A stretch of 63,828 bases of DNA, filler included, from Sphacelaria rigidula (lineage: Eukaryota), in assembly GCA_964200075.2 (NCBI GenBank). It is 3 parts of 3 records of this genome, joined end to end, with 100 filler letters (N's around TTAATTAATTAA, not from the genome) between each part and the next. Parts side by side here need not be neighbours in the genome. Positions count along the whole stretch, not along the records: positions 1 to 21,222 come from CAXNAA020000452.1; 2 more parts are not named here. One strand, written 5' to 3'. Below the pieces are notes generated by a model. The model searched no databases. It had not been told where the DNA came from and worked only from the letters and a program-made list of their open reading frames with translations. This document shows, piece by piece, positions 1 to 63,828 of this stretch; position 1 is the first letter of the stretch, and the number at the start of each line of letters is the position of its first letter. The position numbers and the translations under genes are program-made.

Positions 1-1054
1 TGCAAACGAGCCCAATAGTGGGATCGCAGCCGGTTCGTTGGATGGTGCCGGTGCACTTTTTTTGGGGGGGCTATCTCGGCATTAGTCTACCGCTGACCCT
101 TCTCTCGGTAAAAATAAAGGTAAGCACCGCAGAAGGAAGGTGAAGTGCTCGAAAGAAATAAAAAAAACTCCCGTGTTAGCCTCCTTTTGTATAGGGGGAA
201 ATAAGAATCTACCTACACACCTTCAATTATGACCGATCCCGCGTAGTTTTATCTATTCGGGAGCCCACTTTTGCTAGATCTGAGGCGTCAGACCAATTTG
301 TATGGCAGCCAATCCCGAATCTGGCGGGACCCCGATCTGTGCCAAATCGGGGGTACTCAGATTCGCGTGTACGCCTGTATGTGATATGGTTTCACAGACT
401 TGTTGAAGTTGTTCTGTACACGGAGGATCATTTCCTTCAGGGGTGCGGTGTCACAATGAAGCCGAAGAATAGGCAGGCAGTAAGTCAATCATATTCCGAG
501 AGCAGCGTCACACAGTGGTACCCTAGGATCTAATGCAGTGCAGTACACTCCACAATCACAGTACACAGTAATGCCGTGTGGTGATACATGACGATACAGT
601 AGATATTGCGAGAACAGTGCACAGTGTGCGACAAGAGTTCACGAGTGCAGTGCCATTCATTGCCCTTCAAGTGCAGCGACAGCAGAGGGTAGGATAGTAC
701 AGTACCGTCTGCTATGATACGACCGAATAGTAGCGCAGTGTAGTATAAAATATTTCCATCGCACCAGGGTACGGCGTCAACAGTTCTTATCCGCTTGTCA
801 AATCTCGTGCGAAGCACCGTGGGAAGCGCAGCTCTGCAAGCACAGACAGTTCGGTAGTGGAACGTTGCGAATGCAGACTGTACCCGTCAACACATTAGGT
901 TCCTGTACACAACAGAAGGTACAACGATACGAGTATACATACTCTGCATCCCAAAAAGCTCGCATTCGGCAGCGGTGTTGCCGGCAATGTCTGTATTTCT
1001 ACACCGTGTAATGGGAGGACTCACCTCGGTCCATGTTGGCATCAATCTCCTCGC

Positions 1055-1193
1055 CGGTTCGTGGTTGCTCTTATTTCTACCCCTATGCAAGCTTTTCGAG
1101 CGAATCAACCGGGAAGTCGACCGCGGTTCGTGGTTGTCTCTCCTCTATCCCTAGGCAACGCTTCACGAGCTAATCAACCGGGAAGTCGATCAC
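1055..1193 (+). repeat. ~69-bp tandem duplication
   Basis: cggttcgtggttg...aatcaaccgggaagtcga occurs twice in tandem. Confidence 0.75.
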
Positions 1194-1658
1194 GTACTTC
1201 AACACCCCTCCACCCAAGCCACGGACGGCGTCGGCACGCACAGGCGAAGATAACGAAGAAAGCAGCAATAGAGCTGAACCTTCTTGAGGGTGTTTGAAGC
1301 GATTCAAACAGCCGGTCGCTGCGTGTGATGCCTTCAACCTCCAAAAGTGCCTCGATTGAAGTTGCGACAGTCAAGTCTGAGAAGTTCAATCAAGACTCGC
1401 TCTGGTCAAAAGGGGTCGAAATGGGGGTTTTCTCGAGTGCGCCCAGAGACAGAAGCGAAACACAACGCGATGAGCACCAATGAAGCTCAAACTTGTCGAG
1501 GGCATCTCGATTGATGTTTCAAAAGCGATGACATGTTCTTTTCGCGCAGTGCGGCTTCGAATCAGTTCTGGGGGGAAAAGTGCGTGGTTCGGAGCTTCGT
1601 AATGAGGCCTGGACGGACCGCCCGACGGACGGACGAACACTTTTTGAATTCCGGTTCA

Positions 1659-2040
1659 AACACGGGATCTTACAAATTGGGGATGGGAAACCCGGAGAGT
1701 TAAAAACTTCGTATAAACATCAAATCTTTGAGATATAGTTCCATTTCTTTACCTACTGATAGCTATTGACAACTGCTATACGCCGCAGAAATGTTGGCGT
1801 CCTAGGTGAAAATACAATTTCGGAACCATTTTGGCGCCCGTTCACCCGGAATACCTCAAAAACAAAATTTCCACCTAGGACCCCAACATTTCGGTGATCG
1901 AGATCCAAATTTGTATGACGTGTATCAGTTATTTACAGCTATCAGCAGGTGAAGAAATGGAACCATAGTTCAAAGATTTGGTGTCGATACGAAGATTTTA
2001 CTCCGGGTTTCCCATCCCCAATTTATTACATCCAGTGTTT
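1659..2040. mobile_element. Palindromic MITE (~380 bp)
   Basis: aaattggggatgggaaacccggag...aaatctttga pairs with tcaaagattt...ctccgggtttcccatccccaattt. The inner arms also pair (aaatgttggcgtcctaggtg / cacctaggaccccaacattt). Confidence 0.8.
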
Positions 2041-2244
2041 TCAGTAGAAACCTTTTCAGCCTCAAGGGCCTCAGTTGAATGGAGGTAGTGCGTGTCGTGA
2101 TATGTTGTTTGGTCGATATATATTGCATGTCGCGAGCTTTGACATATTAATGGCATAATATATATATATATATATATATATCGATCCTCTATCGTGCTCA
2201 CACAATATACATTGACCACCCGACGCGTCAACATAGTTTGTACT

Positions 2245-2592
2245 GCCCGGTGGCTCAGTTGGTAATGTCGACTCCTTCCGACGGTTGGGTCGTGGGTTTG
2301 ATTCTCGGAGCAACCTGATTTTTTTCTCACACAAAAACAGTGGAGAGCGACTATGTCGTGGATACATAAAGTTCGACTTGACAGTCGATGAGGGAAAGGG
2401 ACTGCTGAACCCCTCTCGCGATAAAAAAAAAAGAGGCAAGCACCGCAGAAGTAGAGTGGGGTGCTAAAAACAAATTAAAAATAAAATTCCTGTGTTGATC
2501 TTCCTCCTGTGTGATCCCGGCTGGTACGCCCACATATACCGAAAGGTATAGACTGGCGTCCAGAATGGATGGGACCGCAACACACACACACA
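2245..2592 (+). mobile_element. tRNA-derived SINE, near full length
   Basis: Pol III A-box tggctcagttgg and B-box-like ggtttgattctc, a conserved body (aaggcaagcaccgcagaag; cccacatataccgaaagg) and a (CA)n tail. Homologous to 62684-63045 and 54655-55000. Confidence 0.85.
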
Positions 2593-2713
2593 ATAAACAC
2601 TGTCCAGGGTGTGGAATATAGCAAGAAAAAGTCGCAGAAATCAAATCGCAAAAAACCGGTAAGTCGAACTTTTGCCGGAGCAGAAACCATGTTCACTTGG
2701 TGAAAATGGAATG

Positions 2714-3179
2714 AGGTTGTACGACGAAATGAGGTTCAAGCCCGAACCAGTGCTTTTCCCAAGCTTTCAGCTATGGTGCCCAATGACGTTCTTGTCGGCC
2801 TAATGCCCCTCGATCGCGTTGATACTTTTTCAGCGCATTTCACAGACTCTGTGAGCTTACAGCGCTGACCACAACCGAGGTTTCCTTTGACCTCACTCCC
2901 ACAAAAAATAGGGGACAAGGACGGTTTAGGTCAGCGCTGTAAAATCACAGTCGGTGAAATGCGCTGAAACGTATCTACGGGATCGAGGGGGGCAAAACAA
3001 ATATAAGGGACAATTACGGTTCAGGTCAGCAACGTCAATCACAGAGTCGGCAAAATGCGCTGAAAACGTATCTACGCGACCGAGGGGCGTTAGGCCGACA
3101 AAAACGTCATTGGGCAACATAGCTGCAAGCATGGGGAAAGCGCTGGTTGGGGCTTGAACCTCATTTCATCGTCCAACCT
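2714..3179. mobile_element. MITE with ~140-bp terminal inverted repeats
   Basis: aggttgtacgacgaaatgaggttcaagccc pairs with gggcttgaacctcatttcatcgtccaacct. ORF-track peptides 2736..2918(-) and 2954..3157(+) are mirror copies. Confidence 0.8.
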
Positions 3180-3509
3180 ACCCGGGAGGGATGGGTTGAT
3201 CCCTTGAGACCACGGATTCGTTCCGAGAAAGGGGAGGGGTCCACAGAGCGATAAATGAAAAAATGAAATAAATACTAATGATAGATGCAAATAACCTTAT
3301 TTAATAGAATTGTCTGTTCGATGATGCGTGAGCGATTACTTGGTATTCTCGTCTGCCCCACCCGTCATCCAACAGAGCAGCACCACAGGGCCCGGACTAA
3401 CCGAAACGTTCATGTATCGTAGTCGTACAAACCCGCACAAACCCGACGAAATGTCGCACCAAGCCGACGTCAGTTGGCAAAACGGGCGTGCACGAATGGA
3501 CCCGTCAAG

Positions 3510-6137
3510 CTACTTATTTTGCCCGCTGGATACCACCACGGATACGAGACCAGAAGGCGCAGACACCCCTAACTCTGACTTTACGTTGTCACTCTCCTTC
3601 ACAGACATCACATCAGCCGTCGATGGCGCACAAAATGCCACTTCCGCCGGCGCTACTCCACGTAGCCGCTTGGCGCTTCTCGTTCCACTGGAGTTCTTGC
3701 TACCGCAGCCCGCGTCTTTGATGCTGCTAGGATTGCCGTTGGCCACATTACCATACAGACTGGATCGTGCAGCAGCCAGTTCGTTGCTTGTCATCCCTTC
3801 ACAAACACGCGCGGCGGGGAGAGTCATCTCCATCTTCACTTCCATGCACCTCGCGGCCCTATCCGACGAAGCCCCATCTGCTGCCGCAGCGCCGGCGGGC
3901 TGTCCCGAGGCGGTCGGCGGCGAGGTCGTGGAGTCTATATCGCCTTGACTAGCACGACTGGTGCAAGAACTGCATCGGTTCTCAACGCTGTGATAACCGG
4001 TGCTGGCGTTGCGGCCGGCACCCGACGTATTGCTGGGCATTTTACCATCCTTCCTGCCGCGGGTGGTTGTTACTCCACTGACCATGCCAGCCAGAGCGTG
4101 TGTGGCACAGAAGGCCGCCTTCCCGCTACCTGCTACATCGAATGACGGCGATGTAGAGCAGCCCTCCTCGCCGCACCTTTTGCGTGTTGCACTGATCACG
4201 CCAGCATGAGCGTGCATGGCGCAGAACTCCGCCTTCCCGCTATCCGCCGAACCAAACGACGGCCGTGTAGGGCAGCCCTCCTCGCCGCACCTCTTGTTAT
4301 TCACATCGACCACGCCAACCCGAGCGTGCGGGGCGCAGAGCTCCGCCTCTCCGCCATCCGCTGCACCGAATGATGGTACCATGGAGCAGCCAACCTCGCC
4401 GCACCTCTTATTCATCACATCGGCCACGTCAGCCCGAGCGTGCGTGCCGCACAACTCCGCCATCCCGCGGCCCTCTACACCAAATGACGGCGTCGTGGAG
4501 CAGCCCTCCTCGCCGCACCTCTTGTTTCTCACATCAACCATGCCGGCCGGCGCGTGTGTGACGCAAAACTCCACCTTCTTGCCACCTACCACACCAAACG
4601 ATGCCGATGTGAAGCAGTTGTCGTCGCCGCACCTCCTGCTCATCACATCGACCATGCCAGCCCGAGCGTGCGTGGCGCAGAACTCCGCCTTCCCACTACC
4701 CGCTATGCCGAAAGACGGCCTTTTGGAGCAACTATCCTCGCCGCACCTTTTGTTTTTCAAACAGACCATGCCAGCTCGAGCGTGTTTGGCGCAGAACTCT
4801 GCCTTCCCGCTACCCGCTACACCGAATGACGGCCATGTGGAGCAGCCTTCCTCGCCGCAGATCTTGTTTCTCACCAAGACCATGCCAGCCCGACAGTGTG
4901 CCGCGCAGAACTTCGCCTCTTCGCTACCCGCTATGCCAAAAGATGGCGATGAGGAGCAACCTTCCTCGCCACACCTCGTGTCTGTCATAATTACCATGCC
5001 CGCCCGAGCGTGTGCGGCGCAGAACTCCGCCTTTCCACTTCCCGCTCCGCCAAATGACGGTATTTTGGAGCAACCATCTTGGCCGCAACTCTTGCTTTTC
5101 ACATAGATCATGCCAGCCCGAGCGTGTGTGGCGCAGAACTTCACCTTCCCGCCACCCGCTACACGGAATGACGGCCTCATGGGGCAGCCATTCTCGCCGC
5201 ACCTCTTGATTTTCACGTAGACCATGCCAGCCCGAGCGTGCCTAGCGCAAAACTCCTTCTTCCCGCTGCCCGCTTTACCGAATGACGGCCATGTGAAGCA
5301 GCCAACCTCACCGCACCTCCTGTTTCTCACAGTGACCATGCCAGCCCGAGCGTGCGTGGCGCAAAACTCCGCCTTCTTGCTACCCGGCACACCATATGAC
5401 GGATATTTGGAGCAGCCCTCCTCGTCGCAGCTCTTCTGACTGACACCAACCATGCCAGCCCGTGCGTGTGTGGCGCAGAACTGTGCTTTCTTGCTACCGG
5501 CTATGCCAAATGATGGCGATGTCAAGCAGCCATCTTCGCCGCACCTGCCACGTCTTACATGGACCATACCAGCCCACGCGTGTTTGGCGCAAAACTCCGC
5601 GTTTTTGCTACCCGCTTTACCGAATGACGGCAGCGTGGAGCAGCCCTTTTCGCCGCATCTTCTGCATTTCACAGCGACCATGCCAGCCCGAGCGTGTGTG
5701 GCGCAGAACTCCGCCTTCCCGCTTCCCCGTACACCGACTGACGGCCATGTGGAACAGCCCTCCTCGCTGCACCTCTTGCCTGTCACAATGATCATGCCAG
5801 CCCGAGCGTGTTTGGCGCAGAGCTCTGCCTTTTTGCTACCCGCAACGCCAAATGATGCCGATGTGAAGCAGCCCTCCTCGCCGCAAATCTTGTTTCTCAC
5901 AAAGACCATGCCAGCCCGAGCGTGTGTGGCGCAGAACTCCACCTTTTTGGTACCCGCTACGCCAAATGCTGGCGATGTGGAGCAACCCTCCTCGCCGCAC
6001 CTCTTGCCTGTCACCATGACCATGCCAGCCCAACCGTGTGCGGCGCAAAACTCCGCCTTCCCACTACCCGCTACGCCAAATGACGGCCTTTTAGAGCAAC
6101 CATCCTCGCCGCACCTCTTGTTTTTCACATAAACCAT
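3510..6137 (-). CDS. EsV-1-7 repeat (Cys-rich C-X4-C-X16-C-X2-H) domain protein, about 875 aa, 18 full tandem repeats plus a low-complexity C-terminal tail
   Basis: Long uninterrupted ORF (track 3510..6170). The first in-frame ATG is at 6137 (MVYVKNKRC). It holds 18 copies of a 38-aa unit such as KRCGEDGCSKRPSFGVAGSGKAEFCAAHGWAGMVMVTG, whose Cys/His spacing matches the EsV-1-7 motif of brown algae and Ectocarpus virus EsV-1. The start codon is uncertain. Confidence 0.9.
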   Translation of the reverse strand: MVYVKNKRCGEDGCSKRPSFGVAGSGKAEFCAAHGWAGMVMVTGKRCGEEGCSTSPAFGVAGTKKVEFCATHARAGMVFVRNKICGEEGCFTSASFGVAGSKKAELCAKHARAGMIIVTGKRCSEEGCSTWPSVGVRGSGKAEFCATHARAGMVAVKCRRCGEKGCSTLPSFGKAGSKNAEFCAKHAWAGMVHVRRGRCGEDGCLTSPSFGIAGSKKAQFCATHARAGMVGVSQKSCDEEGCSKYPSYGVPGSKKAEFCATHARAGMVTVRNRRCGEVGCFTWPSFGKAGSGKKEFCARHARAGMVYVKIKRCGENGCPMRPSFRVAGGGKVKFCATHARAGMIYVKSKSCGQDGCSKIPSFGGAGSGKAEFCAAHARAGMVIMTDTRCGEEGCSSSPSFGIAGSEEAKFCAAHCRAGMVLVRNKICGEEGCSTWPSFGVAGSGKAEFCAKHARAGMVCLKNKRCGEDSCSKRPSFGIAGSGKAEFCATHARAGMVDVMSRRCGDDNCFTSASFGVVGGKKVEFCVTHAPAGMVDVRNKRCGEEGCSTTPSFGVEGRGMAELCGTHARADVADVMNKRCGEVGCSMVPSFGAADGGEAELCAPHARVGVVDVNNKRCGEEGCPTRPSFGSADSGKAEFCAMHAHAGVISATRKRCGEEGCSTSPSFDVAGSGKAAFCATHALAGMVSGVTTTRGRKDGKMPSNTSGAGRNASTGYHSVENRCSSCTSRASQGDIDSTTSPPTASGQPAGAAAADGASSDRAARCMEVKMEMTLPAARVCEGMTSNELAAARSSLYGNVANGNPSSIKDAGCGSKNSSGTRSAKRLRGVAPAEVAFCAPSTADVMSVKESDNVKSELGVSAPSGLVSVVVSSGQNK

Positions 6138-6190
6138 GCCAGCCCAAGCGTGTGTGTCGCAGAACTCCACCTTGCTACCCGTTACGCTGT
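4078..6190 (-). repeat. Coding tandem repeat, 114-bp unit x18 plus a partial unit
   Basis: Recurrent + strand motifs accatgccagcccgagcgtg and tcctcgccgcacctc at 114-bp spacing. Confidence 0.95.
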
Positions 6191-8218
6191 GCCCTCGTCA
6201 GGAAATCCTTGCGGGCATACAGGTTGGGGGTTTCCTTCACGGCTGTGCTGAGAGCACAACATAAGCCGTGGGAGGCCCACTGCCGCTACAATCCACACCG
6301 CCACACACCTGAGCGTTAACCAGCTCAGCAATAGCCTGGAATAATTGATCAACAAGTTCAACGAAAAGAAGGGTCAAGAGGACAACTGAATCGATCCCCA
6401 TCACAATTGTCATGTCGCAAACAGATTGGTGAACAGTGGTGTTCTCACAACGAAACCGCGGTCCAACAGGCAGAGGGGAACCGGCGTCATCTTTTGTGAG
6501 AAGCCGAGAGCTGCTCCCGTTACTGCACAACGACGGGGCGAGTGTACAATGGGACCAGAGCTTGACTCTGAAGGTCCTCACAACTGTCGTGTTCAGGTCA
6601 CACGTATGGTGTCTGTGCTCCCACGATAAGCCCAACGGACGACCAGGGAGGACTTCGGAGAATGTTTTCTCGCATCTTAGAGTTAGAGTGGAAGGAGAAA
6701 AAGCCAGTAGCGGTGCACGTCTCACGACGATTCTTCTTCAGGGCGAATTTATCAAAGTGAGAGTCTCGTTTGGACCTCTCCACTCTGAAACTCATGTGCC
6801 CCTGCAAAATTAATACGTGGCGCAACGAAAAAAACGCTCCCAACTTCACCACCACGGCCACAGCCAATTCACGATCGAATAACTCCAACGAGCAAAGTGG
6901 AACACCCATCATAACTGTTGTATCATAATGGACCATCCACGAAGTAGCAACACTTGGCATCGCATCAAAGGGCCTCTCTGACGCCGCCATGCTATCAGTA
7001 TTCGCTTAGTTTTTGAGTGAAATTTGAATGCTGGGAGGGTACATGATGTTGCCTTGGGTGCAGTTCTCCACTTCTGCCAGCCTTAGCTCAGTAGTCTACA
7101 GCGCACAAGCAGCACGACACTTGGCTGTAATGCCTTTTTCTCACACGCCACGGCGTCTTGCACCAGCGTTATGGGTAGCATGTTACAAAGTCATTACAGT
7201 GGGTCCTTGTTGTTTGGGAGTGCTGCGTACTGTACTATACTAGTGTACAACTGACTGTACGGTATCGTTGTACTTCACCGTACCGCAATGTACTGTTGTA
7301 GGGCTCTGCATTGCGCTGTCTGTACTCAACACTGCACAGCACTACAGCATTGCAGTGCCCTATAGTATACCGTAGTGCAGTGAAGTAGTGCGCAAGTGCA
7401 GTGAGACGTAGTGTACGGCACGGTAGGGTGCCGCAAGGTACAAAACAACAGAGCCGCGCAGCTCTCATTGTACAGTAAGTGCTGTGCTGACCTATGCATC
7501 TTCGAACTGGACGCTGGTCAATCACACATTTGGCGGGGCAACCTGCGGCCAACCACTGCGACGAGAGAAAAGGCCAATGGCCTAGGAAAGGAGGGTATAC
7601 CTTCTCGTTTATTGCTCAACAAAGGTACGAAAAAGGACCAGACGCGCGAAAAAAGCAAAACACGCCATTTAGACCGTCTTCGCTCCGAAATTTTCACGCA
7701 CATCACTCGGGGGGGGGAGGGGAAGGGCCTCGGCACCCGGGCTTCGAAAAATAAACGGGGAAAAACAACATATTACTTGCTCTATACGGCCACGCGAAAA
7801 CGCACGTCTCGCCTCCAGAAACCGCTTCCCCTTTCGAGGCCGAAAATTCACCAGGTATACCTGATTCAGGAATTCTTCTTCAATCGTACCTCATCTGGGC
7901 CACCGATCGGCCGAGAAGGTACCAGTGCTAGGCCATCTCTTTCTACAATGTACCTGATGCGGCACATCGCTAGCGAGGGAGTCTACGCGCTAAGTTGAAC
8001 CACGGCGCCCACACATCGGGCTCTTTTCCCGCTCATTTGCCGTTCACGGACGCCTCAACGGCCACCCCTCTCTCTCCCCAGAAATGGTCGCCGAGTCTTC
8101 CCGCGTTGTTTTTGTGTGATGCCGGGGGTTGTGGAACAGCGTATTGTTGCGATCTCAGGATTGGTGTCAGGGTCAAGCTAGGCTCTTTCGTCACCAACGC
8201 AAGGTTGTCGCATCAAGG

Positions 8219-8534
8219 GGACCTAAAGAAATGTACGTAAATAATGGTACCATCGAGATGCCGCCAATCCCTATCCTGACCAAGACATATCAAGCACCCT
8301 CGGGCAAGGGGGTTCAGAGTGTTTCTAAGGCACAGTGTGCGTCGCCAGAGCTTAAATCGACGCATTAGAGCCGATTTTGGGCCAAAACACGTTCTGGGCG
8401 AGCTGGGTCTACTGCTCACCATTGCTTACCCGCCTTACCCGCCCCAAATCATGGATTTGTTTTCAGAACTTTTTTCAGTCTGAAATCAGGTAATATCGAG
8501 TACCAACCATTGCTCACGTACATTTCTTCAGGTC
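8219..8534. mobile_element. MITE nested in the foldback element
   Basis: TIRs gacctaaagaaatgtacgt / acgtacatttcttcaggtc, flanked by the imperfect direct repeat ggttgtcgcatca / ggtggtcgcatca. Confidence 0.6.
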
Positions 8535-8938
8535 TGGTGGTCGCATCATACATCGACAGTTGGTCCAAGCAACGGATTCAGTACTGGCCGTCACGCATAT
8601 AGAAATAGGGACATAACAATAACATCGTTCAGCACTACAGTATCTTCTGCGGACATATTCCGAACTTCTCGCTGGCCGTTGGTGATTGCTGTGCACGGCC
8701 CCGATAGACGTGATGAGTGTGTTCCGCGAGTGTTTTCGTTGGGCGCACGTTACTCTGTACTGTAGTGCTGAACGCTATTACTGTTGTGTCCCTATTCCTA
8801 TACGCGTGACAGCTGGTACTGTATCCGTTGCTTGAACCAACCATCGATCATGCGACAACCGCCCGCGAGTTACGGAAGATCTTAGCTTGACCCTGACACC
8901 AGCTCCGAGATCGCAACAGAACGCTGTTCCGCAACCCC

Positions 8939-9188
8939 GACACTTTCTGCGATAGCCCCCCCCCCAAACCAGCCAAAAGTGTCACGAAAAAAATGGGCAT
9001 ACAGCGCCTGATGCTTGGGTCCAGGCTACATGAAGCGCCTCATATTGGCAATACTGGCTGGAACGAACCCAGTCGTGAGAATTCCCAGCTGCTCGTTGTG
9101 CTCGGCTTTTCCCATTTCGATTTACGTGAAAAAATTGCCTCCCAAAACCATACACTTTTGGGGGGGGGGGCTATCGCAGAAAGTGTCC
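8939..9188. mobile_element. MITE nested in the right arm of the foldback element
   Basis: TIRs gacactttctgcgatagcccccc / ggggggctatcgcagaaagtgtc. This segment is absent from the left arm. Confidence 0.75.
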
Positions 9189-10979
9189 CCCCCGCATCAC
9201 AAAAGACCGACGCGTTGTAAGATGTGAGTCTGGTCATTGTGTCGATCAGGGGAGACTCGGCGACCATTTCCGGGGAGAAAGAGGCGTGGCCGTTGTGGCG
9301 TCCGTGAACGGCAAATGAGCGGGAAAAGAGCCCGATGTGTGGGCGCCGTGGTTCAACTTAGCGCGTAGACTCCCTCGCTAGCGATGTGCCGCATCAGGTA
9401 CATTGTAGAAAGAGATGGCCTAGCACAGGTACCTTCTCGGCCGATCGGTGGCCCAGATGAGGTGCGATTGAAGAAGAATTCCTGAATCAGGTGTACCTGG
9501 TGAATTTTCGGCCTCGAAAGGGGAAGCGGTTTCTGGAGGCGAGACGTGCGTTTTCGCGTGGCCGTATAGAGCAAGTAATATGTTGTTTTTCCCCGTTTAT
9601 TTTTCGAAGCCCGGGTGCCAAGCCCCTCCCCCCCTCCCCGAGTGATGTGCGTGAAAATTTCGGAGCGAAGACGGTCTAAATGGCGTGTTTTGCTTTTTTC
9701 GCGCGTCTGGTCCTTTTTCGTACCTTTGTTGGGCAATAAACGAGAAGGTATAACTTTCTAGGCCATTACCCAAAAACAATGTCAACGCCAAGACACGTAA
9801 AATCAGCTTCCTCTCTGAACTTTTTAGCGGCCACGTTGAATTTCCAAGAGCTTTCAATCTGGAGTTCTTTCAATGCGACTCTATGTTGCGAAAAAAATTA
9901 TCCCAACTTTCCAACAGCCACTCCGCTGGGTGCTATTCGTCGCAGGTATGATATAAGTTAGTTCCATTAGTTCCACGTGCGCAGTATCCCTCAATAATAA
10001 AACGGTCGGCGTCGTCACCCCATACGAGATGGGCCAGCCGAGAAGCGAATTTGTAGTTTGCACGCCCATGAACCGGCCAATATTTAGAGTTGGACGCTGA
10101 AATTTGGCATGGACAATGAATACGGCATAATGAAAACAAATATCAATGCACACAAGTTTTTTTTTTCTTCATGAGGTGGGGGCATTGTACTGACATACCA
10201 TAATCCAGGTTCCAACTCTAAATATTGGCCGGATAATGGGCCGATAGTGACCGGGTCGGAACAAATCCGGAACAGTATTTTGCAGGCCACTTACCGGCTC
10301 ACCTTCGGTGTTCGTGTATTGAAACTTGGTGTGGGCCGTGGCTAGGGCACAATAAACAAAACGAAGTGGGTGAGCTTAATTTTTTTTTCCCACCAGTTTG
10401 AGGCGTTTCAGTATGAGAACGACGATTGTTTTACGAGAACGCCCGAACCTTTCCCAAAAACAAATGAGGGCCTGCTTTTTTTTATTCAGCATATCTCTGT
10501 GGTTTTTCATGCTGAGTTTCAAATCACAAATCTAAAAATTGAGCTGAAAAATTGAGAAAAGGCCCAGATCAGTGTTAATTTCCACTCGAAACTGCCCTGA
10601 AAACGGGAAGAAAAAAAGAGGAAAAACGAAACAAAATGAAAAACAAAAACCTGTTTTCTTTACTTCATCAGGTATCATCGGTTCTCCATACGAGTTTTCA
10701 TAGCATGACTCTCGAAAACTGAGACGCGATATTCAGATCTAGTTCATCTAGTGCCCCTGCTCGTAAAATATTGATGCTTGTATCGAAACTTATGTGCGCC
10801 ATATCTCGAGATAGATAACGAATTAGATGAAGGTGAGGGTATCTATCGTCTCCCCGTGCTCCATGGAATATCCACACCCAAAATCGTTGTCCCCCGCTGA
10901 ATGTATCGATCGGGGGTTTCCACAGATTTTGGTATGAACGCTATCTCCGTTAGGTATAGGAATCACTAGACATGGGGTG

Positions 10980-12145
10980 TAATCAACGAGAAAATGTTGG
11001 CCCAGACTTTTGAGCAGATGGGCACCTTACACTTGGTTAGACGATTACCACGAGATGCGGATCATGGCTCAAATCGTCTGTGTCGATGGGACATTGCTTT
11101 GAGAGCTCAAGTCCGTTTCTAGGCTGGTCCAGCTCGCAGCAGGCAGGTGATTATCAAGAGATCGGTGGCATACGCCGCTTCATCCCGTAATGGCGTGCTG
11201 CCATGCGCTCCTGGGAGATACTACCCTACGAGGTTTGTGCGCATCCTCCAGTTTCGTCTTCCCCCCTTGTTGAGAGTATTGTGGCAAGTGTTTTCGCTCA
11301 CCACCTCGAGTACGTCCAGCTTGTGACTATGGGTGGATACCCGGCAACTCCGTTTGCGTGCGACGATCAATGAACTCGGTGCGAGCAGGCAGGGGCTTGT
11401 CGGTACTGCGGGCGATGACAGTATGAAAAGGGGCAGTGTGACTTGTACTGCACTCCAAACGCGCCACTCGCCAGGAACTACAAAGGGTGGCATGCCGATG
11501 GGGAGCTATATCCGCACCAGCTGCCATGGCCGCCACCTGTGCCGAAATCATTCATAGCACCTTTCAACGCGGGAGGTTGGCGGCCACATACCTTCCCGGA
11601 AGGCGGTGCTACTACGTTACTGTCCTTAGATTGGAGAATGTAAATACGGATACCTGTGACTCTTCGTAACCGGGACTAACTTATATGGGATGGCGGGGCA
11701 CTGGGCTCGGGGCTGTGTTGAGACGACACCCGCTTCCGTCAACAGGACTCTCTGGAATGATACCACCAACCGACGCCCTGCCGACACAAGTTGTTCGCAC
11801 ATGAAACAAGGGACGACAGTTTCTTCGACACCAGTTTCTAGTCATGCCCGATTCCGAAACAACTCTTCCTTCAATCCGAGACTTATCGCCAGTACCGTTT
11901 ATGCTCAAACATTGCCCTCGGTCCATGAATACGTTCAGCCGTTTTCACCAACCTTGTACGCCCACAGCGCTCAGGTAAGGGTCATTTCGACTCGAGTTGG
12001 GGGTAAAGGGTCAACAAGCATCATGATATCCTCGCTCAGCGTTGTGGGCGTACAGAGTTGGTGAAACCCGCTGAGAAAATATCCACGCGATCGAGGAGCG
12101 TGTGCTTAACAAGAAGCTCATGGCCAAATTTTCGAAGGGTCTGAC
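10980..12145 (+). pseudogene. Degenerate LTR-retrotransposon gag-protease relic (tentative)
   Basis: A stop-interrupted frame RCEQAGACRYCGR*QYEKGQC fits a CX2CX4(H>Y)X4C zinc knuckle. It is followed by LIWDGGA (decayed D-S/T-G-A protease-like motif). Confidence 0.4.
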
Positions 12146-13063
12146 GAATGAATGATTCGTCCGGAAATCACTTGGTTTTAGAGTAATTGATTCGTACCGT
12201 ACGAATCAATCCCCAGGCTTTGTTTTCAGCGTTGCAACCCAAGTACGCGCAGCCCAGGCACGTGGAATGGCGCAAACATTGCGTGGAGACCTGCTTGACC
12301 AGCAGTCGACTTTTTTCCCTCTTTCAAGCATTCGGGCCTAAGAAATCGTGGACTTGATGATTAGAACCGGCGATGATTCGTCCGAACCGTAAAATTTTCG
12401 CATCGGGCAAAGCGCTGTTTCTTCATCAAACTCCGTTTTCGCGGAATCTTCCTTCGGTGCTTCCGGTGGATCATGGCGACAGTAAACTTGCGGCGTTGGG
12501 ATCAACAGGGCCTTGACTAGGCGTGATATCCAACAAAAACTTGAATAGCTACACCACAAAGTCATCCTCTTGGTGCGTTGACGAGCGCAAGTTATAGCGT
12601 ATTTCGAAACCGGAATTGCTCCAGTGTCGCCATCGTGATGCGTGGAAACAAGAAAAAACAAAACTCATGTTGTCTGCGCATGGGCTGGAGAAGTTCTTGG
12701 TCCAGTCGGTTTGGTCTCGTGCGCGGCGTTAGACGAGGGCTGTGGAGGGTCCATATTGGTCGAATAGTCACACTTTTAACATGATCTGAGACAGCACATC
12801 ACAGGGTGGGGTACGAAAGATATTTAATAGGTTTCACGGGTTGGACGAATTCATGATTCGTCTGGAAATTACTTGATTTTAGAGTAATTGAGTCGTACCG
12901 TACGAATCAATCCTTTCGCTTTGTTTTCAGCGTTGCAACCCAGGTACGTGCAGCCCAGGCACGTGGAGTGGCGCAAAAATTGCGTTGAGGCCTGCTTGAC
13001 CAGCGGTGAACGTTTTTTTCTCTGTTGAGCAATCAGGCCTGAAAAATCGTGGATTTGGTGATT
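12143..13063 (+). repeat. Two ~220-bp direct repeats (12143-12365 and 12843-13063)
   Basis: Both share atgattcgtc.ggaaat.actt...tttagagtaattga.tcgtaccgtacgaatcaatc...tttgttttcagcgttgcaaccca. Confidence 0.85.
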
Positions 13064-14299
13064 CGAATTGGGGATGACTTGTCCGCATCGTGGTAGGCTT
13101 CACGGAGGATACCTGCCCCAATGCACTGCACTGCAGGTTTCATTTCAGGGCACGCCCCGCAGTCAGCTCAGTAAGCCGGAAATTATATGCACATTATGTG
13201 TTTTTTCAGGTTTAGGGTGTGCGCCTTCAAAAGTGGAGGATAGGGAGCTCGCCATGGGCTGCGTGTGGATGGTCAGCAACAGGATTTAGGGTGTGAACAG
13301 GGAGGGTGCTGCCTGCGCGCGCGATCAACCCGTCAAGAAATTGGATTGTAAAAGCAAGTGTATTTGGGCGGAGCATCCCAAGACATAACAGGAAAAGGGG
13401 AATTTTTGTCTGTGGTCATTGTGATTTCCTCGAACAGCCCGGACACGTCTTTGGCCCCGATTAGCACCTCTAACAGTACCGTAGTACAAGTAGTATGCGG
13501 TATCTGTAATGCGTAAAAAATAGAATTCCACAACATGCCGTCTTCGTTGCAAACACAACTGCACGGGCGTTCGCTGCATCATGTCAACCGGGATGAACGG
13601 TGTGTAACAGAAGAACTGTGAAAATCTATACTTATCTGCAAGTTCGGCGCTAGCGTGCATCCATCAGTACGGGTCGTGACGATACCCCACACGCGAGTGT
13701 AGTTATCCGTGGGCATGCCCCACAGTGAACAACGCGGGTATTGGATCGACGCTTGGGTGCTGCACAGGACAGTCACGTGCTGCGCGTGCAATAAAACGCA
13801 TCATTTGTGTAAACGGTGATGATTGTTGGGACGCCTGCCTGACCCCTCCTGCGTTGTCAGCATACTTTCACACAGCCTGTGAGCCATGCTACGAGAGGGG
13901 GGCGGGGCACTTTTTCAACGAAATTCCACTTCAAATCTTTGTTGAAAGCAGCAACGTTTGTTCAAGCGCGCTTGTTACCCACGGATAACGCTCATTAATA
14001 CCGATTGACTACGCTTTTACCAAACTACAAGTGCACCGCGAGTATGTGAGGTCATCTGACACAGCGGTGAGCCCCTTTTTTCGTGGATGCAAATCCCCCC
14101 CCCCCGCCCCCCCCCCTATCGTAGCATGGCGTTTGTATAGTTTTTGTGCAACACTCAAGAGAGACAGCAGGATCGTGCCGCACATTGTGTTCGCTGGAGA
14201 ACGATGGGATTTTGACTGATTCTTACCCTTATCTCGAACCAGTGATGAATCAAACTGGAAGTGCAATGGAGTACAAGCAGCACCAGTACTTCAGAGAGA

Positions 14300-14830
14300 A
14301 CACAAACAGGACTTGAGACAAATCCTCGTACACGCCGGGCGCGTTGTGCGCATGCATGATGACTGCTGCCTCTCCAACATCGTCATGCGTAGTGATGGTC
14401 GGGGGCAAGACAAAAGGCAGGCCGATTAGCAAGACGCCTACCACACAATGTCACGGAAAATACAGCTTTAACTTCGGAAGTAACGCCATACCGTTGACGC
14501 CGGTCACTCAGGATGTGTCTGAGTGGTACGAAGTCGTGGAGGAGGGGGCCAAGATGTACATGACATTCTGGATCAAAGCACGTCATGCTAGGGAATTGTT
14601 TGCTATCCCGCCACTAGAGTCTCCCCAGTGCCTATCGGGGACCTCCGAAACCTAACCAATAGGTCGTCGCATGGCACACTCGCTAGTGCATCTGCCGTTT
14701 TCCGAACAGCTTTGGTAGTTGTCTATGGGGGTGCGCCAGAGGTTGCTGAGTTGACCCTCGCTTGAGGGCTATTCCAATCCACTCTTGTTATTCGTCTTTT
14801 CTTTCTTTTTCTTTCGGTATTCTCTGTTAG
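14300..14830 (+). mobile_element. 3' relic of a non-LTR (RTE-like) retrotransposon
   Basis: Frameshifted peptides RMHDDCCLSNIVMR, GGKTKGRP and WYEVVEEGAKMYMTFW resemble the RTE-clade RT C-terminus, followed by a pyrimidine-rich tail. Confidence 0.5.
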
Positions 14831-16841
14831 AAAGTCTGAAGGGGTTTTTTCTTCACTCCACCCCGATGATCTCGGGGTAGTTTTTTTCTCTTCACTTCCC
14901 TACGCGTCTTTTCAATTACTCTTGTTTGCTGATATTTTCTTTGTTTTTGACAGTAGTCTAGAGTCTCATACTTGCAAGGAAAAGCAAGGAAGATATTTGG
15001 AGAGACGGGCCGACGTCTGTGACCACGGGTTCGAGAGATCGGACTGATGTGGAGAAAATAATATAAATAATGTCGAGACGATGAAACATACATGCAACAT
15101 CACAGCACGCTCGAGGTATGCCACCCTCGCCCTCGCAGTACAATATGTTGAGTGAGACGCGATGGCACGCCTAACGTTTCATACCATTGTGTTCAGCAAC
15201 TGAACAAACAAAAAGTCGTGTGCATGTACCGTACAGTACAATAGCAGGAGTACAGACTCAGTAGAGTGAACAAGGGGGTGCAGTGAAGACGATGTGGCAT
15301 GCGTGCAGGATCGGAACACATTGAAAGTCTACCAGCCCTGCCCCGAAAATACCAGATTTGCTGCGAGAATGAAGATGAGGAGGAAATCATGTATGCTGTT
15401 CTCAGATATCGCAACAGTGGCGGTTACCCGCGTTTGCCACTTTCACACTACCGAAACGTATACCCCACGAAAACTTAAAATTGCACAGCGAAGACACACC
15501 CTCTGCACACACTGACTGACTGTGCATGCACACACACCTGGCTTCTGCCTAAAAACTGGCCAGGGGTTCCCCGGGACTACGCTTGTTTGTAATAAGAGGC
15601 GTTTCATCTTTTGAAGAAACACCTGCAAATGTGGCAGAGTCCATCGGAGTCCATCTACGGGGGTTCGCAGTCAGTGAAACCGGTGCAGGCTGGTCCAAGG
15701 TGAATGATCAGAATTTACTCCCCAGCGCTTGGTCACGTCGATTCATAGAGTGGGACACTGCAAGTTTACATACAGGTGCTCTGAGATATTCTAGAAGACT
15801 GAATCAATAGGGTTTCCCGATTGTTCGTCTATGAAGCCAGATATTCGACATTCGACGTATTATGTAATATTTTTCACTGCCTGCCTGCTCTTCAGCCTCA
15901 CGAGTACGCGATACCACACTCATGGACAAAATGACTGGTATGCCCGTGAATGGGGCCCGATTCTGGACACACTATACCGGGAAATGGACCGACCAACTAC
16001 ACAGTCAGTTGAACGGAGACGAAATCAAACCTTTATGAGCCAATCAGTATCAATCACAAGTACACGCGTCACTCGAAATGGCGACGGCGCTCATACCAAA
16101 TGTAATATTGCCTTCATACATTCTACAACAAACCTGTGACTGACTTTGCTGTACACCTGTACACGGATAACAACAGGAGGATAAAAGCTGCTGCTCGCGT
16201 CGTTGTTGTGCTTATCTTTTAACGCGAATTCCTCCGCAACGAAGCAGAGGATTGGACTGCGATTCGATGCATGCGCTTCCCCCACACCAGAACAATTCAG
16301 TGTGGCAACAGATTTTCGTAATGCATGCCGCGGAGTCCGCAGCACTTTGCAAACCGCTGCAGCAAACACGAAATGTACTATATAACGCGTGTCCTCCAAC
16401 GTTCTGGGGCTTTCGGATCCGCTGCGGCGAATTGAACAACTCCGCCGCCACACTGAATAGGTCTAGTGTGTGTGCGGGGGGCTGTCAGGTTCCAGAGGCC
16501 GGTTTGCTTCCCGTCTCGAGAAATATACGATGAAAAAGGTACAGCTGTCGCATACTAAACCTAGGTAACTTGGGATGAGGCGTGTGTTATGTTCGGCAGA
16601 GAATCGGCGCACGTTCGACCAGCCTATGACGTCTTCAACACGTCTTCAATATCCCTCCGCGTTCATTCTATTTTTCGTTGACAACGGATTTTGGTCGGGA
16701 AGGCCTTCATTCACGGTCGTAACTGTCCGCGTACAGAACTCTTTCACATATCTGTGATACCAAAACACGGTTCCCCCGATTTTGAGTTCGAAAATGTAAG
16801 TCCCCCCGATTTTAAAGCAATCGGAGTTTCCACAAAATCAA

Positions 16842-16845
<4 letters not shown>

Positions 16846-16880
<35 letters not shown>

Positions 16881-17045
16881 TGTTGTGTTGCCATCCCATT
16901 TTTTCTGGACGCTGATCTACACACCTTTCGGTATATGTAGGCGCATCAGCCGGGGTCACAGAGGAGGAAGGCCAACACAGGCCTCATTTTTGTTTTCGCG
17001 TTGATTTAGTTCTCTACCTTCCTTCTGCAGCGCTTGCCTTGATAT
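16846..17045 (-). mobile_element. SINE 3' fragment with an expanded (CA)n tail
   Basis: cctttcggtatatgt...ccggggtcacagaggagga...ccttccttctgc, preceded by a (GT)n tract. Confidence 0.75.
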
Positions 17046-18029
17046 TTTAGGCAGTCTGCATTTGGAGCGGCGCAGATTCACTTGGTAACCACCAATCAGA
17101 TCGCTCCATTTTACTTGTGAATCGCCAGGATAGTAGTCTAAAACCTAGTGCTCGTGTGCGGTCTAATCTCGTCGCATGTTCCAACACAATACAGTAGTAC
17201 AGCACAGCACACGCCCTCAACACACAACAACAGCACGAGTGTCCGAGCAATGGACAGCGCAGTGTTCGTTTTACGGAAGACGAAACAGCCGACACACCAT
17301 GAAGTTTTCAGCAGTGTGTAGACAGTACTGCACGCCGGCCCGCACTGTTTTCCGCAGAGACGAACACAACGACAATACTGCGGCTCATGCAACCCAAACC
17401 GTCTTCGCAATTGCAAAAACACACAACAACAGTACAGGCAGTGAAGTAAGCTCCAACACATACGAGAGGGCTCGAGTGTGTTTGCTTCGGTACAGTAGTG
17501 AAACAGGACATGTCCCATGGTTTAGTCCTCCACCTGATTCTGAACCAGTCCGCAATTTTGCGCGAGTGCCGGGTTTGGACGCTTGGCTATAGTCGCGCTG
17601 CTAACCATTCCAATTGGCTTGCCCGAGGCGACCTATTCGCAGGTGGGGTATGCAAACAAGAGGGAGCAGGTCGCGAACGCTTCTAGCGCCAAATCCGCAA
17701 GAAACCCAAATCTAGACGCTGAACACACTAAACAACAATCGAACTCCACAGCAGCTCACAGCAGGGCAGTGACACCGAACATACTTTTCTTGTAGCAGGG
17801 CAGGATACCGCAAACGTAGGCGGTGATGACTTCTCTGCTCGACATTCTACCGGGAATAATCAAGTGAATCGTTTTTTCTTGAAGGGCCTCTTTGAGGCTA
17901 TTTATCAAAGAACAAGCAGAATGTTGATGCTGCGGCGTCATGGTCAAGAGGCCATCAGCTGAATGTTCAAACGTGATCCTGTCATTTGTGTGTGTGCGAT
18001 TACATCGCCACAACTGTTCACACCCGCCG

Positions 18030-18755
18030 CCGCCTGTAGGAGTATGTATAACGCCGGGGTACATGATATCCTCGTCGCCGTTTTAGAATGATCGAAGCGC
18101 AGTGTGGTGCCGTACGGTATAAACGCGGACGACACAGTACCGTAACGTGCATGGCGTGAGTTTATACTTAACCCTCTGGAACCGTTGATGGAAAATTTAC
18201 GATTTACATTTGACGTTGTTTCGGGCAAGAAATGGTTGTTTTCTACAGCTTTTGAGCAAACGATTCGCCCGAGTGTTTTTCAGACCCGTGCGGATGGAAC
18301 GTCGAAGAAAAGAAGGTTCTCTATTTTACGGGTATGACGAATTGTTCGACCCGTCAGTGTTTTGTAACCCCGGCCAAAGTGCACGGCTGACTCCCCGTGA
18401 AGCAATCTTCACGCCGCACATGCGGTAGATGCTTTGCACCGCATCATAGCAAGCTTGCGCCGAAGTTGAAAGAACAAAGGCGACACCGACGACACGTTTA
18501 CCTCACTTATGCGCCCGTCCACTGTTTGTATTCGCAGACAGTCACCGTCAGACCCTATGGTTACGTGTTCACCTACTCCTCTGTACGGCGTGTGATCATG
18601 ATATTTTCAGCTCATGTCAGGGTAAACTCACGTCATGCACGTTACGGTACTATGTCGTCCGCGTTTATACCGTACGGCACCATACTGCGCTTCGATCATT
18701 CTATAACGGCGACGAGGATATCATGTACCCCGGCGTTACACATACTCCTGGTGCA
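18030..18755. repeat. ~135-bp inverted repeat pair (18030-18164 / 18623-18755) enclosing a TTAA-CCCT segment
   Basis: ggagtatgtataacgccggggtacatgatatcctcgtcgccgtt...gtgagttta pairs with taaactcac...aacggcgacgaggatatcatgtaccccggcgttacacatactcc. Confidence 0.85.
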
Positions 18756-20391
18756 GCGTAGGCGGGGGCGTTACTTTGGCATATACAATACAGGCTGTCA
18801 CTTTCTAGGCTGTGATCTTACGGCATTCATCCTGCGCGTTGTGCTGTACGTTCCCACGGCACCACCTCGATACTGAAGGTTGGTCACGTCTGAACGTTGC
18901 ACAACCGTACTTTGTGCGGCGTGAGGTGTTTTACTCCGGCTGGTGCTATCGCCTTTGGACCGTCTGTCCTCGTGGGTGGCGTTGGGGTTTCATGCCATAA
19001 TATTGCATACCTTCTATCGTCTAGCATGGAAAACCGTTACATCGTCATTCAGTCATACGGGACTGCAGCGAAGTGTAGTTACTGACTGTACTTGTAGTTG
19101 GGTTAGGCTGGTTGCGAAAGGCAGTCTCGGTCGGTTGTCGACCGTTTTGCTAGTATGTCGCCTGTCTGGACGCTGGCAATCACGTCCGCCTGATGTCTCC
19201 CACATAGTCCTGTGTGCCTCGCAGCGTTTTTTCTTGTTGCGGTTACTGTGCTGACGTTTGGTAAGCGAGCAGGAGGGGCGGTGTGCGCCGGGGGTCAAGG
19301 GGCTGCCCCAACCGCTCTCGCGGCTTTTTCAGCGATACGTCTGGCAGCGTCCTGGCCGTACTTCTCAGCCACCTCTTCCAGCTGAACGTGAATTTCATAT
19401 GGGTCGTCCTTCAGCGCTTCCACATGTGGCGACGGGATTTCCACGTGCTCCGCCATATCATCGTCGCCGGCCGTATAGTGTGGCTTCCTACGCTCGCCAA
19501 GTGTTGATGATGCAGCCCACCAAAACGGTGGGCTACTCTAGTTTCAAGTATACTGTAATAGTGCACCAGTCTAAGTTCAAGTATACTTATGTGACGTATT
19601 CGTGTACCGAACTCGAATTGACGTATTTCACAGATTCTACTGACAAAAATCGCATGTATAGGAGTTCGTACTGTTTTGCGAGAGTTTCGTCGATGCACAC
19701 AAGTGGACACACTTCGCCCGTCGCGTGATATCATTGGACAAACCCAACCCGACCGCTCCGGGGTTTCATTTTCGGTACAACCATGACGTGTGCGTCTGCA
19801 GTCTCCTTTGGTCTTCCACAGTGAAACTGGTTGCCGTCGGTCTTTTCTGTTCCCATCTTTTCTTCTTTGTCAGGGCTTCTCATAATGAGGCGTCTGGCCC
19901 GGGGACGTGAGGGGAGGTTTCCAAAAGGGTTAAAATAAGCTGAAAATTTCATGATCACACGCAGTACAGAGGAGAAGGTGAACAGATCTCCACAGGGCCT
20001 GACGGTGACTGTTTCCGAATACAGGCAGTAGACGGGGGAATAACTGAGGTAAATGTGCCGTCGGTGTCGTCTTTGTTGTTGCAACTCAGGCGCCTAGGCG
20101 CAGGCTTGCCATGATGCGGCACGAAGCATCTACTGCAGGTGCGGCGTGAAGATTTCTTCACGAAATATTAGCCATGCACTCTGGCGGGGATTCGAAAACA
20201 CCGACGGGTCGAACAATTCGTCATACCCGTAGAATAGATAACCTTCTTTTTTTTCCACGCTCCATTCACACGGGTCTAAAAACATGCTTTGGGCAAATCG
20301 TTTGCTCAAAGGCTGTAGGAAAACAACCATTTCTTGCCCGAAAAAGCGTCAAATGTAAATCGTAAATTTTCCATCAACGGTTCCAAGAGGG
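18172..20391. mobile_element. piggyBac-like TTAA|CCCT...AGGG|TTAA structure with ~440-bp inverted copies (18172-18612 / 19934-20391)
   Basis: ttaa|ccctctggaaccgttgatggaaaatttacgatttacatttgacg pairs with cgtcaaatgtaaatcgtaaattttccatcaacggttccaagaggg|ttaa. It could be one long-TIR element or two MITE copies. Confidence 0.7.
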
Positions 20392-20395
20392 TTAA

Positions 20396-20635
20396 GGAGT
20401 TAGTCCCTGAAATTTTGCACAACTGTGCTATGGGTCATTACGCAACTCTGGATGAACGAGCTTTATTATTTTATTTTTTCACCGTCATGTAGGGGTCCGA
20501 CTGGATCAAAGTTTCCCCGAAAAAACTGGGACCCCGGAAAAACGGTGGAAAAAGTCAAGAGGTAAAAATAATCGACCTTGGAAAGTTGCGTAATGATCCA
20601 TAGAACACATGTGCAAAATTTCTGGGTCACACTCC
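20396..20635. mobile_element. MITE with a TTAA target duplication and GGAG termini (Kolobok-like)
   Basis: ttaa|ggagt...aaattttgcaca...cattacgcaact pairs with agttgcgtaatg...tgtgcaaaattt...actcc|ttaa. Confidence 0.7.
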
Positions 20636-20747
20636 TTAAAACGGCGTGAAGTTTTGCCGATGACGGTGTGCGTGTTTTTTTTTTCCGTGAACCAGCCTGT
20701 AGTGTCACTCGATTCATCTGCAGGGGGGATCGCTGTCAAAGGGTTAA

Positions 20748-20880
20748 GTCGGGTTCTGTGTACCCACGATGTAGTCGCTCTCCATTGTTGGGCATTGTTT
20801 GAGAAAAAATCCAGATCGCTCCGAGATTTGAACCCACGATTCAGCCGTAAGAAGAGTTCGAGCTTTCCAACTGAGGCCGG
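20748..20880 (-). mobile_element. SINE 5' fragment (tRNA-like head)
   Basis: Reverse complement ccggcctcagttgg...gggttcaaatctcggagcg...gggtacaca, cut at a TTAA. Confidence 0.75.
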
Positions 20881-21222
20881 ATGTTATGGCAAACAGACTT
20901 CTGGCCCACGGATCTTTCACTTCTGGGACGTTTGAGCCACTTTTTAAGCCCCAAACAGGGAAAATCACCATCACACGTCTCGGACACTTTGCATCACCCC
21001 ACAGAGAGGAGCCCCGTCTGCTTTTCAGATTCGCTTGGCTCCGAGGTTACGAGTTGGCCGCTGAACAAAAATTTGTGCTTGCCGACCCCCGCCAGTTTGC
21101 CAAGATTTTTGCGCACGAATTTTTGCAAGGGTAAGTCGAGTACAGTAGTCAGCGGCAGAAGGATGCAGAATCCGTAATTTCTTGGTTTCTCGAAGATTGT
21201 CCAAATTTGTTTTGCTTGCCAC

Positions 21223-21322
21223 NNNNNNNNNNNNNNNNNNNNNNNNNNNNNNNNNNNNNNNNNNNNTTAATTAATTAANNNNNNNNNNNNNNNNNNNNNN
21301 NNNNNNNNNNNNNNNNNNNNNN
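21223..21322. other. Artificial assembly gap (44 N + TTAATTAATTAA + 44 N)
   Basis: Fixed 100-nt spacer containing a six-frame stop linker. Confidence 0.97.
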
Positions 21323-21847
21323 GATATCCTATTTGAGGAGGGGGGGGAGTGATTCCCCCCCCTGATCGATCGATAATGACGATAGTAGTTGCTGTGTGTG
21401 CGCGCATCAGTCTTCAGAGCACAGTTCCGTGTACAAGTACGGTAGATCAAATATACTGATTGCTGCTGTGTTCGACACTGGGTACCAACCGCAGCATAAC
21501 GCGTTGGGCGGTACTACCTGCTCACTGCACAGCCGCAGGTTACAGGGTGACAAAGCACATCGCAGGACGTCACATCCTTAGCCTATCCCTCTGCTGCATT
21601 GATTTCGCGTTGTCCTATTATGCAGTTTGCCACATTATCAACGCAGCCGATTGTATCTGCGACCGACGTGTACGCAGGATATCATCCCTCGCTACGCGTT
21701 ATATCGCTGCGTCACATTCTATAAAGCTGTCCGTGTTGCAGCTACAGCGTGCGTTTGCCCATGGTGGCGCACGCAGGAGTGGAAGGTCGCCTCAGCCGCT
21801 GTAATGGCTGCCTGTATCTTGGGCGAAGCTGTATGGTGACACAGCCG

Positions 21848-21922
21848 CGGCTGGTGCGCCCACATATACCGAAAAATGAAGACCAGCGTCCAGAATGCAT
21901 GGAACGACAGCACAAACAACAC
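21848..21922 (+). mobile_element. SINE 3' fragment
   Basis: cggctggtgcgcccacatataccgaaa...ccagcgtccagaat matches the SINE tail region. Confidence 0.65.
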
Positions 21923-22377
21923 GCTGACTGTGCGCAGTACACTTTTAACATCGTGTTCGTACTGTGACTGTAGAAATATTTATTCTTTGTCCACGGTTGG
22001 ATACATTTTCATATGATGCAGGGTCTGGTACATCTCCACTGATAATGTAACGGAGGGTCTAGTACATTTCCACATGTAAATGTATGTAATGTTACTCAGT
22101 GATATCGTGAAAAACATCCGCAACATCTGGGTAAATGACAGGTGAGGCAATCGCCGAAGCCGAAGAATTCACCTGCAAACCCTGCGCCAGTGCACTGTAA
22201 GTTGATACCGCTAGGAGGATACCACCATAACCACCTTGCCGGCTGCCACACTGTCAGGACGTAGGATCCCTCAGCATTGCTAGTGTCTGTACGGGGATGT
22301 TGCTCCCTTGTCGGGTACGTTTCGGAGCATGATACTAGATGTAGATCATCTTTGTACATGGGCACCAAACGCTGGGT

Positions 22378-22487
22378 CACGGGTGGCCACTGGGTTGCCT
22401 GTAACCTCAAGTTTGGACGTTACAGACCTTGTGCAACGTCTGCTACATCCAAATTTGAGGTTGCAGGCACCCCAGTGGCCACCCGTG
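22378..22487. repeat. 110-nt near-perfect hairpin with a minimal loop
   Basis: cacgggtggccactggg.tgcctg.aacctcaa.tttgga pairs with tccaaa.ttgaggtt.caggca.cccagtggccacccgtg. Confidence 0.85.
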
Positions 22488-22969
22488 GGGTTCTCGCTCA
22501 AGACTTCGATTTGGAGGATGATACTAGGTCGGCAGCAGCAACTGCTGTGTGTCCAGGTGCCCCGTGGAGCAAGATGCGTTTGGTTTCTCTTTGACAAAGT
22601 TTTCCTCCAAAAAGCGAAAATAATCGGAGTTTTAGAGTGGAAAAATCTAGCAAAACAAATGTCGCAAGAATCGAGTCGCAGAAACCAAGTCGCAATAACC
22701 AAGTCGCGAAAAACCAGTTAGTCGAACTTTTACCCGCAGCAGAAACCAATTCCGCTTTGTGAAATTGGAATTGGAATACATTACAGTACGAAGACGGTAC
22801 CAGACAGCACCAGTACTGCAAGAGTCGTCCCCGCATGTTTGCGTGAGTTTTCGGAAGACTCCGGCAGTGCCCACTGCAGTCAGCGGACAATACAGGACAG
22901 TGTAGAACACCACACCACAGTACTGTACAATCTGTACAGCGGACAAATTACAACAGTAGTACGAAACCT

Positions 22970-23460
22970 TTCATATATACGGCATGAATCGTAGGTACAT
23001 ACTGTATATCTCGCGTTTATTAACGCACATGCTTTCCACCTTGCAGTCTTGCAGCATGAATCAGAGGTTTATGTGTCCACCTTCCATTCATACGAGGTGA
23101 ATCAAGCGTACACGTATCTTCCATTTATTCATGCAGCACGAACTACGGGACACGTTCCTCACCTTCCACTCATACGGGGTGAATCAAGCGTACATGTTCC
23201 CCAACTTCCGTTCATGCGGCATGATTCATACGCACATGTTCTCTGCCTTCCATCCATACGAGGTGAATCAAGCGTACATGTTTCCCAATTTCCATTCATG
23301 CATGGATCATACGTATATGTTGCCCACCTTGGATTCATGCGAGATTAATCATGTGTACATGTTTCCCACCGATGGTTCATTCAGAAATTGTGACTAGTAC
23401 ATATCTTGCACTCTAGATTCGTGTGACACTACTTAGAGTTTACACACTTCCTGCTCGTGA
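22970..23460. repeat. Degenerate minisatellite, ~41-bp monomer / 83-bp dimer
   Basis: ggtgaatcaagcgtaca recurs near 23096, 23178 and 23262, with related intervening units. Confidence 0.8.
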
Positions 23461-25830
23461 TTCGTGTGGTACGACCTTGAACTTACAATAAGCACATCAT
23501 CCGTGATTCATAATGGGTCACTCTTTGACAGAGCAATGCTACGGTAAGGGTTGCACGTTTTTCGCGGAAACGTTTGTCAGGGCTGCTCGGTGTGTTGGAC
23601 GGTTCATTTTGTGAATCGGCATCATTTTTACTCGAAACAGACTTGTAATGGTGCCGATTATCCAAAAGGCCCCTTGCGTGCAAACACCATGTTTCTGGGG
23701 TCCGGTCCCCGGAGGTATGGGTTGCATAGTAAGCCCCATATATTTGGGCTCCCACTAAAAGAGACCGAGAAACAAAAAGTGTAACCCCTGCCTTAGCGAA
23801 GCTCGACACATGATTTTCATCCATTCATCATCAAGAATCAATCTGTATGAACTCTGATTCGTACGAACCGTACAAGATTGCCTGCATTACTCGCAGATGG
23901 ATTTTCTTTTGTTCGCATAACACCGGTGTTCAACACAACATGGATTATTCTACAGCTCATGATAGATCCCACCATCCACACAATCCATAAAAAATCATAC
24001 ATCGGTACGAACAGCACATCCTACTGGAACTTGTACCCACCAATTCATTATCCAAGTATATATCAGACCTATCCGAACTCTGTCCAACGGAAAAAAATGA
24101 AATATATATATAGAACACAAGAGACAGAAGAGATCCCCACTTAATGGCAACATTTTTTCATATACTCCGATTCGATCACATTTCGATATCGTATATTAGG
24201 GCTGGAACGTGCTGCGACTGCCCAGACGATGAGACAGCAAGTCTGAGACATCAAGAGTTTGAAGTAAAGTAATAGCTATGAACAAAAGCGAACTACGTGA
24301 AATAAATTTGATGAAGTAGTATTTATTCGTACGACGAGCATTGCTATCGACTTCGCTACTTCAGTAAAAAACGCTTATTCCCCACTGTCCAGGTACGTTC
24401 ACGCGAACTCGTAGACGATCTCAGTAAAGGTGGTTGAACATGCTTGAACATATACCTTGTTCACGTGAAGACCTAACGCTTACGCAAACCTTAACCCCAA
24501 CACAAGGCATACCGGAAACCATAGAGCAAGAACGGTAGATATAACGTTATCTGCGAAGTGTGCGTCAGCAGAGCTCGATTCGGCGCCGAACGCCCCCTGA
24601 ACATCCGAATGTGGCAGTGTACAACCGGAGCAAATATATGTTCAATCGATGGGTGTTAGACCAGCTTGTAAATTCTGCTGCGTCCGCCCTCTCTCATTTT
24701 GGTTCTCTTTGCCTCTTGAGCGGTATTAGTAATATCGCAATATCAACGAAGTGGAACGGTTTGACCCAAAACACAACACAGCAGCACAAGTGCGAAGGCT
24801 TCGTTTGTGCTGTTTGTCACCACACACGTCCCGAGATGCTCGCCATGTTGTTGCAACAGTCAGTTGTAGGCATTCAGAATCAAGCTGACGTCAAAATCAA
24901 ATGAGAAACGCCCAAGAGTGCCAAAAGAGGCCGTCAACCAATCATCGACCCGCTATCAAGAAACTATAAAACAAGCTTTGCCTGACTTTCATATTCAATG
25001 CGAGCGGGAAACTGCAGTGTTTATACTGATCAAATCACACTCGGGCAGTGCCCACCCTGGAGACCTTCTAAACTTTTTCGAAATCCCAAGCTGGTTTTCT
25101 GGAAGGCCGCTTCCTTGAGAGCGCGGTGATACTTTGCATCGAGAACACTCGATTCCACGTCCTGAAAAATGCCATTTAGGGCCTGTATTGACGCGGCTCG
25201 AAAAACAAATCGCGAAAAATCTTGCAAACATCTGCAAAAACTAATTTGGCAATTTACGTCCTGCGATCAAGTATCTGTTACCCTGTGATTTGTAGCTGTC
25301 ACCCGATCATCACGCGCGAATCGTAGAATTTTCTATTGTCACAGGATTGTTTAGGTCTTGCTGAGACAAATCCTTGGGCCAGTCCATCGATGCCATGCGT
25401 AACTGCATAAGGGAGGTCTCTCGAGTTTCCAGGGACTGAAATGTGCACCAAAAAATACTGGCCTGGCAAGTGCTCGAAACGCACCATAATCTTGTCTGTA
25501 CAACACATCAACGAGGATATACAGTTGTACAAGGTCACAAGTAACCACGTAAATGCTCGTCCAAACCACACTTCTCCCAAGAGGGATAATTTCCAGGGTA
25601 TACCGACAAAGAAAATGAAACAAAATGTGAACATGAGTACAAAAGGCACTACAGTACCACAACGAAGGGTCCACCCGAAAGCGCAAAAAAGAAGGCAAGG
25701 GGCATTGAGCCAATAGCATGTACTGCGACAACTGCAGATACCCGGAGAAGCAAAGGATTTCTGGACAGAGGATGTCGGGAGGAAAGAACCCATGGAAACC
25801 CAGCAGAACGCGGAGTGAGAACGCTCATCA

Positions 25831-25941
25831 TCACAGCTCCTCGCCCCACCCCATGCCAGCAGCGTCACGCCCCACACTTGTATCGTCCGCGTCTATCGCC
25901 TGGCAATTATGTATAGCGTACCGCAGCCGTTCTTCCATTAT
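25831..25941 (-). CDS. HECT ligase terminal exon (IMEERLRYAIHNCQAIDADDTSVGRDAAGMGWGEEL*)
   Basis: Acceptor ttcag|ATA, phase 0, typical HECT C-terminus, stop TGA at 25833-25831. It is not in the ORF track in this frame. Confidence 0.85.
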   Translation of the reverse strand: MMEERLRYAIHNCQAIDADDTSVGRDAAGMGWGEEL

Positions 25942-28900
25942 CTGAACAGAGCACAGCACGAGAGTAGCAGGTGACGACGACAGAAAATCATCAACGAAAT
26001 TAGTTTTGTGAAGATTGTCCCGTTACAGAACACCCTACGGAAGCTATCTTCTGCCCTTGAGACATGCGCCTACTACGCTTTGAAGGTTTCTCACAGTCAA
26101 TTTGACAGTGCTATCTCATTGACTGCCAGCCTCGTCTCGGAACACTTTGCCGGCCAGGGGTTTCCAGGGTTGGGTGTGGCTTTTGACGAGGAGGTGATAC
26201 GAGTTCCCAGATCACCCGAAGAGCTTCCGAAGTTCACCATGCGTGTTTCCAGGATATTTTTATAACGGCGAAAAACATCAAATCTCGGCGAAAGTAAAAA
26301 AAAAAGAGGGGGTCGACGGACCAACGAGAAGCAGCCACACGATGGGCTACGTTCTATCACAGATTGCCTACTATTGCCGGCCGGCAGAACAGGCATATTT
26401 TATTGTTCTTACGGGACAACGCTTGAAACTACATGAGTTTCTTTCAGAGTATTCTCCGACATGCGTGGCCTCTACACTGTCAAGGGACCCCACCCGACAA
26501 CAGCGTAGTAGACTGTGCAGCGAGAAGCGGCGAGACACTGTGCAGTTTAATCTGGCCATTTATTGACTGGGCACAAGCGAACTACGCGTGACCGCACGGT
26601 GCAGTACAGTGCAGTACATCCCTGTACATCGCAGTTACAATGATCCCAACCGGAAAACAACGTTCCGTCCTGCAGCAAAAGTACCAAGACGGGGAGAAAT
26701 ACCCGGAGAGGATGTGTGGGTGCGTGCTGTTTGACTGTCCCCGCAGTCCATTGCGGTAGCGAGACTACAGCACCACTTGCAGGAACATGAGCCCGGCGAG
26801 GTATTGTAGCGCAATACTGCACGCCGAGCAAGGGAAGTAGCTCACCTGTTGAACCAAATAAAGATCAGGGGTTGTTGGACACCCATTTACGCATTACTGC
26901 TCAACATTCACTCTTCATACAAGTAGGTGTCATGTGTACAATTTAATCCTAGTTCTCGCCGAGGAAATCTGGCCAAGGGTGGCGGTGAAAGGGTTTCAAG
27001 ATGTTTGAATCATCCATCCACACACGTCCGAAGAAGGGTCTGACGCTGGGTGTTCCCTCGAGAGTACATCTTCCAATTATGTACAAACATACCTGGCGGT
27101 TGCTGTAGCGCGGCAGCTCCAAACTCCAAAAGCACGTGTGAGCCACGGGCAGGTATGAGTCCGGAGGGGTTCGAGAAAACGCTTGGAGTTTAAAATGCTG
27201 CTGGAACTGGGAGGCATTCATGGGTAGTCGCGACCTTCCCCATGTGAATCTGCCCATTGAATTGAAGAAAGAACGAGAGGAATATAGAACGCCATACAGA
27301 CATGCAGAGAGGAGGAAGATATATAGGTATAAATACAAACACAAAATTGAGTTATCAATGAAGGGAGAGGATCGGATCTGATGCGGTTACCTAGGATGGA
27401 TGCCTCCAGATTTCATCCGACACGCGTTTGGGCACGCGCGCCGTTCTGCGCCATATTTCGCGCCCGATATGTCGTTTGAGATCATGACAATGCTACTGAT
27501 GCCATGCTACGGGGCGCCACAAAGACTTGTCATCGCGTTCTCTCAGCGCTTCATTCATCTACTCATACCCGCTTGCCCCTAGGTTGGTGGGCGAAAATCA
27601 ACCGCCCACATGTCACCTTCACAACGGTCACCGCTCGTTTGATGAATCGATTTGATCGATCTGACTCTCATACGAACTGATCCACCACGAGTGCGGTCGA
27701 GGACACAAAACACACGTACGCAAGAGAAAATGAACCGTAACAAGTGCTAAGGAAGGCTGGAGTAGGGGGAAAGAGAGAACAAACAGCAAGAATAGACGAA
27801 AAAAGCGAAACAAAACGAAGGTATAGTGAGATGCGTCGGACTTGTAAGTGCCAAGAGCCGAGAAGGGGAAATCCCTTCAAAAATGCACGCTACACCATAC
27901 ACCAGTCTCCTCTCCGCAGTAGCACATCCGCGTGGGTCACTGCAAATGTTTGTCCCTGAAACATGGGCGCTCGCCGTGTCCTGGTAGAGCATTCGACGAC
28001 GGTGGATTTTGAGCCCACAACCAAGCAGTCTACGACTTAGTCAAAAGCGCCTCAAGCACAGTAGCGGCAAAAATTCCGTAGCTCGTCAACATCACACCTC
28101 AAGAAAAGCGATTGTTCTTTGGCCGAGAAAGATCTAAGCACGTCCCAGAACGCCGTGATGTGCGGGTCGTGGCGGTTGCAGAGGCTGTACTCCGTGCATG
28201 CCTCCAAAAGATCGATATCCACGTCCGTGGTACCGCATACGAGAACCTCTAACTCGTCCCACGAAAAAAGGCGGAGAAGATGGCAAGGCACGACAGATGC
28301 CATACCGCGTCGGATAGCCTCAACCTGAGCAAAACAACCACAAGAGCACAAAAACGAAAACCAAGAGAGCACGATCACCATTATCGAATCGACGCTTGAG
28401 CTTGGAGAACCGCGCGAAGCCCTAACGGCAGCGACGCCACAGTGGCTGCAGCAGCGTGTTTCTCCGTAGACTTGAGCCAACAGCACGATTGGAAAACTTC
28501 TTGGTCTCTCCCGATCCAGCTTCCTCTCTCCCTCCTCACATTGGAAACCGCTCAAAAAGGGTTAGGAGCATCACCAACAGCCGCCATCACTATATCAGCA
28601 CTAATAATGGCAGCGTCTTGACGCGCAGAGCTACGGCGGGCGGGCATCTAATAAACATAAAAGATTATCCAACTTCCATACCGGCACGTGGAACTCCTGC
28701 ATCTTAAAAGCCTCCGTCATCTCGGCAAGCTCGATCCGATTTTCCAGAGTGACATCTCTCGACGACCCACCCGAAGAATTTGGAAGCTCAACTCGCCGTC
28801 CATCGACCGTCACCACCTCGAAACCCCCGAGCTTCAGCTCTCGGAATTCTTCCTCTGTTGTGACACCGCGAAGGTGTATATTCCGGATGAATGCTAGGCT

Positions 28901-31900
28901 CTTCGTAAGGGCGCAATCGATAGCTTCTAGGTCGTCCCTGGTCAAGAAAACGACCAGTCAATGGAGGACCATGACTCACGATCAAAAGGGGGGAAAAAGG
29001 GGGGGACACCTACTTTTTTTCTTATCGTCTCAAAGCAGTCAAGGTTGCGCCACTCTGTCTGCATCTAGATACCAGATGATGGACGTCAGGTAAACGACGC
29101 GTTCCTTCCCTCGCTGTTTCAAACCTTCAGGCATCAGTCTCTGCTCACTGATCGATGTTGCTTGGCTTGCCATTGTCGATAGCAGAAGCTCCGGTGCTTG
29201 TTCGTTACGAAACTTATTTAGTTGTTCATTTATTTGGAGGAGGGGGGGGAGGGGGGGCAGCGACTTGAAGCAAGCGCCCATACCTGAGCATATGTCAACC
29301 AATCAAGACAAGTTGTTGGTCAAGGAAGGATCATAAAGGGTGGGCAATACTTCGGGGTGAAACGAGCGCAATTAATGATTCCCAGTGTATACCTGGCTTC
29401 CAACGGTGACAATCTGTCGTCGACTGTGTGTGTACGTAATGGTGATCCTTCGGCTGATCAGATGGATGTAATCATCGAGGTTGGATTCCATAAACTCCAA
29501 TTCAACCTCAGCCGTCGAAAAATCTCGGAGACTTCATAGACACCGCGTGAAGAGTCAAGCCGAACGGCATAGTCCGCTCATGCTAGACATGGTACTACAG
29601 TGCTTGTATCGCGATCATGTTTTCATTCCAAGCAGAATAACGGTGTATCCCAAGTAAACAACAGCAATCCTACTGAGCGGTCTTCCGCGGATTCAGCATT
29701 CAGCGTTTTGCGTGTGCCATTCGCTTTTTTTCTTTTATCCTCTTCGTCTACTCTTGTTTAAATGTTTTACATTTAGGATTTCTTTATTTTCTTCTGCGAG
29801 TGTTTTCATTTGGTTTTATCTCGGGTACGTCGATCATGTAGATAATGACCACGGCTGGATCATGACTGGGGGATAAATTGAAGTGCGACAAGTCAATCAA
29901 ATCAAGTTGGGGGATTGTACACATGAAGCATGAGATGGGTTGCACACGCCAACCCCATGCTAAATGTGGTACGAAGATGACTGCATGACGGGTACATGTC
30001 ATTGCATTTGTGGCATTTTACGCCATGTCATTGAGATGGCAGGCGGCTGTTGGGAAGATGGATGAAACGCTGGCACGGCGCGGGGCAACCAGGAAACCTG
30101 CCTGCACGACAAATGTATGCTCCAGTTAATGCTAATATCCTCGTGGACTTACCCCGTGATTGGCGAGCGCACAAGCTGCTTCCAGACAATCGACGGCAGG
30201 TCTAGGGCTAGGGGCTGCCTCGATCGAATCGCCACCCCCATCAACCGCCCAAGGAACGATAGCATCTCTGCATAACAAGCTCTGCTACTGCCCCCGCCGC
30301 CACCGCTGCTGCTGCTGCCGATCACGGCCGGATTTGGCACCCATTTCTCTCGATTGATGCCCACATCGTTGACCGCATTAGGACAGCGGACTAGAAGCGG
30401 CAGGGCGTCTGACTGGAGTTCGGCGCAGTAAACAGCAAAGGACTCGCGATACGGACCTTGAGCACACGGGGGTGGGGCGCGCGGTGTGGGGGAAGTAATA
30501 GTGATTGCGCAAAGCGGGAAAGGGGGTAGGGCACGGAATAACAGGAACGAGTGAGGGATGGTGAGGGGCTTGCTGAGATCCACGCACCTGCGTTCAAACA
30601 TTTGACCGCACCGAGTTTGTGAACCCTCTCATGTTGAAGCTGCCAATATTAGATAACGCCAATAATTGTACACCCACCGAGAAACGAAAAATATGAGCCA
30701 CGAGATATAAAGATGACGAGCGAGGACAACCCCTTCTTCCGTTCGGGAATATGCAAATCGTGTCGACATCACAGAAAAAGTAAACACACGTACCCCCGGC
30801 ATCATGCGCATGCTCCCCAACAAACACCGTGGTGTACAGTGCCTCTCCCGGTCGCAAACGAAAAGCCTCAATCGGCGCCTCGCGCAGCGCACGGAACGCC
30901 TGACCGAACAGCGTCTTCCTCTCTCCCTCTTCCGCGTCGTTTGATCCGATATTCCCTGTGCTGTGCATTCTTCGTGCCGCCCGGCCACGGTTCAGCTTAA
31001 GCTCCAACGGCAGGCTGCCGGAACCATCATGAGTCGGTGCATCTCTCGCCGTCCTCGCCAACTCGGCATGCCACAGCTCTAGCTTCAGCGGCGAGAAAAT
31101 GAGATGACGGCAACGGGACAGGAGGGCGGCCAGCGACCACGGTTGCTCTCCTTGAGAGAAATCAACATAAGGGAGCGCCTGCGATACACCATGGTTTAGC
31201 CGCTGCAACAGATGAAATCGTGCCGACAAGGTCGAGAGCTCGTTGAGACGTTGCTGCCACTCACCAAGTCCACCGCCGCAGTCATCTCGGCGTCTCGGGC
31301 GCGGCAACGGCAGGGCCGCTACAAGAGAACCAGTCGCGTCTACGGGCGTAGGCGGGATCTGCGCACCAGCGCTAGGGTTACCGAGGACGCCTATATGCCC
31401 TACCGACGCGTGCGACAGCAGATGAACAGGCCCGCGGGGCCGCTTTTTCACTTGTTCGCAGATGAGGTACGGATGGTTTGCGTAGCGTCCCCGCTCGCTG
31501 ATCCACCCTGCCGGCGTCGTCGCCGTCGCGATGCAGCGGTAGCGGACGACCGGGTCGATCCCGTTCCGGTCCGGCACTCCCGGTGACGTGTAGATCACCG
31601 CTCTGTCGTAGGGTACCACGGTACCGCAGGGGATACGACCGACGATGGCGTCCGTGTCTATGCTCATTCCCGACCGCACCGTTGCGCCGTGCGCTTGACT
31701 TACCACCTTCAGCCACCCAGACGGCCCGTCCCGTGGTGCAGTGCGCACGCCAAACGCAACCCTGCCTCGACCCCAGCTATCTCGGCACCGCGCGCGGACG
31801 GTAGCCGCCCGCCGCCGCCCGCTGAGCTCCCGGCAGCTGAACATGACATCCTCACCCGCGTCTATCACCGAGAAGGCAACTTCCATGCCTTCATCCACAC

Positions 31901-34900
31901 CTCCAAGGTAGGCCACAGCTCTTGGTTCTACGATATTCATGCAAGCATCCCAAGTCGTCGTCCTTTCGCCCGAGACCGTGGGGCAAGCCCGCGCGACGGC
32001 GAGGAGGCCATCTGCCGCACGGAAACCAAACACAAGCCCATCCATCAGCAAAGGAAGGTCATTCTCCATGAATGTTGATTCGGAATTCCTAGCGGTGTCG
32101 ACGGGAGTCCTACTACCAGCATGATGGGGAGCACTCGAAGTTGCTGCTGCTGCTGCTCCTGCTGCTCCTGCTGCGACGGTGGCGGCAGCAGCGACGAAGG
32201 TGTCAGCTTCCCTCTGCCGCTCGGAGCGGCGCTCGTCCGCGTCGATATTGGCGACAGAAGAAGGCACGATCCTTGTGTAACCGCTTGTCCTTGTGGTGAT
32301 CGTAAGCGTATCTGTCACCAGCCCGATTTTCCAATTGCCAGCAACCATCAACGACCTTTTTTCTCGTCCATCCGCTTCCCCAACACCGCCGCCACTGGCT
32401 CCAGTGAAGTCTGCAGCACTTATTAGTAGAGCGTCACTATCTCCTTGTAGCGGCACAGCAGAGAATGGTGATGGTAACTCTCTGCCGGAACCTCCCGCCG
32501 CCGTCACCCTACCCCCTCGGCTTAGCGGCTCCCAAAACTCCTCCAGAGCTACACTCTGGTCTGATGTCGTCGCCAACCTGCGGACTTCACCCCCAGCCGT
32601 CTCTCCAATGCAGTAGGCCCCCACGGAAAACCCATCGACAAGGCACCGGTCTGCCTCGTATAGTTCAATACCAAGCCCGGATCGTTCGCGGTATATACCG
32701 CGGCTTTCGGAGGTTGATAGCGCCAGCCAGCTCGAACGGCACCCCGGCCAGCCCACTTGTCGCCAGCCGGCAACTTCGGCCTCCGCCGCCATCGTACCTT
32801 CTTCGTCCTCCGACTGCCCCGGGACAGTGGCCTCTCGCGGCGGGAGAAGTTGGGCTATTTGACCAGGTGCAAGGCGCCACGACCCCGTCGCGGGAGAGAG
32901 CGGCAGGTCGTGCAACAATACACCGCCTGCCAGCGCGCTCGGAGCCACAGCGATCCATTCGTCGTTTCGCTCCTTCCACCTACCGTCCTCGTGGCCATCG
33001 GCACAACCGTGATCTACTCCGCTCTCTTTCCTCTCTTCCACACCACCTTGGGGTGACGGGGTCGCTGAGGGGAAGGTCTCCTCCGCCATTGAACGCTGGG
33101 TTGCGCCCGCGCCATGGAATATCGACGTACGCTCTATCGTAGACCCGCCCGGCGGTAGACCGGAGACGGATTGTAGTAACGGCCACGGTGCCAGGTCCAC
33201 GCGAGAAATTTTCATTGCCGCCCAATCACATGATAGAAGGGTCTCCTTCGACATACCCCGTCGCAACACCACAGCGTTGATACATCTGGAGTGATAGTGG
33301 CGCGGAATGTGGAACGTACTCGGGGTCATGATAGCGATGATGGGAGAACGGAAAGCATCAAGATGTCAGCAACCTGCAAGCACAGTGACAGCAAACAGTT
33401 TGATTTTCGACGCCGAACCGAACAAAGCATACATCCCGTAGTCCTGATATGCACGCGTTTGAGAGTCGCTCTGATGATATCGCCATCGAAGCAGTACCAT
33501 TCCTTGCCAAAACAAGCAAACAACCAGTGGCAATCAACACACTGCCGCAGTGGGTTTACCGGTTTCGGCCGAAAAACTCCGTCAACCTTCCCAGTTCATC
33601 TCGGTCCGACCGCCTAAAAGCCTCACACATGGGTCATACAGCCACCCTTGATACACCACAGTCGCCCCCTGATACCTGATTAGTTGGGCATTGACCGCGG
33701 GCGCTCGTGTCTGCTCTCCCCACATCAAAGACAAAAACTCCTTGAAGCGTTGTTGCAGCCACGGGTTCGAATCGCTTCCGATGCTCCTCGGGAACCGAGG
33801 AACCACCTTGGCACTGAAACCCCAAACGTTATGCTTTCCCATGAGTGGAGGCGCCAGCGGTACGCCCGCAGTTGCCTCGAACACGCCAAGGGCCCGGGCT
33901 GGGGGTAATCGTCTGTTGCCGCCCCCTCGATCGTTCTTGCCGTGCACTGAGCAAGCATCGGTTGCGCCCAAGACGTCGTTTGGCAGTCTTCGCAAGTCTC
34001 CATCGAGCTGGGCTGACGCGTCGAGCAACCATCGTCCAATGAGATCGGGCATGGTGGACGTCAAGCTCCCGTCTAGAAGGCCGTCGCTGGAAACATGAGG
34101 GAGGGGGGTGATGCAAGGCGCTCGTGATGTTAGCCGCTGCAGAATACGTGCCAGGTACCATTCTTTCATTGTATCAGTGGCCCCGGTGCTGTAAGATAGT
34201 CAGCATCGGACCTACTCTTGTTTGGTGGGAAACGACTCTTAAACCGTCACAAGGGATAACAGGTACGCATCTCTAGGTTCTGGCTATTTAGTGTTTCCTC
34301 TACATCAAAGCAATCCCATTCGTTTCTTGCGAGTATTTGCGTAGCGGGTTCTCAAATCCTGTGTTTCACGGCCGAAAAACCGTTTTTGGACCAACTGAGC
34401 TTAACGACGCGTTAAAATGAACGTTATTTTCCGCTGCATTCTACTAACAACACGGTCTTGGTGAAAACAATTATGGAACCGGTGGCTTCTGCACACGGTA
34501 CCGTCGGAGTATTTTTTACACGCGGCCCATATTGGAATAAATGCCCGCTCCTGCACAACCGTAACGGATACAAGTCGGGTTCTTGTGTACTCGCGTACAT
34601 AAAGCGGTGACAGAGGAAACACGACGCACCATCCTGGCGTTTCCTTACCGTTCCCCTCGCGCTCATGTGACAGTTCGAAACACGTGACGCTAAGCGTGCT
34701 TTGCACGCACAGTTTGAACGAGTCACGACGGGTCATCCCCTGTTGATTCGTCCTCGGGTCCGTACTGATTCGCGTGCAGTAATGCATATGCAGCGAGCGC
34801 AGTAAGCGTACATGGGTACATTCAAAAACTATTGACTCAAAAACGATGACTGTGGCGAAAAAATCAGTGGCGTAACCCCAGTTGCCCAATCGTATCAGAA

Positions 34901-37900
34901 TGGACGTCAAAGATTGATACAAAAAAAAGGTATCTTTTACCGGTGATGTATCAAAATGAATCCAAAAGCTTGGCACAAAAACGTAATTCTCTGGCTGGTG
35001 ACTATGCTAACGACCACCGGGTAAGTTGCGAAGACCAAAATTCTGACTGCATGAGACGTGTACCTTGGGGAAACATCCTCCCACATCGGCTCCGAGCCCC
35101 TGTACACCTGTAACACCAACCGAGCGTTGGCCTGAATCATCTCGGACAATGGTCGGTACCCCTCCATGGGGTAGCGAAATGGCGATCGCCCAATATTGAT
35201 GACCATGGACTCGCCACTGACGCAGCTGAGGGCAGGCATGAGCCCCTCCCATCGACGCTTCCGCCGGTCAGGATTGGTACCCGGGTCACCGAGCACGACC
35301 CGAGGGGAGAGCCCCCAGGCCGCCCCATCCCTCGGAACGCATACACCCATCTCCTTCACGAGAACAAGCTCGCTGCAATGAGCCTGTTTCCCGCCAGCGC
35401 CGCCACTGTTGCGGTCCCCATGGCGTCCTCGCTTTCCTCCTGCCGTGAGCACGACGACCTGGAGCCACAGTCATTTTCAATACGCGGTGACGTCATCATC
35501 CATTCGACGAACCCCAGACTCGTCGCTTCCCGAAACGAAACAAGTGCATTCGTATGGTAGCGCGGTTGACATAAAATCTATCAGCGGCGCTCTTGATCAT
35601 GCACGCGGTACGAGCTGGGGCAGCTTAAAAGCGGCTAAAAGTTGCCCACATCACAGCTTTCCCAGTTTCCCGAATGCACCCGACGCAAGCATATATATCA
35701 CTGTGAACTGCAGACCCGCGATCTGTGGAGGCAAAGAGGTGCCCGTCTCAGGTGTTTTGTATGACCTTTTCAAGTAGAACAGGGCTTGATCACAACCGCT
35801 AGGAGGAAAAAGTGCGCAGAGAATGTCGAGACCAGAATAAGGGCACTAAAACAATCACGTCGGACCTGATTGTTGCTGCACAAAGACCGTTGGCACACAA
35901 ACAAGTATGATGTTTCACCATAAGCACGCCGTCTGCGACGAAACCCGGCACACATGTGTAGCATGTTACATCATGTACCGTAGGCCACCCTCGAGTAGGC
36001 CATGAGGTGCCGGTCCCAATCGAAATCAAAAGTCTACACTAGCCAAGTTCGTGTCTATGTCATATCGAGTAATTTGGATCTGCTACTGCAAGCTGTACGT
36101 TCGGTGCCGCCACGCCGACAATATTTCCGTGATGCAGGTGACTAAATAAACAAGCGTTCGATAAAAAATGAGGCTTCGTACCTTCCGCTTCTTCTCACGG
36201 CATCTACGCGCGCGTCGTCTCGAAGAGCACATAAGTGGAAATTCGATCCACGTACTGAATGGAATTGCGCGAATGCGCCCTCCTAATCCTTGTCAAACTT
36301 GTATCGATAAAACGGGGGTCGTGACATGTCCAAGTAGAATCAAATGTTACGACGCAAAAACAGAAACAAAAAAATGCCCAACCGGCAACACACACAAAAT
36401 AAAAACGGCAGAAGTAGCACGACTGGAGGTATCGTCGACAGCGGATGTGAGCCACGTTTGTGTAGCGTTTCCTTCTGCGTTTCCTTCTATAGGGTCGCAT
36501 GCCGGGTTGTGGTTGATATGCTGCGCTACAGAGGGTGAGGGGGGGGGTGCCCCGCATCGAACATGATACCAAAAGGTAGTATCTTTTACATGACCCGGAG
36601 GTAGGAGCTAGGAATTGCTTCAGACGGAAATCTGAAATCGGGCAAATCTCATCCGCTAAAACACAACACAATGAAAAGGCATTCCCTGAGATCGCGAGTC
36701 GTAGTCATGTTGAGGGACTTACTTCATCGTACATAGTGCCATTCAAACGAACCGTCAAAGTTGAACAGGGACACACTGACCTTACACTTTTGCGGATCTG
36801 CTCCTTTCACTAGCTCCCGTAGCACGCATCGCGCAGCATCATGGCGTGGTGGTTCGGGACACGTGGTGAATACCAGCCCTACTGCCACATATGACTCAGA
36901 CCGCGGCACGGGTGCCCACGCCCACATCGCCTCTCCCGCCGGCCCCGATTGACCCCATAGCGCCGGCGGAAGGGGTACCGGGTCAAACCTTGCAGGCGTT
37001 TGTAACGCGGGGTGCTCCCACGCTGTGAGACACCGCTTGTGGATGGATCCGCGCTCGATGAGCGTGCCGCGGCTGCCGCCACCGCAGGGCTCCTTGGCCT
37101 CACCCTCCACTCTATCAATGCTGTTGTTTTCAACACTACGCGACAAAAACACCGCCGTACCGAGAGGAACCTGACCGGCAGGCAGCAATGGCTCACACAC
37201 GGTAAGGGTCGATGGGCTGGAGCCCGTTTTTATCTCGCGTTCGACTGAAATGCCAGCGACAGCGGATGGTGAAACATCGCCCGACCACAGTCGACGTAGT
37301 CGGCGGGCGAAAATCAACAGCGGTCGGGCAACTGGTTCCGCGAGCCTCGCGGCGTACTCTGCAGCCATGAGGACTTCGAGTCGCCGGAGTCGAGGCAGCG
37401 TTGGCACTTGAAGACCTTCCATCGTTCCAAGCACGATCATCGCGTGTCTCGCTCGGAAAGGAGGCAGCCGGGTCTGAGCACACGTCACGGGCGTTGAGCG
37501 CAAGCTGTAAAGACCCATGCGACCCACGCGGTCGCCGCGGAAGAAGCGGGGGTTCGAGAACGCGCTCTTTATGCTCAGCACATGACCTTGCGTCGACGAA
37601 CTCGACGTTCCATCAGCGTCAATGCCGGAACCATCTCTCATGAGCCCGGCACCGACGCCAGCACTGTCGTCCATTTGCACACCATGAGGAAGGTGCTGTT
37701 CGCCACTCCCCGGAGTACAGGTAAGCAGGGACTCCCCGGAGCGACGAGCGACAATCTTCAAGGTCATCCATCGACCCCGAAAAGCAGCGGATACCGGGAG
37801 TTTGTATTCAAACCCGCCGGGACCGTCAATGACGACATGCAACACGGACGAGTCGGCGTCATCAGCCTGAGCGGAAGCAGCCGCGTCGTTTTCTGCTTCG

Positions 37901-40265
37901 CCGGCCAGGTTTCCTCCATTGTCGATGTCCTGCCGCTCGGCTCTGCACGGTAAAGTCGATAGATACACATCGAACTCTCCAAGAACGACACCCCATCGCC
38001 AATTCTTCGCACCCGATAATGCACCACCACCCCCGGATCTGCTGGCGATGGACGAGCCATCAACACGCCCATTCGACGTTTCTACGAGGCTCGGTGCGGC
38101 TGGAACGAACAACTCGATCACAAAAGTAATGTCGTCAGCATTCCCAACCTCCACGCTGCGCGTCAGTAAACTGCGCACCGGCCGCTGGCTACTGAGTTTC
38201 GGGATAACAAAGCGTGACGAACCTTCAGTGCCTACAACATCTGCTGCCGCTGCCCTGGCGTAAACAGAGCGTGATAGTGGATCTGTCTCTGAGTAGGGCC
38301 CTTTTTTGTACAAGCCGCGGTCATACATCTCAGTGACGTCGATGCTGTGTCTTGATTTCGGCCCAACCTCGGCATAATCCGTGCCGACCAGAATCTCCTT
38401 GCATGTGGTGTGTTGTACAGGAGGACCACCACCGCCGTTAGCGCTGTTGCTTGTTGACGCCGAACTAGGCACGCGCAGAGAGTCGATGAACACACAGCGT
38501 TCCGGGCCAACCGCCATCCTGACAAAAGGGCACGTGTCCTGCTCCAGTCGCTCCAAAAAGAAGGTGTCAGGATCGACCGCCGAACGCTGGGATACCCAGC
38601 CTTCAGCGGTGCGAAGTCGCGAAAGGCCGCCTGAAGTACGCTCGAACTACCGATGGGTTTGAAATATAGAGAGCAGAAGCAACAGAAATGGATACACACG
38701 GCGGTCGCCTATGGGTAAGCAGACAAAACCACGAGCGTACGCATGTGTACACAACGAATGCACAGACTAGCAGAGGAGAGTGCGCAGTGAACATGTCTTG
38801 ACGTCCGTAGAATCGGCATCAAAGGTAGCCACTGACACTCTCTGTTCCATTATCACGTTTGTGCACGTCGCCCTATACGCACAGGGGGCGAACCGCAACG
38901 CCAAAACGTGTGGTGTAAGACAGGCCGCGCGAACAAAAATATGAAAATTCAGCGGTGGCCGCCTACCTGTGAAATCTGTAGCACTGTTCCTGTCACGAAG
39001 AACTCGACGATGGGAGACGACGGGTCGATAGCAAGGTGGCAGACCAAGCCTTTCGGCGCGATGACGCGCCACCTCCCCGTTTCCCCCCTCCGTGCCTTCA
39101 TGAATGCCGGGCCGAGGTTTCGCCCGTTTTGACTGCGGGGAAAATGGCAGAGTATCGAAGGAAAGATTGGCATAACAATAACTAGATCGCACAGTTTTAC
39201 CGCCGGATATCTTCGCTGGACACAAGCTGACACCAATCACAAATCGGAACGCAGACGCCCACCCCATACGTGGACATGCACCAGATCTATGCCGCCGCAC
39301 CCCATCGTACGTGTGCCACGCATGTGCAAGAATGACGTGTCGGGGTTGGTCAGATCGCCAGGTGTTTCCCATGTCGCTTCACCAGCAGAGCGCCGACTCT
39401 TGTCCCGGTGACGCCAGAAAACCCGAAAAGTCCCGGTCTCTATCCTAGCTAGTATTGCCGCCTGCGATTGTGCATTGTAGCTCGATAAAATGTACGCCTT
39501 ATGTGTTGCTTCGATGCCACATGAGAGGTTTGTGAACTCTCATCCCCCCCGCTGCGCTGCCAAGAGGCTTTCCGGGTCTTCGGTGCCTACCATCATCGCA
39601 AATCCGACGACGCCGGAACCCCGCATCGCCGAGATACCACGGTTTGGGGGAGTCATTCGATCCCATCGCCACCGTTTTTTTTACATATTATTTTCTCCGA
39701 GCTGATGACAGTTATCACGATTTGAATCATGTGAAGATTGGGTAGATATTGGGTTGGGGAATTCGTATCTTCAAGTTCATGACATTTGGAAGGCCGGTGA
39801 TTGGTCGAGGTAATTTTTCGCCGTCAGCACCACTGCCATGGCCTCATATAATAACCCGGTTTTGCGACCTTTTCCTGTTGTCCATGGTGGTCCATACGAT
39901 ACCGTGTACCAGTATGCAACTATTGGACAGGTATTGCGGGGGGGATTTGCTGATGATACAATTTTTTAGCTGTATAGCGTGAACCAGCTCGTCGTTGTCC
40001 CAATACCTCAGAGCATCGCACCGAAATCCCTGGTACCGTACCGTACCGTGCCGTAGAAATACGCGCGCTTTTGTCGCTATGACCAACTACATTCGATCTG
40101 CAATTATACGGTTCAAAATGATAAATTCCATTAACCTTGACAGTGTACAAGTCCCAACACAGCTGTTCGCGTAGATACAGGATAGAAAGCATCGTGTCAA
40201 CAGCTTTTTGATCTCCTGCTTGAGCTTCGGTGCCGACCGCTCCTTCACCTTCTTCGTGAGTATTT
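25831..40265 (-). CDS. Large HECT-domain E3 ubiquitin ligase (HERC/HECTD-like), multi-exon, 5' end unresolved
   Basis: Phase-consistent GT-AG exons: 39132-38967, 38646-36781, 35458-35064, 34086-33676, 33285-30794, 30456-30153, 28937-28682, 28324-28098, 27249-27093, 25941-25831 (TGA), about 2130 codons in total. Tentative upstream exons are 40265-40136 and 39461 to about 39302. HECT motifs: FVGEHAHDAGGPYRESF, FLGRLMGVAIR, LALDLPSIVWKQL, FSWDELEVLVCG, FLRFTWGRSRLP, LPVAHTCF (catalytic Cys near 27133), ERLRYAIHNC. Confidence 0.9.
27093..27249 (-). CDS. HECT ligase exon with the catalytic cysteine
   Basis: FTWGRSRLP...DSYLPVAHTCFWSLELPRYS; cag| acceptor and |GTATGT donor. Confidence 0.9.
28098..28324 (-). 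CDS. HECT ligase exon (N-lobe/C-lobe hinge)
   Basis: VEAIRRGMASVVP...FSWDELEVLVCG...FWDVLRSFSAKEQSLFLR; splice phases fit the neighbouring exons. Confidence 0.9.
28682..28937 (-). CDS. HECT ligase exon (E2-binding region)
   Basis: DDLEAID...DGRRVEL...DVTLENRIELAEM...EFHVP; ccag| acceptor and |GTATGG donor. Confidence 0.88.
30153..30456 (-). CDS. HECT ligase exon (N-lobe)
   Basis: GPYRESF...ELQS...PNP...FLGRLMGVAIR...LDLPSIVWKQL; |GTAAGT donor. Confidence 0.9.
30794..33285 (-). CDS. HECT ligase 2.5-kb exon (SH3-like segment, pre-HECT helices, HECT start)
   Basis: Lies within the 911-aa ORF 30594..33329 and ends at FVGEHAHDAG|G. Phases are consistent. Confidence 0.88.
33676..34086 (-). CDS. 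HECT ligase exon
   Basis: Within ORF 33582..34169; tttccag| acceptor, ends NAQLIR with a |GTATC donor. Phases are consistent. Confidence 0.75.
35064..35458 (-). CDS. HECT ligase exon with a SPRY-like C-terminal motif
   Basis: LMPALSCVSGESMVINIGRSPFRYPMEGYRPL resembles the end of SPRY/B30.2 domains. Phases are consistent. Confidence 0.75.
36781..38646 (-). CDS. HECT ligase 1.9-kb exon (end of an SH3-like segment; Vps62-like motif)
   Basis: Overlaps and extends the 610-aa ORF 36724..38556. Acceptor gtag|TTC; contains GLSRLRTAEGWVS and WAWAPVPRSESYVAVGLVFTTCPEPP...RCVLRELV. Confidence 0.82.
38967..39132 (-). CDS. HECT ligase exon (first half of an SH3-like segment)
   Basis: WRVIAPKGLVCHLAIDPSSPIVEFFVTGTVLQISQ; ttttccccgcag| acceptor and CAG|GTAGG donor. 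Confidence 0.72.
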
Positions 40266-40719
40266 CTACAATCGGTGGTCAGTCATGCTGACGCTGGATT
40301 CCGCGAGAGTGGTTTCAGTGAGGTGAACTCAGCCGAGCGCTGCCCCACGTGAAATATCGGGTTTGCTAGAGCAGTGCAGACAAGTATTCGCGTACCAGAA
40401 GTTCCCGGCCGATCGTGCCGTTGCAAGTCCGATTCCTCCCCCCGCTCCATGCACTAATCATTGTTGTGGAATAGTCAGTAGACACCGTCAGACACTTGTT
40501 CTGTCCCTTGCTTAGTAAGCGAGTCCTGCATCCCGTACGAACGAATCAGTGGATGATGCTGGCTGCACGAGTATGACGTACAAAAAATATACGACGTATC
40601 TTTCTCGTAACTTCCTGCGCGTCTGCTGCTGACGCAGGAGTGTCATATTTTAAGCTCGACGCCCCGGATATACCGGCAGGCTTTCAAATATATATATATA
40701 TATATATATATCCATCATT

Positions 40720-41965
40720 TCGCATTTTTCACCACTTTTGCCGAGTTTTCTCTGACAGCAAGGCATTTTATCCCGCGCTTTCTTTTGCATCGCACGAAGA
40801 AGGCGCAGCGGTAAATTACAGTTCAGGTTTGGGTGTCATCTGATACCTGTGGCGCGTGTTCTGGCCACCGAAAGTCGCTCAAACTGGCCATTTTTCGCGG
40901 GGTGTCGATCCCGAACCATAATAGCCTTTTCAAGATCATGGAAAGCTCCAAACAGGAACCAAAACCACAAAAGCCTGTTGATGATCATGGAAATCGTCAA
41001 ACGGGATTACTTTTGGCGGGATTTTTCTTTCCCGTGTTTCTCTTTGTCGCGTTCTCGATTATTTGGGAGCACGAACACACCGCTTATGCTGCCATTGTCA
41101 CGAGAACATGAGAGCAGAGCAGTTGAAAACAATTCAACATTGCCTTGACCTTAGTCAGCAGCAAACACGAGACCGTGCGATGAGCCTTTGACGAGTCGAA
41201 CAAGGCACAGCGGCACGGCAGCACAGGAATGTTTTGTCGCAAAAACAATCTCCCTGTTTTACAAAAAGGCCCAGCAATGTGGAAGCCACAGTGATGTACA
41301 CAGAACAAGCCAAGCATGTTCCACGCACTCTAATTTTTCGGGAAGTGCCTCCCGTTGTCACGTCTTTGTGGCACGAGAGCTGCTTCGCACTCTGGCACCT
41401 CGGAAATGCCACACATGTCCTACACCAGCGGTTCCGCCGTCCGCCTCCGTCCGAGTTCCCATATTTCCGAACGACATCCGATGACACATGACATGCGATG
41501 TTTGTACAGCCACGATCACTACTGTACATTGAGATACAACGGCCTCTCTTAACCATATATTTTTGGCTTGCGTCACCCCCAGGAGGACCGTACCAACCTC
41601 CCGAAGGGGATCCTTGCATATGCGCATGTATCATTACACATTTTTCACCACTTTTGCCGAGTTTTCTCTGGCAGCAAGGCATTTATCCCGCGCCTTCTTT
41701 TGCAGCGCACGAAGACGGCGCAGCGGTACATTACCGTACAGGTTTGGGTGTCATCTGATACCTGTGGCGTGTTCTGGCCACCGAAAGTCGCTCAAACTGG
41801 CTCCTTTTCGCGGGGTGTCGATCCCGAACCACAAAAGCCTTTTCAAGATCATGGAAAACTTCAAACAGGAACCTGAACCGCAAGCGCCTGTTCAAGATCA
41901 TCGTTCTAACAGAATAACTTTCGGCGGGGTATTTTTCCACCGTGTTTCTCTTTGTCGCGTTCGCC
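40720..41965 (+). repeat. Two ~335-bp direct repeats (40722-41056 and 41639-41962)
   Basis: Both share catttttcaccacttttgccgagttttctctg...ggtttgggtgtcatctgatacctgtggcg...ccgtgtttctctttgtcgcgttc. Confidence 0.88.
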
Positions 41966-42544
41966 TCTCTGAGCTTCTGAAAATGACCGAATGACACCGT
42001 GTCGCCGTACTCTAAAATCAAGTGTGAGCAAATGCTGGCCTCTCAGAGCTTGTGGGAACGCCCTTTAGCCGTACTCTAAAACTGAGTGAAAAAGATGAAA
42101 AAAGTGCACCTGCATCCAAGTAACTGATGACGATTTAACAACAGATTACCTATCATGGCGGTCAAATGGTCAAATTCGTTGCCACTATATGGGTTCTTGG
42201 TTTGCGGGGGCGGTCAGTTCCTCAGGTTCACTTTTGATTGTGATGCATTGTTTTGAGCCTTCGTACATACTCATCATCCATGTTGCTCTTCGGGCTGAAA
42301 ACGAAACGAACAAGAAGTTTTTTTTGAAAATCGAACCGGCATCATGCTCATGAAACAATCAGAAGACACGACAATTTTTTTCCCGCCGCTTTCCATCAAC
42401 CATTTGACAGCGAAAATTAGGCAATCTGTTGAAGTGGCATCAATTTCACTCAATAAAAGTGTCCATGATCCAGATTTGCTACCGTGCTCAGTCCATGAGC
42501 TTACACAACGCACACAGCTATCACCGGTGCTCATATACCCTGGC

Positions 42545-42644
42545 NNNNNNNNNNNNNNNNNNNNNNNNNNNNNNNNNNNNNNNNNNNNTTAATTAATTAA
42601 NNNNNNNNNNNNNNNNNNNNNNNNNNNNNNNNNNNNNNNNNNNN
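42545..42644. other. Artificial assembly gap (44 N + TTAATTAATTAA + 44 N)
   Basis: Identical spacer design to 21223-21322. Confidence 0.97.
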
Positions 42645-43105
42645 GAGAGGCGCCCGCCCGTCCGCAAGAGGGAGGGGGGGATGAGTAGAGACCAGAAAAA
42701 CGACGAAAAAAAGAAACCCCCCCCCCCCCCCCCCCCGCGCGCCCTTCTCGGGACGAGCCCGTAGTTCCAAGGGACCAACGTATATCTTCCCTTACACTTG
42801 CATTTCACCACTAGACCATTATTGAGCACCAAATCAGCACGTCCTTGATACCGCAGGTGAGATATTTTGACGTGTCACGGAAAAACCGTCCCTCTGAGCC
42901 ATAAACCCAACCCTTTCCTACGGTGGTGGTGAGCTGCTACAGACGGTACTTTGTACAGGACACACGGAATTACAAAACAGATGCAGCGAAAAATACTCGA
43001 GCGGTCCCGTGTACTGTGGATTAGTATTGTTATTTGTGATCATTTTATATCCGCGCAATAGCCCAATCTCTCGAACCCGTGGTGTGCATTGTCCGCAGTT
43101 TTCAC

Positions 43106-46100
43106 CTGTAGAAAGGTGTGACCGTAGTGATACAATCCTTGTCCAGAGCGAGCTCTAGCGTGCTAAACCGGGCGTCCAGGACGATGCTATACTCCTGTGG
43201 TTATACGCAGAACGCGACGGGGCAACCGGGAACGCGAGTCAAAACGAGCTCCGCCCTTCTCTAGAGAACGAGAAAAAACAGTTGTGAAGATATGGAACGA
43301 GGCTAAGCAAAGACATCGGCTGGCGATTAACAAGCCTGAAGCCTGCAGTACCCATTCTCCTGGGGGTTATAGTGAGGCGAGGGCAGAGAGCGGTAGACTT
43401 GAGGTGAAGCACACCAGTGCAGACAGATTGCCGAAATAATAATTGATTTGTAGGAGATGGACGTCAATACCAGTGATCTGGGGTCCGCGACAGTGTGCAT
43501 TTTTCAGCTAGATACGAGCAGTGGAAAAAACTGCAGGCAAGAGCGTACTTGTGCAAACACCCTTGTGACTGCGAGAGCCTGGGATCTTCAGTGTAGGAGC
43601 CTCCGTGGGCACACGTCAGGCTACACATATTTGCACCGGCGTACAGCCACCAACAACGTTAATTTTGTGGGTAGCGACACGCTTGATAACTCGGTCACCG
43701 AAACAGGTATGTGCTGCCCATCACATAAAAACGAGGGGATGGCGGTGGAGCTGTACGGTGGGGTTGAGCGACGCGGTTCGATTTCGACTTCCATTGTGAT
43801 AAAAGTTAGCAACACTGAGGGACGGGGTCTACTCATGATCTTGCATGTTGTAGTCATATGACCGTTGAAGCCTCGCATCCCTGAGAAGCCGGGACGGAGC
43901 TCGCCGGGTTTTCGCCGTAACAGGCTCGGAAACAATTACCAAGCGCGAAGCGCCGTCATGTGTTCGGCGAGTGGCACGAAGGGTGCGCTGTATCCTGCTG
44001 ACATTGTTCGGACCGGAGCATACCAAGCATCTTGCATATGAATGACAGCCTCCAGGGAGTTGGTTCATTTTCTGGCATCACCACTTCACGGAAAGCCACG
44101 GGTTACACTGCCTCATGGGTGTCTCAACATCAAGACGCTACGTAGTACGATCCCCTTCGCTCCGGGTTGAAGTTCTTTACCGCGCACAAAATGATTTAAC
44201 TCGACCAATATCGTTGCGACCGCAAAAAAACACAAGCGAGAAAAAAAACGTAACCTGGTTGCCTAGCTTGTGCAGTTAGTGGCGTGTTTTACAGCGTCGT
44301 TGCCAACCGAAGCCAACCCTTCACAAGGGTGGGGGGGAGGGGGGGCGTGCGCGAGATCTTCTTTATGCGATTCAAAGATCGAGACAGTGAGGCCGATGGT
44401 CTAATGCTTTGAAACGACGCTATTCGCGGGACATCAATATTGCACGCACACAACACAACACAAACATCGTTCATCTATTTCTTAGTCCATTTGTAGGATA
44501 TTAGATCTGTACTGTACGGAGCAATTATGTCTAAGGTGTACCGAAGTCAGTATACGTAACCTATGGATGATGGCGCTATCATCTCGAAAGGCCGGAGCAA
44601 CGCAAGGAATGTGATACTCAAAGTGGGTACTCCCTGAGATGGAAATGAATAAATAAACACACCTATCTCGAGCACTGCGCAAGCAGGTGCTGTTCAACTG
44701 ATTTCCACACGCGAAACCACATACTGCATATATTGGCGGGTACCACCCAAGAAAAAGTGATTATTGGCCACAATGACTCGTGATATTGGGTGAGAGACGA
44801 CCGGCTTAAAGAAAAGCACACAAAAAACAAACAAGTTTGCTAGAAGGCATGAAATATATAACAAGTGTAGAGCCACCTGGTTCGTTTCAGCGACGGAATC
44901 GGGAGGAGGTCGGGGGCCGCCGCTTGTGGCCATCCAGTACGTGATGTGGATCAGCCCTCCGTGTGACGTTTTGTCTGGGATAGAACTTATCATATACCTG
45001 CCGGTGAAGGAGGAGCGAGGAGGGGGCGGAGAGGGGGGGGGGGGCGCGGGTGGCGTCAGTAGGCTGGTGAGCGCAACCGATTGAATATCACCGCACGTAC
45101 GGCGACTACGCGGAAGTGCTAAGGTTAATAACTTGTTGATGGGCAGTCTAATTTTCGCCAGGCTTCAGGAGGTAATGCACCCGGGCGTACTCATTCGTTG
45201 CTTGCCTTAGTCATTCGACCATAGACAACGCATCTCTCGAAACGGCGCAAATAAATATAGGAGGAGGGGGAGGCTCTGCGATTGGGAGGGGGATTCAAAG
45301 TGTATCTATGCTGTTCCGGTTTGGTCGATGTTTCGGTTCGCTTCATTTTTTTATGCCGATTCGATCCGCCTCAACGTTTCATGTTTTACATAGCTTCATA
45401 TTTTCGTGTCGGTTCTGTTCGCTTAAGTTCATGTTGATCCGGTTCGGTTTGATTATTCATGTTGATCCGGTTCGGTTTGATTGTTCATGTTGTTCTGGTC
45501 CGGCCAGTTTCCCATGTTTCGGTTCGCTTCGATTGTTGACGTTTCAGTTTGCTTACATGATTCATGTTGTCCCGGTTTAGCCAATATATCATGTTTCGGT
45601 TCGCTTTATATGTTTCTATAGTTCAGTCCGCTTCAATTTCAAATGTTGTTGCGGTTCGCTTCAAAGATATGTGCCGTTTGGGTTCGCTTCAACTCTTCAA
45701 GTTTGGGTTCGCTTCGAATTTCATTTCGTTCTGATTCGCTTCAATGTTTGACGTTCCGCTTCGCTTTTATTCATTATGTTCCGGTTCGATTCAATTCATT
45801 ATGTTCCAGCTCGGCCCATGTTTCGGCTAATAGTTCGGCCTATGTGTCGTTTCGCTCTAATTTCATGATGTTCCGGTTCGGTTCAATTCATGGTATCTTC
45901 CGGCTGGGTCCGGTTCGGCCCATATTTCCTTTCGATTTAATTTCATGTTGTTTCGTTTCGCTGCAATCTTCCACGTTTCGTTTCGCTTCAATCCATGATG
46001 TTCCGGTTCAGCCCATGTTTCCCCTCGCTTCAGTTTTATGATGTTTTGGTTTGGCCCATGTTTCCTTTCGCTTTAGTTTCATATTACGGTTCGCTTCAAT

Positions 46101-49100
46101 TTTTCAAGTTTCGTTTCGCTTCAATTCATGATGTTCCACTCCAATTCATCATGTTCTGGTTCGGCCCATATTTCCTTTCGCTTTCATTTTTTGTTATTCC
46201 GATTCGTCGCAATTCTTCACGTTTCGTTTCGGTTCAACTCATGGTCTTCCGGTTCGGCCCATGTTTCCCCTCGCTCTCATTGTATGTTGTTCCTGTTCGC
46301 TGCAATTTCTGACCTTGAATTCCAGCCCATGCTTCGTTTCGCTGTGATATCATGTTTCCATTCGCTGAAATTTTTCACGTTTCGTTTCGCTTCAATTCAT
46401 GATATTCCGGTTCGGCCCATGTTTCCTTTGGCTTTAATTTCATCTTGTTTCGATTCGCCGCAATTTTTCACATTTCGGTTCGCTTCAATTCATGGTGTTC
46501 TGGTTGGGCCCATGTTTCCTTTCGCTTCATTTTCATGTTTCGGTTTGCTGTAATTTTTCACGTTTCGTTCCACTTCGATTCATGATGTTCCGGTTCAGCT
46601 TATGCTTCCTTTTGCTTGAATTTCATCTTGTTTCGATTCGCTGCAATTTTTCACATTTCGGTTCGCTTTAATTCATGGTGTTCTGGTTGGGCCCATATTT
46701 CCTTTCGCTTAATTTTCATGTTTCGGCTTGCTGTAAATTTTCACGTTTCGTTCCACTTCGATTCATGATGTTCCGGTTCAGCTTATGCTTTCTTTTGCTT
46801 GAATTTCATCTTGTTTCGATTCGCTGCAGTTTTTCACGTTTCGTTTCGCTTCGATACATGATGTTCCGGTTCGGCCCATGTTTCCTTACACTTGAATCTT
46901 ATTTTTTTTCGATTCGTTGCAATTTTCCACGTTTCAGTCCGCTTCAGTTCGTGATGTTCCCGTTCGCCCCATGTTTCCTTCCGCTTTGATTTCATATTGT
47001 TTCGGGTTGCCGCAATTTGTCGTTTCGCTTCAATTCATGATGTTCCGCTTCGATTTCATGTTGTTTCGGGTTGCCGCAATTTTTCACGTTTTATTTCGCT
47101 TCAATTCATTATGTTCCGCTTCGATTTCATGTTGTTTCGATTCGCTGCAATTTTTCACGTTTTGTTTCGCTTGAATTCATGATGTTCCAGTTCGGCCCAT
47201 CTTTCCATTCGCTTGAAATTCATGTCGTTTCTGTTCGCTGCATTTTTTCACGATTCGTTTGGCTTCAGTGTGTGATGTTCTGGTTCGGCCTATGTTTCGT
47301 TTCGCTTTGATTCCATGATATTTCGATTCGCTGAAACTTTTTACTTTCGTTTCGCTTCAGTGTGTGATGTTCTGGTTCGGCCCATGTTTCGTTTCGCTAC
47401 AGTTTCATGTTATTTCGATTCCCTGCAACTTTTCACTTTCGTTTCGCTTCAGTGTGTGATGTTCTGGTTCGGCCTATGTTTCGTTTCGCTACAAGTTCAT
47501 GTTGTTTCGACTCGCTGCAATTTTTCACGTTTCGTTTAGCTTAAATTCTATGGTGTTTCGGTTCGCTTCAATTCATTATGTTCCCGTTCGCCCCATGTTT
47601 CGTTTCGCTAAAATTTTATGCTGCTTAGGTTCGCTGCAATTTTTCACGATTCGTTTTACTTCAACTCATGATGTTCCGGTTCAGTCCATGTTTCGTTTCG
47701 CTGCAATTTCTGACGTTTCGTTTCGCTTCAATTCATGTTTCGGTTCGCCCCATGTTTCCTTTCGCTCTAATTCCATGTTGTTTCGGGTGCCGCATTTTTT
47801 CACGTTTCGTTTCGATTCAATTCATGATATTCCGCTTAATTTCCTATTGTTTCGATTCGCTGCAATTTTTCACGTTTTGATTCGTTTCAACTCATGATGT
47901 TCCGGTTCGCCCCATGTTTCGTTTCGCTTCAATTCCATGTTGTTTCGATTCGGTTCGCCCCATGTTTCGTTTCGCGTCAAGTCCATGTTGTTTCGATCCG
48001 CTTCAATTTTGCACGTTCCGTTTGGCTTGAACTCATGATGTTCCCGTTCACCCCATGTTTTCTTCCGCTCTAATTCCATACTATTTCGGGTGCCGCATTT
48101 TTTTACGTTTCGTTTTGCTTCAATTCATGATGTTCCGCTTTAATTTCCATGTTGTTTCGAATCGCTGCAATTTTTCACGTTTCGTTTCGCTTGAACTCAT
48201 TATGTTCCCATTCGCCCCATGTTTGCGTCCGCTCTAATTCCATGTTGTTTCGGGTGGCGCATTTTCTCACGTTTCGTTTCGCTTCAATTCATGATGTTCC
48301 GCTCTAATTTCTTGTTGTTTCGATTCGCTGCAACTTTTTACGTCTCGATTCGCTTTAATTCATGATGTTCCTGTTTGGCCCATGATTTCTTTCGCTTGAA
48401 TTCTATATTGGTTCAATTCGCTTCAGTTCATGATGTTCAGGTTCGGCCCACGTTTCCTTTCGCTTCAATTCCATGTTGTTAAGATTCGCTGCAAATTTTC
48501 ACGTTTTGTTTAGCTTCAATATATGATGATCCCGTTCGCCCCCATGTTTCCTTTCGCTCTACTTCCATGTTGTTTCGAGTTGCCGCATTTTTTAACGTTT
48601 CGTTTTGCTTCAATCCATGATGTTACGCTTAAATTTGCTGTTATTCCGATTCGCTGATATTTTTCACGCTTCGCTCTCGCTTCATTTCATGATGTTCCGG
48701 TTCGGTCTATGTTTCGTTTCGCTTGAACTCCATGATGTTTCGATTCGCTACAACTTTTCACGTTTTGTTTCGCTTCAATTCCATGTTGTCACGATTCGCT
48801 GCAATTTGTCACGTTTTGTTTCGCTTCAATTCATCATGTTCCCGTTCGCCCCCATGTTTTCTTTCGCTAATTCCATGTTGTTTCGGGTTGCCGTATTTTT
48901 CAACGTTTCGTTTCGCTTCAATTTATGATGTTCCGCTTTAATTTGCTGTTGTTCCGATTCGCTGCAATTTTACACATTTCGTTTCGCTTCAGTTCATGAT
49001 GTTCTAGTTCGGCCCATGTTTTCTTTCGCTTCAATTCCATGTTGTTTCGATTCGCTGCAACTTTTCACGTTTCTTCTTCACTTGAACTCATGGTGTTCCG

Positions 49101-52100
49101 GTTCGGCCCATGTTTCGTTTCGCTTCATTTTCATGTTGTTACGATTCGCTGTAATTTTTTCACGTTTCGTTTCACTTCAATTCCATTTTGTTTCGATTCC
49201 CTGCAATTTGTTCACGTTTCGTTTCGCTTCAATTTCATGTTGTTCCGATTCGCTGCAATATTTCACGTTCTGTTTCGCTTCAATTCATGATATTCCCATT
49301 CGCCCCGTGTTTCGCTTCGCTTCCATTTCATGTTGTTTCGATTCGCTGCAATTTTGCAAGTTTCTTTTCACTTGAACTCATGATGTTCCGGTTCGGCCCA
49401 TGTTTCCTTCCGCTACAATTTCATGTTGTTCCGATTCGCTGCAATTTTTCACGTTTCGGTTCGCTTCAATTCATGATGTTCCGGTTCGGCCTATGTTTTG
49501 TTACGCTTCATTCCCATGTTCTTCCGATTCGCTGCAATTTGTTCACATTCGGTTAGCTTCAATTTCCTGTTTCGATTCGCTGCAATATTTCACGTTCCGT
49601 TTCGCTTCAATTCATGATGTTCCCATTCGCCCCGTGTTTCGTTTCGCTTCCATTTTATGTTGCTTCGGTTTCGCTGCAATTTTTCACGCTTCTTTTCACT
49701 CCAACTCATGATGTTCCGGTTCGGCCCATGTTTCTTTCCGCTACAATTTCATGTTCTTCCGATTCGCTGCAATTTGTTCACATTCGGTTAGCTTCAATTC
49801 CTGTTTCGATTCGCTGCAATATTTCACGTTCCGTTTCGCTTCAATTCATGATGTTCCCATTCGCCCCGTGTTTCGTTTCGCTTCCATTTTATGTTGCTTC
49901 AGGTTCGCTGCAATTTTTCACGTTTCTTCTCACTTGAACTCATGATGTTCCGGTTCGGCCCATGTTTCCTTCCGCTCCAATTTCATGTTGTTCCGATTCG
50001 CTGCAATTTTTCACGTTCTGTTTCGCTTCAATTCATGATGTTCCGGTTCGGCCTATGTTTTGTTACGCTTCATTCCCGCATTGTTCCGATTCGCTGCAAT
50101 TTTTTCACATTCGGTTAGCTTCAATTCATAAGTTCCCGTTCGCCCCATGTTTCCTTTCGCTTCAATTCCATGTTGCTTCGGTTTCGCTGCAATTTTTCAC
50201 GTCTCGTTTCGCTTCAATTCATGATATTCTGGTTCGGTCCATGTTTCATTTCGCTTTAATTATATGCTTGTTCCATTCGCTGCATTTTTTCTTACGTTTC
50301 GTTTCGCTTTAATTCATCATGTTCCGGTTCGGCCATGTTTCGTTTCAATTTCGTCTTGTCTCGATTCGATGCATTTTTTCACATTTCGTTTCGCTTCACT
50401 TCATGATGTTTCGGTTCGGTCCATGTTTCCTTTCGCTTTTATTTCATGTTGTTTTGATTCACTGGAATTTTTCACGTTTCGTTTCGCTTTAATTCATCAT
50501 GTTCCAGTTCGGTCCATGTTTCCCTTCGCTTTTATTTCATGTTGTTTCGAGTCGCTGCAATTTCTTCACGTTTCGTTTGCTCCAATGCATGATGTTCTGG
50601 TTCGGCCCATGTTTTATTTCGCTTTTATTTTCATGTTTTAACTTCCAATGTTTCGGTTCGCTCCTCATTCGACTTTCAATCTTAAGCGCTGTTTCGGTTA
50701 GCTCCAATTTTTCAGGTTACCTCGGTTAGCTCACATACATAGCTGTTACGGTCCGGCGTACTTTTTCGTTCGCTTCAACTTCTCATGTCTGGATCGGCCT
50801 GGTGCGGTGGATGAAAAGAACCCGAGCGTTTCCGCACTGGTGGTCGAGCTTCCTCGTCACCTCCCGCCCTCCCCCTCCGCACGCACTCTCGTACCTGAAG
50901 GGCGAATCATCCGGTCTGGCCCTATCCTCCAGCGTCAAAGACTGTAAGTGCACCGTCAGGAGCATGTCTGCCGTGCGTGTAGACAGGTCGACAGCCGTAC
51001 CCCGAATCTCCATCAAAAGACCGCTATCCTTGTGCACCTGCGACGCGGGAATCTCCTCCAGTTCGACTAGCAGCAACGAGACCGTTGGAAGCTGTACCTT
51101 GATCTGATTCAACGTCATCAAGAGACAAGGGTGGGATTTAGGGGGCAGGGAACAAAAGGGAAGCCGCGGTATCATCAGGCCGGGATCAGGCGAGATAAAA
51201 GACATGGAACACGTTGACAGGCTATAGAAGAAATCACGGGTCACGAGTGCACAATCGAATCAACCACATACGAATTCTCGAGCATGCTGTTCCCACGTTT
51301 TTCGCTGCACCATGCTCAAGCGCGTATAGATTAGTCTTCGATTGTTGGGTGACCAGGAGCAATCAGTGTTCTTGTTGATGTTTGTTTTACGAGAAGGGAG
51401 AGACGACGGGATTCAAGTGAATACTTTGACTTCAATATGCGGCTACTCGTGTTACTACCTTTCCTCCGAATGGCGGGGTTTTCTTCGACTGCTTGAATGT
51501 AAAATGGAAATCAGGTCACGTGAACATTCCCGTAAATAAACCTCGAGACGCATTCATGAATTCCACTCCATGGACTTTCTTCACACCTCGCGTAAATCAA
51601 GCTCTGACACGTTTCCATATCTCAATCCATGTACTTCCTTCACACAATCGCACAGTTGTAGATACATAAATCACAGCATGTCCACAATATATGTTTGGAA
51701 AAGAAAAGAAGCGATAGTAATAATCGCCGTGACAGTTTGTGGTCCGCCAGGACCAATTACCCGGCGTGGTGTTTCTCATTTCTTCATAAGTGCTCGTTCT
51801 CTTTCCATATTCCTGACCAGAGTGAGAGAGGTATTCAAATTTCACTTGTTTCTACGATGCACAGCGTTCGCGACATTCTGGCCACCTCTCCCTTCTCTTT
51901 CCGAGATGTGCCTTCCTCACCCCCCTGTCGAATACGAGAACAAGCATCTGGACTTCGCAACAGCTGGAGGGAAGAAAACCGCCAGTTTCTCGTTTCAACA
52001 CGCACCCCTAGCTTCCGTCGAAGCGCGAGCTTTGACGACCCCCTTCATTTCACCCCACGAACTCTTTTCCCATCCGAGAAGGCACAGTGCACCGCTGATT

Positions 52101-55100
52101 TCTTGCTCTCATACAATCCTGTCCATGACTCCATGGGCCCTCCCTCCTCACTTGCCACCATTTGCCACCAATGGCAAATGGGGAGGTATACTCATATGAT
52201 GTTGCATGCCGTACTCATGAGACGTCCATGGTCTGATACCACGACATGCAACATCATATGAGTATACCTCCCCATTTGCCACCACTTTTCCCAACCTCAA
52301 CTTCGATCAGCTTGCCTAGCTACTGACGAAACCCTGGCGGCATCCTCAACCCCACATACCAATATACTATCTGGTGGAAAGAAAAAAAACGCCCCGTGAA
52401 ACACCCATTGCCCTGCATTCCTCAGACCGTTTTTACCTCCATGAGAACTTTGCGATCGTCGACCTCGCGCTGAGAAGATTTTTCTAGCTCTTCGGTCACG
52501 TCACCCAATCCTTCGGGCGCAACCATGCCTCCTCCCATGAGCTGGACGCCACCGTCCGTTCCCGGTGTATTCGGAGCGGCTAGGCCTACGGGAGGGGGTC
52601 CGACATCTTCACTACCAGGGGCATTCAGGTCGGCCTGCACGGCAAAAGAAATAGACGAAATGTGCGTTGGGTAGTCTGTGGTTTAAAAAAAAAATGTGAG
52701 ACGTACTAAAGACAGAACAAGGAACGTGACATAAATATGGCATACCATAAGGTTGACAAATGAGAGAGTAAACTCCATGTGGGGACACATTACGTTGACA
52801 AAATATTGAAAGAACGGTGATCAATACACTATGCCCCCACGAGAGATCGGCTGCAGTACCGCGACAGTTGTGCTCGTGCTTTAGTTGTAGAGTCTGGATT
52901 TCGGGAATGTGCTATGGTGCGGAATATATAGGTACAGTCCGATGATTCTCAGGAGACAAAGTACCTCGTGGGGGCGAAACCCTGAAAAAATAGAAAAAAA
53001 AATAGAAGAGAAATACATACACGCACAGGAAGTTCTGGAAACGCCGAACGAAAATATGACAGCCGAAGAAGGCACGAACAGGTAAGAAACGTGTGGAATA
53101 CTACATTCATGTATTTTCAACAGAAAATCGGACACTTGCCAGAAACGAAATGACGCCGGAACGGAATCAAGACACATCAACGAATGAATACTGACCGAAA
53201 CAACTGCCCGAGTCGACGGATTACGCACAACGACTTCATCGCAAAAAAACACCGACAACGGCTCTTGTCACGTTACCTTGGTAACATAGTCCAGCACACT
53301 GAAAAGGCTTGTGATCTTGCCGGAGGAAATCACTCCGTTAATACCCGGAAGCACCTCCACACCCACCGCCATTCCTGGCTTGGACGCGTCCCCGCCCATG
53401 CTCACACCCGCCTGTGTCGACAAAGTAAACAAGTAACGATGGACATGTCTCAACTTCGGGAAAAGAAAAGGCGTATATTTATTTTTAAGGCCAATGCGTT
53501 GTAGAGTGGTGATCGGCGGCCACATGGATCATTCCGGAACATTTCTTTACAACACAAAGCTCCATTTTACAAGGATTTCAAGGTGGTTACCGAGCCAGCT
53601 CATGCTCATATCAGCCCCTGCCGGAAAACAACACGGCAGGTGTGCTGTGTCTTCCTTCCCAGGGTTTTTTGCTTCATCTGTTAGAGTAATTGTCACACAT
53701 TAATTGATATCCGAGCGACCCTCCCGTGGTCATGACTACGAACCAGGACCAGGGCTTCCCCCACCGTCGCACTAGCCTGGCAAGATGCCGCTTAACTTCA
53801 CAGAGTGGACGGGGCGTGCAGTCGACCTGGTATGGCCGTTCCTGTGCCAAGAGATATTTCGGTATTTTATATTACAGGAGGCGTTTAACTGTCTGAAATT
53901 GTACTTGAATACTTCATAGTATTTTATGTGTGTGTACGAGAAATGTCTTGAAGGACCATCTTTGGCAGTCACCTCAACGATTGTGAGCACTTTTGACACG
54001 AGTACGACAACAGGGATATGGTGTAGTCATAGCAAACGAAAATACTGCGACAGTGTACTTCGATCTAAGCTGGACACGGTTTACCCTCCTCGGTGGAAAC
54101 AACACATCAGCACTTCGCCGTATACCCAACCTATGGATGATCGACTATCTCACGCTGTCAGATCCATCACGACTCCAGACGTGCGCCATAAGATAGACGC
54201 AATCAAGATGATTGTTGGAGGAATCTTTAGCGAGTGAAAGCAGATATGCGGAGAGAATTGATCCTAGGATGTCTGGCAGAAGACAGCTATATGTGTGATA
54301 AGTACTGGACGTATCATTTTTGTATTTTCAGTGAAAACCGGAACCCGTACCTTTCACCTCGCACGAATATAGTGCAAAAGAAAAATGTGATGTCGGGATG
54401 AACCGTTGCGTACGTGGAGAATTTTCCTATCCATAGTACACGGATGGTGAATCATTTCAACGCAAAAGCAGCATGTATATCTTCAATAAGTTATACTTGC
54501 TTGGTGAATAACAGAACGAAACCAAACGACAGCAAGTGCAGAAACAGCGACTTGTTTCGACAAACTAAAAACAAAAGGTCGGAAAAAAAAGCTTCAATGC
54601 CCCCCCTCCCCACACACACACGAAAAACGAGGACTAATAAGAGGGTGCATAACATGTGTTGTCATCCCATTTATTCTGGACGCCGGTCTACAGCTTTCGG
54701 AATATGTCGGCGCATCAGCCGGGGTCACACAAGAGGAAGGCCAACACAGGAGTTTGTTCTTTTTCGTTTGTATTTATTCCCTACCTTCAATCTGCGGTGC
54801 TTGCCTTTATTTTTTATCGCGAGAGGGGTGAAGTGGTCCCTATCCCTCGTCGACCCTTGAGTCGAATTTTGTGTACCCACGAAATAGTCGCTCTGGACTG
54901 CTGGGCGAGAAAAAATTCAACATCGCTTCGAGATTTGAACCCACGACCCAAACGTCGGAAGGTTTCAAAGGTTCCCACCTGAGCCACCGGGGCGACCGGC
55001 TAAATGTAGCATGTACCTAAGCCACTCACTTACGGCATGAACAAGTACGAGAAGAAGCCTGATCGGTTTCTCTCCAGTTGTTTTTGTGCAAAACCGCGGC

Positions 55101-58100
55101 TAATCCTTCACTCTCAATCAACATAAAGACGCGTTGGCGCCACACTCAACACACATAAACGGCAAATGTTCAAGATGCCCCGCTTCTTTTCCGAAGACCC
55201 CAAGTACCCCATAAAAACTGTGGGCTTCGATATATCCGGTTTGCCCATGCAATCTGTGATCAAAACATACACGCTCAGTACCTTTACTTTGAAGGGTTCA
55301 ATGAGAGCATCCTTGGTGCCCTTCTGCAGCAGTGCCTTCCTCTTCGGCAACCTGAGGGTGATATCGCTTAGCTCCATGTCGTAGGACATCACCCCGTCGG
55401 CGGCATCTCCGACCGTGCCTCCCTTGATCACCGCATGACCTACAGGCATGAAACATTCAGATTCATGATGACATCTGTGACGCGACATATACTCTTCTCA
55501 CCATCAACTCATGTCCTAATGTACGTTGTACATCACCCCCACAAGCCACCGGTGAGACGCCCATGAGGCAGTGTGTAACGCATGGCTGTGTCTGGAAGTA
55601 GCGATACGAGAGAATGAAGCAACTCATTCGAGGCTGCCATCCAAATGCAAGAAAATCAGCACGCGCCAGGCCGGAAAATCTTGGCAAAATGCAGGTCACC
55701 CTTCATGCGACTCGCCAGACACATCATGGTGCTTAGCGCTTGGTGACTTTTTGTAAGCCTGGTCTGGCAAAAACCCGTCGTGCTCCGTCTCGGGATTGTG
55801 CAGATGCGAGGTCAATGGTATCATGACTACGGCAACAAAGATCATGATTGCACCCCCAAAAACCACCCCTGGTCAACTGTTGTATATGTGATCGTTCAAG
55901 ACAGAAGACGAGCTAATATGACTGCAGGCTGGTTCACGCTCATCAACCCCAAAAACACTCATACGCAAAACATCGCACGGTATTTTGCGCGATTTTGCTG
56001 TGGGGAATTACGCAACTTTCGAAGGTCAAGGTTTTTCGTTCCAAGGTTTACGGGGAAACTTGCATCCCACCGGACCCCCGAGAAACGGTAAAAAGTAAGG
56101 AGAACGAAAAAAAAATGTCCATCGAAAGTTGGGTAATGACCCAGAGCACACTTGTGCAAAGTTTGAGAGTCTAACTCCTGAAGATGACGTCAAGTTTTGC
56201 GCGTTTGTCCGATGACATGAGCTCGAAATGTACAAACTCTTTTACTCCTCGTTGTTAACATGAAAGCGTCTTTGGGTGAATTTACCGTGAAGGCGACAAA
56301 AAATGTATGAAGCTTTCGAGTTTCTCGATCAAACCTTGTACATATGTTCCTTGGACTACCCCGGGACACATCGTTTCATTTTTTCTTTTGAGACACGATG
56401 TACCGGCTTCCGGGGGTTCCCAGTGTGAACACCCCCCGGAAGGCGATAGAGAACGAGGAAACTTTGAAATATTGTCAAGCATACACATCTTCTGTTCGGA
56501 GCATCACTATCGTAAGTTGTTCTGTGATCGCACCGGGGTGCGATCGATTTTTAAATGTTTTCGAACTTGTTTTTTTCGCACAGGGATGCATTCTCACGAC
56601 CCCTGTGCGAACGCTCCGCCCCCTGTGCGAAAATCGAATTAAATCATTTGGTACTGCTTTTCCGTCGCACCCTCCTGTGCCATCTCAACAACATGTGCGA
56701 TATTGAGTAAATAATTTCGATGACACCAGGGTCTTTGAACGCACACCCTGTGCGATAACCCCGCCGTGTGCGATACTGCGTAAGCCTTCGCCGGTGTAAA
56801 GACACAATCTGCCAACAGTTCTGCCGTAGGAACAAGGTCTGAAGATGCCTGAGCAAGTACACACGGGCACACAGCCACAGCACGACAACATCTAGCGCAC
56901 TGCACGAGCCTACGGTAGTTGTCGTGGTACCGGTATACCTTCAAACGAAATGTCGAAGAGAGAGACGAGGTTGATTGCAAGAAATATCGTTCGGTGCCAG
57001 TACGCGTTTGCTTTTGGTGAAAGGTTTCGGCTTTGGTGGTTTTATCCAAGGTTCACGATGAGAACTGGAGTAAAAACAAATGAAAAAGAAAACCACTCCG
57101 TATGTTTTTTGTGTCTGCACTGCCACACCGCAGTGCGTAGTCCGGACAAGCCCCATGACGACCAGCGGAATAAAGACAAAAATCATGGCAACTCAGGCTG
57201 TCCGCCCCAAAGACCCATCCGCGCGCACGCGTCCTCAGGCCCGGAAGGTGGCTGAGACGCATTTCATCCTTGAGATCGCACCCCTGTGCGAAAACAACGC
57301 CCCCTGTGCGAAAAACCAATTAAATCATTTCATAGCGTGTTTTTGATCGCACAGGGGTGCGTTCTCACGACCCCTGTGCAAAATTCACGCCCTGTGCGAT
57401 CACAGAGCAACTTACGGGACCTTCGAAACCGCCAAGTTTGAGGGCAATCTAAGCTTCTCTACGATAGATATGAGGGAAACAGCAACGAAGCTCCCTGGGT
57501 CTTTCGTGCGTATCATCGGAAATTAGACGACGCCAAAATTCCACATCACCAAAACACCACGGTTTCGGGTATAATCCGACCCCGTAATAACCGTTTTCGA
57601 ATCTGTTATTCCCGTTAGATTCCCGAACTGATAGCGGTAACTACGATATGAAACATGTGGAGATTGGGTCAACATTGTGCTTGGAATTCGTTTTTTCGAT
57701 TTCAAAACAATTTGAAGGGCGCTGATTGGATGAGGTACATCTTCGCCCTTGGCGCCACCACTATGGCCTTCAACGCAAATCCGGCTATGTCACGCTCTTC
57801 AGCTGTCCATGGCGGTTGGTATGAAATTATGTATGCGATTATTGGGTAGGTTTTACTGAAGGCAAATGCTGATGACACAACTTTGGATGATATCGTGAAC
57901 CAGCCTGTACAGTAGTATCCAGTACTGTACCGCACCGTACCTAGTGTACTGGCAGGGAGCTTCGCGTGTCCTATGCAGCGCATGACCAAAACCTGCTTAA
58001 GGTGCGCGAATAGCTGTGCCCCGAAACGTCCCAGCCCTGCCTCGAGATAGCCAGAAAGCTCGGGTTGTGAACTGGACCAGTTAATACTGTCGTTCAAACT

Positions 58101-61100
58101 GGAACTGGCGACGAGGGCGCCGGCTGTCCCGTGTGTTTCAAGTTTGAGGTTACCGGCTGCACTGTATACCAATTCTAGTATACGGCAGTTCCTCGCTATT
58201 CCACGCCAGGTTTTGAGATTTGGGGTTTTATACAATGGGGAATTCGGTAAGAGTCCAAACCTTGGCAGACGGCGCATAACAGCATATGAACAAAAAGTTA
58301 GGAACTCGGATTCCGACGGGGGTGCATGCTAGCGCAGGGGACGGTAAAAAAGCCGCCCCCAACCGTGAATTTGATGTTGACATCCACCGTTCAAGCCTGT
58401 ATCACGCGAGTGGCAATACGCTTGGATGGCGTGCAAGTTTTTCCGGGATACTTGAACCATGTTTCCTTACCCGAACACTGCAGGTACTCATGACCCCCCC
58501 AATTAACTGCAATCCCGGTGGTATCTAACGTTTCGGCCTGTTACACACGAATGGCGATGCACACACGAACACGTCAATAGAACGTGTAAACAAAGTATTC
58601 GCCCCCTCCCGCCAATTTCTTCTCCACCAGGAAATGAAATCGCCCTATCCCTCTCCAAACACGATGGGGATGTTATTTACTGTTTTCGCTAGTTACATGG
58701 GCATCTAGACACGAATGGCGATGCCCCCGAACACGTACGGGCATTGTTAGAACGTTCTCACCACATTTTACTCCTCACCACCTTTTTCTCCCCCGATTCC
58801 GTTTTCCGGGGACGAAATCAACGCATCCCCTTTGTGAACAATCTCAGCGGAAATGGCGGTTTTATCCGACGTTTGAGGCATTTGTGGCGGGACAACAATG
58901 AATACAACAAAGGGGGGATGGCGTCCGCGCTCGCGGCTTCGCCGCTCGCTGTCGATACTTTGCCAGTAATTAACTGACCGCTTGCGCGGCCAGCTTAAAC
59001 GTAACAGACTAGAGCCGCCAGTTCACAGCCCTACAGAGTAGTAGTACTGCATGTGATCAAGAAGATTGGAGCACTACGATAGCAACAGCCGACCATTAAC
59101 ACCACTGCAGTGCATGAGTATCATACGTATTATGGAGTACAACGCGATACAGACGTATACTACAGCGACTGATTGCAAACGGCGAGAGCGGTCTCTCACA
59201 GACCAATTTCATAAGTCATGCAGATGCTGCCCCATTACGGATGTACTTATGCAAACAGGCGTGTTATGTGTCGCGGGAATTTTGACCCAAGGAGTTGATG
59301 TCTGCATGTTTCCATCTGAGCGACTTCGCATTGAAAGAGCATACAAAATCTTTCCAAGTCGGGAGCGGCCAACAAGCTGCCCAGGGTAAGCTTTACACTT
59401 CGCCGCAATTCAATCGTATGTAGGCTCCAGTGTTGAGTCTATATTTCGTGCGAATGATCCTGCATGCCAACATCGGTGTATTTTCTTCGCTTCCCGCATA
59501 GCCAATCAGTCAAACTAAGGCGTACGTACAAGCCAACTGGAGGGTCCTCGACGAGAAGAACAGAATGTCATGCTCAAGGTTCAGTCCCTCAGAGAGTTAA
59601 GGGCAAGCTCTCGGTATCACAGCACAACCCTCGGCTATAAATCCACAGAAAAATCACAGAGCAGTATCACAACAGCATCATTCACAATATCACATGCGAG
59701 GCAAATCGCATCAACAAGGCGGGTGCTAACAAGAAAGGGTGTATATACATGTATGTATATCAAACTCCAACATCTCCTACAGGTGAGCTAACAGCGAGCT
59801 CCAAGGTATGGACCTCACCCCACCCACCTACTGTAGACATCGAAGTCTCCTAAAATCACAAACGCAGTTTTCGCAATATCGAAGATCTTACCCGTGTCGA
59901 GCAGGAGGAACCCCTTGTCTATGGAAGATGACACGGGCACAATGATCTTGGGGGCAGCGGCGTCCACGGCAACAGAGATCGCGAGCGCTCCCAGCTCCTG
60001 AGTGCAAAGAACATTCCAAACCATCACACCCATTCAGCAAAGGTAGAGGGCAGATAGAGCAAGACAAGAAATGAACGCAAGGGACACGATTATATTCCAT
60101 CACGCTTACGACCTCGAAGCGCAACGTGTGCGTGGTGTTTATTCATTGATAGCTGTCCAGAAAAAAAAAAAGGATCCGTTACAAAAATGCATCCGTGCAC
60201 CAAACTAACGAAATATGCACGATAAAAGAGCAGAAAAAATCGCTACAGGAAAATCGAGAAGAATTGGCGAACATGAGAGAAAAGGAAACACGAGGAGTCA
60301 ACCGCAAACCAAAACCCCAAGAAGACGACGACGACGACGACGACCGAAAGAAAAAGCGAAACAGCAAAAACGATGATTCGAAGCCACCTTTGTGTTGCTG
60401 ACTGCCAATGAGCTAAACAACGAAATCGCACTGCAACTATTCTTTCATCGCACGGGCGAAAAATTCATTGGTGGGGGGTGGTGGTGGGGGGGTATTCATG
60501 ATCATGCATCCTATAGCCATATGACCGTTGATCTCGCATCCCTACAAAGCCGGGAGGGAGCACGCGGGGGGTTCCCGGACCAGGCTCGCAGTCAATCACC
60601 AAGCACGAAGCGCCGTGGTCTATTCGGCGAGTCGCATGAAGCGTGAGCTGCATTCTGCTAAGATTGTTCGGCCCGAAGCGTACTGATTATCTTACATTTG
60701 AATGACAGCCTCCAATGAGTTTGCTTCGTTTTGTGGTATCGCCACTTCCGGAGACAGTCACGGCTTATGCACTGCCTCATGGATGTCTCACCATTCAAAC
60801 ACCACGAAATACGATCATCCACTTTGCGCAGAATCGAGGTTCTCCGACCTCGCACGATATCATCTACCTCGACCACCATCATTGCTACGGCAAAAAAAAA
60901 AAAAAACGGGTATCCTGGTTGCCTAGCTTACGGAGTGATAGCCGTGTTTTACAGCGTCAACACCAACCGACGCCAACTCCATAGGGGCTTCATGGGGTGT
61001 GATAAACACGATATCCTTTGTTATGCCAACAAAACTGCTACGCGATGGAGAGCCAGTTGAACTGAAGCACAGAATCAAGACTGTGCAACGTGGAGGGTGA

Positions 61101-63354
61101 TCGTTGTGCTGCAGAGCTGAACAGCCATGAACAAAAATAAGAGTTTGTGGGGTTGTCTAGAGTAAGTAGTATAGTGGTACACACTCATCCAAAACCACGC
61201 TATATGCAGTGCAAGGGAAAAACATTTTTCAAGGGCGTGTACAGGAGCACCACCCCGGATGTTCCACGACTGTCTGTCCAGTCAAAACAAGTCAGAGAGT
61301 CAAATTGTTGGCGTTCATGCACTGTGGCGCCGGAACGCACTTCTCCCGCACACGCCCCGTTGCCGGCGAAACACACGCATAACTGTGCGTCCTCGGTTTG
61401 ATCTTTGGTGGCTGTTTTGAGAAAATAAACACCGTCAAAGATTACTATCGTCTCCTGTTGGCGTACATACGGCGCATATCTGCAGCGTCCACGCCCGCGT
61501 GGCACGCTACCAATTGCTGCTATGCGTGCGGTATCTGCATAGCCGAAGCAAGTAGCCGTTGAAAGGATAAATCTTGTGCACTGTTTTTTTTGTCACGACT
61601 TAGTCTGCTATGCCGTTCTGTTTGACCCCCTTTCCTTTCCCTGTTCCTTCGTTTTCTCAGAGCGTGTTTCAGTTTCGTTTTGTCTTGGGTACGTCTATCA
61701 TGAGACCGCGGCTGGACTCCTGGGGGGTCAGTTGAACTGCGACAATCAATCAAAGTTAAATCAATCAAAACTGGATACATGCCATGACAGCAGCTGAAAA
61801 AACGGCGAGCAAACATGTGCATTCGCCGTGGTTCCAGAGCTGACTGTAAACAGCGACAGGGAGGGGCCTCTCGCGCGCCGAGTTTGACCCGAACCCGTAC
61901 TCGTATGATCAAAATCCTGCCATACTGTGATCCAATTTCTACCCCCCTTTGAAGTAACTCATGAACATTCCCGAAGACGCACATCAACGAGCTTACCGAA
62001 GATTTTACTACACTTTCCAAGACATTTCAAACTCTGGGCGCAGCCGCGACCGCGTCGTAGTGCAGTAGTCCCCAACCCTTCTTCTGCCCATAGACGTATG
62101 CATTGTTAAAGTCAGCACAACTATCCTCATCAAGCCTCGAATTACGAATGATACCAATAGTCCGTTTGACTGAACCCGAGCCCGCTTTACGACAAAGTGT
62201 CAAAACCCTGCCCTCTGTTCAAACTAGCGCTGACAACTAAGAATGCCGAAAGTGTTTCGTATTGGGGCTCTCCCGGGACGCAAGAAACAACAAAAAACGA
62301 TCGTGGGTCCGAGAGGTCATAGACAAGACATTACGCTGCCACCAACGCCCCGCTGTGCGTACGATGGCTTCGCGGGGGGGAGCCACGCCATCTTGAGCGC
62401 CATGCACTTAGTTGGCCTACATACTTGTCGAACAAAATAGTTACCTGGTGCACTGACAAACAGTTGAGTGGAGAATAAACTCAGCCCTTGCACGGGGGTG
62501 AGGTGTGCCTAACGAAACACTTGCAACAATTTGTGGTCACTAAACGATTTTTGGCGGTGTGTGTGTCAAAACGGCAGGTCTAATCTGATGCTTGGTCACG
62601 GTAACACTCAGTGATTTGCTCACATGATGTGCTCAGACACCACCTCCACACGAAAGGAATAGTGAAATAAAGTTCACCCACAGACCGATCCCCCCGGTGG
62701 CTCAGTTGGAAACCTCGAACCCTTTTGACGGTTGGGTTGTGGGTTCATTTCTCGGAGCGGTCTGGGATTTCTTCTCACACCATGCCCAACAGTGGAGAGC
62801 GACTATCTCGTGGGTACACAAAAATCGACTTGACGGTCGACGAGGGAAAGGGACTGCTGAATCCCTCTCGTGATAAAAAGCAAAAGGCAAGCACCGCAGA
62901 AGGAAGGTGGGATACTATAAACAAACAAAAAATAAAATATTCCATGTTGACATTCCTCCTGTGTGACCCCGGCTGGTGCGCCCACATATACCGAAAGGTG
63001 TCGACCAGCGTCCTGAATAGATGGGACGACAACACACACACACAAACATCTGCCTTCGATCGTTATTCCACCTGATGACGGTATGGGAGCATTGATGTCA
63101 TTATTTACAGAACAGCCAGCGTCTTTATGATGGAAAACACTCACGCATCGTACACTACTAAATAGGCCCGTAAAATCGTGCCGTTCCGAATCGATCATCC
63201 TCCAGGAACATGTTGGGGGTGTATAGACTTGTACTCGAAACTTGCCTGTGCCTTTTTTTGTGCAGCCTGCAAACTTTTCGTGGCCTCCGTCATGTACGCC
63301 TGAGTTTCAGCGGGTCTCGCCTGGAACACGGACAGCAGAGCATCCACCACTTCC
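43106..63354 (-). CDS. VPS13: VPS13-family bridge-like lipid transfer protein, internal exons of the N-terminal region (partial at both ends)
   Basis: Phase-consistent exons 63354-63246, 59997-59892, 55439-55282, 53411-53277, 52634-52437, 51103-50895, 44997-44877, 43194-43106. Translation includes ISVAVDAAAPKIIVP...FLLLDTGH, SYDMELSDI, LIEPF, TADMLLTVHLQSLTLED, GLIHITY and LDARFSTLELALDKDCI, in the order expected for VPS13 N-terminal repeats. Confidence 0.8.
44040..44317 (+). repeat. Dispersed ~280-bp repeat, second copy at about 60699-60978
   Basis: tgaatgacagcctcca...cactgcctcatgg...cctggttgcctagctt...gtgttttacagcgtc occurs in two different VPS13 introns. Confidence 0.8.
45305..50780. repeat. 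5.5-kb intronic satellite built from 20-30-bp related subunits (~93-bp basic period)
   Basis: Recurrent gtttcgtttcgcttcaattc, atgatgttccggttcggccc and atgttgtttcgattcgctgcaatttttcac. The + strand is strongly T-rich. It lies between VPS13 exons 50895 and 44997. Confidence 0.95.
50895..51103 (-). CDS. VPS13: VPS13-like exon
   Basis: IKVQLPTVSLLLVE...TADMLLTVHLQSLTLEDRARPDDSPFR; cag| acceptor and |GTAC donor. Confidence 0.8.
52172..52281. repeat. Perfect 37-bp inverted repeat forming a 110-nt hairpin in a VPS13 intron
   Basis: tggcaaatggggaggtatactcatatgatgttgcatg (52172-52208) is the exact reverse complement of 52245-52281. Confidence 0.9.
54655..55000 (-). mobile_element. tRNA-derived SINE copy in a VPS13 intron
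   Basis: Reverse complement begins gccggtcgccccggtggctcagg...gggttcaaatctcg and has the same body. Confidence 0.82.
56511..57416. mobile_element. Non-autonomous TIR element with multiple subterminal CCCTGTGCGA boxes
   Basis: TIRs cgtaagttgttctgtgatcgcac / gtgcgatcacagagcaacttacg. ccctgtgc(ga) and its complement recur near both ends. Confidence 0.8.
59892..59997 (-). CDS. VPS13: VPS13-like exon with the APKIIVP...LLLDTG motif
   Basis: actcag| acceptor, |GTAAGA donor, conserved VPS13 motif. Confidence 0.82.
62684..63045 (+). mobile_element. tRNA-derived SINE, full-length copy in a VPS13 intron
   Basis: Same head, body and (CA)n tail as 2245-2592. Confidence 0.85.
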
Positions 63355-63828
63355 CTGTGGCGAAGGAAAAGGTCAAGGAACGAGAAAAGTCGAGGGACGA
63401 CGAACGATGGGTATTAAGATTGACCCTCCAACAGCCAACCAATCCTTCGTGGTGCGGAAGCGAAGAGCATTTCATTCGACTTACCCGGACTAGCTCCGAC
63501 GTCACACGATTGACGTCAAAACTAGCACGCGGTGGGTGGTTGGTTGTTGTGTGTCACGTATTGCGTGTATAGTTGTTTTGAATCAAGTGCTCTTGGGGGT
63601 GGGGGTGAGCGCCGTCTCTTCGGTGAAACGTATGTTGCACGGCACCAGTCGTCGCTCTGTTGGTGCACATGTTCTGCGTGGTCTCCGTGTTCCATTTCTT
63701 TTTTTTTTCCTTATGTTTTTCTCGTTCAGTTTTTGAGTTTTTTTTTTTTTCCATCGGGACCGACTAATCATATTCTTTTCCTCCTTCTCTTTCCTTTTTT
63801 TTTTTTTTTTTCCCCCAAAAAAAATGAA

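Follow-up and report, generated by a model that had tools for sequence, protein, structure and literature searches.

The window, by which we mean the whole stretch of DNA that was analysed (63,828 nucleotides with filler, from the Sphacelaria rigidula assembly GCA_964200075.2), carries an open frame on the minus strand at 3510..6170. The ORF listing gives 886 codons free of stops. From the first ATG, which is residue 12, the coding sequence spans 3510..6137 (minus strand; 875 codons plus the stop at 3510-3512), and the protein in the ESM Atlas begins at this residue, there read as M. Residues 11-694 (4089..6140, minus strand) form an EsV-1-7 array of 18 tandem 38-residue units, each with C10-x4-C15-x16-C32-x2-H35. 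The pattern C-x4-C-x3-[PA] matched 18 times in frame and all 17 spacings were 38 residues. Tandem Repeats Finder on 4076-6173 reported a period of 114, 18.4 copies, 75% matches and 0% indels. C10, C15, C32 and H35 were invariant in 18/18 units, i.e. 72/72 Cys/His ligands are intact. The original prediction, which had 18 repeats with a C-x4-C-x3-(P/A) scaffold and a closing C-x2-H, was confirmed in every unit. Its bounds need a small correction at one end: 6137 is the frame's first ATG, and 4078 lies slightly beyond the last repeat.

Assignment to the EsV-1-7 family was equally correct. Pfam PF19114 (EsV_1_7_cys) matched 18 stretches with E 6.5e-230 and 743 bits (gathering cut-off 25), and no other Pfam family was found in the protein at E <= 0.01. 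Synonymous differences among the repeats are substantial (pS 0.374). Because 886 codons are free of stops, all 72 ligands are intact and synonymous differences have accumulated, the array is beyond chance. The gene is intact and ranks among the large members of a family that is itself known and very large. The array is basic with a net charge of +37 and a pI of 9.05. Published passages on the EsV-1-7 domain call it possibly a novel type of zinc finger, and the protein that bears it one 'of unknown function'. The domain defines a gene family that is among the largest in brown algae, with a developmental regulator among its members. The passages also agree with the prediction that the ligand of EsV-1-7 repeats is not established. 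The family was reportedly defined by Macaisne et al. in 2017.

The repeat-free C-terminal tail (3513..4088, minus strand) of 192 residues abounds in Ser, Ala and Gly and has homologues in the tails of other EsV-1-7 proteins, three of them named Sphacelaria rigidula; BLASTP of the tail against 42 homologues gave E 4e-22 for P0003, 4e-20 for P0004 and 3e-14 for P0007. The motif MEVKMEMT (3822..3845, minus strand) has a strict hydrophobic-K-x-E pattern in 6/10 aligned tails; the other four have, by eye, a looser hydrophobic-K-x-E in the same place. The motif may resemble a SUMOylation consensus. A second hydrophobic-K-x-E/D motif, NVKSELGVSAPS, is located near the C-terminus (3552..3587, minus strand), and the pattern [VILMF]K.[ED]L[GDA]V[SA] was present in 10/304 proteins searched, that of the window among them. 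The basic motif KRLR (3660..3671, minus strand) is found as KRLR in 6/10 and as KRKR in 2/10 tails and is a possible nuclear localisation signal.

Variable positions and selection among the repeats

Positions were numbered in the 38-residue register, in which the triplet after the second Cys comprises positions 16, 17 and 18. The triplets were identical to those listed originally: SKR, STS, FTS, STW, STL, LTS, SKY, FTW, PMR, SKI, SSS, STW, SKR, FTS, STT, SMV, PTR and STS. Over the 18 units the ligands had an entropy of 0, another 18 positions stayed at or below 1 bit, and positions 4, 6, 7, 13, 18, 23 and 34 reached 1.8-3.4 bits. The most variable position was 4, the linker x of G-M-V-x-V, with 12 residue types and 3.35 bits. 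Position 18, the third of the triplet, had 8 residue types and 2.60 bits; positions 7, 6, 34 (the x of C-A-x-H) and 23 had 2.50, 2.32, 2.06 and 1.95 bits, respectively. At position 16 Ser was present in 12/18 units (1.40 bits) and at position 17 Thr in 11/18 (1.50 bits). A triplet that 'varies freely', as had been proposed, is therefore reduced to its third residue. Similarly, of the variable basic patch in the linker positions 6 and 7 do vary, whereas K8 (13/18) and R9 (14/18) are conserved. That variation is confined to fixed positions was borne out by the entropies: this array does join hypervariable residues at set places to a constant scaffold. Because the 18 scaffolds are nearly identical, the differences between modules sit almost wholly at a few positions. 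This makes the array a favourable object on which to examine the role of EsV-1-7.

The per-position entropies of the window and of the family were correlated (Spearman 0.68), i.e. the same positions are variable. Position 4 is N or D in 569/865 family units, whereas the window array has left N/D in 14/18 units. Its relative entropy was 2.66 versus a family mean of 1.17 (sd 0.43), a value reached by 1.1% of 89 proteins. Mutual information over 607 two-unit segments was dominated by the correlation of the same position in neighbouring repeats and gave no contact signal.

Selection was examined by codon-likelihood tests in which the repeats were treated as lineages on a poorly resolved tree, with gene conversion ignored; likelihoods were summed over internal states. 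Overall omega among the repeats was 0.62-0.65, and beta was near 0.15-0.5 at most scaffold positions. At position 4 the test with a fixed synonymous rate gave an omega of 5.6 (p 1.3e-5); when that rate was allowed to differ among sites, beta was 5.3 and alpha 0.3 (p 8e-4). The third base of its codons is T in 15/18 units while the first two bases vary. Thus, omega is robustly above 1 at linker position 4. For position 18 the first test yielded an omega of 2.8 (p 0.007, uncorrected for 38 sites) and the second a p of 0.43; the third base of its codons is G in 15/18 units. Diversifying selection at position 18 is suggestive only. Omega at position 7 was 2.1 (p 0.034). Positions 6, 13, 16, 17 and 34 had an omega near 1, and positions 16 (1.17) and 17 (0.73) were indistinguishable from neutral. 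The comparison of entropy and omega, run on the 18 repeats, thus located an excess over neutral variation at position 4 alone, with position 18 as a suggestive case and the rest of the triplet near neutral.

Predicted fold and relatives

AlphaFold2 models were locally confident, with a pLDDT of 80.0 for six and 86.4 for two repeats. The pTM of the six-repeat model was 0.38; the arrangement of the repeats is not confident and no regular superhelix was seen. In the modelled unit, positions 2-4 and 21-23 are strands and positions 33-35 form a short helix. A phmmer search of the protein against the sequences of solved structures gave 0 hits, and Foldseek with both models against solved structures found nothing at E <= 0.001; the non-significant rows include LIM, PHD and B-box domains. 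VIA-align against 48,161 chains matched no solved fold: the best Z-scores, 3.1 and 3.4, belonged to RING domains, and the weak neighbours were RING and B-box (Z 2.2-3.4). A feature search of the Atlas with PF19114 excluded returned no usable match for the repeats. Against BFVD the two-repeat model had 17 matches at E <= 0.001, with E down to 1e-7. Among these 17 are EsV-1-7 and EsV-1-115, three proteins named 'Endonuclease' by their depositors and one named 'DNA primase'.

Among the closest sequence relatives of the array are giant-virus proteins, seen in metagenomic and IMG/VR sequences, whose repeats are of the same family and period. Of the 182 closest homologues, 88 carry a C-terminal domain in which the motif RPD..E.DE..H..R..R.NPD is invariant. 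In IMG/VR the whole motif was found at 76 giant-virus loci, and at 60 of these it is preceded in frame by 1-12 EsV-1-7 units. In language-model features the domain scored 0.91 and 0.90 to clusters of PvuRts1I-like restriction nucleases and 0.88 to DUF559. Pfam and NCBIfam gave no match of the domain at curated cut-offs; sub-threshold Pfam matches were Hjc (4/32, best E 0.012), DUF2726 (0.0023), DUF559 (0.012), HSDR_N, SfsA and Vsr, and NCBIfam indicated Hjc in 2/32. PHROG matches were 'homing endonuclease' in 6/32 (best 3.5e-5) and 'intron encoded nuclease' in 2/32. An hhalign comparison with E. coli Vsr aligned the RPDF motif with a probability of 18.7% and E 0.0013. The domain profile against PDB sequences found nothing relevant; a thioredoxin (E 0.34) and a TetR regulator (E 2.3) were taken as chance. 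From these sub-threshold or feature-based matches the viral domain is putatively nuclease-like, a candidate PD-(D/E)XK enzyme. A diverged copy of it had seemed, by eye, to end EsV-1-115. This impression is unsupported, as hhalign of the domain profile to EsV-1-115 aligned a repeat region and not the C-terminus, with a probability of 9%.

The window's protein differs from these viral proteins. Its tail aligns with algal-type tails, is devoid of an RPD or NPD motif and lacks the nuclease-like domain, and the RPD/NPD pattern was absent from all 12 named homologues of brown algae or EsV-1. The viral arrays are shorter (1-12 units) and their repeats have diverged further from each other. In viral orthologues (4 pairs, 20 units) pN/pS was about 0.14 at positions 4, 6, 7, 18, 23 and 34, the same as in the scaffold, based on 12.5 nonsynonymous changes. 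Two viral genes, identical in all aligned residues, differ in length by exactly 38 residues.

The EsV-1-7 proteins of brown algae (PF19114 / IPR043822) have the same repeat and the same C-x4-C-x16-C-x2-H ligands. The window array stands out by its 18 units of exact period, compared to at most 11 units of exact spacing in any of the 182 homologues, by an unusually uniform scaffold and by a position 4 that is no longer N/D. Among named proteins, the nearest come from Sphacelaria rigidula and Ascophyllum nodosum. The highest identity to any compared protein was 61%, over the last third; this nearest relative, P0044, matches residues 544-883. By eye, 4/16 of its ligand residues are replaced, so decay does occur in the subfamily. 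IMMEDIATE UPRIGHT is described as having a unique N-terminal domain followed by five repeats (10.1101/2024.02.19.579948). By comparison, the window's frame begins inside the array without a visible N-terminal domain, and an in-frame stop is located 11 codons above the ATG. The Ectocarpus Tc1/mariner transposase TcMar-2_Ec32 has an N-terminal EsV-1-7 domain according to a passage on this element (PMC12477816). There the domain is joined to an enzyme that must find DNA; however, TcMar-2_Ec32 is a transposon gene, and no transposase was found in or adjoining the window's frame.

Of other zinc fingers, the WRKY19-type PF24906 was also matched by 7/91 EsV-1-7 homologues (best E 9.8e-9). Because these match both, the two motifs are probably related. 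The window's protein had no PF24906 match at E <= 0.01, and a literature search found no functional study of this finger. C2H2 arrays, e.g. those of KRAB-ZNF proteins, are tandem zinc modules with a constant scaffold, few diversifying positions, flexible linkers and easy gain and loss of repeats. The window array is alike in outline only: it has no C2H2 Pfam match, and it has Cys3-His ligands with other spacing, 38 instead of 28 residues and a predicted strand-rich unit with a 3-residue helix. TALE and PPR proteins are metal-free helical repeats the codes of which were solved experimentally. What they share with the array is confined to the logic of specificity residues at fixed places in a recurring scaffold, and here about seven positions vary compared to two. 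No homology to C2H2, TALE or PPR was detected, PF19114 being the sole Pfam family at E <= 0.01. The comparison is one of logic only.

What the array may bind

The reading which we favour, tentatively and with slightly less than even confidence, is that the zinc modules, flexibly strung, act in the nucleus by binding nucleic acid, DNA most probably, with a preference specific to each module. Each module would hold one zinc ion and fold into a small strand-rich knot, and the modules would be flexibly linked along the array. The conserved Lys and Arg before the first Cys together with the conserved scaffold would provide general affinity. Preference would come from the few diversified residues, i.e. 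position 4 in the strand after the His, position 18 and positions 6, 7, 23 and 34. Localisation or regulatory roles might fall to the tail, which has KRLR and two hydrophobic-K-x-E motifs.

The array seems to be of a type that also occurs in giant-virus genes, there ahead of the nuclease-like domain. This suggests that the algal proteins retained a DNA-targeting module without the nuclease. Because of the nuclease-like fusions, the transposase fusion and the purifying selection in viral orthologues, all of them observed in relatives, DNA recognition is plausible but unproven. As the window's own tail has no nuclease-like domain, the link of this protein to DNA is by association only. The viral fusions offer many natural pairs of an array and a likely DNA target. 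A code in which each module reads fixed bases is speculative.

An extended version would have EsV-1-7 arrays as a further natural class of modular DNA readers, in which every 38-residue zinc module recognises a few bases of DNA; they would derive from the targeting part of homing-endonuclease-like genes of giant viruses, and brown algae would have domesticated them, free of the nuclease, as a large family of regulators. We consider this version unlikely as it stands. It suggests positions 4, 18, 23 and 34 as the specificity residues and the window's array as one of the longest readers. If DNA recognition is true, a family of thousands of genes would be explained, selfish elements of giant viruses would be tied to the regulators of multicellular organisms of one lineage, and a new scaffold for designed DNA binding might be gained. 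Otherwise, the gene would be an ordinary representative of an established family.

Alternatively, the array may be a scaffold for binding proteins, comparable to LIM, RING or B-box domains, in which the variable surface residues tune the choice of partners; the gene product would then serve signalling or development as an adaptor. Repeats that bind proteins generally combine an invariant framework with variable surface sites, and RING domains bind proteins. The sole structural neighbours, weak as they were, are of this kind, LIM, PHD and B-box appear in the non-significant Foldseek rows, and Pfam detected no nucleic-acid-binding family in the window's protein. However, these structural matches are far below the level given as meaningful in the notes of the tool itself, the array is strongly basic, and the recurrent nuclease-like and transposase fusions fit DNA targeting better. 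We regard a protein scaffold as rather improbable.

Still less probable is binding of RNA in the manner of CCCH, RanBP2-type or CCHC knuckle zinc fingers, with a post-transcriptional role. The Cys3-His ligand set and the basic array are compatible with it, as are aromatic or basic residues beside the zinc knuckle, with F, W, Y, R or L at position 16 or 18 in 11/18 units. The modules may resemble RNA-binding zinc knuckles. Yet no RNA-binding CCCH family of Pfam fits the spacing C-x4-C-x16-C-x2-H, and the enzymes fused in relatives (nuclease-like, transposase, those named 'Endonuclease' and 'DNA primase') act on DNA. Equally doubtful is that the variation has no meaning, i.e. that a young array grew by unequal crossing-over, with unconstrained surface sites and a dosage-type or little function: near-neutral omegas at positions 6, 13, 16, 17 and 34, variability of the same positions across the family, ligand loss in P0044 and a labile repeat number, as in the viral gene pair, would all fit, but position 4 is above neutrality in both tests and has left N/D in most units with the third codon base kept, the repeat-variable positions of viral orthologues are under purifying selection as strong as that on the scaffold, and the 72 ligands and the long frame are all intact.

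The 5' end of the frame

Upstream of the ATG the frame continues for 11 codons (6138..6170, minus strand) and is preceded by an in-frame stop. In translation this extension resembles the second half of a repeat (..EFCDTHAWAG). It may be what is left of a 19th repeat, or it may belong to an exon further upstream. Sequencing runs were compared as contigs of one organism from two studies. Bins 6406-7490 had zero depth in X1 and X2, guessed to be RNA runs, and were covered in X5 and X6, which is uninformative on expression and on the 5' end. No AG adjoins the loose end at 6315. Splicing was considered as a reading of the joints in the runs and was rejected because joints are also present in DNA-like runs, contain additional letters and bridge lengths not divisible by 114. 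We read them as assembly paths across paralogous repeats.

Gene, array and C-terminal tail

The window gene, intact and under constraint, encodes an EsV-1-7 array of unusual length and uniformity. It is an open frame of 886 codons on the minus strand (3510-6170), lying within a 60% G+C stretch with flanks of about 50%. The first ATG is at residue 12 (6137-6135, minus strand), and an ESM Atlas entry is exactly the protein starting at this residue. The 11 codons upstream of the ATG, which follow directly on a stop codon, resemble half a repeat. According to pattern spacing, residues 11-694 (4089-6140, minus strand) are an array of 18 units, each of exactly 38 residues. At the DNA level the array is an indel-free tandem repeat with a period of 114, 18.4 copies and 75% matches. 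Pfam PF19114 (EsV-1-7 cysteine-rich motif) matched 18 times with 743 bits vs a cut-off of 25 and was the sole Pfam family of the protein at E <= 0.01. The ligands C10, C15, C32 and H35, numbered in the register of the 38-residue unit, are intact in 18/18 units. Read unit by unit, the 18 triplets following the second Cys agreed with those of the original prediction.

A pattern scan of the 63.8-kb window found no further EsV-1-7 units in any frame; two isolated pattern matches elsewhere were taken as chance. The frame was covered by contigs of four public runs (one organism, two studies). A 700-base piece (3825-4524) had zero differences in three runs, likewise a 699-base piece in the fourth. 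At 5430, which is position 9 of repeat 7, the window's G is read as T in three of the four runs; in the coding sequence AGC (Ser) thereby becomes AGA (Arg), Arg being what the family usually has at this position. The differences at 5286 and 5394 concern third codon bases.

The tail, residues 695-886 (3513-4088, minus strand), has homologues in other EsV-1-7 proteins: the tails of three proteins from Sphacelaria rigidula (E between 4e-22 and 3e-14, 42-protein set) and of the stored homologues P0044, P0051, P0052, P0065, P0098 and P0148; no Pfam family covers it. Ten of the 304 stored proteins, among them that of the window, share a near-end pattern, hydrophobic-K-x-E/D-L-G/D-V-S/A, and most of these 10 tails carry a second hydrophobic-K-x-E motif plus KRLR or KRKR. 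We take the hydrophobic-K-x-E motifs to be a putative SUMOylation consensus and KRLR/KRKR to be a putative nuclear signal. The tail marks out a subfamily of EsV-1-7 proteins.

Variation between the repeats and predicted fold

The variation of the array is localized at a few positions and is partly adaptive. Per-position entropy over the 18 window units peaked at position 4, the x of G-M-V-x-V (3.35 bits, 12 residue types), which the original prediction had not singled out. Next came positions 18 (2.60 bits, 8 residue types), 7 (2.50 bits), 6 (2.32 bits), 34, the x of C-A-x-H (2.06 bits), 23 (1.95 bits) and 13 (1.83 bits). The triplet had been proposed to vary freely at all three residues. This holds for the third, position 18, but not for the first, position 16 (1.40 bits; S in 12/18 units), or the second, position 17 (1.50 bits; T in 11/18). 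Similarly, of a proposed variable basic patch positions 6 and 7 do vary, whereas K8 and R9 are conserved.

Pairwise counts between the window repeats gave a pS of 0.374 and a pN of 0.211. Relative to overall pS, pN was 1.74 at position 4, 1.64 at 18, 1.35 at 7 and 1.28 at 23; at positions 16 and 17 the ratio was below 1. A per-site codon model was then fitted on the poorly resolved maximum-likelihood tree of the 18 units. In such site tests, which take repeats as lineages, ignore gene conversion and rest on a weak tree, a site-specific synonymous rate yielded a beta significantly above alpha at position 4 only (5.30 vs 0.30, p 8e-4, or about 0.03 once corrected for 38 sites); position 6 had p 0.06 and position 18 p 0.43 (beta 2.6 vs alpha 1.1). 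In a second test the synonymous rate was fixed at the array mean. Omega was 5.6 at position 4 (p 1.3e-5), 2.8 at 18 (p 0.0067), 2.1 at 7 (p 0.034) and 2.0 at 23 (p 0.053); the values at 16 (1.17) and 17 (0.73) were not significant. The order of positions by omega was unchanged with a star tree. T is the third base in 15/18 codons of position 4, whose first two bases are diverse, and G is the third base in 15/18 codons of position 18, in agreement with the codon models. Within the triplet, above-neutral variation is suggested at position 18 by the fixed-rate test (p uncorrected for 38 sites) but not by the site-specific test, and at 16 and 17 by neither.

AlphaFold2 modelled repeats 7-12 with a pLDDT of 80.0 and a pTM of 0.38 (24-row alignment), and repeats 8-9 with 86.4 and 0.52 (91 rows). 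The low pTM leaves the relative placement of the modules unpredicted. In every modelled unit, positions 2-4 and 21-23 form strands, position 31 forms a bridge and positions 33-35 form a helix of three residues. The PF19114 model starts at the first Cys and extends as far as position 6 of the following unit; accordingly, the hypervariable x of G-M-V-x-V belongs to the same module as the ligands before it. The window repeats had no match among the solved structures searched. Among predicted viral structures (BFVD), the two-repeat AlphaFold2 model matched 17 proteins at E <= 0.001, including EsV-1-7 itself (TM 0.75) and EsV-1-115.

Relatives and a viral nuclease-like domain

Of 1.84 billion representative proteins scanned, 5957 matched at E <= 0.001 and 830 at E <= 1e-30; the best full-length identity to the window protein was 44% (word-index search). 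In the family, represented by 865 units of exact spacing that came from 169 of the 182 stored homologues, the variable positions are those of the window array (Spearman 0.68, first 150 units). However, the window array has 18 units compared with a maximum of 11 among the stored homologues, and its scaffold is much more uniform. Position 4 is N or D in 569/865 family units; in the window array it is diversified, with D left only in units 14-17. Its relative entropy is 2.66 vs 1.17 (sd 0.43) in the family, a value reached by 1.1% of 89 proteins with at least 6 units. The closest relative found, P0044 (343 aa; 61% identity to window residues 544-883), has four repeats followed by the same tail. 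Read by eye, 4/16 of its ligands are lost, with Tyr, Ser and Arg in place of Cys and Asn in place of His, and therefore it looks like a decaying copy.

In 88/182 stored homologues a domain with the motif RPD..E.DE..H..R..R.NPD is located at the C-terminal end. It has 12 invariant columns in a 32-sequence alignment and is without a Pfam family of its own. It also occurs in 737 short proteins; among the matches listed, 56/120 contain at least one EsV-1-7 unit. Its Atlas features resembled those of PvuRts1I-like nuclease clusters (scores of 0.91 and 0.90) and of DUF559 (0.88). Sub-threshold Pfam matches were Hjc, DUF2726, DUF559, HSDR_N, SfsA and Vsr, which share one superfamily. A PHROG 'homing endonuclease' matched 6/32 sequences (best 3.5e-5) and NCBIfam Hjc 2/32; hhalign aligned the RPDF motif with E. 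coli Vsr (probability 18.7%), and 3/17 BFVD matches were named 'Endonuclease' by their depositors. These weak signals from several methods suggest that the viral domain may be a restriction-endonuclease-like nuclease. At least 550 IMG/VR stretches encode it, many on contigs with giant-virus MAG names. Of 80 stretches kept, the motif is complete within a single frame in 76, and in 60 of these 76 that frame also encodes 1-12 EsV-1-7 units upstream of it. The motif pattern matched 0/12 named algal or EsV-1 homologues and is absent from the window tail. Two viral array-nuclease genes, the IMG/VR loci L028 and L029, have no differences over aligned residues and lengths of 442 and 480; the 38-residue difference indicates gain or loss of one repeat between near-identical genes.

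A Tc1/mariner transposase of Ectocarpus is reported to carry an EsV-1-7 domain at its N-terminus (PMC12477816). In precomputed annotation P0029, an EsV-1-7 protein named Ectocarpus sp., also has the retrotransposon gag-type family PF14223, another link of the repeat to mobile elements. According to 10.64898/2026.04.27.720984, none of the Ectocarpus EsV-1-7 genes has other Pfam domains, and a viral origin is argued. 10.1101/2024.02.19.579948, PMC12993054 and PMC7457493 were also drawn on; the window gene may already be listed in supplementary tables such as Table S17 of the first. The EsV-1-7/PF19114/IPR043822 literature searched yielded no report of a fusion to a nuclease, of selection measured per position or of any ligand; the founding paper of the family, Macaisne et al. 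2017, may contain more.

Possible function and genomic setting

The EsV-1-7 modules would bind zinc and the window protein would be nuclear, its array possibly recognizing nucleic acid, presumably DNA, through the diversified positions and perhaps in a modular way. The main argument is the array's company in viruses and transposons. Alternatively, the array might be a protein-binding scaffold or might bind RNA. Last, it might be young and its variation without specific meaning. Yet residues that differ between repeats stay fixed between viral orthologues, which would fit repeats with separate roles but not unconstrained sites. In four viral orthologue pairs of equal length (83-97% identical, 20 units; a small sample of viral relatives, not of the window gene), pN at positions 4, 6, 7, 18, 23 and 34 was 0.042; divided by the overall pS (0.30) this gives 0.14, equal to the ratio for scaffold positions (0.14) and close to that for the rest of the proteins (0.17). 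At the protein level, seven pairs differed at 11/148 variable-position vs 54/796 scaffold residues (Fisher p 0.73).

On both sides of the gene (2500-3367 and 7700-9000) the summed word depth of contigs from the runs X5 and X6, a measure distinct from copy number, was a hundred to several thousand times that of the frame. Thus the gene seems placed between highly repeated sequences. A satellite of about 4.7 kb (45909-50637; about 42% G+C) consists of units of about 93 bases and multiples thereof and has a strong strand asymmetry (AT skew about -0.5). Another open frame (30594-33329, minus strand; 911 codons, about 59% G+C) has no Pfam family at E <= 0.01; by eye, its last part may resemble the segment that precedes a HECT ubiquitin-ligase domain. 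The fillers at 21223-21322 and 42545-42644 each contain two 44-base N runs 12 bases apart.
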